A DNA stretch of 64,000 bases from Selaginella moellendorffii (Eukaryota; Plantae; Lycopodiophyta): positions 3,792,451 through 3,856,450 of the forward strand of contig NW_003314263.1 in the NCBI RefSeq assembly GCF_000143415.4. Reading direction: 5' to 3'. A program made the translations under genes and the position numbers. Position 1 is the stretch's first letter. Each line of letters starts with the position of its first letter. Shown here piece after piece: positions 1-64,000 of the stretch. The notes beneath the pieces were generated by a model, which was not told the origin of the DNA, made no database searches, and saw nothing but the letters and a program-made list of their open reading frames with translations.

Positions 1-1
1 A

Positions 2-510
2 ACTCAAATTATATAACAATACGGCTTTAGAATTCAATTGTCCCCTTTCTTGGGAATATCATCTAAGTCATAACTAAAATTTGAAAACACTCTCTTCACA
101 TTATCCTTAGGTTTTCTTCATAGTATTGTGGGCTTTAGATAATTTTGCAACATGTGAGAGATTTTGCTTACACTTTGGACTTGTTAGATAGTTTAAAGAT
201 TCATTCAATGTTCCATGTGAGCAAATTTGAAGAGTGTTTACATTTTGGTAATGTCGTGGATTAGTTCATCATCTAGGTCTTAGATATTGATGCTAAAAAG
301 GCTAGTGTAGCTAATATTTTTGCTCAAAAATTGCTGAAAACACATTAAAAGACAAGCTAAAAATTGTTTGTTTAGTGGAATGGATATTTTATAGATGAAG
401 CTTTGTGGGAAACTAAAGATGACATAAAGAGAGTGTTTTCAAGTGTTAAATGACATTCCTCAAGAAGGGGAGAATTGAGTTTTATAGCTGTATTATTATA
501 TGATTTGAGC
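2..510. mobile_element. Degenerate foldback/MITE-like element with ~110-120 bp imperfect inverted repeats (may be cut by the window edge)
   Basis: Reverse complement of ~400-510 (gctcaaatcatataataatacagctataaaactcaattctccccttcttgaggaatgtcatttaacacttgaaaacactctcttt) aligns by eye with 2-120 (actcaaattatataacaatacggctttagaattcaattgtcccctttcttgggaatatcatctaa...ttgaaaacactctctt). AT-rich and non-coding. Confidence 0.6.
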
Positions 511-1240
511 CATTTATTTTATTCTCATTCTTTTATTTTTATGACTGTATTAATTTATTTCTTTTGTGGCTGTTTATTACAATGTTAGTATTGCTATTTG
601 CACATCTTTTCTTCATGGTTGTATTGCCTTAAACTCCCTTCTATGAGGTTCATTTAACTTCTCAAGACTACTGTCCATGGTTAATTCATGAAGGAGAAAA
701 GAATAATATAAACCACAAGAATATTCTGAAAATATTTTATAATCTGTGGGATTTAAAGCTAGAATGCCTTTTAAAGGTTGGGAGGTTGTTATTTGGAAAT
801 CCTTAATAAAATTGGTAAAATCTTTAACCTTTTTAACTTTAGTTAAACTTTAGTAATTTAGCATTTTTACTACATAATAACATTATCAAGAGTCTCTTCT
901 TTTTTGTTATAGCCATCATCATTAATGATACATCAGGATCTATATCAAAGATCTACTAGATATAAATGAAGCAAACCTTAAGCTAACCTTTAATGAGGCA
1001 TAAAATAATCTCAAAATATTCCTGTGGTTTGTGTCCCAAGACAAACGACTGCTTGAGGACCATGGTTTGACCTCTCTGGATGCCTGATTTTTTCCAGACA
1101 ACCTTAGCTGGAGAAAAGGATTTCTTCCAACCACAAAAGCAGATGGGAATTAATTTGAATAAACTTAAAGATCGTGAAGGTATAGACTCAAAAGAGCACT
1201 TTCAGTCCTGTTTCATTCCAATGCCTCATATCACCATATG

Positions 1241-1493
1241 GCTGCAGATGTTAATATCAAATAAGTAACCTACCAAACAGAAGGCTACAGTGGAGACGAC
1301 CTGACAAACATCTGTCGAGATGCATCCATGAATGGCATGCGGCCAAAGATTGCTGCAAAGACAAGGGACGAGATAAAGAACATGAAAATGCGATGTGCGA
1401 TTTTGAGGAGGCACTGTCCAAGATCTCAAGAAGTGTACGAAGGTAGACATTGAAAGGCACGAGAAGTGGCTCACAGAGTTCGGTTCCGCCTAA
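1241..1493 (+). pseudogene. KTN1: Katanin p60 ATPase C-terminal fragment
   Basis: Manual translation gives AADVNIK*VTYQTEGYSGDDLTNICRDASMNGMRPKIAAKTRDEIKNMK/MCDFEEALSKISRSV/DIERHEKWLTEFGSA*, the plant katanin p60 C-terminus. It has an internal stop, two frameshifts and no 5' part. Confidence 0.85.
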
Positions 1494-1554
1494 GTTTGTC
1501 AACAGGAGCACCGTGAAAGCTACCAAGGTACGTTTTCACTCTCACAAGTTTCAT

Positions 1555-3231
1555 TCATTTGCTGCCTGCCAGGAACACGTATGTTACTGCATCTTGCTTG
1601 CCGAGTTGCTTGACCATCTTTGCAGCTAGTGCTCCGTTCTCATAGTTTCTGTGGCTCCTGCAGGCAGCAAGGAGGCATCGCCACTCGGACGCATCTGGCA
1701 TGTAAGGCATGCAGAGGATGAGATCTCGAGCATCAACCAAGCGTCCCGCCCGCCCGAGAACATCGATCATACACCAGTAGTGTTGCTTGGTGGGCCGGAT
1801 GCCAAAGTCCGAGATCATCGACATAAAGTTGGCTCTACACTCAGACACTTCCCCGGCGTGACTGAAAGCGAGCAGGACAGAGAGAAAGCAAGCCTCGTCT
1901 GGAACATCTACAAGCTTCATCACATGGAAGAAATGGAACGTGTTCCTCTCCCGGGCACAGAGGCTGAGCAAGACACTCCAGGAAACCAGACTCGGTGATG
2001 GGATCGTATCAAACAGCTTCTTGGTGGTGTCTAGGCGACGATCGTTTCTCCCAGCGTGAGCAGCTAGCATCGTCGTCCAGGATATGGAATCCTTGAGCGG
2101 CATTTGGGAAAAGAGCTGGCTGGCGGAGTAGAAATCTCCCTCGACGAGATGAGCCGAGAGGAGTGAGTTCCAGGAGGCGAGACTATGGTACGGCATGTCT
2201 TTGAAGATTTTCTTTGCTTCGTTTGCGAGCTCATGCTCACCGTACATTGTCAGCAGGACGTTCCAGGAGACCACATCACGCTGCGGCATTTGATCAAACA
2301 GGTGCTTCGATTTCTCCAGATGACCCTTTCGGGCATTTGCGGCAAGAACAGTGGTGCAAGAAACAAGATCATGCTGGGGCATTCTCTGGAAAACTCGGTT
2401 TGCCGCTGCAAAGTTCTCCTGCTGGGTATAACCAACGAGCATGGTGGTCCAGGATATCAGATCTCGCCCCGGCATCTCAGCAAAGACGACGTTTGCTTCT
2501 TTGGTATGACCAATCTGGGCACAAGCGCCAAGAATGGAGTTCCAGGAGATGAGGTCTCTCTCGGGCATCTCCTCAAAGGTACTTCTCGCGTTTTCTATCT
2601 GACCACACTTTCCATAGGCTGACAGGAGTGAATTCCAGGCAACGAGATTCAGCTGTGGCATAGCATCGAAAGTTTTCTTGGCGGCTATGGTGATCCCGCT
2701 CTGGGCATACGCAGCGAGCAAGGTGGTCCATGAAACCAAGTCCGGCTCGGGCATACCAGAAAATACTCGCTCCATCTCTTCCAGGCTTCCAGCACCGGAG
2801 AAAGCAGCTAGCATGGCATTCCAGGAGATCACGTCCCTCCCCGGCATTCCTTCGAAGACCTTTTTGGATTCTTCGATATGCCCGTTCTGGGCATACGCGA
2901 GCAGCATAGTTGTGGAGGCCACCAAACTCCGAGACGGCATTTGGTCGTAAAGTTCTTTGGCCCGGGAGAGATTTGCAGCTCCACCGCTCCTGCAGAAGAT
3001 GGCCAGCATAAAATCCCAGGAGTAGGAGTTCCTGGAGTTGTCCATGGACGCGAAGATCTTGGAAGCGTCCTCTATGCTGCCGCAAGCACCGAACATCTCG
3101 ATGAGCTTGTTGAGAACGAGAGTGTCGGAGCTGAGGCTGGCTCCGCTGGAGAGAATCCGAGCGTGGAGCTCCCGGGCCTTGGGAAGCGTCCGGCAAGACT
3201 CAATGAGCTCGAGACACTCCCTTCGGTCCAT
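1555..3231 (-). CDS. PLS-class pentatricopeptide repeat protein with E domain (putative organellar RNA-editing factor), intronless, 558 aa
   Basis: Many S-type repeats (MPxRDxxSWxxML) plus PTKQHYWCMIDVLGRAG and E-domain WRCLLAACRSH motifs. No DYW domain. Confidence 0.9.
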   Translation of the reverse strand: MDRRECLELIESCRTLPKARELHARILSSGASLSSDTLVLNKLIEMFGACGSIEDASKIFASMDNSRNSYSWDFMLAIFCRSGGAANLSRAKELYDQMPSRSLVASTTMLLAYAQNGHIEESKKVFEGMPGRDVISWNAMLAAFSGAGSLEEMERVFSGMPEPDLVSWTTLLAAYAQSGITIAAKKTFDAMPQLNLVAWNSLLSAYGKCGQIENARSTFEEMPERDLISWNSILGACAQIGHTKEANVVFAEMPGRDLISWTTMLVGYTQQENFAAANRVFQRMPQHDLVSCTTVLAANARKGHLEKSKHLFDQMPQRDVVSWNVLLTMYGEHELANEAKKIFKDMPYHSLASWNSLLSAHLVEGDFYSASQLFSQMPLKDSISWTTMLAAHAGRNDRRLDTTKKLFDTIPSPSLVSWSVLLSLCARERNTFHFFHVMKLVDVPDEACFLSVLLAFSHAGEVSECRANFMSMISDFGIRPTKQHYWCMIDVLGRAGRLVDARDLILCMPYMPDASEWRCLLAACRSHRNYENGALAAKMVKQLGKQDAVTYVFLAGSK

Positions 3232-3267
3232 TCATTCACAGGTATGAACGAAAGAAAACGTTGCAAC

Positions 3268-5148
3268 TTATCTTTGCTTGTCTCGCAGGACGAAGGTGTT
3301 GGCCAGGAGGACGTAGCCAGCTCCATCCCGCGGATCCAGATCGAGAACTCCTTGCGCAGCTCGAGATCCATGATCGACATCGCTGTGGCTCCTCGACGCT
3401 CCAAGCAAGCTCCTCCACTCGAGAGAGTCGGGAGCAAACGGCATGGTGGCGACGAGGCTCTCGGCGTCACGTAGAAAACCAGCACGGCCGAGGAGGTCGA
3501 CCATGCAGCGGTAGTGCTGCCTCGCCGGCCGCACGCCAAAGTCGCCACTCATCGACGCAAAGTAGCTCTTCGCCAGGAAAACTCGTCCCAGGTGGCTGCA
3601 AGCGATGAGCACCGAGACGAAGCTGAGACGATCCGGAGAGTCAAGCAAGCTCGCGTTTCCTTCCGCAAAGAGATCAAGCGCTTCGCTCGAGTGGTCATTG
3701 TATGTGTAAGCGGCAAGCATCGAGTTCCAGGAGACAAGGTTGCGCTCCTCGGGCATTCGATCAAAGATGCGCTTGGCCGTGGCGATATGCCCGTTCCGGG
3801 CATACGAGGAAAGTAGCGCGTTCCATGACACAAGATCATGATCGGGCATTTGCTCAAACAATCGCTCGACGGCTTCGATGCGACCATTGAGCGCGTGCGC
3901 TGCGAGCATCGCGTTCCATGCAACGAGATCTCTCCGCGGCATTGCATCGAACATGTGTTGTGCATGGTCGATATGCCCGGCCTGGGCATACGCGACGACC
4001 ATCGAGATCCAGGACGAGGGGCTTCGCTGCGGCATAGACTCGAAGATTCTCTTCGATTCTTCCGGATGGCCGGACTGGGCATATGCTGAGAGAAGCGAGC
4101 TCCAAGAGATTGGGTTGTGCTGCGGCATTGAATCGAAGCACGACTGAGATTCCCTAATTGATCCGTTTTGCGAGAATGCTGCCAGCATCGCATTCCAAGA
4201 AACTTGGTCTCTTTCGGGCATTTTCTGGAATATTTCTCGCGCTTCGTCCAGATGCCAGGACTGGGAGTATACGCACAGCAGCGCCGTCCACGTCACTAAG
4301 TTGTGCTGCGGCATCTCCTCGAACAGGGTCTTGGCATATTCCGTGGCGCCGGAATGGGAATATGCGTTTAGCAGGGCCGACCACGATACCATGTTCCACT
4401 CTGGCATTTGTGAAAAGATTTGCTTTGCCGCGTCAGGATGCCCACCCCGGGCATATGCCGCCACCATGGCAGTCCACGTCACGAGGTCCCGGAGCGCCAT
4501 GTCATCAAACATCGACTTGGCGCGCTCCAATTGCCCGGCGCTTCCGTACGCGTTCATCATGGCCGTCCACGACACGAGATTCCGGCACGGCATGTCATCG
4601 AAGATTTCCCTGGCGACTATGACATGCCCCTCCTGCGCAACTGCGGACAGCACGGTTGTCCAGGAGACAACGTCCCATTGGGCCATGTGGCGGAAGTGGG
4701 CGCTTGCCAGCTCAGCATGCCCGTTCTGGGCATATGCCGCCAGCATGGCATTACACGCGGCGAGATCGGGTTGCTGGATGGAATCAAAGACATCCTTGGC
4801 CTCGAGAATATGCCCGTTGTGGGCATATGCTGCAAGCATCGCGGTACACGAGGCCACATTGTGCCGCGGCATTGCCTGGAATATCCTCTGGGCATTGTCG
4901 AGATGCCCATTCCTGGAGCACGCAAAGAGGGTCATATCCCAGGTAAAGGAGTTCTTGTGTGACATGGAGTGGAAGATGTTTAGGGCGTGGTGGGCGCTAC
5001 CGCATTTGCCATACATCTCTATGAGCTTGTTGTGGAGGAAGAGATCTTGGGGAAGAACTAGGTCTGGCTGGAGCTTGCGATCGATCTCCTTGGCGGCTGG
5101 GAGGGATTTGCACGCCAAGATGAGCTTGAGGCACTCGTTCTTGTCCAT
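3268..5148 (-). CDS. PLS-class PPR protein with E domain, intronless
   Basis: ORF 3268-5265. The likely ATG is at 5148 (MDKNECLKLI..., parallel to MDRRECLELI of the neighbouring PPR). S-repeat array and HYRCMVDLLGRAG...WRSLLGASRSH motifs. Confidence 0.88.
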   Translation of the reverse strand: MDKNECLKLILACKSLPAAKEIDRKLQPDLVLPQDLFLHNKLIEMYGKCGSAHHALNIFHSMSHKNSFTWDMTLFACSRNGHLDNAQRIFQAMPRHNVASCTAMLAAYAHNGHILEAKDVFDSIQQPDLAACNAMLAAYAQNGHAELASAHFRHMAQWDVVSWTTVLSAVAQEGHVIVAREIFDDMPCRNLVSWTAMMNAYGSAGQLERAKSMFDDMALRDLVTWTAMVAAYARGGHPDAAKQIFSQMPEWNMVSWSALLNAYSHSGATEYAKTLFEEMPQHNLVTWTALLCVYSQSWHLDEAREIFQKMPERDQVSWNAMLAAFSQNGSIRESQSCFDSMPQHNPISWSSLLSAYAQSGHPEESKRIFESMPQRSPSSWISMVVAYAQAGHIDHAQHMFDAMPRRDLVAWNAMLAAHALNGRIEAVERLFEQMPDHDLVSWNALLSSYARNGHIATAKRIFDRMPEERNLVSWNSMLAAYTYNDHSSEALDLFAEGNASLLDSPDRLSFVSVLIACSHLGRVFLAKSYFASMSGDFGVRPARQHYRCMVDLLGRAGFLRDAESLVATMPFAPDSLEWRSLLGASRSHSDVDHGSRAAQGVLDLDPRDGAGYVLLANTFVLRDKQR

Positions 5149-5193
5149 CGGGATTTTAGGGTTCTTCTGGGGGTCGCGAAGATATTTGGGGAA

Positions 5194-7335
5194 ATGCTGA
5201 GAAGGGGATTGCGATCGCTCGCGGTTCTCTCCAGGTCGGCGGCAGCGCCCGAGGATTCGCAGCACTGCGCGGCGCTGCTGGCGGCATTGTCGAGCAGGGA
5301 TCCAGATGCGTCGCTACGGGGGCTGGATTTTGTGCCCAGCGCCTTCTCGCTGGGCAAGGCGCTCGAGAGGTCTCCCAGCGCCAATGCCGCGCTCCAATGC
5401 TTCGCGTGGGCGTCCGGCCTGCCCGGATTTCGCCATGGATTCCAGGCCTGCAACGCGCTGCTCGTGGCGCTGATCAAGAACGGCCGCCACAGGGAAGCGC
5501 ACGGGATTTTCGACTCCCAGCTCAAGAGTCTCGCCCCGCCCGATGCCTCCAGCTATGGAATCCTCGCTAACGCCTACGTCCAGGCCGGGGATCTCGATGC
5601 CGCCGTGAAGCTCTTGCGCGATCTCCCGGCCTCCACCACGGCCAATCTCGCCACCTATCTCTGCGTCATGATGGGCCTCTGCCGCGGCAAGCGATCCATC
5701 GACGCAATTGGCGTGCTCCGCGAGATGCAAAAGAGGAACGTCGTGCCGGAGCTCGCGACGTATCTCATGCTCATCGAGGGCCTGGGAAGGGATCACAGGG
5801 TGAAAGAGGCCTTCGATCTCTTCCAAGAGATCCATGCTCGAGGATTCACTGCCAAGGCCTCGAGCTATAGCTACATCGTTTGCGGCCTCGCGAAGTATGG
5901 ATACTTTGACGAGGCTGTGGAGCTCTTCGAGGAGATGATCCGGAGGAAGGTGGCGCCGCCGCTGGGGTCTTGCATTGGGATCTTGAATGGCTACTGCCAG
6001 GATGGAGGGAAGATGGAGCAGGCGATCCAGCTCTTCCGGAAGATGGAGGGCGAGTATGGCTGTCCTCCAAACACGTACGCTTACAACGTTCTTCTCACGG
6101 GATTGAAGAAGAAGGATCGAGTGGAGGAGATGAGGGAGATGTTTTTGGAAATGAAGGAGAAGGGCTGCGAGCCGAATCTAGTCACGTACTGCACGTACAT
6201 TCTCGGGCTGTGCAAGGCCGGGAGAGTCGACGATGCGATGGTGGTGAAGAAGGAGATGATCCAGAAGTCTTGCTCGCCGGACAACGTCGTCTATAGTATC
6301 CTCATCAACGCGTTCTGCAAAGTCGGGAAGATCTACGAGGGCGAGAAGCTGCTGGCGGAGATGCTGGAGAAGAAGCTCCAGCCGGACGTTGTGTGCTTCA
6401 GCTCGCTCGTCGATTGCCTGGACAAGGCTGGTCGATACGGCGACGCTTATCGGCTCTTCCGGAGGATGATGGAGCAAGGGTGCAAGCCGGATGCTGTCAT
6501 CGCGTCGGTGATTCTGGACTCTTTCACGAAACGGGGAGAAGTAGCGCAGGCTCTGGAGCTCGTCAACGAGTTCGTGGACAGGGACTTGCCGCTTCCATCG
6601 GCGGGATCTATCAACCAGCTCGTCAAGAGGATTGTGGTGGGCGACAAGGTGGAAGATGGCGTCCGGCTACTCAAGACGATGGCATCCAGAGGCTCCAGGC
6701 CTCTGCAGTGCTCGTATGCGACTTTGTTGAGGGAGCTCTGCCGGAGGAAAAACGCTGTCGAGGCGCTGGAGCTGGTGAAGGAGATGCGAGCGGCTGGCTA
6801 CACGTCCGTGGATCTCTCGTGCGTGATCGAGATGCTGTGCAAGATGAAGATGGTGGACGAGGCCCGGGGGTTGTACGAGGAGATGAAATCCTCGCAGCAG
6901 CAGGAGCTCCTCCCGAGCGTCTCCACTTACAACATTCTTTTGGAGCGCTTGTGCGGCGAGGGACGGCTGGGCGATGCCAAGGACTTGTTCCAGGAGATGA
7001 TCGAGAGCGGCCGGATCCCCGACGTGAACTCTTACGAGATCTTGGTGGAGGCGCTGTGCAAGGCCGGGAAGATCTTCCAGGGGCACGAGCTGTTCAAGCA
7101 GCTCATCTCGCTGGGATTCATTCCCAGCAGCGAGATGTGTGCTACGATCGTCGACGGACTTTGCAAGCACCAGTCTCGAGAAGAGAAAAGCGAAGAAGAA
7201 GATGAAGATGACGCGGAAGAAGCTCTCAGGGAGATGATCGATAGTGGATTTGTGCCTGACGACGTGATCGGTGACGTGATCAGAGAGCTCGAGGCACGAA
7301 AGAAACGAAGAAATAACAGGAATTTTTCTTCTTAA
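5194..7335 (+). CDS. P-class PPR protein with mitochondrial-type presequence, intronless, 713 aa
   Basis: 35-aa P repeats (PNLVTYCTYILGLCKAGRVDDA, PDNVVYSILINAFCKVGK) and Arg/Ser/Leu-rich N-terminus MLRRGLRSLAVLSRS. Confidence 0.92.
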   Translation: MLRRGLRSLAVLSRSAAAPEDSQHCAALLAALSSRDPDASLRGLDFVPSAFSLGKALERSPSANAALQCFAWASGLPGFRHGFQACNALLVALIKNGRHREAHGIFDSQLKSLAPPDASSYGILANAYVQAGDLDAAVKLLRDLPASTTANLATYLCVMMGLCRGKRSIDAIGVLREMQKRNVVPELATYLMLIEGLGRDHRVKEAFDLFQEIHARGFTAKASSYSYIVCGLAKYGYFDEAVELFEEMIRRKVAPPLGSCIGILNGYCQDGGKMEQAIQLFRKMEGEYGCPPNTYAYNVLLTGLKKKDRVEEMREMFLEMKEKGCEPNLVTYCTYILGLCKAGRVDDAMVVKKEMIQKSCSPDNVVYSILINAFCKVGKIYEGEKLLAEMLEKKLQPDVVCFSSLVDCLDKAGRYGDAYRLFRRMMEQGCKPDAVIASVILDSFTKRGEVAQALELVNEFVDRDLPLPSAGSINQLVKRIVVGDKVEDGVRLLKTMASRGSRPLQCSYATLLRELCRRKNAVEALELVKEMRAAGYTSVDLSCVIEMLCKMKMVDEARGLYEEMKSSQQQELLPSVSTYNILLERLCGEGRLGDAKDLFQEMIESGRIPDVNSYEILVEALCKAGKIFQGHELFKQLISLGFIPSSEMCATIVDGLCKHQSREEKSEEEDEDDAEEALREMIDSGFVPDDVIGDVIRELEARKKRRNNRNFSS

Positions 7336-7375
7336 AGTTCTTTTTGCTTGGGTTAGATGTTGTTACACTGAAAGT

Positions 7376-7514
7376 TTGACTGAAGCAGTGTCGTGGACTA
7401 GACTCTGGTGTTTGACTAACTAGAACAGTGTCTTTGACTACGACTTAGTCAGTCAAACAAGTAAGTCATGCACATTTACTTTCGTACACACAGCAAAACT
7501 AGTCCCTATAAAAA
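7376..7514 (+). promoter_or_regulatory. Cluster of four W-boxes (TTGACT) plus TATA box upstream of the small peptide gene
   Basis: TTGACT at 7376, 7412 and 7434, AGTCAA (reverse W-box) at 7451, TATAAAAA at 7507. Confidence 0.6.
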
Positions 7515-7559
7515 ATGTGAGTGTCTTCATTCATTCGCAAGGAAGAGGATTCATTCACC

Positions 7560-7730
7560 ATGATAAAGAAGCTGCAGATCATAGTGGTCGCAATCTTGGT
7601 TGTGGTTCTTAATGTTGCTTTTCATGGTGTTGCAATGCGCCCCATGGCCCAAGAGACGAAGATGGTGTACGGAGTGATCAAGGTTCCTCATTTGGAAGTT
7701 CCCGCTTCTGGGTTCTACAAGCGACCGTAA
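7560..7730 (+). CDS. Small secreted peptide precursor (56 aa), IDA/PIP-like architecture
   Basis: MIKKLQIIVVAILVVVLNVAFHGVA-MRPM...KVPHLEVPASGFYKRP*: classical signal peptide, RP motif after the predicted cleavage, Pro/Ser/Gly/basic C-terminus. TATA box about 50 bp upstream. Confidence 0.6.
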   Translation: MIKKLQIIVVAILVVVLNVAFHGVAMRPMAQETKMVYGVIKVPHLEVPASGFYKRP

Positions 7731-8876
7731 TCGTTTCTAATCTCATGTGTAGCAGAAAGCTGTCACGAATAAGGCTGTGAGAAAAGCAAATTGCTGGAGG
7801 ATTGTCAAACAGCTTTGCTTAAGAAGATAGAAATGCATTGCTACATATCAATGAAGAGAAAATAGCAACGTAACCTAAGCTACTCAGGTTTCCTTCTCCT
7901 GCTTCTCACTCTCGTTGACATTGCTCACTTAGGACATGAATCTTGCGAGTAAGATGCTTGAGATTCTCATTCTGTTGTTTGATCTCCTCATTCTCCTGTT
8001 TGATCATCTTGATGTGCTCACTTACCGCTTCAACCTGGTGACTGAAAGCCTTAAATTTCCTGGTTCTGGTTCATACTTTCAGCCACTACTCGAAATTGTC
8101 CTTGCCGACTGTTGAAGTCATTCGTCTTGTTGGCCAGCTAAATAGTTTCGTGCTCAGCTTCTTGAAGGCCTTCCAACTCTTTCTCCACTCCCTTTTTTCA
8201 TCCACGAGCTGTTGGGCTACAAGGTCAGAGTAAGGTGAAAAGTCGCGACCGAGACTGTGAGAGGTGCTGGAAAGTGCAAAGGGAAAGTTGTGAAACCTTG
8301 ACCGATGTCTTGGCAAGAGTTCGCGTTTTGGATTGTACGCTCTGTGCGAGGCAGCCATCAAGGCGTACAAGCCATTCGTGGAAGCCGTGAAAAAGAGAGG
8401 TATAGAAAATATGGATCTGGTTATGGTTGTATTCTTTAAGTTTTTACAGGTGTGCAAAAGGCTTGCAAAGTTCTCAAGGGAAGGAAAAGATGGCTTAATT
8501 CCAAAGACGGACAGGCGATCCAGCTCTTTCGGAAGACAGAGGACGAGAATGGCTTCACGTACATACTCTTTTCACGGCATTGAAGAAGGATTGGCGAGGA
8601 TCGTCACCACCATCGCACCGGCCTTGCAAAGCCCGAGGTTGTGACTTCACTAGACTCGGCTGGCACTCGGACAACATCGTCTTCAGCATCCCCAACGTGT
8701 ACGAGGGGCAAGAAGCAGCTGGCAGGATGCTGGAGAAAGGAGATTATTTTTGCACAACCAAAAGATTAAACTCGCGATCGATCGAAATTTACATCATCAA
8801 AAGTCCCACCGTTTACCTGCCACTGCCCAAAAAGAAATAAACGGTCTAGCCAACCCACCTCTAGCCCAAAGAACCG

Positions 8877-9875
8877 CTACTGAAGGACACGATCAGCACC
8901 ATAGATGTATGTCTCCAGCTCGTTCACCCTGCTCATCAAGGCTGCCACCTCAGCACGTGTTGCCTGGTTCTCATTTGTGAGAACCTGATTTGCATCAGCA
9001 AGAGCCCTGCCCTGCTGAGCCACTGTAGAGAGCAGCAGGCTCTGCTGCTTGAGCTCCTCATTCTGCTGGGTCAGAACCTCAACCTTCCGGGTCAGAACCT
9101 CATTCTGCTGGGTCAGAACCTCAACCTTCCGGGTCAAAACCTCAACCTTCCGGGTCAGAACCTGGCTATCCACCCTCAAAGCTTGGATCTCGCGGGTTTG
9201 CTGGCTCATGGCTGCTTGAAAGTCCTGACGAAGTTGCTCGACCTGGTTCTCGAGATTGTTGACGTGTGTGGTCTTCTCGGCCAGCTGCCTGTTCTTAGTT
9301 TGCAGCTGAGTGGCCAGCTGCCTGTTTTTGGTCTCTAACTTGCCCTCCAGATCCTTCTTTGCGTCCTCTACATCCTTCTTTGCGTCCTCTGCATTCTTGA
9401 GCTGCGAGGTCACAAAATCAAGAGAAGCATTGTACTGCTTCTTGAGACTCTCCTTCTGGGCAAGAAGCCCTTTCTTCTTCAACGTTGAGACAGTGAGAGT
9501 AGGAGGACGGGCAATCGCAGCCCACTGGCTCACAGTCCTGTCCGCATTGAGGAAAGCTGAAAAAAACAAAGAAAGCACAGAAAAATGAAGTTAGCAATGT
9601 GTGTGATCTCGCAAGGACCACATACCTGGTGGGTACAGTGTGAGGTCCTTCCGGTCAATGCCAGTAGCCGCTGAGATCATGCTTGCAGCCTTGACTGCAC
9701 AAGCAGCAATCACATCATGAGCCTTCGCACTCTTCTGGGCCAGATGAGCGAATGTGAGATCCTTCTCCGTGTACTGGATAAGTACCACGATCTCGTCGGG
9801 ACCGGGAACAGGAGGAGCCTCCTCCTCGGGCTTCTCTTCGGATGTCGCCATTGCCTGGTAGCGAAAACGTGGCAT
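8877..9875 (-). CDS. Uncharacterised two-exon protein (~309 aa): small globular N-domain plus long coiled coil with heptad tandem repeats
   Basis: Exon 1 9875-9626 and exon 2 9556-8877, joined in frame across a GT-AG intron (..LTLYPP|AFLNAD..). Repeats KVEVLTR/QNEVLT, EDAKKD x2 and TKNRQLA x2. Confidence 0.65.
9055..9163. repeat. 21-bp-unit coding tandem repeat (about 5 units, two alternating variants)
   Basis: Units gggtcagaacctcaaccttcc / gggtcagaacctcattctgct repeated, each encoding one heptad. Confidence 0.85.
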
Positions 9876-10113
9876 GAGGAGTAGCGAAAATGCGGCACGA
9901 GAAGGAGTAGCGAAAACGCGGCGCGATCATACCTTGGATGCACTGGCCCTGCCGCGCCACCTTCCAAGCGCCGACCTAAACCTAGAAGCGGAGAAGTTAA
10001 CATTATATAGTGTAGCACATGGCAAATCCTCACCGTTGATCTCTGTTTTTAGGGTTCTTAGTTCTTGGACAAACAGGTCAAACTTTTTCCACAAGTTTCA
10101 AAGAAGCGACCTG

Positions 10114-13100
10114 CTATTGCAGTAAATCCTGTTGCTGCTTCAACGAGGCTCTCGAGTAAGCACCAATGCCGCCGCGAAGAGAATGAGAACTCCTTCCTCG
10201 GCCCCTCATCCCTGACGATGCTGCTGGAGGCGGCGGTGGCGCGAGCTTGAGTGGCGGCTGAGACTGGCCTGGCGACGAGAAGAAATCGTCCAGCTTGGTA
10301 GCAATGCCGTTGTTGTTGTGATTCTTGTTGTTGTTGATGCTGTTGATGCTGCTGCTGCTGCTGCTGCTCAGGGAGGAAGCCACTCCGTATACCGCGTTGC
10401 CAGAGCTGTTTCGCGGAGGCCAATCTGCGAATGGATCGAAATCGTCTCCAAAGGAACTGCTCACGTCTGGTGCCCCGGACGAGAAGCTTTGAGTGGTGCT
10501 AGCTCCAACTGTGCCTGTGCCTGCTTTCGGTGGCCACTCCCAGTCCAGAGGCATGCCCCCTGAAATTGTTGGCGTCGGAGTTCTCTCGTTGAGAGGCCTG
10601 GCATTTGGAGTAGAAAAGTCTGGCGAGACAGGCTTCTCTGGCTTTGTCGTGGATGAGAAAATGGAACTCTCTGCTGGTGTTGTTGTCGCGGAAGAGAAGA
10701 TGGCGGCAACCTGCTCAGGTTTTGTGGCTGAAGAAATCGCCTGCGTTTTGGAAACTCCCGAGCTCCAGTAGTCCGCGTCCCAGCTGTTTCCCTTGGTTGA
10801 CGGGGGCCCTCCGTTCATACTGATCCCTTCTTTGGCTGCCTCGCCATCCTTGAGTCCCCGCTTCTCTTCAATTTCCCTGCCGAAAAAGAAGCTTGTTATC
10901 AACTGCGGGTCCCTAGAATAGCAATGAAATGATTGGCGAACCTCAATATTTCCTTCACAAACTGCATGTACTTCGTGAATTGCTGAAGATTAAGCTGCTG
11001 AGCCGTCAATAGTGGTGTCAAGAGTGGTAACAAATGTTCGGCAGCAAATTCCACGCCAAACTGTGACAAAGCAGTGAGTCCAGTAAACTTTGCAAGAAAC
11101 AAGATAGTACTTGTTTGTAACTGGCATCGGCAACCCCCAGGGTGCACATTAGAGTTGGAGCAGAATGATCCACAGCGGTACATCGTTGCAATGTTTGTAA
11201 AACTTCTTTGAATGAGTTTTTATCCAGTCGAGGGACAAGCTCACCCAGACACAAAAGTGCATTTACGCGAACCTGCAGAAAGGAACACGGTGTGAAAAAG
11301 AAAAATTCAAAGAAACCATAAAGTCTTACCGCAGCTATTGTTGTCTTCAAAGCCAGGCCGTGTATTCTGGGTAAGATCGACTGCTTAAGAATCTGCAAGC
11401 CAGTGTGACGAGGTTACCAGAAGAGATGCTGACACACCCACCTGATAATCTATTTGTTTAGCAATGCCAATTGTACGTTTTAACACTTCCTCTTGCATCC
11501 TCGCATCTGGATCATCGTATGCCCGAACGAGCATTGGAACAACACTCGTCGATAGATGTTCTGAGGTAACCTGGAACAAGTGAAAAGAACAAGCTTAAGG
11601 CAACAGACCTTTAAAAGTGCACAAGAGTACCTTGTACCTTATTTATCAATAACGCAGCATGTTTAACCAGCAATAAAAGAGATTCGCCTGTTGCTGAGCT
11701 CAAGACAGGGAGCAATGCTGGAAGAGTCGAGGATTCAAAATCAGCCTTTTCCTGCAGCAGTATACTAAGCTCCCTAGGTGAACTCGATATATATACTTTT
11801 ACAACATAGGAAAAGAAAAAGGAAACAGACCTGAGACTCGGCAATTGTAAGAACCATTGGCAGCACCATCGGAAGCATGACCACATTTCTCAGCTCCAAG
11901 CAAAGCGGCGGCAATACCTGGCTTACAACACTGTTAGTAAAACATGGATTCGCACGTGGGTATGACTGCAAACCTTGTAACGGAGCACACGAGGATCGAA
12001 TTCCGTCCACATGCCTGAAAGCGCTTTTAAGAAGTCAGATTTCTGGATGTTGTCTCGTTCCTATAACCATCCCAGTTGGTTATTTCTTCGAAACAGTAGC
12101 AGTAACTTACAAGCATATGATCCAAAAATCTTAGTGCTCTCAGTCTTGTATCTTCTCGGAAGAATGGGGAACCTTGATGAAAAACAGAGAGAAAAAATCG
12201 GTATCACGGTTATCAAGAAAAACCTACGCGTACCAGTGAATTCTGAGGCAGTTGGTCTGGAAAGCTCTGCCGGGCTCAGCATACGTTTCAAATCATGTAC
12301 AAGCTCGGGAGGAATCTTTGAAAAGCTTGCACTAGCCAGATACTGTACCTTGGCCTTGTACTGCATAGAAGCAAGGCAAATATGGATTAGACATTCATAT
12401 CACCTGCCAATGCTTGGAGGCCTTACCGCTCTTAGATTGTTCTTGCACAGCACCAAAGGTTCACGAGACAGGAGATGGTATATAAGGCATCCCAAACTGA
12501 AAATGTCAGAACATGATCCCGGGTTCCCATTACTTCGCGTTAGCTCTGGCGCGGTATAATTCAATGGTGGTTGCAGCGGCATCACAACTTCGTCCACATC
12601 ATACTCCTGAAGACACGGATACTCAATGAGCACTTCTCACGCAAGCTGGTATGAGTTACACGTACTGGATAGAGAAAAGATGCTCCCGCCCCAGCTTCAG
12701 CAGCTGTTTGTTCTACAGTCGCTGCGAATCCAAACCCGCCGAACTTCCAGGATCCAGTGGATGTGATAAAAACTGACTGCGGAGAAAACCGAATTAATTG
12801 ATGAGAAGCTACTGTGATTCACAGCCTACCTCGGGTGATATGGCTCTGTGAACAAGCTGCGCATTGTTGTGCAAGAAACTCAGAGTTTCCGTTAGCTGGA
12901 GCAGTCCGTGTTTGATCTCCAAGAGCCCAAGCTCCTGCAAAGAAGATTTACTCTTTTTCACTTATAGAAGAAACAGCATACGTACCAAGCCTCTGAGCTC
13001 TTTAGGTGTCTTTGAAACGTTTTCCAAGTTGCCAAGAACATTCGCGACCGACGCAAAGATTGGTTCCGTCACCATCGCCATTGCCGTCTTGCTCTCGTCC

Positions 13101-13477
13101 AGCGCCTGGACCACTCGAAGAACTCCCGGATGCCTCAATTTGAGCATCTGCCCCGCATCAGCCCTCACAACCTCTAGAAACGCATCCTCTGCCGCCTTGG
13201 TGATTCCAATCCTCTGCCTCGTCTCCGACAAGAGCTTCTTATCTAGAACCCACACACAGACCTCGGGATTGTGAGCGTGCTCGGCCTTGTTCCTTGGCCG
13301 TCCCGAGTAGAGCTTCCACGCAAGGGCCGGACCTCCCGACCCGATCTGCTCAACCAGCTCGTAATCCTGGAGCGGCTTGGGCCCGGTCACCTCCTGGACG
13401 GTGCTCTGGACGTGCTTCTCGATCACCGCGGCGGTCTTGGCAAGCGCCTGCGTCAGGCTCTTCATGTTGAGCGCCAT
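10114..13477 (-). CDS. SCYL2: SCY1-like (pseudo)kinase 2, multi-exon
   Basis: [54 protein letters not shown] and LNYTAPEL motifs, HEAT-repeat exons, and a C-terminal [12 protein letters not shown]...DLL tail. Many ~50-bp introns. Confidence 0.92.
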
Positions 13478-13734
13478 TGCGTGGATCTACCGATCGCCTG
13501 CGCCGCGATCTAGCATAATACCAATGCGGCGATCCCAGCTGCGGCTTACATTCCACGGCGCCAGCGCCCGGCGACCTTCCTCCAGCGCTAGAACCCTAAA
13601 AATCTCTAAAACCGGGCTCACTGGAATCGAGCCGGGGCCGAAGAAAAGAATCGGCATCGCCCTAAACGAATATTCTTAAAATTTGAAAAACAATATATGT
13701 GAATTCAAACTTTTAAAAATCGGCGGGAGGCCGG

Positions 13735-15689
<1,955 letters not shown>

Positions 15690-15896
15690 CTAAAGAATGC
15701 TGGAATCTAAAGCAGGAAATCAAGAAGAGAAGCTCTTGATCGACGGGCGATGGATCGAAAAAGAGCAAACGAGATCTCCCTAAAAGCTCGTCGCGCTCGC
15801 GGCTCGCTTTTTATACTTACCTGGCAGGGAGCTGTTTGGCGCGGGGGGGATCACGCAGTAACCGCCCCTTTCAGCCGACAACCGCGAACTGTCCCA

Positions 15897-15914
15897 TGAA
15901 CTGTCAGCCGGCAT
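15897..15914. promoter_or_regulatory. 18-bp motif TGAACTGTCAGCCGGCAT shared by both alpha-tubulin upstream regions (second copy 17787-17804)
   Basis: Exact 18-bp match about 200-250 bp upstream of each ATG in otherwise diverged sequence. TAACCGCC..TTCAGC is also shared (15859 and 17753). Confidence 0.65.
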
Positions 15915-16032
15915 AGCCACCGAGGAACCCTAAGCCCTAGCAAAATAAGTTCCCGCCCAAAGAACATAGAATATCCCCGCGTTTGAATTTAAACAGGAAA
16001 AGCCAGCGGGAAGGGGCTTCGTCTTTACCACT

Positions 16033-17678
<1,646 letters not shown>

Positions 17679-17878
17679 CTAGGGTTTTGTGATCGGGAGA
17701 ATGGCGCTAAGAACCCCCCGCGCCCAGCGTCACGATTTTAACCGCCGTCAAATAACCGCCATGTTCAGCTGAAGTGGAAGGCCGGCTGAACTGTCAGCCG
17801 GCATTGGAAGTTCCCAAGATTCGAACCCATGACCGTTGATATTTAGGGCAAAGGGGCAAATTAGGGCAGACAAGAGCG

Positions 17879-18663
17879 ATGATTGATGCCGTGCTCGTGA
17901 TGAACACGCAGGGGAAGCCGCGGCTCGCCAAGTTTTACAAATCGCTGGTAGGATTTGGTTTTTGCTAGCGCTTGCTGATCGATCGATGGAATTTTTAGAG
18001 TCCAGTGAAGCAGCAAGAGATTGTGAGGAAGGTCTACACTGGTAAGATTTTCTTTTGCGTGCCTTGGAGGTTTGTGATGGTTTTCTTTGGGAAGGTTTGT
18101 CTAGCAGAGCGGAGCATTTTTGTAACTTTGTCGAGGCGGATGAGATCTTTGGAGCTGTGAGTTTTCATTTCTCTCCTCCTTTATTTTCTTTTGAAGGGAG
18201 AGCTAAGATCTTGGACAGGGGACGAAGCTAGTTTACAAGCATTTCGCGACGCTCTATTTCGTGTTTGTGATCGATAGTGGAGAGAGCGAGCTGGGAATTC
18301 TCGATCTTATACAAGGTAACACTTTGTTACTTCGAAGATCCCGTTTCATTCACTGGGAAAAATTATAGTTTTTGTGGAGACTTTGGATAGCATCTTTAAG
18401 AACGTCTGTGAACTCGACATTGTATTTAACTTCAACAAGGTGTGATCATCCATTTTTTCTCTGTTTGTGATCTTACTCTTTTTTTTACCACTTCCAGGTA
18501 AACACTGTTCTTGATGAAATAGTGATGGGAGGCCAAGTTGTGGAGACTAACTCCACGGAGATTGTCAAATCTGTCCAAGAAATTTTTAAGTAAGTTCCTA
18601 TCTGGTTTTTTTCTTGGCGTGCAAGTAAAGTTCTACTTTTTCCACAGGCTAGAGCGAGGATGA
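17879..18663 (+). CDS. AP3S: AP-3 complex subunit sigma, multi-exon
   Basis: Manual translation [58 protein letters not shown]|[20 protein letters not shown]|[22 protein letters not shown]. Confidence 0.9.
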
Positions 18664-18790
18664 AAAAAGAAAAAACGAATTTTTTGTGTTTTTTTTAATT
18701 GGAACTCACTCTCACTCACAAAATTGTTCTAGAAGCCGCATTGGAAACAAAGATGGAAAACTCGCTCGATCTCTCTCGAGCTGGAAGAAG

Positions 18791-19060
18791 TTACGCGAGA
18801 AACAATCTGGAAGACGACTGGAAGTATGGAACGATGATCGGCGCTGAGGGTGCTGCTGGGAACGCTGGTGTCGATGGCTTGTTCTTCGCCTGGAGATCAT
18901 GGCTGTGATCTCCCTTGTTCATCTTCTTCCCCTCCTGGATCAGAGCCTTGAGATCACAGTCATGATCCTTCTTCTTGGCGATCGAGAAGGAATAGCAGCC
19001 GCAGAGAACAATCTTGTTGTCGTCGTTGCTGTCGCTGGGAAGAACTTCTGGAGCACCCAT
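18791..19060 (-). CDS. Small uncharacterised protein (89 aa) ending in APIIVPYFQSSSRLFLA
   Basis: ATG-initiated ORF with TATATAAAT about 55 bp upstream on the minus strand (19116-19124). The C-terminal VPYF..SRL motif recalls small conserved plant proteins. Confidence 0.5.
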   Translation of the reverse strand: MGAPEVLPSDSNDDNKIVLCGCYSFSIAKKKDHDCDLKALIQEGKKMNKGDHSHDLQAKNKPSTPAFPAAPSAPIIVPYFQSSSRLFLA

Positions 19061-19240
19061 TGATCGCTCTCGAAAAGCTGGAGGCTGGAGGACGAAGAGA
19101 GGTTTACGAGCCTTGATTTATATACTGGAAAAACACCGCCTCCCATTTTATGTTAAGCCAGCCCCAAAAAGCTTTAAACCAAGCACATTCTTTCAGCCGA
19201 TCCATGCAGATTCTCAGATTCTAAGAAAACGTACTTGAAA

Positions 19241-20364
19241 TTAGTGGTCTTCTTTTAGAGCCTCGAATTCTGTGGAGAAACGAATGTTGCCGGTCCTAAA
19301 GTCCTCGGATTCTGCGAGAAGAAAAGCGGTGTCAGACGAATGGTTTGTAGCGAGGAGCGAAACTCTCACCGGTTATTACCAAGCACGCAAGTTCCCTGCG
19401 GACATATCTCGCAAAAGCCTGAAAGATCGCGAGAGACATTAGAACTCGAGAAGATAAAACTTGATCTCGCTACTCGACCTGCACGTTAGCCAGTTGAGGA
19501 CCGGATTTTGGCATTGGAGAGTCGTCTTCGGCAAACACATTTCTGTGTCGTGGAAAAAGAGTTAATAACAAAGTTCTTGAACATCTAAGAACTGGCATAC
19601 CTCCAAAGAGCACGCTCCAAATCTTCTTTCATGGAAGATCCGCTTAGAGCTTTGTCGTAAGCTACAGAGGCTCCATAGAAGTTCTTCTCGAGTTCCTTGA
19701 GCCACTTGGTGATTATCATTGTCATCTTTACCTGCGAAACGAGAGCAAAATTCCATCTTTTAGAAAGAATGCGAGAAAGAAAAGTATTCACGCACCCCTT
19801 CTTTGTAAATCCTTTGCTCCAAATCCAGATTGAAAACCTCGTACATCGTCTGCCCGATGTTCTCTCCCTTCTCTTCAGTCCGGAGCCTCACAAGAACCAT
19901 CCACACGTGCAGCAAAAGCATCGCGTGGACAGTCCGGAACTTCTTCTCAAGTCCAAAGCCTGGAAAGAAAGAAGAACAAAAAAAAATCTGTCAAGAACGA
20001 GCAAAGACCAACCAAACAACGAGCAAAATCAAACCAACTTACTCGAATAGAGCTCCGGATTCTCGACCTGGCTAGTGATCCGCGCATACAGCCGCTTGGC
20101 TCCACGAATTCGCGTGCTCTCTTTGCTGTAGAATCCAAGAACCTTGAGCATCAGGCCCCGGAATCCGCCCGGATGGGGCTCCACGTAGCGGATCATGGAG
20201 TCTGGCGGCAGCGCGAGCGAGCAGGGCTTGATCTTGTATCCAAATGCGTCCTCGAGACTTGCCTGCTCTGGCGCCGGGGCCGCCGCCGTTGCCATGGCCG
20301 CGCGTAATCTCCACCATGCCGCCGGTGGCCCAAGGCCGCGCGACCCTCGCCTAAGTAGCGCCAT
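19241..20364 (-). CDS. UQCC1: Ubiquinol-cytochrome c reductase complex assembly factor (UQCC1/Cbp3-like), multi-exon
   Basis: Mitochondrial presequence, then FYSKESTRIRGAKRLY..FGLEKKFRTVHAMLLLHVWMVLVRLR..KWLKELEKNFYG..AYD..LWRNVF..FARYVRRE, with the last exon ending ALKEDH*. Confidence 0.85.
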
Positions 20365-20409
20365 TCTCTTTTTGCCCTAACCTCTACTCTCTCTCTCTCT
20401 CTTTCATTC

Positions 20410-21180
20410 CCTGCCCATTGAGGGCATTGGCAAGTCTTTGTGGAACTTTCTCTTTAGGTGATAATAGCACATTCTTTCTTTGTTTTAAAACTCCATTGTC
20501 TTGATGGCCCTTGGAAGAACTCCTTTCTCTATTACAGTGTGTTGGCCCATTATGGGCATACTGATAAATTTTTAATTTTTTTTCTCCATTGAGGGCATTT
20601 TCTCTATTATCTTGATAACAGTGTGCTATGGCTCAATTTGCCTAATGCCCACAATTAGGCCAACACACTGCCTAATTAGTTCTTAAGTTCTTAAGTTATG
20701 AACTTACCAAAGTTCATAAGTGCCTTGTTTTAGAAGAACTTCCTTCGCTATTATCTTAATAACAGTGTGTTGGGCCTCCCAAATGCCTATTGAGGGTAAC
20801 CTTTTTGCTTGGTGGTGTTTTAGAAGAACTTCTGTAACAGTGTGCCCAATGCCCATTGAGGGCATACTGGTAAGTCTTAAGAACTTCCTTCTCTATACCA
20901 GTGTTGGCCATGCCCAGTGCCCATTGGGGGTGTTTTTTTATAACTTTCTTCTGCAATGCTGGTAGGTTTTTTGCCTGAGATGTTGGCCCTGCCCAATGTT
21001 GAGGGGCATACTGGTAAATTCTTTGTTTTAGAAGAACTTCTCTCTTGTCTTGATAACAAGGTGGCCATACTGGTAAGTTTCTTATTGAAATTCTTTATTG
21101 TCTTGATAATAATGTGTTATGCCCATTGAGGGCATTTTTGGAAGCATTTCCTTCGCTATTGTTTTGATAACAAAGTGTTG
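20410..21180. repeat. Degenerate tandem repeat array (~60-80 bp units) with palindromic core TGCCC-ATTGA-GGGCA
   Basis: Recurrent gcccattgagggcat(actggtaag), agaagaacttc and tcttgataacagtgtgttggcc blocks at about 20412, 20546, 20586, 20784, 20850, 20920, 20990 and 21120. Confidence 0.75.
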
Positions 21181-22070
21181 GGAGAACAGAGTCTCTTTTC
21201 TCTTTCCCGAGGAAATGAGAGGTGATCTTTTGCTGGTGGAAGGACAGAAATCGAGAGCTCGCTGTTTTAATGGATTGCGATTACGATATTGATCGATTCA
21301 ATGCAAACAACTAGTCCCGTGAAAAGTTAAGCTTCCAAATCCGGATCAAACGGAGTGTGATATCAGGAGGAAGAATTTCACGAGTAAAGTTCGTACGCAA
21401 CTATAAGAGTGTCGTGTTAATTGATGGCTGGCCGGCCAGTCTGTGTGACACTGCTGCGAGAAAGAAGGAAGAAAAAGTGCAGAGAAAAAAAGGATTTTTT
21501 TTGGTTCATGAGTCAGTCACGGGGCCGAGCCTAGCAAAAACGACTTTTTTCGTGCATAAATGCCCAGTTTTTTCAGGTTTTTTTTCTCTCCTTTTTTTTG
21601 TGAGCAGCAGTCAAGCAAGGTTGCTGCTGTTGCAGCTTCAATCACTCTCATTTGATCTCTTGTTTGTCCACTGCAGCGGAATTGTTTTCCTTTCGTTTAC
21701 TTTCTCTTCTTTCTTTCCGAAGAGTTGCTCTCAATTGCGATCTCTTCTTTTGTCTCCGCTTGCTAGGAGGAAGAACGGCAAAAAAGAAAAAAAGAGAAAA
21801 AAAACCCAAAGCAAGAACACCATAGCCAGGACCTTAAAGTTGGATCATGTAGTACTACTCAATGGCTCCAAGTGTGTGAGTTTATTTTCTCTCTCCTAGT
21901 TTTTTTTTCCTTTCCTGGGTCGAGTCGAGCGAGGGAAGGCTTTGATGATGGCGAGTGGCACTGGAGCCTGGCGCTCTTAGCTGCATTGTTCTTCACTTGG
22001 GTCTTGCCAAACGGCCGTAAGGATTCGTGGGTTTCTCCCAAGAAGACTGTTCTCTCGCTCTTCCCTGATC

Positions 22071-23143
22071 ATGTCTCTCGTCGCCCTGGCGGCAGCAGCA
22101 CCGCCATCACCACCGAGCTCCTCCAGCGGCAATGTAGCTTCCGCCGCCTCCACTCCACCGCCAAGCTCTTCCTCCTCTTGTTCCTCCTCCTCCTCATCGT
22201 CCTCCTCGTCCATCCAGAGCGACGAGTTTGCGATGGCTTCTACGCGGCAGCTCTCCGACACCACCGAGTCCATCGACTCCGACTTGGACTCCATCGAAGA
22301 GGAAGAAGAAGTGGGAGGAGAGATAGAAGACGAGGAAGAAGATGGAGGAGGGACGAGTAACTTGGGCCCGATCATCTCACTCAAGCAACACCTCGAGCTC
22401 GACAAGGTAAGCGAAGCTTTTCCTCCATCCCCAAGAGCTAACGAAGCAAATCATCCAGGAGGACGAAAGCTTGCGGAGGTGGAAGGAACAGCTCCTTGGT
22501 CTTGACAAGAATCTCCTCCTCGACATGGATGGTTTGTAGCCTCGATCGAATTCTCCACAAAAATCCAATTTTTTTTCTTCAAACAGGTGTTGCTGCTGGC
22601 GAGATGGAGCCGGCTGTGAAAGTCCTGACGCTGGGAATCGAGGCCGAGGGCCGTCCACACTTAAAACTCTCGCTCCCCTTCGCTTCCAAGAGCCATGCGT
22701 TCACTCTCAAGGAAGGCTCGAGCTATCGGCTTTGTTTCACCTTCGTTGTCAGTCACAACATCGTCTCAGGCCTCACTTACGTGAACACTGTCTGGAAGAA
22801 TGGCCTTCGAGGTACGCACAAAGCTCAAAGCTGGCTCTTTCAGATCTTTCCCTGTCTTAAACTTAGCAAAACGCGATTTTTACAGTGGATCACACTCGAA
22901 CAATGCTAGGAACTTTTGGACCCCGGGCAGAGCCTTACACTCACTTCACTGACGAGGAGACAACACCCTGTGGGATTCTAGCTCGCGGTTCTTACTCGGC
23001 AAAGACAAAGGTATGAATGAGATCCCGAAACTTCGCAATCGCTCTCACTCACTCTCACTCGATCAAAACAGTTCCTAGATGACGACAAGAGATGTTATCT
23101 GGAGCTGGACTACACATTTAACATCAGAAAGGACTGGCACTGA
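22071..23143 (+). CDS. RopGDI: Rho/ROP GDP-dissociation inhibitor, 5 exons
   Basis: LGPIISLKQHLELDK|EDESLRRWKEQLLG..EPAVKV..FTLKEGSSYRL.F.VSHNIVSGLTYVNTVWK..MLGTFGPRAEPY..ARGSYSAKTK|FLDDDKRCYLELDYTFNIRKDWH*. Confidence 0.92.
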
Positions 23144-23243
23144 CCCAAGACTCGTAAGCGTTTAACGCAAGAAGAACAAAAAAATCCAGTTTTTTCTTCG
23201 TTTCTTTCCTCCAGCATGCAAGCAAGCAAGCAGCAAGCAGTGC

Positions 23244-26200
23244 TTAACTCACATGAATTGTGAATGGAGGACTGCTGTAACACTGGCTTTTGTGTTGTTG
23301 CTTCTTTCCAACAGAGTTTATTTGAGCAACACCGACTAGACTGTACTCACCTGGAACGAGAAAGCACAGCTCGAACGAGTGAATGTGTTGGCCCTGCGAA
23401 GCACTGATGCTGGCTTCAATCCCACTCATGCTTCCTGCTCGAGAAGATCGACGATCGATCAGTCCAACCAAAACCAAGGAGGAAGTGCCAACTTACCAGA
23501 CCACATTACCGAATTTAGGCAACTAGACGAAGTCACGTCCAGGCAAGTGACGCTCAGCTCCATGGAGATCTCATCTTTCGTGTTGTTGGTCACGATCATC
23601 TCGACTGGAGTGAGATCGCAAGCCTTTACCGAACGCTGGCCATTGTTCTGCTCGCTCGCCAGCCGGAAGTTAAACGTGAGAGGATTGGACGCTAGAATCT
23701 GTGACATGGACTCCTGGACCGCTGCGCGAATGGCATCCGCAACTTGGAGCTCGCCAACGCTGTTTCGTCCCCACTGCCACCTAAACTTCACCTGGTTGAT
23801 GCTCGTCGAGACTTCCCCTGGTTTGATCTCATCTCTTTCAGAGCTTCCAGTGATCCCGAGCTTGTCGAAAGGTATGAGAACGCGAGAGCTACACTTGCAA
23901 TCAATCCGGCTGCTGCTTTTGTAGCCTCCATCTTCCTTCTCGTCACCCACACTAACCTGTATCTCGAATGGAACCTCAGCGGGATTCCATAGCTCCAGCT
24001 CCAAGAATTGTAAACTCCAGCATCCTCTGTAAGGATCGATCCTCAGTGGTGGTGATCTTTCTTCGGTGCTGTTGACTAAAGCTGGAACTTCCATGGAAAG
24101 TAGACGAGCTTGCACCAAAGAGAGTCCTTTTTTTACGTGTAGTTGCAAAGGAAGAGCGAGCTGCCTTCCTAGGGGTGTAGAATGATCGCTCTCTGGACCT
24201 GGAAGTAGAGGAAGTGTAAGAACTTTGTACTACAAGCTCTTGCAAAAGAGAACAAAACTTGCCTGCGTAGTGAACGAGAACAAGTGGATGAACTCCGCGA
24301 TTGTTCTCTGGATTTGTTTCAAGGCCAGCTCGAATCTCCACTGGAACCAAAACGCGAGCGCCTGGAGCTAGAGGGAGTGCTGCCTCGAGAGCTTCGTGGT
24401 TGATACGAATGGAATGCTCCTTTTGCTTCGTGCTGACGCTCAAGCTGGCTTCCAAGACGGCCACACTCCCGGCATTGGCGAGCGCGATCTCGACTTCACG
24501 GCTTTCTCCTTCGTGCATCACTATGTCTCCATCGCCGCCGACGATGTGAGCAGATAGTAAAGGCAACGGTGGTGCCACCGGAATGCTCCCAGCTGGTGTA
24601 AACTTGTCCCTGTGATGTTCACCTCGAAAGGGATCCACCAAAGTCGAGCCTTTGGCCGCCAGAGCCACCATTTCTTCCACTTCCTCAAAGAGATGCTCGG
24701 TCACCACGCCAGTGAAGTTGACAAAGCATCCCCGTACCGTAACGCTGCCTGTTTCTCTCGGAACTCCCGACAGAGTTAGAATCTGCGATGTGTTGGGAGG
24801 CAGTGTGAGTGACACCGGCGAAGCCTCGAAAGCAGCACCATCGACCGAGAGAGCTATGGACTCGGCAGTGACTTGGAACGTAGACGGGTTTGCCACAGCG
24901 ACGAGAACTTCCACCATCTCGTCCACCACCCAAGTGATAGTATCCTTGCTGCTACCGCTGCTGTTGCCACTGGCCGTGTTGTTTGCTTTGCTCGCTGTGG
25001 CGGACATTGGAGTGTAGATAAAAGGACCAGTCGAGGCCGTGGATTCAATCCACCACTCTTTCTTTCCAGCAACTTTCCGGATGATCTGTGTTTGTGGCTG
25101 CGATGGACACGAAGGTAGCGAGAGCAACCTGGTGAAAAGAACTCTCTTAGAGATGCTACGAAAACGACGAGCTTTGTACCTTATAAACGGGAGAGAAGGG
25201 ACTGAGCAGCGAGTTCCAGGGGGTAGCCTTGCAGAAGCACTGACGAGCGCGGCAACCAAGCTGGCCTGAGCGAAGGGTGTGATGTATGGGTAGTGATATC
25301 TCAGCAGTCTCGCTCCAGCACTCCAGGCAAGTAATGGATCGCCTGCTCGGACAGCGGCCGCTAACACATCACCCAGCACATTAATTTGCAGAGCGTTCCA
25401 ATCCCCTGACACTACCTCTGGTGACGTCTCGCATGAATCGCTTTGATCAGGCTCCTTTTGCTACAAGAAAAAAAAAACCACAAGTGAGAACACACAAGGA
25501 TAGGAATAAAACTTCGAAAACTTTGGAAGTGTTTCTCAGAGAAGAACTAAAAGCTTACCTTGATCGAAGACTTGTTTACGTATTCCACGCCGTAGGATCT
25601 GGCAGCGAGCAAGAGAAGCTGCAGTGCGCTGTTTGCAGCCTTGGTGGTTTCTTGCGATTGATAGTAATGGGCTACTTGACGGGAGAAGAACGCAGACTTT
25701 CGCTCGTAACCAAGAGTCCCAAAAATGCGAGCCACCTCCACGAACAACACAACCTGGTCGTTGACATCGGTTAAGTTTCTTCCGACTTCCACGGCGTTGC
25801 TGAGAAGCTCGCAGACTTCTCTCGACAGCTCGTTTCCACGCTCCCTTCTGTGCAACAAAGGCAAAATCTTGTCTTTCCTTTAGTTCCTAGAAAATCCACA
25901 AGGTTTTACCGGCAGAGGAAGCGAGCCAGTTTCAGTTGTGCCTCGACTTCGAATATATATGCAGAACAACTGAAAAAGAAGAAAGACAAAGTGAGAATTG
26001 TGTCGAGTTTCGAGTGATACATACCGCCTGTATAGCTGAATGGCTTCGTAGTATTTATATCGCACCTCATCCTCGAGAAGTATGTCTGATTCAACACCCG
26101 GGGTTACCTGCAAGCTTCATATATCAGAAACAAAGATGAAAGATAGCGGGAAGAACTTGAGATCTTACGACAAGAGCGCAAATGCTGCCTTCGATCTCGC

Positions 26201-27483
26201 CAGCATTCCAAAGCGAATCACCAGTGTGCCTTGACAACTCCATAGCGGTGTTGTAATGCGAGATAGCATCGGCAGGAGAGCCAGCGAGTAGACTGTAATC
26301 TCCCATTGTCTTCTGGACACGCTCCAGCCTCCGCCGTTTGGCTTTGCTAACCTTCGAAGAGTCGATGATCCAACAATCAGCATTTCATTCTTTTCCATAG
26401 ATCAAGCAAGAAAAAACTTTCACCCACCTCTTCGGAGCTGAGCGAGACGTGTGAGTCCATTGGAGTTGTGAGCGTCGCTCCCATGGGCTCCGCGAGAAGA
26501 ACTCGGCTTTCAAAAGCCATGAGGATCGATGCAGCAAAGTCGTGCATCAGAGTTCCGACGTGATGCTTGAGCATTTGCTTGTCAACCGGAGGAAACAGCA
26601 CCATCTGCTGCCTCTTCTTGTCATCCTGCTCCACCTGATTTAAAATTTCACGATCGAATCCATCAGTTCAAAGAAGAACAAAGCAAAGCCAAAGAAAACT
26701 CCTAAGAACTCTAAATGCCAAAAGAGTGAAAGAAACCATTCGGTATGCCAAAAGAATGAAATGGAGATTAAATGAATCCATCAGTTCAATGAAGAACAAC
26801 AGCAAAGCCTACGACAGAAAAGAAAAGTTCTAAGAAATCTAAATGCCAAAAAGAGTGAAAGCAAACACTTTGGTATGCGAAAAGCCTTCTAGAACAAGCA
26901 CAGGTAAATGCCACAAGCCAAAAGAGAGAGCTCGTAAGGCCCACTAGAAAGAAATGTAAGTTCTAGCCACCCCAAAGACAAAGTAAAGGAAGAGAAAACA
27001 AAGAGAGAAAGGAAGAACACCAAAATGCCGCTTCTGGGCAAATGCTGTAAAGAAGGGAATAGAAGCAAATACCTGTTCTTGGGTGGGAGAGAAGGCAAAG
27101 CACCTCCTCGTTTGCGCGGCCGGGTACTCGTTGCAAATCTCCACGAATTTCTCATACGCGGCGTCCAGATCCGCCACATCGGGGCAATGGAGCACGCCAA
27201 TGCAGCCATGGACCTTGCGATGCGCCTGGAAATCCTCCCACTGGCTTCGATTCGCCCTGCCAATCACGAATTGGAAGCGCAGGCATCCATTCTCCCAGGG
27301 CTGGAGACCAAATGGGCTCTTCTGGTCCTCCTTGTAGAAGCTGCTGGTGGCTTGGAGCTCGATCCGGGCGTGCTGGGTCACCATCTCTGTGTAGTCGCGG
27401 AGGCGATGGAGAGGCATCGATCCAACGCCGACCACCACGACACGGATCTTGCATCCATTCTCGATGCACACGTCCGGCTCCAT
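23244..27483 (-). CDS. TRS120: TRAPPII-specific subunit TRS120/TRAPPC9, multi-exon
   Basis: MEPDVCIENGCKIRV..SSFYKEDQKSPF..PW..WEDFQAHRK, GDYSLLAGSPADA, LGYERKSAFFSRQVA, VRAGDPLLAWSA, GPFIYTP, LRIDPYRGCWSL and FLVPGEYSL motifs. Confidence 0.93.
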
Positions 27484-27901
27484 CGCCCAAAAGATGCAAA
27501 ACCTTGATCCTACCTGTTGCCGGACTCGAACACACGACTTTGTCAATTTGTTTACTAAATTAAAAATAATTCAATTATATTATATATATTCTTGTTATTA
27601 TTGATTAAAATTTATTTAAATAAAACATTTAGTTTTAAACATTTCCTATGTTATGTTATTAATATTAACGTATTATTTGTTTAATTACCAACTTTGTACT
27701 CTTGATGATAATGATACTCATCAACCAATCTTTTACTTCAATCTTGAGTTTGTCTCATGTTCAATTTTGCCAACTTTTTGCATATCCTCTAGAAAATCAC
27801 AAACATGAAGCATTATACATAAATACTTTTATGTATAAATTTTATCATTCAACTTTGAAAAATCTAGAAGTTTAAAGTTGTATCGAAGTAGCCTATCAAT
27901 T

Positions 27902-30900
27902 CTACTCCTCAAAAAATGCAGCTTTGAGATCATCTACGGCTTTTTTCCTGGCATCGATTATGTCACGAACGTCCTTCTCGGTCCAAGCGAGAGCACCATC
28001 TCCAGCAACGATTCGGATCAAACTCTGGAAGAAGAGCTTGGTATGATCGCTAGAACCAGATCCAGGAACTCTCACATCCGGCAGCGTAAACTCCTTGCGG
28101 GGCACGTAGAGCATCCCATGGACATACTCCCCGTCTGGATACGTAGCATACGAGTCCTTGGAATGTTTCCGCAGGAAACCAGTGCCATCCTTGAGCATTA
28201 TGTCGAAGTTCTCATCGCCCCTGCTATGACTGCCAATGAAAAAACAAAAATCACAACTTTGATCAGCGAAAAGAAACATTATACTCACCTCCAGACTTTC
28301 ACAACTCGATTGTTCTCCACTTTGACGATGCCGAAAAGAAAATACACGCCATATATCCAGTTGTTGTCGCCCCAAGCCTGAAGAAATATTGGAGCAAAAC
28401 GACCCTTTCTCATATTTGCAATGCCCTCCTTATTGGAAATATAAGCTCCAGCTTGATAGATCTCATTTTTGGTAGCAGTGTCCTGGTTAAAGAACAAACC
28501 AATAGCATGCTAACCATTCCAAGTACAAGGCTTACCCATGTACATTCGACTATCAAAACGGTAACCAGATTGTCCAATGTTTCAACTCGTCGGTCACGAA
28601 CCAAGACCTGGAAGCCATGCTTGGTTTGAGTTTCATTAGAGTCATCAATATCATTTACGTGCTGCAAAAACATTCCATGGATCAAGGAAAACCTGGAAAA
28701 CATTGCAAAGACTTACTTCAGCGTTAACTAGTACGCTCTCAAGATGATCATCGTCGCCTCCTGCTAACCTTGGTGTTCGACTTTCACCATCCACATTCAT
28801 TTCAAGAACTTGACTAGGTGTTAGAGAAACCCTCGGAATAGAATCCGGTTTTGTGATCTTGTAAAGGTCCAGCGTTAACGCTCCATGCACCATGATCTTT
28901 CCAGGCTCTTTGTAAGAACTGCACAAGGGAATCGTTCACATGAACTCAATGGAATTATGGAGACTTACACTGCAGCGTCCAGTGATGCGTCGATAATCTC
29001 TCCCATGGCAGCACGCAAAGCACCCGGGTCCATGGATCTGTTGTCCCCGATTTTGTCGCAAACAATAGGAAACGGCAATTCCTCGACCACTCGAACGAAT
29101 GGATTGTTTGCAACAAAATCATTGTGGTTGTATTGGCTGGGAACTCCCGAAGAATCGCCGCCTGTAAACATTAGATTTAGATCCTAAAACTAAGCCTTCA
29201 AGATGATCACTAATGTTTTTCTTCCCTAAGACATCCTCACTCCCTTTGTTTTTTTTTTTTTTCTTTTTTGATTTTTTACCTTTGTGAGCTAGAAAACTCG
29301 ATGACTTCTAGAACACTCCTCTCTGTTTTTTTTTTTCTGTTTTTTTTTTGTTCTTTTCTTTGATAGCTTATAGAATCTATTAGCTTAGAAAACTGTACGA
29401 CTAACCGGTTTCTTTCATGGATTTTTTGCAGCAGATGGCGAGCGACAAAACTGTTGGAGGTGGAAACGATGCTTTCAACACGTTGACTGGAAAGCATGTC
29501 CCTCGGAGTGTCTTCCTGGACCTTGAGCCGACAGGGGTGGACGTAGTCAGGACCAGAACGTACAGGCAGCTTATCAGTGTCAAGGGCTGCCAAAAAATGC
29601 AGCTTTGAGATCGGCTTTGGCCTTGTTTCTGACGCCGATAATGTCATGAACGTCCTTCTCGGTCCAAGCGAGAGCACCATCTCCAGCAACGATTCGGATC
29701 AAGCTTTGGAAGAACAGCTTGCTGTGGTCGGTGCCTCCAGAGCCGCCAACTGAGACATCCGGCATCTTAAACAGCTTGCGAGGCACATAGAGCATCCCAT
29801 GGACGTACTCTCCGTCTGGATATGTAGCATACAAGTCCTTGGACTGCTTCCGTAGGAAGGTAGTTCCTACTCGAAGCATTTTCTTAAAGTTTTCGCCTCC
29901 TTTGGTACTGCATCAAAATCAAATTGTCAACAACCAAACTAAAAGGAAAACACACAAAGACTTACCTCTGCACTCGCACAACCTGGTTATTCTTCACTTG
30001 GATGTAGCCGAAAAGAAAAAACGCTCCATACATCCAATTATCTCTGCCCCAAGCTTGCAGAAATATTGGTGCAAATCGGCCCTTCTTCATATTCGCAATT
30101 CCATCCTCTTTTGAAACATAAGCTGCCGCCTGATAGATCTTATTTTTGGTAGCCGAGTCCTTACGAAACAGAGACGTTAGCTCCCTCAGGCAAGGCAAGG
30201 GCCAGCACTTACCCACGTACATTCTACAACCAAAGCTGTAACCTGATTGTCACCAGTGTCGCCAGCGATTCGTCGATCGTGAACCAGGAGTTTAAACTCA
30301 TACGTCGTTTTGTCCTTGCCAGTGACATCTTCGGGATCGTCTCCCTCGTGATGGAGCTCAATCTCCTCATTGGAGCTCGTTGTTGAAGCCCTCTCATCCA
30401 CATCTACGCGCTGCAAAAGAGAGTTGTAAATAAAACTAAACAGCAATGAAGGATGGAATGTTACCTCAACCAGAACTGAGATGCCTTCGAAATCCTCTTC
30501 CTCCTCTGTCTCTCCGGCTTCAATCTCATCAGCACTTGCATCCGATGTAGAAGCCCCCGAGGCAGTAGCCCCCGATGTAGCAGCCGCAACAATTGCATCC
30601 GGTGTATCAATCGGCAGTGGAGATGCTGGTTTGGTCAGTTTGTAAAGGTCAAGCGTCAAAGCTCCGTGAACGATGCGTCCGCCAACTTCAGTGGTCGGCT
30701 GCTCGTAAGAACTGCATAAAATCGAACTTGAAACGCATGATCCGAATGCAAACATCACTTACATTGCAGCATCAAGAGATGCGTCGACAATCTCTTCCAT
30801 GGCAGCACGCAAAGCAGCCGGGTCCATGGATTTGCCATCCCCAATTTTGTCACCGGGAATGCGAGTGTTGGGCAGCCGAGGTCAGACCTCGGGTGCCCGG

Positions 30901-31012
30901 CTCCACACCCCCAGCTGGAGTTCCAGTGCATGCGCGGGCTTAAAAACGTTCTGATTGTACTAGCTCGGTGGGAAATTGAGAACATCGATTTCTTTCTTGA
31001 CCTTCTTAGCAC
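27902..31012 (-). pseudogene. Unrecognised multi-exon gene with two tandem copies of a large domain (A 31012-29590, B 29162-27902). A has in-frame stops; B looks open but has no start.
   Basis: Both halves share DKIGD..SMDP.ALRAAM.EI.DASLDAA, VHGALTLDLYK, RFAPIFLQAWG..W.YG and ATYPDGEYVHGMLYVPRK..DH.KLFFQSLIRIVAGDGALAWTEKDV..DLKAAFF, with matching intron positions. Confidence 0.7.
29277..29586 (+). pseudogene. TUA: Inverted alpha-tubulin fragment (intron 1 end + exon 2 of copy 1) with deletions
   Basis: Translates [44 protein letters not shown]. The preceding ctaaccggtttctttcatgga..tgcag matches the intron-1 acceptor region of the 13735-15659 gene. Confidence 0.85.
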
Positions 31013-31384
31013 CTGATAAGATATATGAGAAATTAGTAAAAAACTATTTACAGCTATAATCAAGGAACTCTCGCACAGTCCAACCCTAAAACCAGCTAAG
31101 AGGAGGTCTCAGGTTCAAGTTCATTGGGAACTTTTTACGATTGTCATCTGGTCAATCGGCGCCGTCGGATGGGGCGTTGTGGTCCTCAAATGACAGCAAA
31201 GATCTTGCCTTGTCCTCTTGGCTTATGAGAGTAGAGGATTTCCTGTATTCCATAAAAATTAGAAGATCGTCGTTGGAGTGCAATTGCCACCCAGGAATCA
31301 TAGCGCAGATTGTTGCTTTGGTCACTCTCTTCTCCTCGGCCATCTCCGAGCTTCTCTTGTTCTCCTCCTGGAGAGTAGGAAGAA

Positions 31385-32935
31385 AGAACACACACGAGTT
31401 AGACACACAAGTACAGGAGAGATACCTTGATCGAAGACTTGTTTACGTAGTCGCACGCCGTAGGACCTGCAACGAGCGAGAGAAGCTCCAGTGCAGCAGG
31501 CTTGGTGGATTCTTGCGATTGATAGTAATGGGCTACTTGACGGGGGAAGAACGCAGACTTCCACTCGTAGACAGGAGTTCCGAAAATGCAAGCAACCTCC
31601 ACGAACAGTACAGCCTGGTCGTTGACATTGGTTAAGTTTCTTCCGACTTCCACGGCGTTGCTGAGAAGCTCGCAGACTTCTCTCGACAGCTCGTTTCCTT
31701 CTATGCACCAAAGGCAAAATCTGTTCCTAGAAAATCCGTAAGCTTTTACGGCAGAGGAAGCGAGCCATTTTCAGCTGTGCCTCAACTTCGAATATATACG
31801 CAGAACTGAAAACGAAAGAAAGACAAAGTGAGAATTGTGTTGAGTTTCGAACCGCCTGTATAGCTGAATTGCTTCGTAGTATTTATATCGCACCTCATCC
31901 TCGAGAAGTATGTCTGATTCAACACCCGGGGTTACCTGCAAGCTTCATATATCAGAAACAAAGATGAAAGATGGCGAGAAGAACTTGAGATCTTACGACA
32001 AGAGCGCAAATGCTGCCTTCGATCTCGCCAGCATTCCAAAGCGAATCACCAGTGTGCCCTGACAACTCCATAGCGGTGTTGTAATGCGAGATAGCATAGG
32101 CAGGAGAGCCAGCTAGTAGACTGTAATCTCCCATTGTCTTCTGGACACGCTCCAGCCTCCGCCGTTTGGCTTTGCTAACCTTCGAAGAGTCAATGATCGC
32201 ATTTCATTCCTTTCTCATAGATCAAGCAAGAAAAAACTTTCAATCACCTTGAGCGAGACGTGTGAGTCCATTGGAGTTGTGAGCGTCGCTCCGCAAGAAG
32301 AACTCGGCTTTCAAAAGCCATGAGGATCGACGCAGCAAAGTCGTGCATCAGAGTTCCGACGTGACGCTTGAGGATTTGCTTGTCAACCGGAGGAAACACC
32401 ACCATTTCCTGCCTCTTCTTGTCATCCTGCTCCACTTGGTTTACATGTTTTTACAATCGAATCCATCAGTTCAAGGAAGAACACAAAGCCAAATAAAACT
32501 TCATAGAAGCAAACACGTATGCCAAAAGAATGAAATGAAGATTTAAATGAATCCATCAGTTCAAGGAGGGAAGGAAAAACAAAACTTCTAAAGAATTCCA
32601 AATGCCAAAGAAGACTGAAAGTGAAAGCTTTGGTATGCCAAAAGCATTCTAGAACAAGCAAAGGTAAATGCCACAAACCAAAAGAGCAAGTTCGTCAAAC
32701 CCACTAGAAAAAGAAGTTCTAGACAAAGAAAAGAAAGAGAAAACAAAAAGAGAAAGAAAGAACACAAATGTTGTAAGAAAAAGAATTGAAAAAAGTATCT
32801 GTTTGTGGGTGGAAGAGAAAGGCAAAACACCTCCTTGTTTGCGCGGCCGGGTACTCGTTGCAAATCTCCACGAATTTCTCACACACAGCGTCCGGATCCG
32901 GCACATCGGGGCAATGGAGCACGCCAATGCAGCCA
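31385..32935 (-). pseudogene. TRS120: Partial intron-retaining duplicate of TRS120 (corresponds to ~25550-27210)
   Basis: Nearly collinear with the intact gene including introns (MGDYSLLAGSPAYAISHY, EQDDKKRQEMVVFPPVDK), with many short deletions and frameshifts. Both ends are truncated. Confidence 0.9.
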
Positions 32936-33705
32936 TTTTTGCAAAAATTGAACGCATAGTATCAGTGCGTACATGAACGAATGGATTGTTGGCAGTAAAA
33001 AGACTGGCTTGGAGGCACGGCAAGTACATCAACCTTTTGCTTCTTGATTTACAAAAACTGTAAAACAGATTTTAGCAGCACTACCCAATCTGGATTTTTG
33101 GACCGCGAATGCGGCTGGTAAGGAAGCGCTGATGCGATGCCGATGGATTCAGTGACGTCGTCCATCTCGCTACATGCTTTGGTTTGTGGGATTGGATTCC
33201 TTTGCCGGCTCCATGTCGCTGGCCATGACAATTCGACCGCTCTACAATCTCGTGAAGGAACATCCTCACCAATCATCCAGCATTGCATGCGAGTGAGCAT
33301 CAACGTGCCATGCAGTTCATGCAACCGTTCCCATATTTCTGTGGATCTGATAAAGTATGTGGCATTGTTCCACGATGAAGAATTTTCGCCCGAAGAAATT
33401 TAAGAGCCGTTTTTTCATGGTTGGCTCTGCCACTAAGTCTTCCATTTTTTCTTTTCCGCAGTTTGCTGCCCAAGAAAAAATTGGTTCTTGCAAGAATAAA
33501 CTTGTAGGATTCTCAGGTAGCTCGTTTGGAGATTTTGAGAGTGTGTTGTCTTACTTTTCTTGTTTGAAAGCTTGTCCATGAACACAGGCGGTGGAGATCT
33601 CAAAAAAAGTCTGGGCCTTCGAAGAACATATTGGAGGATTGTCTCGTGGCTTTGTATTCAGGTAGTATAGCTATTGTTCCTGCAGCTTGATCAATCTTTT
33701 TGCAG

Positions 33706-35437
33706 CCATTTTTGCAGTCTTGGGGCAAATACGATTGGATGTATGGTGTGTATTTCTTCTTTGGCTTGGTTGAGCTGACGAATAATCCGGCTGTAAAAGT
33801 GCAAAGGTGAGTAGATTTTTGGTTGTCATTCTTATTGATTCTCTTGCTGTACCAACGAGAAGTATAACTTCAACAAAAAGTTACAAAAATGCACTACTTT
33901 TCTGCGAAGTATTCAAAGGACTCGTCTGCTACGTATCCAAATGGGGAATACATCCATGGTCTGTTGTACTTGCCTCGCGAGGAGTTTATGCTGCCCAACG
34001 TGAAAATGCGTGGCTCCGGTTTATGCGATCACTCGAAGCTCTTCGTTCAGAGCTTGATCCGAATCGTTGCTGGAGACAGTGCTCTAGCTTGGACCGAGAA
34101 GAAGTTTACAACATTATCAATGCCAGGAAAAGATTCAAAGATGATCTCAAAGCTGCATTTTTTGGCAAGTATCCAGCTTCGTCTTTGTATGCTACTGATG
34201 AGGTCGATCTTGTAGTATCTTGTTGCGATCTAAGAAGTAAGCAGCGGAAGATTGATGTCCTTCCCAGCAAATACCACAGTTGTTTTATTGCAAAGAATCC
34301 ATTCGTTCGACTGCTTGAGGAACTGGCGAATCCTATTGCTGGTGACAAGATTGGGACAATCCATGGATTCAGATGCTTTGGGTGCTGCCATGGAAGAGAT
34401 TATTGACGTATCACTGGACGCTGCAGTGTGAGACTCGACAATTCTATTGAATTCATGCGTTTCCTTTTGTATCCCAAAATTTCTTGTGCAGTTCTTACAA
34501 AAAGCCTGGAGCTGGAGGAATCATGGTTCATGGAGCATTAACTCTGGAGCTTCACAAAATCACAAAACCCAATACTGCAACGGCACCTCATGAAGTTTAT
34601 GAAGTGATAATGCGTTATTAACCAAAGTGGAACACCAAGGTTAGCTAGAGGCGATGATGATCATCTTGAGAGCTTACTAGTTGACGCTGAAGTAAGTCTT
34701 ATTCTTTCCACATTTTCCTTCATCTTAAATGTTTTTGCAGGACGCAGATGACTCTGATGAAACTCAAACCGAACATGGCTTCTGGGTCTTGGTTCGTGAC
34801 GGACGAGTTCAAGGATTAAGCGATCTTGTTACGGTTTTGATAGTGGAGCGTACATTGAAGTTTGGAACGTTTAGCATGTTAACTCTTTAACCAGAATACT
34901 GCTACATCAAGCTGGAGCTTGTGTTTCCAAGAAGGATGGCAGTGCAAATATGAGAAGTGGTCGTTTTGCTCCAATCTTTCTGCAAGCTTGGATGGCAGCA
35001 CCCAATATATGGATATATGTATTTTCTTTTCGGCATTGTCGAAGTGGGAACAATCGAGTTGTGAAAGTGTGGAGGTGAGTATAACGTTTCTTTTCGCTGA
35101 TCAAAGTTGCGATTTTTGCAATGAAACGATGAAACGAGTGCCATCCTTGAGCATTTTGTCGAAGTTCTCATCGCATTGCAAGGACTCGAGTGCTACGTAT
35201 CCAGACGGGGAGCACGTCCACGGGATGCTTTGCGTGCCTCGAAAGGAGTTTACGCTACCAAATGTGAGAGTTCCTGGATCTGGTTCTAGCGATCATACCA
35301 AGCTCTTCTTCCAGGGTTTGATCCGAATCGTTGCTGGAGATGGTGCTCTTGATTGGACCGAGAAGGACGTTCGCGAGATTATTGATAGCACGAAAGATGA
35401 TCTCAAAGCTGGATTTTTTTCCGAAAATAATTGGTAG
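33706..35437 (+). pseudogene. Inverted paralogue of the 27902-31012 tandem-domain gene (end of one domain + most of the next), frameshifted
   Basis: Same motifs (IFLQSWG..WMYG, ATYPNGEYIHG, LIRIVAGD.AL.WTEK, DDLKAAFF, NPFVR, VHGALTLEL, RFAPIFLQAW). Frameshift near 34100 and further lesions downstream. Confidence 0.75.
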
Positions 35438-35737
35438 AACTTGATGGATATAGTTTATATTACAACGTTAATAAAAACTGATCTCTCGATATAAATTCCA
35501 GAATCATGGAATTCAAAGTATTCGATTTTTCAAATAATAAACGGGGAAAGACAGAAAGGACAGTGGCATATTCTGTAGAATATTTTGGTATTTAAGTTTA
35601 AGTTTAGCGATTAGGATAAGGCCAAAGCATGTCGCGAGGAATCCCAGCCGTCCGTTGTCGACGAGCGCGCTTCCTTTGTATAAATAGCTAGCTTGGAGTT
35701 CTCTCGTGTGGAGAGAGTTCTAGGGTTTGTTCTTGCG

Positions 35738-37076
35738 ATGGCCGCAGCTCATCTGGATGTCGATCTCACGCCACGATCTCCCAATGCGAGATTGTGCGCC
35801 AACGATGGCGGGATTTACGAGTTTTGGCTCAGCGCCCGCTCCAAGATGTTGAAGGAAGCTCGGGTTGGGGCGTCGCGCTTCAGTCTCAATCCTAGGGGTT
35901 TGCTGATGCCGAAATACTCCGATTCTAATCAGATCTTTTATGTGCTCGAAGGTAAGCAATTGTGAATTTTCTTCTCATGCATGCTAAAATTCCGGGATTT
36001 TCTCTCTCCGTCCAGGAAATGGTAAAGTAGGACTGACTTTTGCGGAGAGTCCCGGCGAATGCGTCAAGCTCGTGAAGAAAGGCGATGCTATCGCTGTTCC
36101 TCACGGCACTGTCAACTGGTGGTTTAACTCTGGCACTTCGAAGTTTAGTGTTTTGTGTCTCGGAGACACGAGCAAAAGCCTCAAAGCTGGAGAATTCACT
36201 GTAAGTTCTTGGATTTTTTTTGTTTTGTTTTTGGTCTTGTTGTGACACTCAATCCGCTTGTAGGATTTCTTCCTGGTCGGTCCTGGTAGCGCTGGACTTC
36301 TCAAAGGTTTTACTCCGGACTTCATCGCCCAAGCATGGGATGTCCCAGAAGAAACGGTGAATACTTTGCTCCATAGCCAGAAGGAAGAGAGGATTGTTTT
36401 GCTCAAGGAAGGCATTTCTATGCCGGAGACAACCGATTTGAGCAACTCTCCCTATGGAGAGTTTGCTTACAACTGCGAGGAGGCAAAGCTCGACGTGGAT
36501 ATAAAAAACGGAGGCAGAGTTTCCGTTGTTTCCAGCGATAGCTTGCCGATCTTCAAGCACGTCGGTCTTGGCGCTGATCTCGTCAAGCTTGATCCGGTAA
36601 GTTTTAGCTGATCACTTGGATCTTATAATCACATTTCTTGCAGCATGCGATGTGCTCGCCAGGATTTTCCTCCGACTCCGCGTACCAAGTCACTTACATT
36701 GTCCGTGGAAGCGGTCGAGTCCAAGTCGTGAACCAAAATGGCGAGAGAGTTATCGATCATATACTGGAGCCCGGCTGCCTGTTTATCGTCCCACGATTCC
36801 ACGTCGTCTCAAAGCGAGCAGGAGAAAATGGAATGGAATGGTTCTCGATCATCACCACCGAGAAGTAAGTTCTCTTCTTTTCCTTCCGAGGTTCTGATCG
36901 ACCCAATTTTTTGCTGGAAAAACAGGCCAGTGTTCTCTCATCTCGCTGGAAGAACTGGCGTGATCAAGAGCTTGTCGCCCAAAACGATTTGCGCGGCTTT
37001 TAACGTGGAAGATGGAGTTGAGAAGGAGCTGCGGTCTCGCAGGACAAACGACGCCATCTTCTTCCCACCCAAATAA
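35738..37076 (+). CDS. Bicupin 11S globulin/glutelin-like protein, multi-exon
   Basis: DLTPR..DGGIY..W..LNPRGLLMPKYSDS..YVLEG; KKGDAIAVPHGTVNWWFNSG; AMCSPGFSSDSAYQVTYIVRGSGRVQVV..LFIVPRFHVVSK..GMEWFSIITT..AIFFPPK*. TATAAATA at about 35678. Confidence 0.9.
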
Positions 37077-37401
37077 GATGAAGTCAATGCAAGTCAATAC
37101 AGAGTCAACTCTGTCAATGCGCAATAAAGCTCATTGAGAATTTTTATTCCAAATAAATTCTAGGGTTTATCATCGCATCGCATCGCGCGCGCGAGGGCGC
37201 TGCTTCGTCCTGGCCGATCCGGTAAGCTGCCAGAATGAGATTCTCGGCAATGTAGGACAGGAGATTTGAGCATCGAGGATTGCCAAACTCTAGAACAAAC
37301 GGAGCAAACACTCTCTTCACGATGTCTGGAAGAATTTCGAATGCTTTGATGCTGGAAGGTAGAGCCACACATTTTTTATCCTAGTGACAAAACCATTCGC
37401 T

Positions 37402-39819
37402 ATGCTGTCCAGGACTTCGCTGGATCCTAAAGTTCTCACAGGCGATACGAGAACTTATGGTACTACCGGCAACGCTCATCAGCTCGAGAGAAGCGCTTGC
37501 CTCGCGGCGCTAAAGTCGTGCTCCAGAGCTAGAGACGTCGAAAGTGGCCGGCAAATCCACGCGAACGCGAGAGAAAGTGGTGTGGATTCGGACTCTCACG
37601 TAGCTAGTAGCTTGGTGGCGATGTACATGAAGTGTGGGAGCGTGGTGGAAGCACAGCAGGCCTTCGATAGGATTCCTCGCCCCGACGCAGTGTGCTGGAA
37701 CGCTTTGATCTCGGGCTATGCGGAAAATGGCGAGGCCGAGGTGGCCTTGCAGCTCTTTCGATCGATGCAACAGTGCTGCGGAGCAAGCCCTCGAACTTTT
37801 GCCGCTGCGCTCGCTGCGTGCTCCACTCTCGCAGCTGCCGAAGAAGGCCGGAAAGTTGATGGGAGGATGGTGAAAGTTTTTTCGCTGCAACGAGGCATGG
37901 GAGTTCATCGTCAAGCCGAGGCTGGGATGGGAATAGATGCTATCCATCGCAACGTCTACGTGGGGAATGCTCTCATCGACATGTACGTGAAGTGCCGGAG
38001 CATGGTGCGTGCTCAAGAGGTTTTCGACAGGATGAAGACTCGGGATGTGGTCTCGTGGAACGTATTGATGCTCGGCTACGCACAGGGTGGTGAGAACGAG
38101 GAGCTAGCTCTCGAGATGTTTACGAAGATGGTGTCGTCCCGAGGCTGTCAGCTCGATAGCTGGAGTGTTGTTGCTGCTCTCAAGGCCTGTAGCAATCTCG
38201 CAGCCAAGGAAGAAGCTCGGAATCCACAGGAGAAGCTCAGGTTTCTAGTCACGGGTGTGGCGATCCACGGCACAGCCGAGAGACTGGGATGTGACTCAAA
38301 CATATTCGTGGCCAACGCTCTTCTCAACATGTACGCAAACTGTGCAAGCATGGTGGATGCGAGGAGAGTTTTCGATAAGATGCAGCGCCGGGATGTGGTT
38401 TCCTGGAACACGATCATCCTGGGCTATGCTGAGAACGATGAGGGAAAGATGGCCCTTCAACTCTTTGGAGATTTGCTACACTCTCGGTGCTGTGTACAGG
38501 ACAGGCTGACTTTGGTGGCTGCGCTTAAGGCTAGTTGTACCCTCTCGACTCAAGAACAGGGAAGGCAAGTCGATGGGACGATCGTGAAGCTGAGTTCGCT
38601 GGAAGCAGGAATGGCGGTACACTCGCTGGTATCAGAGCGAGGCTTTGATCTGGAAGACTTGTACGTGGCAAACTGCTTGGTCGACATGTATGGGAAGTGT
38701 GGGAGCATGGCCGATTCTCGCAGAGTTTTCGACCGTGTGAAGCATCGCGACGTTGTTATCTGGAACGCAGTGATCTCGGGATACGCACAGAACGACGAAA
38801 GTGAGGCTGCTCTAGAGCTGTTTGAGGCTCTCTTGTGCGAAGGTGTTTCTCCAACCAGCTTGACAGTCGTTGCGGCTTTCAAGGCTTGCGGCAGTCTCGC
38901 AGCTCAGAACAAGGAAAGCGATCGAATGAGAGCATTGGAAATCACCATGGCTGTTCATCGTGAAGCTGTGACGAAGCTGGAAGCCTCCGAGTGGGACGCT
39001 TACATGACGAGCAGCTTGATCGATGCGTACGCCAAGTGTGGGAGTCTGGCGGATTCCAGCAAAGTTTTCTCGAGCAATACCGGCCAGCTTCGCAACGTGG
39101 TCTCGTGGAACGTCTTGATCCTGGGCTTCGCGGAGAACGGCGATGCTAGACGAGCTTTGAGGCTGTTCCACAGGATGAGACGCGAAGGCTGCCGACCAAA
39201 CGCATCAACGTACGTCGCGGTACTAAAAGCTTGCAGCAACAGTATTCCTTCGAGTCTAGACCTTGGGAGCGAAGTCAAGGCTCTGATCTACCGTGGAGGC
39301 TTTGAGAACGATGGAGTTTTGGCTGGATCCCTGGTTGACTTTCACGGCAAAGCGGGAGACATGGTTTCCGCTCGCCAGGTATTTGACTCGCTAGCGGGAG
39401 ATGGTGACGAGGCCTGGAGTGCGTTGATCGCCGGATACAGCAGGCAAGGGGACGCAAGCCAAGCGCTGACGCTGTTTCACGAGATGGTAAACGCTGGCAT
39501 CAAACCGAATGGTATCACAGCTCTCGCAGTTCTAACCAGCTGCAGCCATGCTGGTTTCGTCGAGGCAGGGAAGAAGTTCTTCCACGAAATGCCATCCAGA
39601 TATGGCATCGTCCCCGAAGTGGAACACTTCCACTGCGTTGTCGATCTTCTCAGCAGAGCAAACCAGCGGGAAGAAACTCTCGCGCTGGTTCAAGGTATGA
39701 CGAAGCGCTGGAACTTTGAAGCTAACGAAGTAACTTGGACTACCATTACAGAAACTCGCGGAGTGGAATCCAGGAGTGGAGACGCTATGCTTGTCGCGAA
39801 GCAAGAATGGCCGTTGTGA
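37402..39819 (+). CDS. PLS-class PPR protein, intronless, with atypical/truncated E domain
   Basis: ORF 37384-39819 with first ATG at 37402. P-L-S triplets (ALIDMYVKC..VFDRM..DVVSWN) and EHFHCVVDLLSRA motif. Confidence 0.85.
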   Translation: MLSRTSLDPKVLTGDTRTYGTTGNAHQLERSACLAALKSCSRARDVESGRQIHANARESGVDSDSHVASSLVAMYMKCGSVVEAQQAFDRIPRPDAVCWNALISGYAENGEAEVALQLFRSMQQCCGASPRTFAAALAACSTLAAAEEGRKVDGRMVKVFSLQRGMGVHRQAEAGMGIDAIHRNVYVGNALIDMYVKCRSMVRAQEVFDRMKTRDVVSWNVLMLGYAQGGENEELALEMFTKMVSSRGCQLDSWSVVAALKACSNLAAKEEARNPQEKLRFLVTGVAIHGTAERLGCDSNIFVANALLNMYANCASMVDARRVFDKMQRRDVVSWNTIILGYAENDEGKMALQLFGDLLHSRCCVQDRLTLVAALKASCTLSTQEQGRQVDGTIVKLSSLEAGMAVHSLVSERGFDLEDLYVANCLVDMYGKCGSMADSRRVFDRVKHRDVVIWNAVISGYAQNDESEAALELFEALLCEGVSPTSLTVVAAFKACGSLAAQNKESDRMRALEITMAVHREAVTKLEASEWDAYMTSSLIDAYAKCGSLADSSKVFSSNTGQLRNVVSWNVLILGFAENGDARRALRLFHRMRREGCRPNASTYVAVLKACSNSIPSSLDLGSEVKALIYRGGFENDGVLAGSLVDFHGKAGDMVSARQVFDSLAGDGDEAWSALIAGYSRQGDASQALTLFHEMVNAGIKPNGITALAVLTSCSHAGFVEAGKKFFHEMPSRYGIVPEVEHFHCVVDLLSRANQREETLALVQGMTKRWNFEANEVTWTTITETRGVESRSGDAMLVAKQEWPL

Positions 39820-40159
39820 TGTGTGAAAGCTCTCCCGTTTCGTTTCATGTCTCCCAGTCTTCACAGTCTTCAAGCATTATGTCGGACAAATTCTGCTGAA
39901 AATGGGATTTTTTTTTTTTTTCAGCATCTTCTAAACAACAAGAAAAACTTGCTAGCATAGCCCAGCATAGAATCAAATATATGTTTAGCTTCTTCTAAAT
40001 ACCCACTCTTGGTATATGTATTAAGCATAGCAGTCTATGTGATAAAGTTTCTTTCTGGGACTTGATGAAACATTTTCTTCATGTAGCATAGAATCTCACT
40101 AAACCGTGTCCGGGATTCGATCAAAGGCAGAATACATTAGTTTACTATTCAATTTATAC

Positions 40160-40328
40160 AATACATTTTTGTGATGAACACGATTTTCTCAAAGTACTAC
40201 ACCGTCCAAGCCTTCAATGAAGAATCCTTCGTGGCTTTGGCCAAATCCAAGTATATGAGCACCTCACATTTGCTTGAGGCAAACCCGTTGCAAAGTTTAT
40301 ATTTTTCCTCTTCATTAGCTTGAGACCT
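40160..40328 (-). pseudogene. TPT1: tRNA 2'-phosphotransferase (Tpt1/KptA) 3' remnant
   Basis: Deleted copy of 45560-45790 (CEVLIYLDLAKA.KD..EGLDG..YFEKIV), with shared downstream flank. Confidence 0.75.
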
Positions 40329-42319
40329 GAAAAGGTGAAGTTTAAATCTGCAGAGTTCCAGCTTCTCTTTTGTTTTTTTTAATGTTACAGCTTGATGCCT
40401 TAAATAACCATTTGGGTTTGCAAATGCAAAGTTAAAAAATTTAACACAATAGCGTGACATGTCAATAACACAACAACACAAGTCATTCTTCTTTTCATTT
40501 GCCCAAAGTGTGTATACTTTTATGATAAAAAAATTAAAGAATATATGGCAGCAAATTTAACAAACGAGTGGCAGTGGATTTGAAGTCTTGAGATTGTCCT
40601 TGTTATATTAAACATTTAAATCCTTATTAATCAGTCTATTGCTGCAGCTATTGAAAAGAGAGCTAAAAGAGGACAAATGATTTTTCATCTAAAATTTATT
40701 ATGGAGGGAGGTACTCTTTAATACACTAAAAAGGTCAGTATGATAAATTGTCTATTAGACAAGAAATTTAGTCAATATTATTCTGTTTAGCTCTTAAAAA
40801 AACTTATTTACTAATAAGTTGGTAGCTGTCAAGAGAGTAAACTTAAAACAAAAAAAAATTAATCTGCACATGTGTAAATATACAGTGCATGCATATTCAT
40901 TGCCATAGAATCAAGGCCAAATCAAGGAAAAGTTGCAAAAGTATTATGCACACAATCACTTTTAAATTCTTATATAAATGATCAAAATGTAATTATTATG
41001 GAATATGCCATGTATGCATGGGTATGACACCTTAGATTGCCATGTTATCTCATACAACATAACATCATTATAAATTTAATGAGGTTTTATTTTTTTTATT
41101 CTTGTTTCATTAAATACAAATTTATAATCTCCTCATTATGACCATCTCTCTCCTCCTTTGTGAGCTCATTATTTACCTCTCATTTTGTGCAACTATACTT
41201 TATCTTTTGCCACTTGGAGGCTTATTTCAATTTTAGTGTGCTCTAATATAAACATTGTGTTTTGATTGCTATTACAAATGCCTCTTATTTCTTGCAACTT
41301 GTTTGCAGCATGATGCATTAATCTAAGTAGTGATTGATTGACACAGTAAGGACAATTAATTGGAGTGGAAAGGCAAGCATAAAAATTTTCTTTGGGTGCT
41401 TAGAGTGTTAAGTATGATAGCTTTTTAATAAGTAAGTGAATCATGTTGTAGTAATTTAGTTTTGTTTTAATTTTTGGTGTTCTTAATCATGTGTGTAGGT
41501 TTTTAGCATTATAATGGTTTGTTATGGTTATGTGTGTTTTTTTCTTAGATTTATAAATTTTTGTTTCAACTTTATGGTTTTTACAGTGATTGTGTTTAGG
41601 AGTGAGGAGTATTGCAACATAACATTTGCATGTAAGTAAATAAATAATTTATATCCATTTTTTTTTCAATATACACACTAATATGTATGTTTTCCATTCT
41701 AAATTTTTTACATGGACAATGAGTCAAGAGTTTTGCATTAGTAGGAATAATGCACATCTAAAATATAACTATAATGTTGCAATTTACTAATTTGTTGGGC
41801 TCAAAAGCTCATATCATCTTGTTGACATAGTCACAAGAGTGCCTCAACCACATAGCAATGGTAGCCTCAACCTACAACATCCAAAACAAGTTTAAAATTC
41901 AACTTATGCAGTCACACTTGCAAATTCTAACCCAAAGTTTAATATGTCATAAATCTAATGTGAGTCAAAATTTATGCAACAGAAAAATTGCATGATCTTG
42001 CTATACATATGTGGCAACACTAATGCATACCCATATGTTAAAAAACAAAAGTTATGTTTAAAATATTATTTTGTGAGTCACATATGTATATTACAACAAT
42101 TCAAACACACAGGCATTTTTATTTTATATATTTTGCAATTTTGTACAATTTTTTGCCACACTACCCACCTTAGGTAAACCTCCTTAAAAAAATTGCCATT
42201 AAAATTTCTTTTTATATTGATCTGCAAATAAAAAATGAAGAAAAACTCTTAAAGGAGTAATTATTATTAATAATATTTAATAATTAAAATATAAAATAAT
42301 ATTAGTTGTATATTTATTA

Positions 42320-43195
42320 TTATAAAGAACATAAAACATGATTTGAAGTTTCTGATGCCCATAAAATTTTGTTTGGATATTTAGTTTCATAGAGAACCAT
42401 ATTGCAATTATTTTGGATAGAAAATATGGTTGATAGCAAACAAAATGGTTGTTTTAAGCAATATGTGTTAGTAGCCCATAAAACACTTTTACCATGATAT
42501 AAAACTAGATTACCATCATGTTGTAAAACTAAAATGCAATTATATAAGTTATATTTAGATATATTTATCTCCCAAATCACATAAATTTTTGAATAAAACT
42601 TAAGATTACAATTTGATTCTAAAATTAAGACATTTTTAGTATTTGAAGAAACTAAGAAATTACTAGTATAAAGTACTGATTTGGTAGAATAAAGACTACT
42701 TATATCAAAATAACAAAAAGAATATAATGTACTATAAGGAAATTGAAATTTTGGATAATAATTTTGTAAATAAAGTTCTGTATCCTTAATTAAACTATAT
42801 TGTATCATAAAATTTATAGTCTCACTTTTAAAAAAATTTGAAAGATTTATATGTATATCATTGAAGCTATTATGTAAAATATTTTCAAAACCTTTTATTA
42901 TACTTTCACCATAAAAGGTTGTTTTAGCAGAACAATCTTTTTTAGCTTTAATAATTAAATTAACAATTCCTTTTGATGTGGATATTTCTGTACTATCACT
43001 ATAACTTGCTGGATATGTATATACAATTTCTAATTTATTTATTAATTTATAACAAGTTGCAATTATTTGTGCAATATCATGTGAATTTAAAACTCTAAGG
43101 TTTCCAAATGATGTATGATATTGTGCTGCATATATAAAATAAAATTTTAAAAATATCAAAAATATTAAAATTAAAATCTTAATTTTGAAAAACAT
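42320..43195 (-). CDS. Secreted protein with unknown N-terminal domain + bulb-type (GNA-like) mannose-binding lectin domain, intronless, extremely AT-rich, 291 aa
   Basis: Hydrophobic signal peptide; three B-lectin subdomains LILESNCNLKFY, LVLQHDGNLVLY..VLWATNT and IQNNCNMVLY..ILWASET. Confidence 0.7.
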   Translation of the reverse strand: MFFKIKILILIFLIFLKFYFIYAAQYHTSFGNLRVLNSHDIAQIIATCYKLINKLEIVYTYPASYSDSTEISTSKGIVNLIIKAKKDCSAKTTFYGESIIKGFENILHNSFNDIHINLSNFFKSETINFMIQYSLIKDTELYLQNYYPKFQFPYSTLYSFCYFDISSLYSTKSVLYTSNFLVSSNTKNVLILESNCNLKFYSKIYVIWEINISKYNLYNCILVLQHDGNLVLYHGKSVLWATNTYCLKQPFCLLSTIFSIQNNCNMVLYETKYPNKILWASETSNHVLCSL

Positions 43196-43667
43196 TATGT
43201 TAACAAAAGTTATATTATTAATCTTTAAAATTGATAAGATTTTTATATTAAAGTTCTAGAACAGAACTATACTTTTACTTTAACTTTTACTTTAATATTT
43301 TATACTATGAATACTTTAATATATTTACTTTATTTTTATTGCTATATATTTTTTATTTTGCTATTCCTAAAATATTTAAGTACTTTGATCCAAATCACAC
43401 TCAGATAGACACTTTGGTATTGCTCCAAATCAATTTCAGTGCAAAATACTTAAGTACTAAAGATTGTGCTCATTGTTAATATATGTCAAATTTGAAATTT
43501 AGTTTTTAAATTCCTCAATCAATCTTCATTTATAGTATATATACCATATGTGAATACAAACAAGATTACACAAATCAGTTGCATAAAGTTAATTCAATCT
43601 AATATTTGTACTTGAGTTTCTATTTTGAAATACAAATGCTTTTTGATTATCTTACGTCTCATCCTGT

Positions 43668-44263
43668 TGAGACGCGGAGGCTGCCGACCAAATGCATCAA
43701 CGTACGTCACGGTGCAGAAAGCTTGCAGCAGCAGTATTCCTTCGAGTCTAGACCTTGGGAGCGAAGTCAAGGCTCTGATCTACCGTGGACCCACCCTGGT
43801 TGACTTTCACGGCAACGCTGGAGACATGGTTTCCGCTCGCCAGGTATTTGACTCGCTACCGGGAGATGGTGACGAGGCCTGGAGTGCGCTGATCGCCGGA
43901 TACAGCAGGCAAGGGGACGCAAGCCAAGTGCTGACGCCGTTTCACGAGATGGTAAACTCTGGCATCAAACCGAATGGTATCACAGCTCTCCATGCTGGTT
44001 TCGTCGAGGCAGGGAAGAAGTTCTTCCACGAAATGCCATCCAGATACGGCCTCATCCCCGAAGAGGAACACTTCCACTGCGTTGTCGATCTTCTCAGCAG
44101 AGCAAACCAGCGGGAAGAAACTCTCGCGCTGGGTCAAGGTATGACGAAGCGCTCGAACTTTGAAGCAAACGAAGTAACTTGGACTACCATTACAGAAACT
44201 CGCGGAGTGGAATCCAGGAGTGGAGACGCTACGCTTGTCGCAAACCAAGAATGGCCGTCGTGA
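43668..44263 (+). pseudogene. 3' fragment duplicate of the 37402-39819 PPR
   Basis: Near-identical to 39177-39819 with short deletions (GFENDGVLAG and AVLTSCS lost). No 5' part. Confidence 0.88.
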
Positions 44264-44339
44264 TGCGTGAACAGTTTGTATATAGAGCTCTCCCATTTCG
44301 TAAACTTTACTACGCGCTGAGCGAGAGCGAGCGCTAGAG

Positions 44340-44782
44340 ATGGGAGCAGCAGCCGCAAAACTTACTGCTCTAGCTGCTCTACTATCGCTCTTCTTCTCAG
44401 GTACTTCCATCTTACGTTCTCTTTAGTTGTTTTACCAGAGATGGCTTTCGTCCAGACATGGTGGAGTAAACGAATGCCAGTTCTCCGCAACGGTGGAATT
44501 CACATGAAAAGAGGGTGTCTTCCTCGAGCCGTCCAAGTAGCGGTCCAGCTATGAGGAAGAATTCTACTCAATCCTTCTGGTCCATTGAGCTTGGCCGAGT
44601 TTACAGTGGCCAAGACACAATGGATATAAGCTTGGTGGATGGTTTCGACGTTGGAGTGGCGGTGAATCTCAGCGGAGGAGGATGCATTCGAAATGGAAGC
44701 CCGGAGCAGTGAGATTAGTGAAGGATGATCCCCAGTTGCAATCCCGGGGGAGACTACACGTGGTGTTAGTGCCCTTGGTTTC
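44340..44782 (+). pseudogene. Thaumatin-like (PR-5) remnant, adjoining the TRIM insertion
   Basis: Signal peptide MGAAAAKLTALAALLSLFFS followed by broken frames containing GQDTMDISLVDGFDVGVAVNLSGGGC (thaumatin DISLVDGF motif). Confidence 0.6.
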
Positions 44783-45093
44783 TGTTGGAAAATGGATCTG
44801 GACAGGCCAGGGATTGAACCCAAGACCTCCTACACCGGTGCCAGGTGCTCTACCACTGAGCTACCTGCCCTGGTTGTGTGTATGTTCAGCTTAGTTCTAA
44901 CACTCCCCCTAAGCTAAACACGACCTGCCAGTCCATGCCTACCACAGGCCATCCAACTATAGCTCCGATACCATGTTGGAAAATGGATCTAGACAGGCCG
45001 GGGAATGAACCCAGGACCTCCTACACCAGTGCCAGGTGCTCTACCACTGAGCTACCTGCCCTGGTTGTGTGCATGTTCAGCTTAGTTCTAACA
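44783..45093 (-). mobile_element. Complete TRIM (non-autonomous LTR retrotransposon) with tRNA-derived LTRs
   Basis: Two 120-bp direct repeats (44783-44902, 44974-45093) bounded by TGTT...AACA. 5-bp TSD GTTTC at 44778-44782 and 45094-45098. Minus-strand PBS TGGTATCGGAGC (44973-44962) and PPT AGGGGGAG (44910-44903). About 6 mismatches between the LTRs. Confidence 0.93.
44799..44870 (-). ncRNA. tRNA-like 72-nt cloverleaf inside the LTR (second copy 44990-45061), not a canonical tRNA
   Basis: GGGCAGG TA GCTC AGTGGTA GAGC A CCTGG CACCGGT GTAGG AGGTC TTGGG TTCAATC CCTGG CCTGTCC A. Acceptor stem, D arm/A box and T arm/B box are present; the anticodon arm is aberrant. Confidence 0.75.
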
Positions 45094-45545
45094 GTTTCAA
45101 TGATTGGAAGTTTTGAGACCTCTCAAGTAAACTTTCCAGACCCCGATATTTTCGTCTCCATGGCATATTAACACTGCTCTTACATGGAATGCGCTTTCAA
45201 GAACCACAGAGTCTCCAAGCATTATTCTGCTGAAAATGCGTTGTCAGCATCTTCTAAACAACCTAAATGTGAGTAACTTCGGCATAGAGTGATTCGGTAT
45301 ATCATAGCAATCTATGTGATCAAGTTTCTTTCTGGGACTTGATCAAACATTTTCTTCGTGTCTTCTATGGAACCTAGAGATTAAGCATTACATTCCACGA
45401 CACCAAGTTGTATTCTGGCATCTCGCAAAACACAGAGGGCCGAGCTCTCAATTTGCCCGTTTTGGGCATTAGAGTTTCACTAAACCGTGTCCCGGATTTG
45501 ATCAAAAGCACAACAATACATTGATTTACTAATTCGATTTATACA

Positions 45546-46138
45546 CTATTCTTCCTTTGTGACGTACACAATTTTCTCAAAGTACTCACGAGGAACTACA
45601 CCATCGAAGCCTTCAGTGAATACAACCCCGTTTTCGGACATGAAGAACTTCATGCCATCCTTCATGGCTTTGGCCAAATCCAAGTATATGAGCACCTCAC
45701 AGTTGCTCCTCATCCCACTTATCACACCGTCTTGAGGCAAACCCGTCGCAAAGTGTATATGGTTCTTCTTCATTCGCTTGAGACCCGTTTTGCGAATCCC
45801 CCTAAAGTTGTTTCGAAAGGTGCCATGGACGCACACAGGCACTTCGTCGGCTCCCTTAGCAGCTCTGTTGTTTGCACTACATCCATAGTGTTACCTTGGT
45901 TGGCCCGTATGTAGACTTGGCTGTCGTCCTCCACGATAGTTGAGAATCTCTGGTTTGGATCGCAGGTTACCATGTTGATCACGTCGGCTACTGTGAATGA
46001 AGCGAGCGGGATTCCACCGCTGGCTTTCACGTCCAACTCTAGCAAATCATTGATATTGCAATATCCGTCACTGCGAATCGTCAAGTCCATTTTGACAGCA
46101 CCATGCCTCAAAACCCACGCAATAGTCTTACTCAACAT
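45546..46138 (-). pseudogene. TPT1: Intronless tRNA 2'-phosphotransferase (Tpt1/KptA), split by one frameshift near 45845
   Basis: LSKTIAWVLRHGA..DGY..QRF..IRANQG + PVCVHGT..GLKRMKKNHIHFATGLP..VISGMR..SENGVVFTEGFDGVVP. TATATA about 50 bp upstream. Confidence 0.85.
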
Positions 46139-48094
46139 GTCAAGCTATCGCATTAAGGCCGCCCCAGGAATATCCTTAACAAGGTTATATATAAACACTA
46201 GCAGGGATCCCAGCTCCACTGGAAAAAAGTAAAGAATGTTTTCAATATGAAAAAATGCAATCATACATACTTTGGGTTAGAACAACACATTTAAAAAAAA
46301 TAAAATAATAGAACAATGACTTATGATGTTTGTCACTGCACAGAAACTTTGCAGGTGCAAAATGCAGCTTCAGCACTTGCATCCACTCTAGCCATGTCAA
46401 AGAGGGGAAGAAATTATTGGCAAAGATCCTGGGATTATCCTTTTCTAAGTTTGGTAGTTGACAATTTGTCAAAAAAGAATGGGAGAGTCTCTCTTTGCAT
46501 TCTCCCCACCACCAGTAAGTCTTTTAGCAATTCAATGAGCTCTTCATTAGTCTTTGCAACTAAGTTGATTAAGAATACCTTCAAAACCAAGAGAAAGAGT
46601 ATACATCTATAAGTTCAATTACCAGATTCTGGCAACCAGCTCTGGACTCTCAAGAATCTAGAAAAAAAAAAACTTCACGTACTTCTGTTGTCACTACTCC
46701 TGTAAAGGGTCATAGTCTAAACTCCAATCATGAAATTAAGAAGTTCTTTGATGCAACTTGTCTGATCAGAAAACATTAGAAGAGGATTGTTATGGCCCAA
46801 GTGTTGTCGAAGTTGGGTGGCTCAGAAAAGTTGCACAAGTCACTTAGTTCCGGAGGTAGATCCTCTTGTTATATGGCACCACAAACACAATGGTCATCTG
46901 GATGCTTGTCTTACTCTTTGCATTTTTTTTGAACAATGCTTCAAGGTACAACTGGAGAAATTTGCTAGAGATGCTCATCTTCTACATATTATATGTTATG
47001 TAAATCTGTCTATTCTTTAATTCTTTTAAAGGCATCTTGTTCGTTCTCACTCATCACGTACTATTGATGATGGAAGTGAGGCATGGGAGGCCACTATGTG
47101 TAGCTCCAAGACATGTGTCATACTAACCTTCCCTAAGTTGCATGAGTAGTTGATGTTTCACATATATCTTAGTATTATCTGGCGCACTGAAAAAAAGTGG
47201 CATTGACAATGAGGTAGCCAATGAACTTACATGTGACTTAAGTTGTGTAGACCGGGAAAAAATGGTGAAAGAAATCTATCCAAGAGCTTTTAACTCACGA
47301 TCCAATCTTAACAGCAATCCAGGTGGCTTGAAGTACTTGTTTGTTGTGATCACAACTTTCTCAAGCAGAGAATTTGAATTATCTGAGAAGAATCTGAGTA
47401 GTCATCTGGCTTGATGGGACAACACATTTGCAGTTGAAAATAACAGGAACAAATGTGATGAATTTAACTATGTTCTATGCCTCGTAGATCTTATTAGTGA
47501 AGCCCTCTAAAGCAAGGCCAAGGCCTATTCTCTGTGTTGTATTTATCCTGAAATCCTGACATAAGAACAAAGTCAAATTCCAAAAACTTTTACTGAGTTT
47601 GACACGGCAGCATTGTTTTCTACACGCCTGGGAGTGACCCTCTCCTTCTCTAAGCCACACATCCACCAGGCTCCCACACAACTTAAGCACCGTGGAGAGG
47701 CTTATGGCAAAACCATCACAAACAAACAACTCCAGAACCACCTCCTTGCCAATCCCAGCATCAGTGACATCTATGACACAGCACTGTGGCAAGCCATCTT
47801 GTCAAAGCTGGCTGAGAATCCACCAAGTTTCCACATTTCATGTACATGCCCTGTTTATCAATTTTTCTTATACTATATACCATTGGATGCATTAGAATCA
47901 ATTTTGGCTTGTTGGAAATTGTCTTTACGAATGTTAACAGTTAGAATGAACACTACATTACTGAAATCAATGCCATGAACCACTAAAATAGTGACTCGTC
48001 TTTTAAATCTACTATGTAAACCTGTGAAAAAAAAACTAAAGAAACTACCTGATGCAAACACAGAGTGCAGCTTGTTTTGTATCAGCTTAAGTTC

Positions 48095-49720
48095 TTATTC
48101 CTCATCATACCACGGGTCTGCTGCTCACACCACTCTGATAACCGAGCCCAGTGATCGATCTCTCCAAGAACATCCTCTTGTTAAATCCATCAAACTCGCA
48201 GTTTCCACCTGTGAGTAGAATCATCCCATCCATAACTCGGCTGACGAGTTAGTTTGGCACTCTCCTCATGGCAATGGATGCCATTTCTCCCACTTCTGCC
48301 TGATCTACAGGCTGGAAGAATATCTCTGAATCGTTCCACACCAAGTACTATTTGGTAGTCCTTCTCAGTAAGAGGCCGTTGTATTACAAACTCTGGCACT
48401 ATTTCCTGCAGTCCGGGTGGTGGCGCTGAAGTATATGAAAGATCAATTTCCTGGAAGTAAAGCAGTTAGAAAAGGAAAAGAAAAGTAGTGACGAAAGTGA
48501 TATACCTTGAGTTTCGAGGTTAGACGACTGAGTTCTGCTTCATCTTCATCTACATCTTCTTCTACTTCTTCTTTGTAGTCTCTGTCCATTTGCTTGTACA
48601 TATGCCAGTCCTCATCATTCATGCCAAAAGTATCTTCGTCCAAAGGTTGCTTGCATTAAGAGTTTCATTTGTTCTCTCTACACGGCAGTCAGCCTTTCAC
48701 TTTTGACCGTGAGTCTGCAACTACAGTACCATGGCCGTTGGTTGTGCAAACTTTCTGTTGTTTTCTTTGGTCTACCTTTGTTGAAACTTCACAATGCCTG
48801 GCCTTCAACTCCTCTAGATACTTCTCTAGGTTTTCCTATGATGAGAAAGAGTTGTAAATATTTAGAAAGAAAAAGATGTAAAAGATGTACAAGCGATACT
48901 CTTCTTCCATTTGTTGCTTGTGCTCTCTCTGTAGGGACTCTTCTTAACATCTTTGCCTTGCTCGAATGTGTCTATCAAGTGCACGATCCCGATTTTTTGG
49001 GTTTTATGCCAGTGGTGCTGTTGTTTTTAAAAAAATCTTTGCTTTCTTTTTCGCTTCAATTGCCAATGCCAAGCACACAACAGCTGACAAAAAGAAAATT
49101 TGATATACACAACTGTTCCTTGAATAAAAGGCTTTCTGCATTTTCGAGCAGAGGGTACTTTTGTGATGCTAGAATGTCACCACTATTCACTATCTTTTAA
49201 CACCTTAATGCTTTCTCCGTTAGCTTTACATATACTACTTCAATCAGTCTAGATCCCGAAAAAGGTTCTTCAAGTATTCCGCCTCATTTTCTAAATCAAT
49301 AAGCTTTGAGGATAGTTTTGCTGCTGCCATTTCTTGAAGCCGCTATCACTGCTTTTCTCTCAAAGCTGCCAGTTCATCCTCCCCAGGCTGCTCTTTTTCA
49401 GGTGGCAGTATCCATGGCACCTACCACCATCTCATTTTCACTAATGCCTAGGGAGATTATAACTGATGAAATAAATTGCTACAACATTGACACACCGAAC
49501 TGCTTACCTAAAATAGTTTTAGCTCTGCAGTATAGTCGACTGTAATGCAGCTATTCTCTGTTTTTCAAAAACCACATGTGGTAGTTATGCTATATTCAAT
49601 CAAATCGCTATGGACTTACAGATATTGAAGGCACAAAAAGCACTTTAGATAATCAGAGACATGAAAGCCTCCTACCGATTTTCTGCAGCATACTTCCATA
49701 ATAGGCTCCTTAATAGATAT
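48095..49720 (-). pseudogene. ARP5: Actin-related protein 5 (INO80 subunit) remnant with introns
   Basis: ENLEKYLEELKARH..; EDTFGMNDEDWHMYKQM..DEDEAELSRLTSKLK|EID..; RPLTEKDYQIVLGVERFR; ILLTGG. Stops and frameshifts present. Confidence 0.78.
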
Positions 49721-49859
49721 CTGACACAATACGAGTTTTGAACTTACAACAAAAGCAAAAACTAACAGAGAAACCATCAGTGTATTGGTATAATATGAGT
49801 TGTAGCAAACAAGTATACCATCAGAATTGCACGTGTGTGTGCATGCATGTGCGTGCGCT

Positions 49860-50215
49860 CACACACACACACACACACACAGAGAGAGCACGCACCTGTC
49901 CAGTCGATTACAGTGTCAATCCATAAGGGTGTGAGAACTGGATTGCTGGCCGCGATGGCGGCAAAATCCAGCACCGCCGGCTTGATCCCTGCGATCCAAT
50001 ATTTGGACTGGATCCCGATCCGTAGGAGATGGCATCGAGGGAATCCCTCACAGAGCTGGATAGCTGGAAGCTTGTGACGTCCTCACTGCAGCAATCATGG
50101 CGGGGGAGCGCCACCATCGCCAGCCACCTGTGTGCCGACGCTAGGTTCTTGTTGCACCAGGATCTCTTTTGGTGCGTTGCTCATCACCATCCCCAGTGCC
50201 ATGGAAGATTGATAG

Positions 50216-50253
<38 letters not shown>

Positions 50254-50295
50254 ATGCACCTGTCCAGTTGGTTACAGTGTCAATCCATAAGGGTG
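49860..50295. repeat. (CA)n and (GA)n microsatellites, each followed by the same ~44-bp sequence
   Basis: (CA)~10 at 49860 and (GA)~17 at 50217. gca(c/t)gcacctgtccagt..ttacagtgtcaatccataagggtg occurs at about 49887 and 50252. Confidence 0.75.
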
Positions 50296-50776
50296 CAAGA
50301 ATTGATCACGTCCACAATCAGTACAAATATGAAACCCTCAGATATAATAACTGTTTTTAAGAAAGTATTACATCTAAACCATTGATTTGACAAATCAAAG
50401 GGTAAGAGAATATCTGTCCCCCGATGCCAATAGCACTTTTAAATAAAGAAGTACTAGCAAAAGTCCCAGCTACGCTGGGAGCATTGTGTTCATTTCTGAT
50501 ATTTTATTAATTTCAAAGAATTGTAATAGTAATTGAAATTTTTAACATAATCATAATTATAAGATATATAGTTAAACATAACATAATATTTATATTAAAA
50601 ATCCTTTCTAAAATTGAATCTATCACCAACACACATCATAACATCATAAATAAAACTCATTATATTATATCATATTTAAAACTGATTGTTGAGAGAAGTC
50701 TTGGATATTCTATAAATGGAATTGCTCACTGCAGGATCCCATGGCCAGATGAGCCATTTAGAAATTGAGGTTTGAT

Positions 50777-50931
50777 NNNNNNNNNNNNNNNNNNNNNNNN
50801 NNNNNNNNNNNNNNNNNNNNNNNNNNNNNNNNNNNNNNNNNNNNNNNNNNNNNNNNNNNNNNNNNNNNNNNNNNNNNNNNNNNNNNNNNNNNNNNNNNNN
50901 NNNNNNNNNNNNNNNNNNNNNNNNNNNNNNN
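50777..50931. other. Assembly gap (run of N)
   Basis: Ns in the sequence. Nearby 50530-50740 is repeated at 51590-51770. Confidence 1.
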
Positions 50932-52214
50932 AAAATATAAACATTTATCTTTTCATCATTTCAGACTGAAATTTGGGAATTGCATGATACTAAGTCAAAG
51001 ATGTTAGGTTAATGTGTTATATTTTCTTTTCAAACTTTTAATATTTTATATATTTATCTTTGATATTCCCTTTTTGCCCAATATTTATAGTTATGCATTT
51101 TGAGAGTAGTATTTAAAATTAGAAGTATTCTATTATTTATCATAAACTTCTTTTTGTCTATATTTTTATATAGAGAGAATGCTAATCTGAAATAAGATTA
51201 TTATCTCTCTATATTTATGTATATATATATATTTAAAAGTAGGGCTTTATAACACTGTTATGAATGCTGGAATTTTATTATGATAAATGAATGGTTATGG
51301 TTTACTCTATACTGGGGTAGAGTAGGGTTTGATAATATATAATTTTTCTCTATGTTAGATTTAAATATATCATAAAATTCCTGAATAGTATATAGATAGG
51401 TTTAATATAATTAAATTGTAGTTGTTTTTCATGTATAAAAATTATGTAGGATTAAGTGTTAGAAACTTTTATGATAATATATATATGTTAGCCATTTGAC
51501 AACTCAATATATTTAATTTTATTTATGTTTTTTTAAAATAACAATAAGATTACTGATAAAAAATTATTTTAGACAAGATTTATAATCATAATTATAATTT
51601 TTAACATAATAATAATTATAAGATATATGGTTAAACATAATATAATATTTATATTAAAAATCCCATCTACAATTGTCTCTATCAGCAACAGACATCATTA
51701 CATAATAAATAAAACTCATAACATTGTATCTTCGATCTTCTATAAGTGGAATTACTCATTATGAGATCCCACTCTTAAGGATGGGTTCAATACAAATGGT
51801 TGTATGAGTGAAAATCCAGAAACTTAATATTTTGTGAGAGGAAGAAGCTAAAGCTTTAAAAGATCATATATGTATATAGATGCTCATAGTGGCAGTGGTA
51901 GTGATTATTATTTTGTATTCTACTCTATATGACCTACCATATTTCGTATGATCTATATCATAGACTCAGTTTTAGAAATAAAAAATTAGTCTATGTACTA
52001 AAATTGAAATTATATTATTAAGCTAGATGCATATTATAATATTTATATTAAATTATTGATAATTTTAGTGATAATAATATAATACTGTATTAAAATTATA
52101 CATTAGTGATAATATTATATTTTAATATTTAAAATTATTTATTAATTCACATATTTATATGTAACAAAAATTTTATTTATTAAATCTATTCTGTAGCAAT
52201 GTTTGCACAACCAT

Positions 52215-52710
52215 ATTTGTCCATGTGACCAACTCTTCTTCTAAAGCAGTGATTTCTGGTACAAAGACAGTATCTGAGATGTTGTCTATCAACCTGAAGG
52301 TTTCCAAGTTCTCTGCTATTTTTCATGTTATTGTGTCAGTGAAAGAATTCCAGACTGGTGACTTCTATTACCCAGCATGCATGAAGGTTGTCAATGGAAG
52401 CCAATGTGGCAAGAAGGTTACTCAGGTTTTGGAAAGTATGTGGCAATGCAACTCTTGTGACACTGATTCTGGAGATATTCACTTCAAATATGCACTACAC
52501 TTGTGTATTCTGGACAGCACTGGACATATATAGGCGGTTGCATTTGATGATGCTAATGAAATTGTAGATATGCCTGCATGTAAGCTGGCTGCGCTACAAG
52601 ATGATGATTATACTGTTTTTTCAACCGTAATGGACTCTATTTGATCAAAGATGTACAATCTGAAGATTCGTTGCAAGCTCGAGAGCTACAGAGATACCAA
52701 AAAATTATAG
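52215..52710 (+). pseudogene. RPA1: RPA70-like C-terminal OB fold/Zn ribbon fragment
   Basis: FYYPACMKVVNGSQCGKKVT..WQCNSCD..KYALHLCILDSTGHI*AVAFDD..KLESYRD, with in-frame stops. Confidence 0.8.
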
Positions 52711-52919
52711 TTGGTCTTGACACTTAAAAGAAAAAATGTGTGAGAAAACAAAAAGTATGTTTTATTTCTTTCTACTATTGTTTTATAATTTGTTGTGTGT
52801 GGTATCAAGTTTCTAAGTATAAGCCAAGCTGGAGCTTTCAAAACTAATGTTGTGTAGAAGTTGATGAATGATTAAAACAATTTGTAATAATGTAATTAGT
52901 TAAAAACTGTTTAAATTAA

Positions 52920-53660
52920 CTAAGTATTGGTTGTAGCTAGCAACCATCCATTCACACAGCCATGAGACATCTTCTAATTCAGGATCAACTAAAAGGGTAG
53001 AGCCACCTGTGACTGAAATAGACTTGCCATTGTAATCTGAAATCCGGCTGCCCTTCAGGCATACAGTAGGCTTCTGCCCTCGTCCAAGTTTCTCCTCGAT
53101 TTCTGAACCTTCATCTTCGGCCTTTGAATCCCACAGACACATGTCTATACTGTGGCCTGATTCATCACTCAAAGAAAGCATCCTCCTTCTCATGAATGCT
53201 CCAGAATCCTTAGGAGAAATGTTTGTCTATTCCACATTACACCACCAATCACGTCTATAAATGTCTCTTGGCCGAGCTTAGAAGCATCTAAAACACTCAT
53301 TCTATTAAGAACAACATTTGGAATACGTAGATCGTCCTCTACACACTTGATCTCCATAGTCTTGCTTGCTTTTATCTCCCAATTTGATTTATATGGTGTA
53401 TATGCTGGTTTAGAGTGTTGTATACCACTGTTCCCTGAAAATATATAGACACTGCCTTGCTCAATATCATGAAAGATGCTTTGCATTCATGCCAAACCCA
53501 ACAATATGTATTTTGGAACTTTATGCATCGGCAACAGCAACTGACATAACACACCCAGCTGTGCCTGTTTCAAAGAATACAAGTTTCCCTTTGTGTCTCA
53601 CCTTGGCATGAAAAGACCATCGGTAGCAGTGGCCCCTGATGTTCTTATATGGCATCTCAG
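52920..53660 (-). pseudogene. RPA1: RPA70-like DBD-A/DBD-B fragment
   Basis: IEQGSVYIFS..FIDVIGGV..RRMLSLSDESGHSIDMCLW..LKGSRISDYNGKSISV..STLLVDPE..LCEW, with frameshifts. Confidence 0.8.
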
Positions 53661-54744
53661 CTTCTTAGAACTCTGTCCCTTAACATGAAACAGAGAAAAA
53701 AAATAAAAAATGTTATATACATACATACATAATGTAATTAGTTACAAACAATTTGTAACTAAATAACTAATTTGTAATGTATTTAGACAAAACTAACATT
53801 AGTAGTCGTAGTGCTTTACATTTGTGTTTATTTTTTTATAAAAGAAATATCAGAAGAAAAATCTGGGAGTGTCATATATATTTCAGTTCTTGGCTTTTCG
53901 TTTATATTGTTTCTTTATATTAACAAAGAAATATTCAAGCATGAGATTTCATAGGTGGTTATGTTAAAGGTTTTGAATATGAAAGTGTGGGAAAGCTTAC
54001 TTGATTGTAAGAAGAAGTTCAGCCTTTTCTATATCATGATTTTTAAATACATATTCTGTAATTACATTAACCTTGAAGGATATGCACTCTAGTGTTCATT
54101 GGATCACCAATGAAAGGCACATTGATATTGTAAACATCTATCACTTTGGCTTCAGTTCTGTCATCTTGGACCATTACACAACTTTGCAATCTCTAGAGAC
54201 AGACCAGATATTCTTCTGGCTGCTTGCTGAGCAGAACATTAAGTTGTAGTTATCTGCGCAAGTAGAGTATGTCATAATCCATGAGTTTTTTTCACGAACG
54301 TGCCTCAACAATCCACACACAGCAGGCCTGTATATTTGATTGGAGTATATGAAGCAGTGTGATCCATGCAATGCAATTATACACATCTCTTTCCAGGTAT
54401 GTAATACATTAGTGGGAGAATTAGGAATGTTTGTAAACAGCTGATTTACAAACCTTCTGATGTTGAAAGGTTAGGAATATATTCAATGGAATCGTTGCCC
54501 CCATCAATGAAAGTTCCCATGTAAGTCAATGCTTGAAGTGCCTAAAAAAAGATAAACAAATCACAAACTTTAATGAGCATATCACCTCAAGTGCTGGGTT
54601 CTTTCAAATGTTCCCCTGCAAAGATCCAGTCCATTGTTCTAGACTCTAACAATTTCTGCATAAAAGCTTCAGATGCTTCAACATCAGAAATCAAAGAGTA
54701 AAGGCACAGATGTAAAGGCAAAGGTTTATTTTTTTTAAGGAATG

Positions 54745-54990
54745 TCAAAGTTCCTTTGTTCCATATAGTTGATCAACAAAATGCGAAGGTATAGCTACTT
54801 GGAACGTGTCTTGTCCAAGGTGAAGCTGGCCCTTTAGCGTGATGTGTTCCTTTATAGGTCCTGCATATTTACATATTTTACATATTGCTTCATCTTTAGA
54901 AGTTTGTTGCAATCTTGATCCGCAGCATAATGAACAAACTGTGTGTATAAAAACTGGACAGAGCTTATCTACTTCAAAGTATCCAGGTAT
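54745..54990 (-). pseudogene. Additional exon with CxxC...CxxC Zn ribbon, resembling an RPA-C-type OB fold
   Basis: VCSLCCGSRLQQTSKDEAICKICKY..LKGQLHLGQDTFQVAI..VDQLYG, flanked by AG acceptor-like sequence. Confidence 0.4.
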
Positions 54991-55837
54991 CTGCAAAACA
55001 ACGTGTATTTAATATGGGCTTGTTTCATTTCCTTTCGCACTTACCCCTGTGCATTCCCTTGCAATATTCCGAAAAAGTCCCAGCTACGCTGGGAGCATAG
55101 TGCATTGTATACATTGTACATTGTATACATAGAATATTGCATTCCCTTGCAATATTCCGAAAAACAGAGTCAAGGAATTATTTTGGCATCATCTATTATA
55201 CATGAAACAATGCTCATGCCTGTGACATTTGCTCTCTTGAAATAACCGTCTCCTTGTAAATTAATGAAACATCTTGTTGGTGGAGTTCCAGAAAAACATT
55301 CATTCATCAACTCTTTGAATAATTCCATTATGTTGCCATGGAATTTGAGCTGCCATCATATAGATTATTGTCAGGGATCCACATGCTATATTGAACTTAC
55401 TATATCATATCAGACTCGTTGATGTTATCTGTTATTGTGAGTTGACCACTGTTGTAGCCTATATCATTGATACTCACTACAACACCTTCAACAGAACCTA
55501 CAGATTCTCGGCCTCTACATGACTCCACAAAGTTTGCAATGCTGATAGTTGGTACAGACAGACGAAATTGTGGCACTATAAGCTATTAACTAAAAGCTTA
55601 CGTTTTCTTCCTAGCATAATAGATGCTCATCATTGTGGTGGGTCAATAAAAAGAGGAGATGCACTGGGCCTGGGTTGGAACTCAAGTCATCATGTTGTTT
55701 CGCATTTCTCTAGCATGACTCCACATTCAAATATATATAGCCACAGATACCACCTACTCAAAAATAAACTGGAGATAACCATAAAGGAAGTGCATAGAAA
55801 GAAAAATAGGCAGCTAGCCTCTTCCCACTCTTTCATG

Positions 55838-56588
55838 CACTGTGGTCCATGCACTGTGTGCGAGTGGAATCCCGAATGGGACAGCCTTTTGCCCGATGAG
55901 CAGGCCAGGCTCAAGGCTCGGCAGGGCGTGAAATACGTTTGCCTCGATGGCTTACAGGTGCTCAACTCCGAGCTAGCAAGCAAAAAAATTTAGCAGAAGC
56001 AGCGAGCGAGTAAGGAGTGACGAAGAACCAAACAAATAAGACAAATACATTATCAGAGATGAAACTCTAGAACCGGTTGCCAAGGACGGTGTCACCATTG
56101 GCGAAGTTTGCATACGTGGGAACATGGTGTTCAAGGGATACTTGAACAATCCAGACTCTGGGGACTTGGCAGTTTGGCATCCCAATGGATACATCAAGAT
56201 CAAGGATCGAGCCAAGGATATTATCATTTCTGGAGGGGAGAACATTAGCAGCCTGGAAGTGGAGAGCATCTTGTACAGGTAAAAGGAGAGTTTTTCCTTC
56301 TTTGTTTCTTGTTAAAGTTTGCTTCTTTTTCATCCAGGCATCCAGCAGTGTTGGAAGCTGCTGTGGTGGCGCAGCCAGATGAGCAGTGGTCCATGTGCGT
56401 TTGTGTCCCTCAAGCACGGCGTGAGAAGCAACAAGGAGGAGATACTCTTGTTGTATCGACAGCATTTATGGAAGTTCATGGTGCTAAAGAGCATCGTCTT
56501 TCTCACAGCCTTGGACAAAACTGCGACTGGCAAGATCCAAAACCAGGTGCTGTGCAGCAAAGCAAGAGCTCTTGGCAGTGTCAAGTAA
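55838..56588 (+). pseudogene. Acyl-activating enzyme (AMP-dependent ligase, AAE clade) 3' remnant
   Basis: GPCTVCEWNPEWDSLLPDEQARLKARQGV; [58 protein letters not shown]; HPAVLEAAVVAQPDEQW; KTATGKIQ. Internal deletions. Confidence 0.82.
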
Positions 56589-56672
56589 ATCAGCAAGCTC
56601 TACAAGCCAACTATTGACGTTGTAAAGCTTGAACTACAAGCCAACTATTGAACTTGTAAAGCTTGAAATCGT

Positions 56673-57585
56673 TCATGGCCTGGAAAATCCCCAATCTAGC
56701 CTGGCAATTTTAAATCGGTCAGCTACTGTCCGTCCGTTGTAATGTACTGGAATGAAAAATAAATAAGTAACATGCAAGAACCAAGAACGCAATTCATCTA
56801 CCTCAAACAGTAGCTTTGTCTTATCAGCTGTCACTCTTGCATATCCAAATGCCGACCTTCGAATCAAGCTCCATGAACTAAACTGTCGACAAAAAAAATA
56901 GAAAAGGTAGAATATCAATACCATATAAAGAGCTTGAATATAGGAAACAAAGCTGCAAGCTTACATTATGAGGGAAGTCATCCAAGGTGAATTCAGCCAT
57001 GCCAACCACGGTGTGAACTGGAGCTGAGTAAATTGTAGTGTCAAAGAAATCGACGCCTGCTAAATCCTTGATCGGGTGCTGCAGGCAGCGCCCTGAAACA
57101 CAGCACAAGTTCGCAGGTAATTGTGAACATGCCCCCACACTGCTAAATCAACCTGTGCAAAAAAAAAAAGAAAAAAGAAAAAAGACAGTTTCATTCTAGT
57201 TTTCCCTTTGAAGAGCTCGTGTTTTACCTTGTTTCTCAAGAGCAATGGTTCCACAGCTGCTACAAATTTCGGATCCACACCTGGTAAAGTTTAGAAATAA
57301 ATCCCCCGCAATTGAGTGGAGTACATAGGTCGATGACTGAAAGAAAAATAGCACACATGAGTTTACAGAATGAAAATGTGAATAAAAACAGTTACCCTGT
57401 GAAAACTATCCATGGTGTACTGAATCTGCCAACAGATTCAAGGTCAGATTTCATCCAAGCGTACTGTAGAAGAAGGTTTCGTTGAAGGAAAGATGAAAAG
57501 AATAAGAATGCATACTTGTTTGCTGGTCGAGCTCCAGTCATGTTCTGTAGAGATGACTGTGAAATGCATGGGGCCAATAGCCATG
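56673..57585 (-). pseudogene. Purple acid phosphatase / nucleotide pyrophosphatase-phosphodiesterase 3' remnant
   Basis: GPMHFTVISTEHDW..Q|YAWMKSDLESV.RFSTPWIVFTG|HRPMYS..EPLLLRNK|VDLAVWGHVHNY.RTC..APVHTVVGMA..WSLIRRSAFGY. The N-terminal half is absent. Confidence 0.8.
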
Positions 57586-57923
57586 GAGCCGTGGAGCTGT
57601 GGCTGTCCCGAGGAGAAGTACAGGGACGAAAATTTCTTTTTTGTCTCTTGGTTACAGCCTCGAGCACCTGGCACAAACAGGAACTTTAAGCCTCGAAAGA
57701 GAATAGCAAAAAGCAAGAGAGTGAAAAACCTTGATTCTAGTCATGGTTCCAGCCTCAAGAACCTGGAACAAATAGGGGCTTGAGAGTCTCGAAAAAAGAC
57801 TGTCATTTTTCCGGCGCATGGCCATTGACAACGGTTTCCTGAGCTTTTCAATCGGTAGCAGCTTCAGATCTTCACGTACAGCTGACTGTAGCTCTGAGGT
57901 GCTCTGCAATGAAGACCGCATCA

Positions 57924-57967
57924 AACACACACACACACAGAGACAGAGAGAGAGAGAGAGAGAGAGT
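57924..57967. repeat. Compound (CA)n(GA)n microsatellite
   Basis: acacacacacacacagagagacagagagagag... Confidence 0.85.
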
Positions 57968-58335
57968 ACCTTCCCACAAGCGATGATCGATGCTCTCTCC
58001 TCGTTCTCACGAGGAGAGGAGAATTGTCTTTTAGGACCCTAAAAGACAATTAAAAGTTTTTATGATCCCAAAGTCACGACTCCCCATTGTTTAATCTCAG
58101 CCGTTAGATTTTGGCATATGCCCAGAATAAGTGACGCCAGCATATACTATTATTATACCGGCTCTTTCGTTTAAATATATGAGTATGATGATGTTTACCT
58201 TTTATGTTGTTGGAGTTATAAAAGTTACACAAAACGTTACCTTTTAAGAGAGGCGTTAACTTACCAGAATATTCACACAAAATCTTGCATTGGGGGTTTA
58301 GGGTTTAAGGAATTTAGGGCAGGAGAAAGGGGGCG

Positions 58336-59979
58336 ATGGAAGGAATCTTTCGCTCTAGCAGCAGCGATCGCGCGTCACTGGCCAAGACGAAGATCGTGTG
58401 CACGCTAGGCCCCAAGTCTCGCGAGATCCCCATTCTCGAGAATCTCCTGCGCGGCGGCATGAATGTGGCGCGCTTCAATTTCTCGCACGGATCTCAAGAC
58501 TACCACCGCGAAACGGTCAGCAATCTCCGCGCGGCGATGGCCAGCACGAAGATCCTGTGCGCCGTGATGCTCGACACGAAGGTGAGCGATGGATCTCGCA
58601 AATCTTTTTCCTTGAGTCGTTCCTCCAGGGGCCAGAGATTCGCACTGGAATGCTCAAGGATGGAGCTCCAATCCAGCTGAAAGAGGGGAATGTCATCACG
58701 ATCACCACGGACTACAGCATCCAGGGCGACGAGACGACGATCGCGATGAGCTACAAGCGGCTCGCGGAGGATCTAGCTCCAGGGAACGTGATCCTCTGCG
58801 CCGACGGCACGATCACGCTCACGGTGGTCTCCTGCGATCCAAGCGCCGGGACGATCGTGTGCCGCTGCGAGAACACGGCTGTTCTTGGCGAGAGGAAGAA
58901 CGTCAATCTCCCAGGCGTCGTCGTGGATCTTCCAACCGTGACCGAGAAGGACGTGAAGGACATCCTGGAGTGGGGCATTCCCAATAGCATCGATTTCATC
59001 GCTCTTTCCTTCGTCCGCAAGGCCAAGGATCTGATCAACGTGAGGAAGCTCTTGAGCGATCATCACCCCACCGCGGCAAGAACAATCCAGATCATCTCCA
59101 AGGTGGGCTTTTTCTTTCGTTTCTCTTGATGGATCATAGTTGTTCTTACGTGATCTATTGGAAGTTTAGATCGAGAACCAGGAAGGACTGGTGAACTTCG
59201 ACGAGATCCTCCGTGAGTCGGACGCGATCATGGTGGCCAGGGGCGATCTCGGCATGGAGATCCCAACGGAGAAGATCTTCCTGGCGCAGAAGATGATGAT
59301 CTACAAGTGCAACGCCGCTGGAAAGCCCGTGATCACCGCGACGCAGATGCTAGAATCCATGATCAAGTGCCCGAGACCCACGAGAGCCGAGGCCACGGAC
59401 GTCGCCAACGCAGTCCTCGACGGCACCGACGCGGTGATGCTCAGCGGTGAGACCGCCGCGGGGCTCTATCCGGAGCTCGCGGTAGCAACCATGGCCAAGA
59501 TCTGCGTCGAGGCCGAGAACTCGCTCGACTACCCGGCCATCTTCAAGGCGATCATGGATCAATCGCTACTGCCGCTCAGCCCGCTCGAGAGCCTGGCTTC
59601 CACGGCGGTCCAGACGGCCAAGGAGGTGAAAGCTTCGCTCATCGTGGTGCTGACGCGGGGTGGTACCACGGCGAAGCTGGTGGCGAAGTATCGACCAATG
59701 GTACCGGTTCTATCGATCGCGGTGCCGGTGGTGAGGACGGATAGCCTGACGTGGTGGTGGAGTAGCGAGTCTCCGGCGCGGCATAGCTTGGTGGTGAGGG
59801 GATTGGTGCCATTGCTAGCGCAAGGAGAGTGGAAGGCGACGGAGGCGGAGTCTTGCGAGGAGATTTTTGGGGCGGCGGTGAAGTATGCTGTGGAGAGGAA
59901 GATGTGCCGAGCTGGGGAATCGATTATAGCGCTCCAGAGGATTGGGGATGCTGCGGTGATCAAGATCATTGCAGTGTGA
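58336..59979 (+). CDS. PK: Cytosolic pyruvate kinase, exons 58336-58581, 58629-59102, 59170-59979
   Basis: KTKIVCTLGP..MNVARFNFSHG..MLDTK|GPEIRTG..IISK|IENQEG..IMVARGDLGMEIP..ATQMLESM..PTRAEATDVANAVLDGTD.VMLSGETA. GT-AG introns keep the frame. Confidence 0.95.
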
Positions 59980-60608
59980 TTGATGGAAGAGAACTATTGA
60001 GTCAAGGATATATTGTTCTTTAATCTCTAGCGGTTTAGGGTTTAAGAGCTCAGCTAGAGTTTGTGTATTGTGACCGGGGAGAGAGTAAGTCCTTCATCTT
60101 CTTGTTGAGATCTATCTTCGAGTCTTATGTGATGCAAACCGTTCCAACCTAGACCGCCAAGAAAGTAAGTCCCTTCCTTCATCTTCATGCTGGTTTTTAT
60201 AAACAAGTCTATGCTTTGCAGAACTGGCACACAAGATGCCTGGCTATGCAATTGTGGCATCTAAAAAATGAAAGTATATTATATAATAATCCATACAAAA
60301 CACCATACATTAAACCACAGGTTATTGTAAGATGCACTCATATGCAATCATATATTCCTTGCCAAATGCATGACCTATCCACCAAAGAATGAGTTGCCTT
60401 AATGGCAAACCAAAATAGATGGTTTTGAAAAATAAAGCAGAAATTCTTTTGGACAGACATAATTGATATATTTAGAAATTAATTTTTTGATATTGTTGCA
60501 ACCCTTTAAACCTGACATATTGAAGCTTTTGTAAGTATTGATATTAAAGGGTTAAGCAACGTTTATTGTAATAAGTTAGATTTACATAAAGAGAATTTAG
60601 GGCATTCA

Positions 60609-61393
60609 ATGGAAACGCTGGACTCCAAGATGAGGGTCATGCTTCGCAGTATGAAGAATGTTCCAGTCACAGCCCCAAGGAACTTGAGGATTGGGCATCC
60701 CGAGGTGAGCCCACTGGGGGACTTCATGTACCCAATTGAGTATCCAGAACCGGCCACGGCCCAATTTCGTTGCGGCTTGTATGCGCTTGTGAGATCCGAG
60801 TTTTACCATCGCTACGATCATGGCAAACGCATGATGCGCCATTTGTACACCATCACAAGAGAAGGCGGCGACGTAGAGAAGTACCAAGTTGTGCTGGCCG
60901 AAGACTCGCTTGGAGAGACAATCAAGGGGTTCTCGAGAATGGATTGGGAGGATTGTGCGATCCCTGAGAATGGGGAGCTTAGGCAAGGGGAGAGGCGGTG
61001 TTCGCCGAGGAGGGAGATGACGAGTTATGAAGTTCCGTCCAAGGCGGTTGAAAGACTAGACTTGATGATGAGCCAAGATAGAATCTTCCCATCATGTAGA
61101 AACTTTGTGAAATGAAGACAAGCTCTTCTCAATCTTTAATGAGAAGATTTCGCAGCGTCAAAATGGCCACTCTCACATCAAAAGTATCAAGATCTAGGCA
61201 GACCTTTTCTTTGGAGGACGTTCTCGCGACTTCCCTCATCCGAGGTAAGAGTGGCTGCTATAATGTCCACAGCCAAGCTGTAGAACGGAGGTGCCAGATG
61301 CATGCAGTGGAGTCGTTCCTTGAAAGAGCTCGCAGCTGTTGGTATCGCGTGAGGATGTCTTTGCTACCAAGAGAGAGAGAAACAAATCATTGA
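60609..61393 (+). other. Unrecognised ORF pair (168 aa + 93 aa, overlapping ATGA), probably one frameshifted gene
   Basis: GC-normal, coding-like segment after an AT-rich spacer. No recognisable motif. Confidence 0.3.
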
Positions 61394-61954
61394 TCGATGG
61401 AAGCAGCAGCTATATTACCTGGATACAAAGCCACGAAAACAAGTTTTTGAAGGACATCCTGCCGTGAGATGTCCACTAAAGAGTAAGAACTACTCTCGCA
61501 AAATCTGGAACGCAGTGAGCTCTGGATACGCACAGAACGACGAAAGTGTAGTTGTTTGAGGCTCTCTTGTGAGAAGGTGGCGATGGTGGTTTTTTATTGA
61601 ATTGGATTTGATTTCTCGTTTCGTTCTGGCAGAATGGTGTCTCTTATGTGACACTTGACAACATCACGAAGGAAGAAACGGTGGAGTGTGTGGTAGCGTT
61701 GCCCTCTAGTAAGCTCAAGGCCATAGCTTTTGAAGGAATGACTGAACCATAATTCTTTGAATTATGGTTCCATGCTATCATGTCAGTGGATCCGATTAAG
61801 CGTGCTGCATTGTTCGACGATCTCCCGAAGATATTTACCGGCCTTTTTTGAGGTTTGGTTCGAGAGTTTCCCCCTTTTCCCCCAGTTTGCTCCCCAAGAA
61901 AAATTGGTTCCTGCAAGATTCTGACCGTCTTGATCAGGTAGCTCGTTTTCAGAT

Positions 61955-62908
61955 AACAACGTCGCGATCGGTCGAAAACTCTGCGAGAATCAGCCATGCT
62001 CCAACACTTACCATACATGTCGACCAAGCAGCTTGCCACGTACAAGTCTTCCAGATCAAAGCCTCGCTCTGATACCAACGAGTGCACCGCCATTCCGGCT
62101 TCCCGCGAACGCAGCGTCACGATCTTCCCATCGACTTGCCTTCCCTGTTCTTGAGTTGACGCCTTAAGCGCAGCCACCAAAGACTGGGAGTGTAGCAAAT
62201 CTCCAAAGAGTTGAAGGCCATCTTTCCCTCATCGTTCTCAGTTGAGAAGAGCGTTGACTACGAATATGTTTGAGTCACATCCCAGTCTGTCGGCCGTGCC
62301 GTGGATCGCGTAACTAGAAACCTGAGCTTCTCCTGTGGATTCCGAGCTTCTTTCTTGGCTCCGAGGCCTGGAGAGCAGCGACAACACTCCAGCTATCGAG
62401 CTGACAACCTCGGGACGACACCATATTCATAAACATCTCTAGAGCTAGCTCCTCGTTCTCACCATCCTGTGCGTAGCCGAGCATCAAAACGTTCCACGAG
62501 ACCACATCCCGACTTTTCATCCTGTCGAAAACCTCTTGAGCACGCACCATGCTCCGGCACTTCACGTACATGTCGATGAGAGCATTCCGCACGTAGCCTC
62601 GGCTTGACGATGGTCTTCTTCGGCAGCTGCCAGAGGCGAGCGCAGCGGCAAAAGTTCGTGCGTTTGCTGCGCAGCACTGTTGTATCGATCGAAAGAGCTA
62701 CAAGGCCATCTCGGCCTCGCCATTCTCCGCATAGCCACTTCGTCGGGGCGAGGAATCCTGTCGAAGGCCTACTGTGCTTCCACCACGCTGTCACACTTCA
62801 TGTACATCGCCACCAAGTCCGACTCTCGCGTTCGCGTGATCTTTCGACGTCTCTAGCTCTGGAGCACGACTTTAGCCCCGCGAGACAAGCGCTTCTCTCG
62901 AGCTGATA
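61955..62908 (-). pseudogene. Inverted, heavily deleted copy of the 5' half of the 37402-39819 PPR
   Basis: NALIDMYVKCRSMVRAQEVFDRMK.RDVVSWNVLMLGYAQ.GENEELALEMF and GFDLEDLYVA.CLVDMYGKC match 37480-38760. A + strand piece at 61505-61580 matches 38760-38845. Confidence 0.88.
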
Positions 62909-63790
62909 AGCACGCCGGTCTTGGTGCTGATCTTTTTTTTGTTTTTGTGATCACTGGATTTGTGTGCTCGCTCGCCAGGGTTTTCCTCCGACTTTGCGTA
63001 CCAAGTCACTTACATTGTCAAGCGGTCGTATCCAAGTCGTGAACAAAAATGGCATAGGAGTAATCGATCATATGCTGGAACCGATAACAATGTCGTAATC
63101 CCACGCAAGGCTGTGCAACGTAGGAGTGTTTTTCGAGTCGAGGCAGACTCGCAGCTGCTTGTCACTCGGCTGCCTGTTTATCGTCCCGCGATTTCACGTT
63201 GTCTCAAATCGAGCCGGAGAGAATGGAATGGAATGGTTCTCGATCATCACCACCGAGAAGTAAGCTTTCTACCTTTTTTGGCCTGGAGGTCTGACCGATC
63301 CAACTTTTTTGCTGGAAAAACGAGCCAGTGTTCTCTCATCTCGCCGGAAGAACTACCATATCGGCTGTGAAAACTTTATAAAAAAATTTGGCTCTACCCA
63401 AAGCGTTCGAAAATTTGCCTTCGTTGATTCGGGACATCTTGAAAAGCCGTCCACGCTTCTTTGAGCGCCATCTCCTCAGCTTCCTCTTTCCAATTGATTG
63501 GTCTAGAGTTTGGCACGGATCCTCGATGCTAGAAATCAGGACCTGGAACCAAATCACCTGTCCTTAGAATAAAAAAGTTCATGTACCCTTGCATTGACTG
63601 GGTTGACTTTCATTGACTGGGTCTTCGTTTGTAAGCTATTTGGGTGGGAAGAAGAGCGTCGTGTGTCCTGCGAGACCGCATCTCAACTCCATCTTCCACG
63701 TTAAAAGCCGCGCAAATCGTTTTGGGCGACAAGCTCTTGATCACTCCATGAAAATCCTCGCTGGAAACAATGGAAACTCTGCCTCCGCAC
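62908..63790. pseudogene. Bicupin gene fragments in both orientations (+ 62908-63352; - 63590-63790)
   Basis: SPGFSSDFAYQVTYIV..GMEWFSIITTEK and VIKSLSPKTICAAFNVEDGVE match 36555-37095. Confidence 0.85.
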
Positions 63791-64000
63791 GGCAAACTCT
63801 CCATTGCATTATTGCGTGAATATTCGAAGAATAAACATAAATGGAGAATATGCTGGCGGTTTAGGGCTCATCTTTTCTCTTCTTTTCTCGCAGGTAGCTC
63901 GTTCGGAGATTTTGCGAGAGAAGTTGTCCACGAACACAGGCGGTGGAGATCTAATGGGGGATTGTCTCGTGGCTTGTATTCAGGTAATATAGCTATTGTT

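Follow-up and report, generated by a model that had tools for sequence, protein, structure and literature searches.

Helenus elements are TRIMs that carry tRNA-derived sequence in their LTRs and were named by Kojima in 2024 (PMC10886601). Box A (TRGCY..YGG) and box B (GGTTC) are conserved among them, and the plant and fungal families have 5-bp TSDs (PMC10886601). In most Helenus families the tRNA-like module has been judged to be no working tRNA gene (Kojima 2024, PMC10886601). Pol III transcription and mobilisation in trans were put forward as a hypothesis for these elements (PMC10886601), and T-runs directly follow the tRNA-like module in three hymenopteran Helenus LTRs (PMC10886601, Data S1). 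Cassandra LTRs likewise keep both a Pol III promoter and terminators (PMC7215508, PMC10886601). The sole plant family of Helenus, Helenus-1_SMo, was described from the Selaginella moellendorffii assembly GCA_000143415.2, with an LTR of 120 bp, an internal part of 85 bp, a TSD of 5 bp and a printed consensus (PMC10886601, Data S1, Table S1). The description of this plant family is limited to lengths and TSD, and gives no PBS type, copy number or polymorphism (PMC10886601). No later primary work on Helenus was found in a literature search; two later papers cite Kojima 2024 and go no further.

A 311-bp element of this kind was identified on the minus strand at 44783-45093 of the window, which is the whole 64-kb stretch of S. 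moellendorffii DNA analysed here. The element is very probably one genomic copy of Helenus-1_SMo, slightly decayed, which in one haplotype entered the spacer separating a PPR gene fragment from Tpt1 in minus-strand orientation, and this reading is combined with a Pol III model of the family. It lies approximately 450 bp past the Tpt1 stop codon, in the same orientation as Tpt1. The finding itself is already known, since the family and its consensus were published in 2024 from the same S. moellendorffii assembly (PMC10886601). The novelty implied by an earlier note on this DNA thus fails, and its statement that tRNA-bearing TRIMs are called Helenus is right. Its functional proposal, Pol III transcription plus mobilisation in trans by an iMet-primed partner, coincides with the hypothesis in print (PMC10886601). 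The element and its immediate flanks comprise the following features:

43625-44263, plus strand: PPR gene fragment (flank), with Pfam PPR_2 and PPR matches and RNA-seq cover at 43694-44257.
44778-44782, no strand: TSD GTTTC, left copy, identical to 45094-45098.
44783-44902, minus strand: 3' LTR, 120 nt, TGTTAG...CCAACA, from repeat finding and alignment; 117/120 against the Helenus-1_SMo consensus.
44789-44792, minus strand: TTTT run of the 3' LTR at LTR positions 111-114, a candidate Pol III terminator and candidate R/U5 border.
44799-44870, minus strand: tRNA-like module of the 3' LTR; Rfam RF00005, 46.1 bits; ARAGORN Arg(CCG); A box 44853-44863; B box GGTTCAATCCC 44810-44820.
44903-44973, minus strand: internal region, 71 nt; PPT GCTTAGGGGGAG 44903-44914; PBS TGGTATCGGAGC 44962-44973.
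44974-45093, minus strand: 5' LTR, 120 nt, from repeat finding and alignment; 117/120 against the Helenus-1_SMo consensus.
44980-44983, minus strand: TTTT run of the 5' LTR at LTR positions 111-114, from a T-run pattern match.
44990-45061, minus strand: tRNA-like module of the 5' LTR; Rfam RF00005, 46.6 bits; ARAGORN Gln(CTG); A box 45044-45054; B box 45001-45011, with A58-to-T at 45005.
45094-45098, no strand: TSD GTTTC, right copy, identical to 44778-44782.
45546-46138, minus strand: RNA 2'-phosphotransferase (Tpt1/KptA) exons (flank), with Pfam PTS_2-RNA on both ORF pieces.

Repeat finding detected one direct-repeat family at the element, formed by two units of 120 nt each (44783-44902 and 44974-45093) whose starts lie 191 nt apart. 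The two LTRs are identical at 114/120 aligned positions (95%), with exactly 6 differences. Both are bounded by TG..CA. Read on the minus strand, the first LTR runs from TGTTAGAAC to TTTTCCAACA, and both have the ends TGTTAG...CCAACA. In this reading the 5' LTR is directly followed by the PBS TGGTATCGGAGC (44973-44962) and the rest of the 71-nt internal part, at the end of which the PPT GCTTAGGGGGAG (44914-44903) directly precedes the 3' LTR. The PBS shares 11/12 positions with the plant iMet-type PBS TGGTATCAGAGC quoted for Cassandra (PMC7215508), and the mismatched position could still pair as G-U. A 120-nt repeat at 95% identity, together with matching TSD, PBS and PPT, is far outside the expectation for a chance origin. 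The structural reading bears out the earlier note, which had claimed a complete 311-bp TRIM with two 120-bp TG..CA LTRs (about 6 differences), a GTTTC TSD, an iMet-type PBS, a PPT, only 71 bp of internal sequence and, in each LTR, a tRNA-derived module oriented like the PBS and PPT. No further LTR or internal-part matches were found by blastn within the 64-kb window.

The comparison with the Helenus-1_SMo consensus was made by eye against the printed Data S1. Each LTR matches the consensus at 117/120 positions. The private changes of the 5' LTR are at LTR positions 66, 89 and 103 (window 45028, 45005 and 44991), and those of the 3' LTR are at LTR positions 22, 80 and 94 (window 44881, 44823 and 44809). 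At all 6 of the 6 LTR-LTR differences one LTR retains the consensus base in this by-eye comparison, which fits identical LTRs at insertion followed by independent decay. The copy departs from the 85-nt internal consensus by the loss of 12 nt (agggatgtgtgg), by two single-nucleotide deletions in G runs, of which the PPT contains one, and by two transitions, so that 69/71 aligned positions match by eye. Two short LTRs of 120 nt around a short non-coding internal part of 71 nt make the element a TRIM in the Helenus sense. The tRNA-derived LTR sequence, the PBS after the 5' LTR, the PPT before the 3' LTR and the 5-bp TSD are those of Helenus, while the identity of at least 80% to the consensus (by eye) and the host Selaginella moellendorffii are those of Helenus-1_SMo. 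The copy and the published family share the species and assembly, the PBS start TGGTATCGGAGCTAT, the PPT, the 5-bp TSD and the tRNA-like module. They differ in length, the family being 325 bp with an 85-nt internal part and the copy 311 bp with a 71-nt internal part (14 nt lost), and in the six private LTR substitutions of the copy, one of which lies in the B box of the 5' LTR.

A locus allelic to the window (L001), reached through the protein cluster of the PPR gene at 37402-39816, was found on scaffold GL377609.1 (493285-515483, reversed) of GCA_000143415.2, with the same gene order of PPR, PPR fragment, Tpt1 and pyruvate kinase. By blastn, window 36005-44779 aligns to positions 8356-17236 of this locus and window 45103-46197 to its positions 17238-18319. 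The element has no blastn match at the allelic locus and Rfam finds no tRNA match there. The scaffold thus appears to represent a second haplotype, or a close paralogous segment, without the element, and a site lacking the insertion, which the earlier note had proposed to look for, has been located. The window junction reads ..GTGCCCTTG[GTTTC]-element-[GTTTC]AATGATTGGAAGTTTTGAG.., and the allelic junction reads ..GTGCCTTTGGT AATTGGAAGTTTTGAG.. Compared with the predicted pre-insertion sequence ..CTTGGTTTCAATGATTGGAAG.., the allelic sequence ..TTTGGT|AATTGGAAG.. has a 6-nt indel, a shortfall in the allelic locus that counts against an empty site. It could instead mean that the other haplotype once carried the element and lost it by a deletion that took a few flanking bases too. 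The per-LTR divergence of 2.5%, which is not below the per-lineage flank divergence of 1.3-2.2%, also speaks for such a loss. However, such a deletion would have had to end within a few bases of both borders, and one more indel of 3 nt would be required. The 1-kb flanks show 2.6-4.3% substitution divergence from the allelic locus and 5-12 gap events per 1-2 kb, and with small indels this frequent in the region, one of 6 nt at the insertion point is nothing unusual. Given the flank rate, three changes in a 120-nt LTR fall inside Poisson noise, and these are methylation-type changes. Compared with a deletion that happens to stop at both element borders, a true empty site is the more parsimonious account, and we regard the loss of a formerly present element as unlikely. 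The absence of the element from the matching site of the other haplotype suggests that this copy inserted after the haplotypes diverged. The LTR-LTR divergence is 5% (6/120), or approximately 0.052 after Jukes-Cantor correction. A substitution rate of 1.3e-8 per site per year has been derived from rice and is uncalibrated for Selaginella. At this rate the insertion would be about 2 million years old, with the wide error that attends six events.

The genomic surroundings of the insertion show several further features. Intronless PPR genes are clustered at 1555-7335 and 37384-39819, and two haplotype copies and several paralogues of PPR genes fall into one 90% protein cluster. The ORF at 5194-7335 has the S. 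moellendorffii protein XP_024541019.1 as a cluster mate, and the gene at 37402-39816 shares 97% identity with a named S. moellendorffii protein. Local haplotype divergence at the PPR cluster amounts to 2-4% substitutions and many indels, well above the 1.1% at pyruvate kinase. Within the PPR fragment, at 43744-44154, certain positions, e.g., 43816, 43819, 43929 and 44051, consistently disagree with the window in public RNA-seq reads and in DNA contigs. All RNA reads mapped on this fragment are 95-99% alike to the window, and their source is probably the other haplotype or a paralogue; a few carry a joint skipping 44114-44198. An AT-rich island (GC approximately 0.29) occupies approximately 40330-43665 and contains a B-lectin-like ORF on the minus strand at 42320-43195, which scores 28 bits against Pfam B_lectin, short of the cut-off. 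On either side of the island stands one copy of a direct duplication (39176-40327 and 43668-45785) whose unit extends from the 3' end of PPR to that of Tpt1, with blocks that are 88%, 93% and 68% identical. The arrangement resembles the outcome of an insertion or duplication that left a very long target duplication, and the allelic haplotype shares the layout of island and duplication. The duplicate segment 39176-40327 does not span the insertion site of the element and offers no paralogous empty site. The other haplotype lacks a 12-kb AT-rich segment that occupies 46197-58191 here (GC 0.34-0.36, N gap at 50777-50931), and approximately 180 bp separate its Tpt1 from its pyruvate kinase. No LTR pair and no ORF of at least 170 aa were found in this 12-kb segment.

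To retrieve signs of further copies, Logan contigs of the public DNA run X1 were mapped on 43600-46400. The summed depth is approximately 2,000-4,200 on the element and approximately 100-1,600 on the covered flanks. Loose contig ends at the LTR borders run into unrelated, differing flanks, and another loose end, at 44909, extends into CTAAGCTGAACACGCCACACATCCCTACCT, a consensus-type internal segment missing from this copy. The base at 44823 is G in almost the whole X1 depth, as it is in the consensus at LTR position 80. Depth, differing flanks and the consensus-type segment together show that other consensus-form copies of the family exist in the genome of that run. A protein-collection search with a 97-aa open frame running through LTR and internal part gave nothing. 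Five of the 6 LTR changes are C-to-T-type transitions, two in CG and two in CHG context, a pattern that would be expected of a methylated, silenced repeat. With three private substitutions per LTR, the change of the invariant A58 in the 5' B box, the loss of 14 nt of internal sequence and the C-to-T-type pattern, this copy is probably dead.

The tRNA-like module occupies 72 nt, LTR positions 33-104, in each LTR. Rfam tRNA (RF00005) matches it on the minus strand at 44990-45061 with 46.6 bits and at 44799-44870 with 46.1 bits, both above the gathering score of 29, and ARAGORN calls tRNA-Gln(CTG) in the 5' LTR and tRNA-Arg(CCG) in the 3' LTR on the same two intervals. By box pattern match, both LTRs have a flawless A box (TAGCTCAGTGG) and also the GGTTC core of the B box. 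The B box is GGTTCAATCCC in the 3' LTR and in the consensus; in the 5' LTR it is GGTTCATTCCC, where A58 just after GGTTC is changed to T at 45005 and the B-box pattern fails. Seven pairs, G3-U70 among them, form the acceptor stem, four the D arm and five the T arm. In the anticodon stem, four pairs are followed by a G-G mismatch at the closing position, and the anticodon loop, CACCGGT, carries A at position 33 instead of U. The two T-stem changes of the 3' LTR still pair as G-U. In the 5' LTR the changes turn the anticodon CCG into CTG, hit A58 of the B box and turn the last acceptor pair into G-U. MFE folds of the two modules gave no cloverleaf and were not stabler than shuffles (z = -0.3 and -1.25), which was counted against the preferred explanation. 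Real tRNAs often misfold in silico too, and the MFE result therefore says little either way. G3-U70 and A73 are alanine identity elements, and the acceptor stem of the module has both, a lead to the parent isotype.

The module is a tRNA-derived promoter relic and no working tRNA gene, as judged from the A at position 33, the G-G closing mismatch, the anticodon differing between the LTRs and the lack of an MFE cloverleaf. The covariance models agree with the earlier note that 72 of the 120 bp of each LTR are tRNA-like. Its statement that A and B boxes are kept holds for the A box in both LTRs and for the B box in the 3' LTR, with the A58-to-T change in the 5' LTR, and its wording of a broken anticodon arm is fair. 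Since ARAGORN and Rfam call two tRNAs 191 nt apart, the locus could at first sight be taken for two tandemly duplicated tRNA genes or pseudogenes without any mobile element. However, the repeated unit is 120 nt long with TG..CA ends, a PBS follows the first unit, a PPT precedes the second, and a 5-bp TSD encloses both. In addition, the whole corresponds to a TRIM consensus in print, and the allelic site lacks it. The two copies also carry unlike anticodons and have lost both U33 and the pair that closes the anticodon stem. The LTR-PBS-PPT-TSD anatomy rules out tandem tRNA genes, the probability of which we consider negligible.

At gathering score, Rfam matches nothing in the window or the allelic locus except the two LTR modules. 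False tRNA gene calls, as predicted by the earlier note, are thus a reality, the sole tRNA calls in these 86 kb being the two LTRs. For annotation, this means that both tRNA calls (ARAGORN, Rfam) in the window are retrotransposon LTRs, and that tRNA counts in Selaginella need masking with Helenus-1_SMo. An exact-pattern scan of metagenome contigs with a 33-nt piece of the module gave 0 matches.

A pattern search showed that the only sense-strand runs of at least 4 T in the element are at LTR positions 111-114 of each LTR, eight nt past the tRNA-like 3' end and six nt ahead of the LTR end. We lean towards a model in which active master copies would be transcribed by RNA polymerase III from the A/B-box promoter, the template would be primed by the iMet tRNA, and the element would be mobilised in trans. 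Transcription of such copies would start just upstream of LTR position 33, driven by the internal A/B-box promoter. The weak T4 at LTR 111-114 would be read through in the 5' LTR and would act as the terminator in the 3' LTR. The resulting RNA would have a U3 of approximately 30 nt, an R of approximately 85 nt at both ends and a U5 of 6 nt, in addition to the PBS and PPT, and could serve as a workable template for LTR-type reverse transcription. Priming would occur at the PBS by the 3' end of the initiator-Met tRNA. Reverse transcription and integration in trans may be carried out by an autonomous element, probably of the Copia type, that makes 5-bp TSDs. Plant integrases of the Copia or Gypsy type are compatible with the 5-bp TSD. 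No autonomous partner was found in the window, where no LTR match and, in ten ORFs (mostly the largest) searched against Pfam, no retrotransposon domain were detected.

The same Helenus-1_SMo copy could also belong to a family whose transposition template comes from Pol II or from read-through of a neighbour, as in ordinary TRIMs. The tRNA-like module would then not be the promoter of that template and may be a passenger left over when a SINE or tRNA inserted into an ancestral LTR, or have another role. In the 5' LTR the T4 run separates the tRNA-like module from the PBS, which favors this explanation and counts against the Pol III model, as part of the Pol III transcripts would end ahead of the PBS. 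For Helenus, PMC10886601 offers no experimental evidence of transcription by Pol III, and a probable RNA contig (run X5) spans the flank-LTR border of another copy, as host co-transcription would give. However, the A box is perfect, and the consensus B box is intact at canonical spacing. No TATA-like motif is present in the 32 nt of LTR upstream of the module, and no AATAAA in the element. The sole run of at least 4 T lies six nt from the LTR end, where a terminator that defines R/U5 is expected, and Cassandra provides a precedent for this layout. Standard RNA-seq also shows hardly any reads of the element: in approximately 12% of the raw reads of each of the runs X31 and X32, approximately 1 read per run lies on it. 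The low count stands against the Pol III model as well, although libraries of this poly(A) type would miss short, non-polyadenylated Pol III RNAs and thus speak neither for nor against them. The depth on the nearby PPR fragment is 6-17 in X31 and X32. Transcription by Pol II or from a neighbour appears rather improbable to us, and the Pol III model is preferred.

Taking the Pol III model and the allelic comparison together, we tentatively suggest that Helenus-1_SMo was mobile recently enough to differ in presence between the two haplotypes of the sequenced S. moellendorffii plant, and that the LTR layout with a sole T4 reflects a Pol III unit in which transcription passes the terminator of the 5' LTR and stops at that of the 3' LTR; this combined proposal has a less than even chance of being right. 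Neither the haplotype polymorphism nor the T4 reading appears in the 2024 description (PMC10886601). If true, Pol III-driven LTR retrotransposition could be tested in Helenus-1_SMo as a compact plant system. The class, in which an LTR retrotransposon bears a SINE-like Pol III module, is biologically interesting but was reported in 2024. The small additions made here for the plant family are the haplotype without this copy, a PBS of iMet type and the place of the sole T4 run.

The earlier note had proposed a comparison with both Helenus and Cassandra entries, and the outcome is a match to Helenus-1_SMo at 117/120 positions per LTR (by eye) and no 5S module. A search of 44000-46000 with Rfam at E<=1 gave tRNA only, and no 5S rRNA match was found at gathering score in the window. 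Membership in Cassandra was therefore rejected, as its defining 5S rRNA-derived LTR sequence is absent (Rfam). Cassandra nevertheless resembles the element in being a non-autonomous TRIM with a Pol III-type small-RNA module and a T-run in each LTR (PMC7215508, PMC10886601). It also has a 5-bp TSD and an iMet-type PBS a few nt after the module, which reads TGGTATCAGAGC in Cassandra and differs by one base here. The Cassandra module is 5S-derived with A, IE and C boxes, whereas the module here is tRNA-derived and has a type 2 promoter with A and B boxes. Cassandra elements are 565-860 bp long and their transcription has been demonstrated, whereas the element here is 311 bp long and known from sequence. 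The tRNA-derived SINEs (SINE2) share with the element a tRNA-derived head with A and B boxes, a short non-coding body and mobilisation in trans. However, SINE2 elements have no LTRs, PBS or PPT, depend on LINE machinery, and show variable TSDs and A-rich or LINE-like tails, whereas the element here has the full layout of an LTR retrotransposon.
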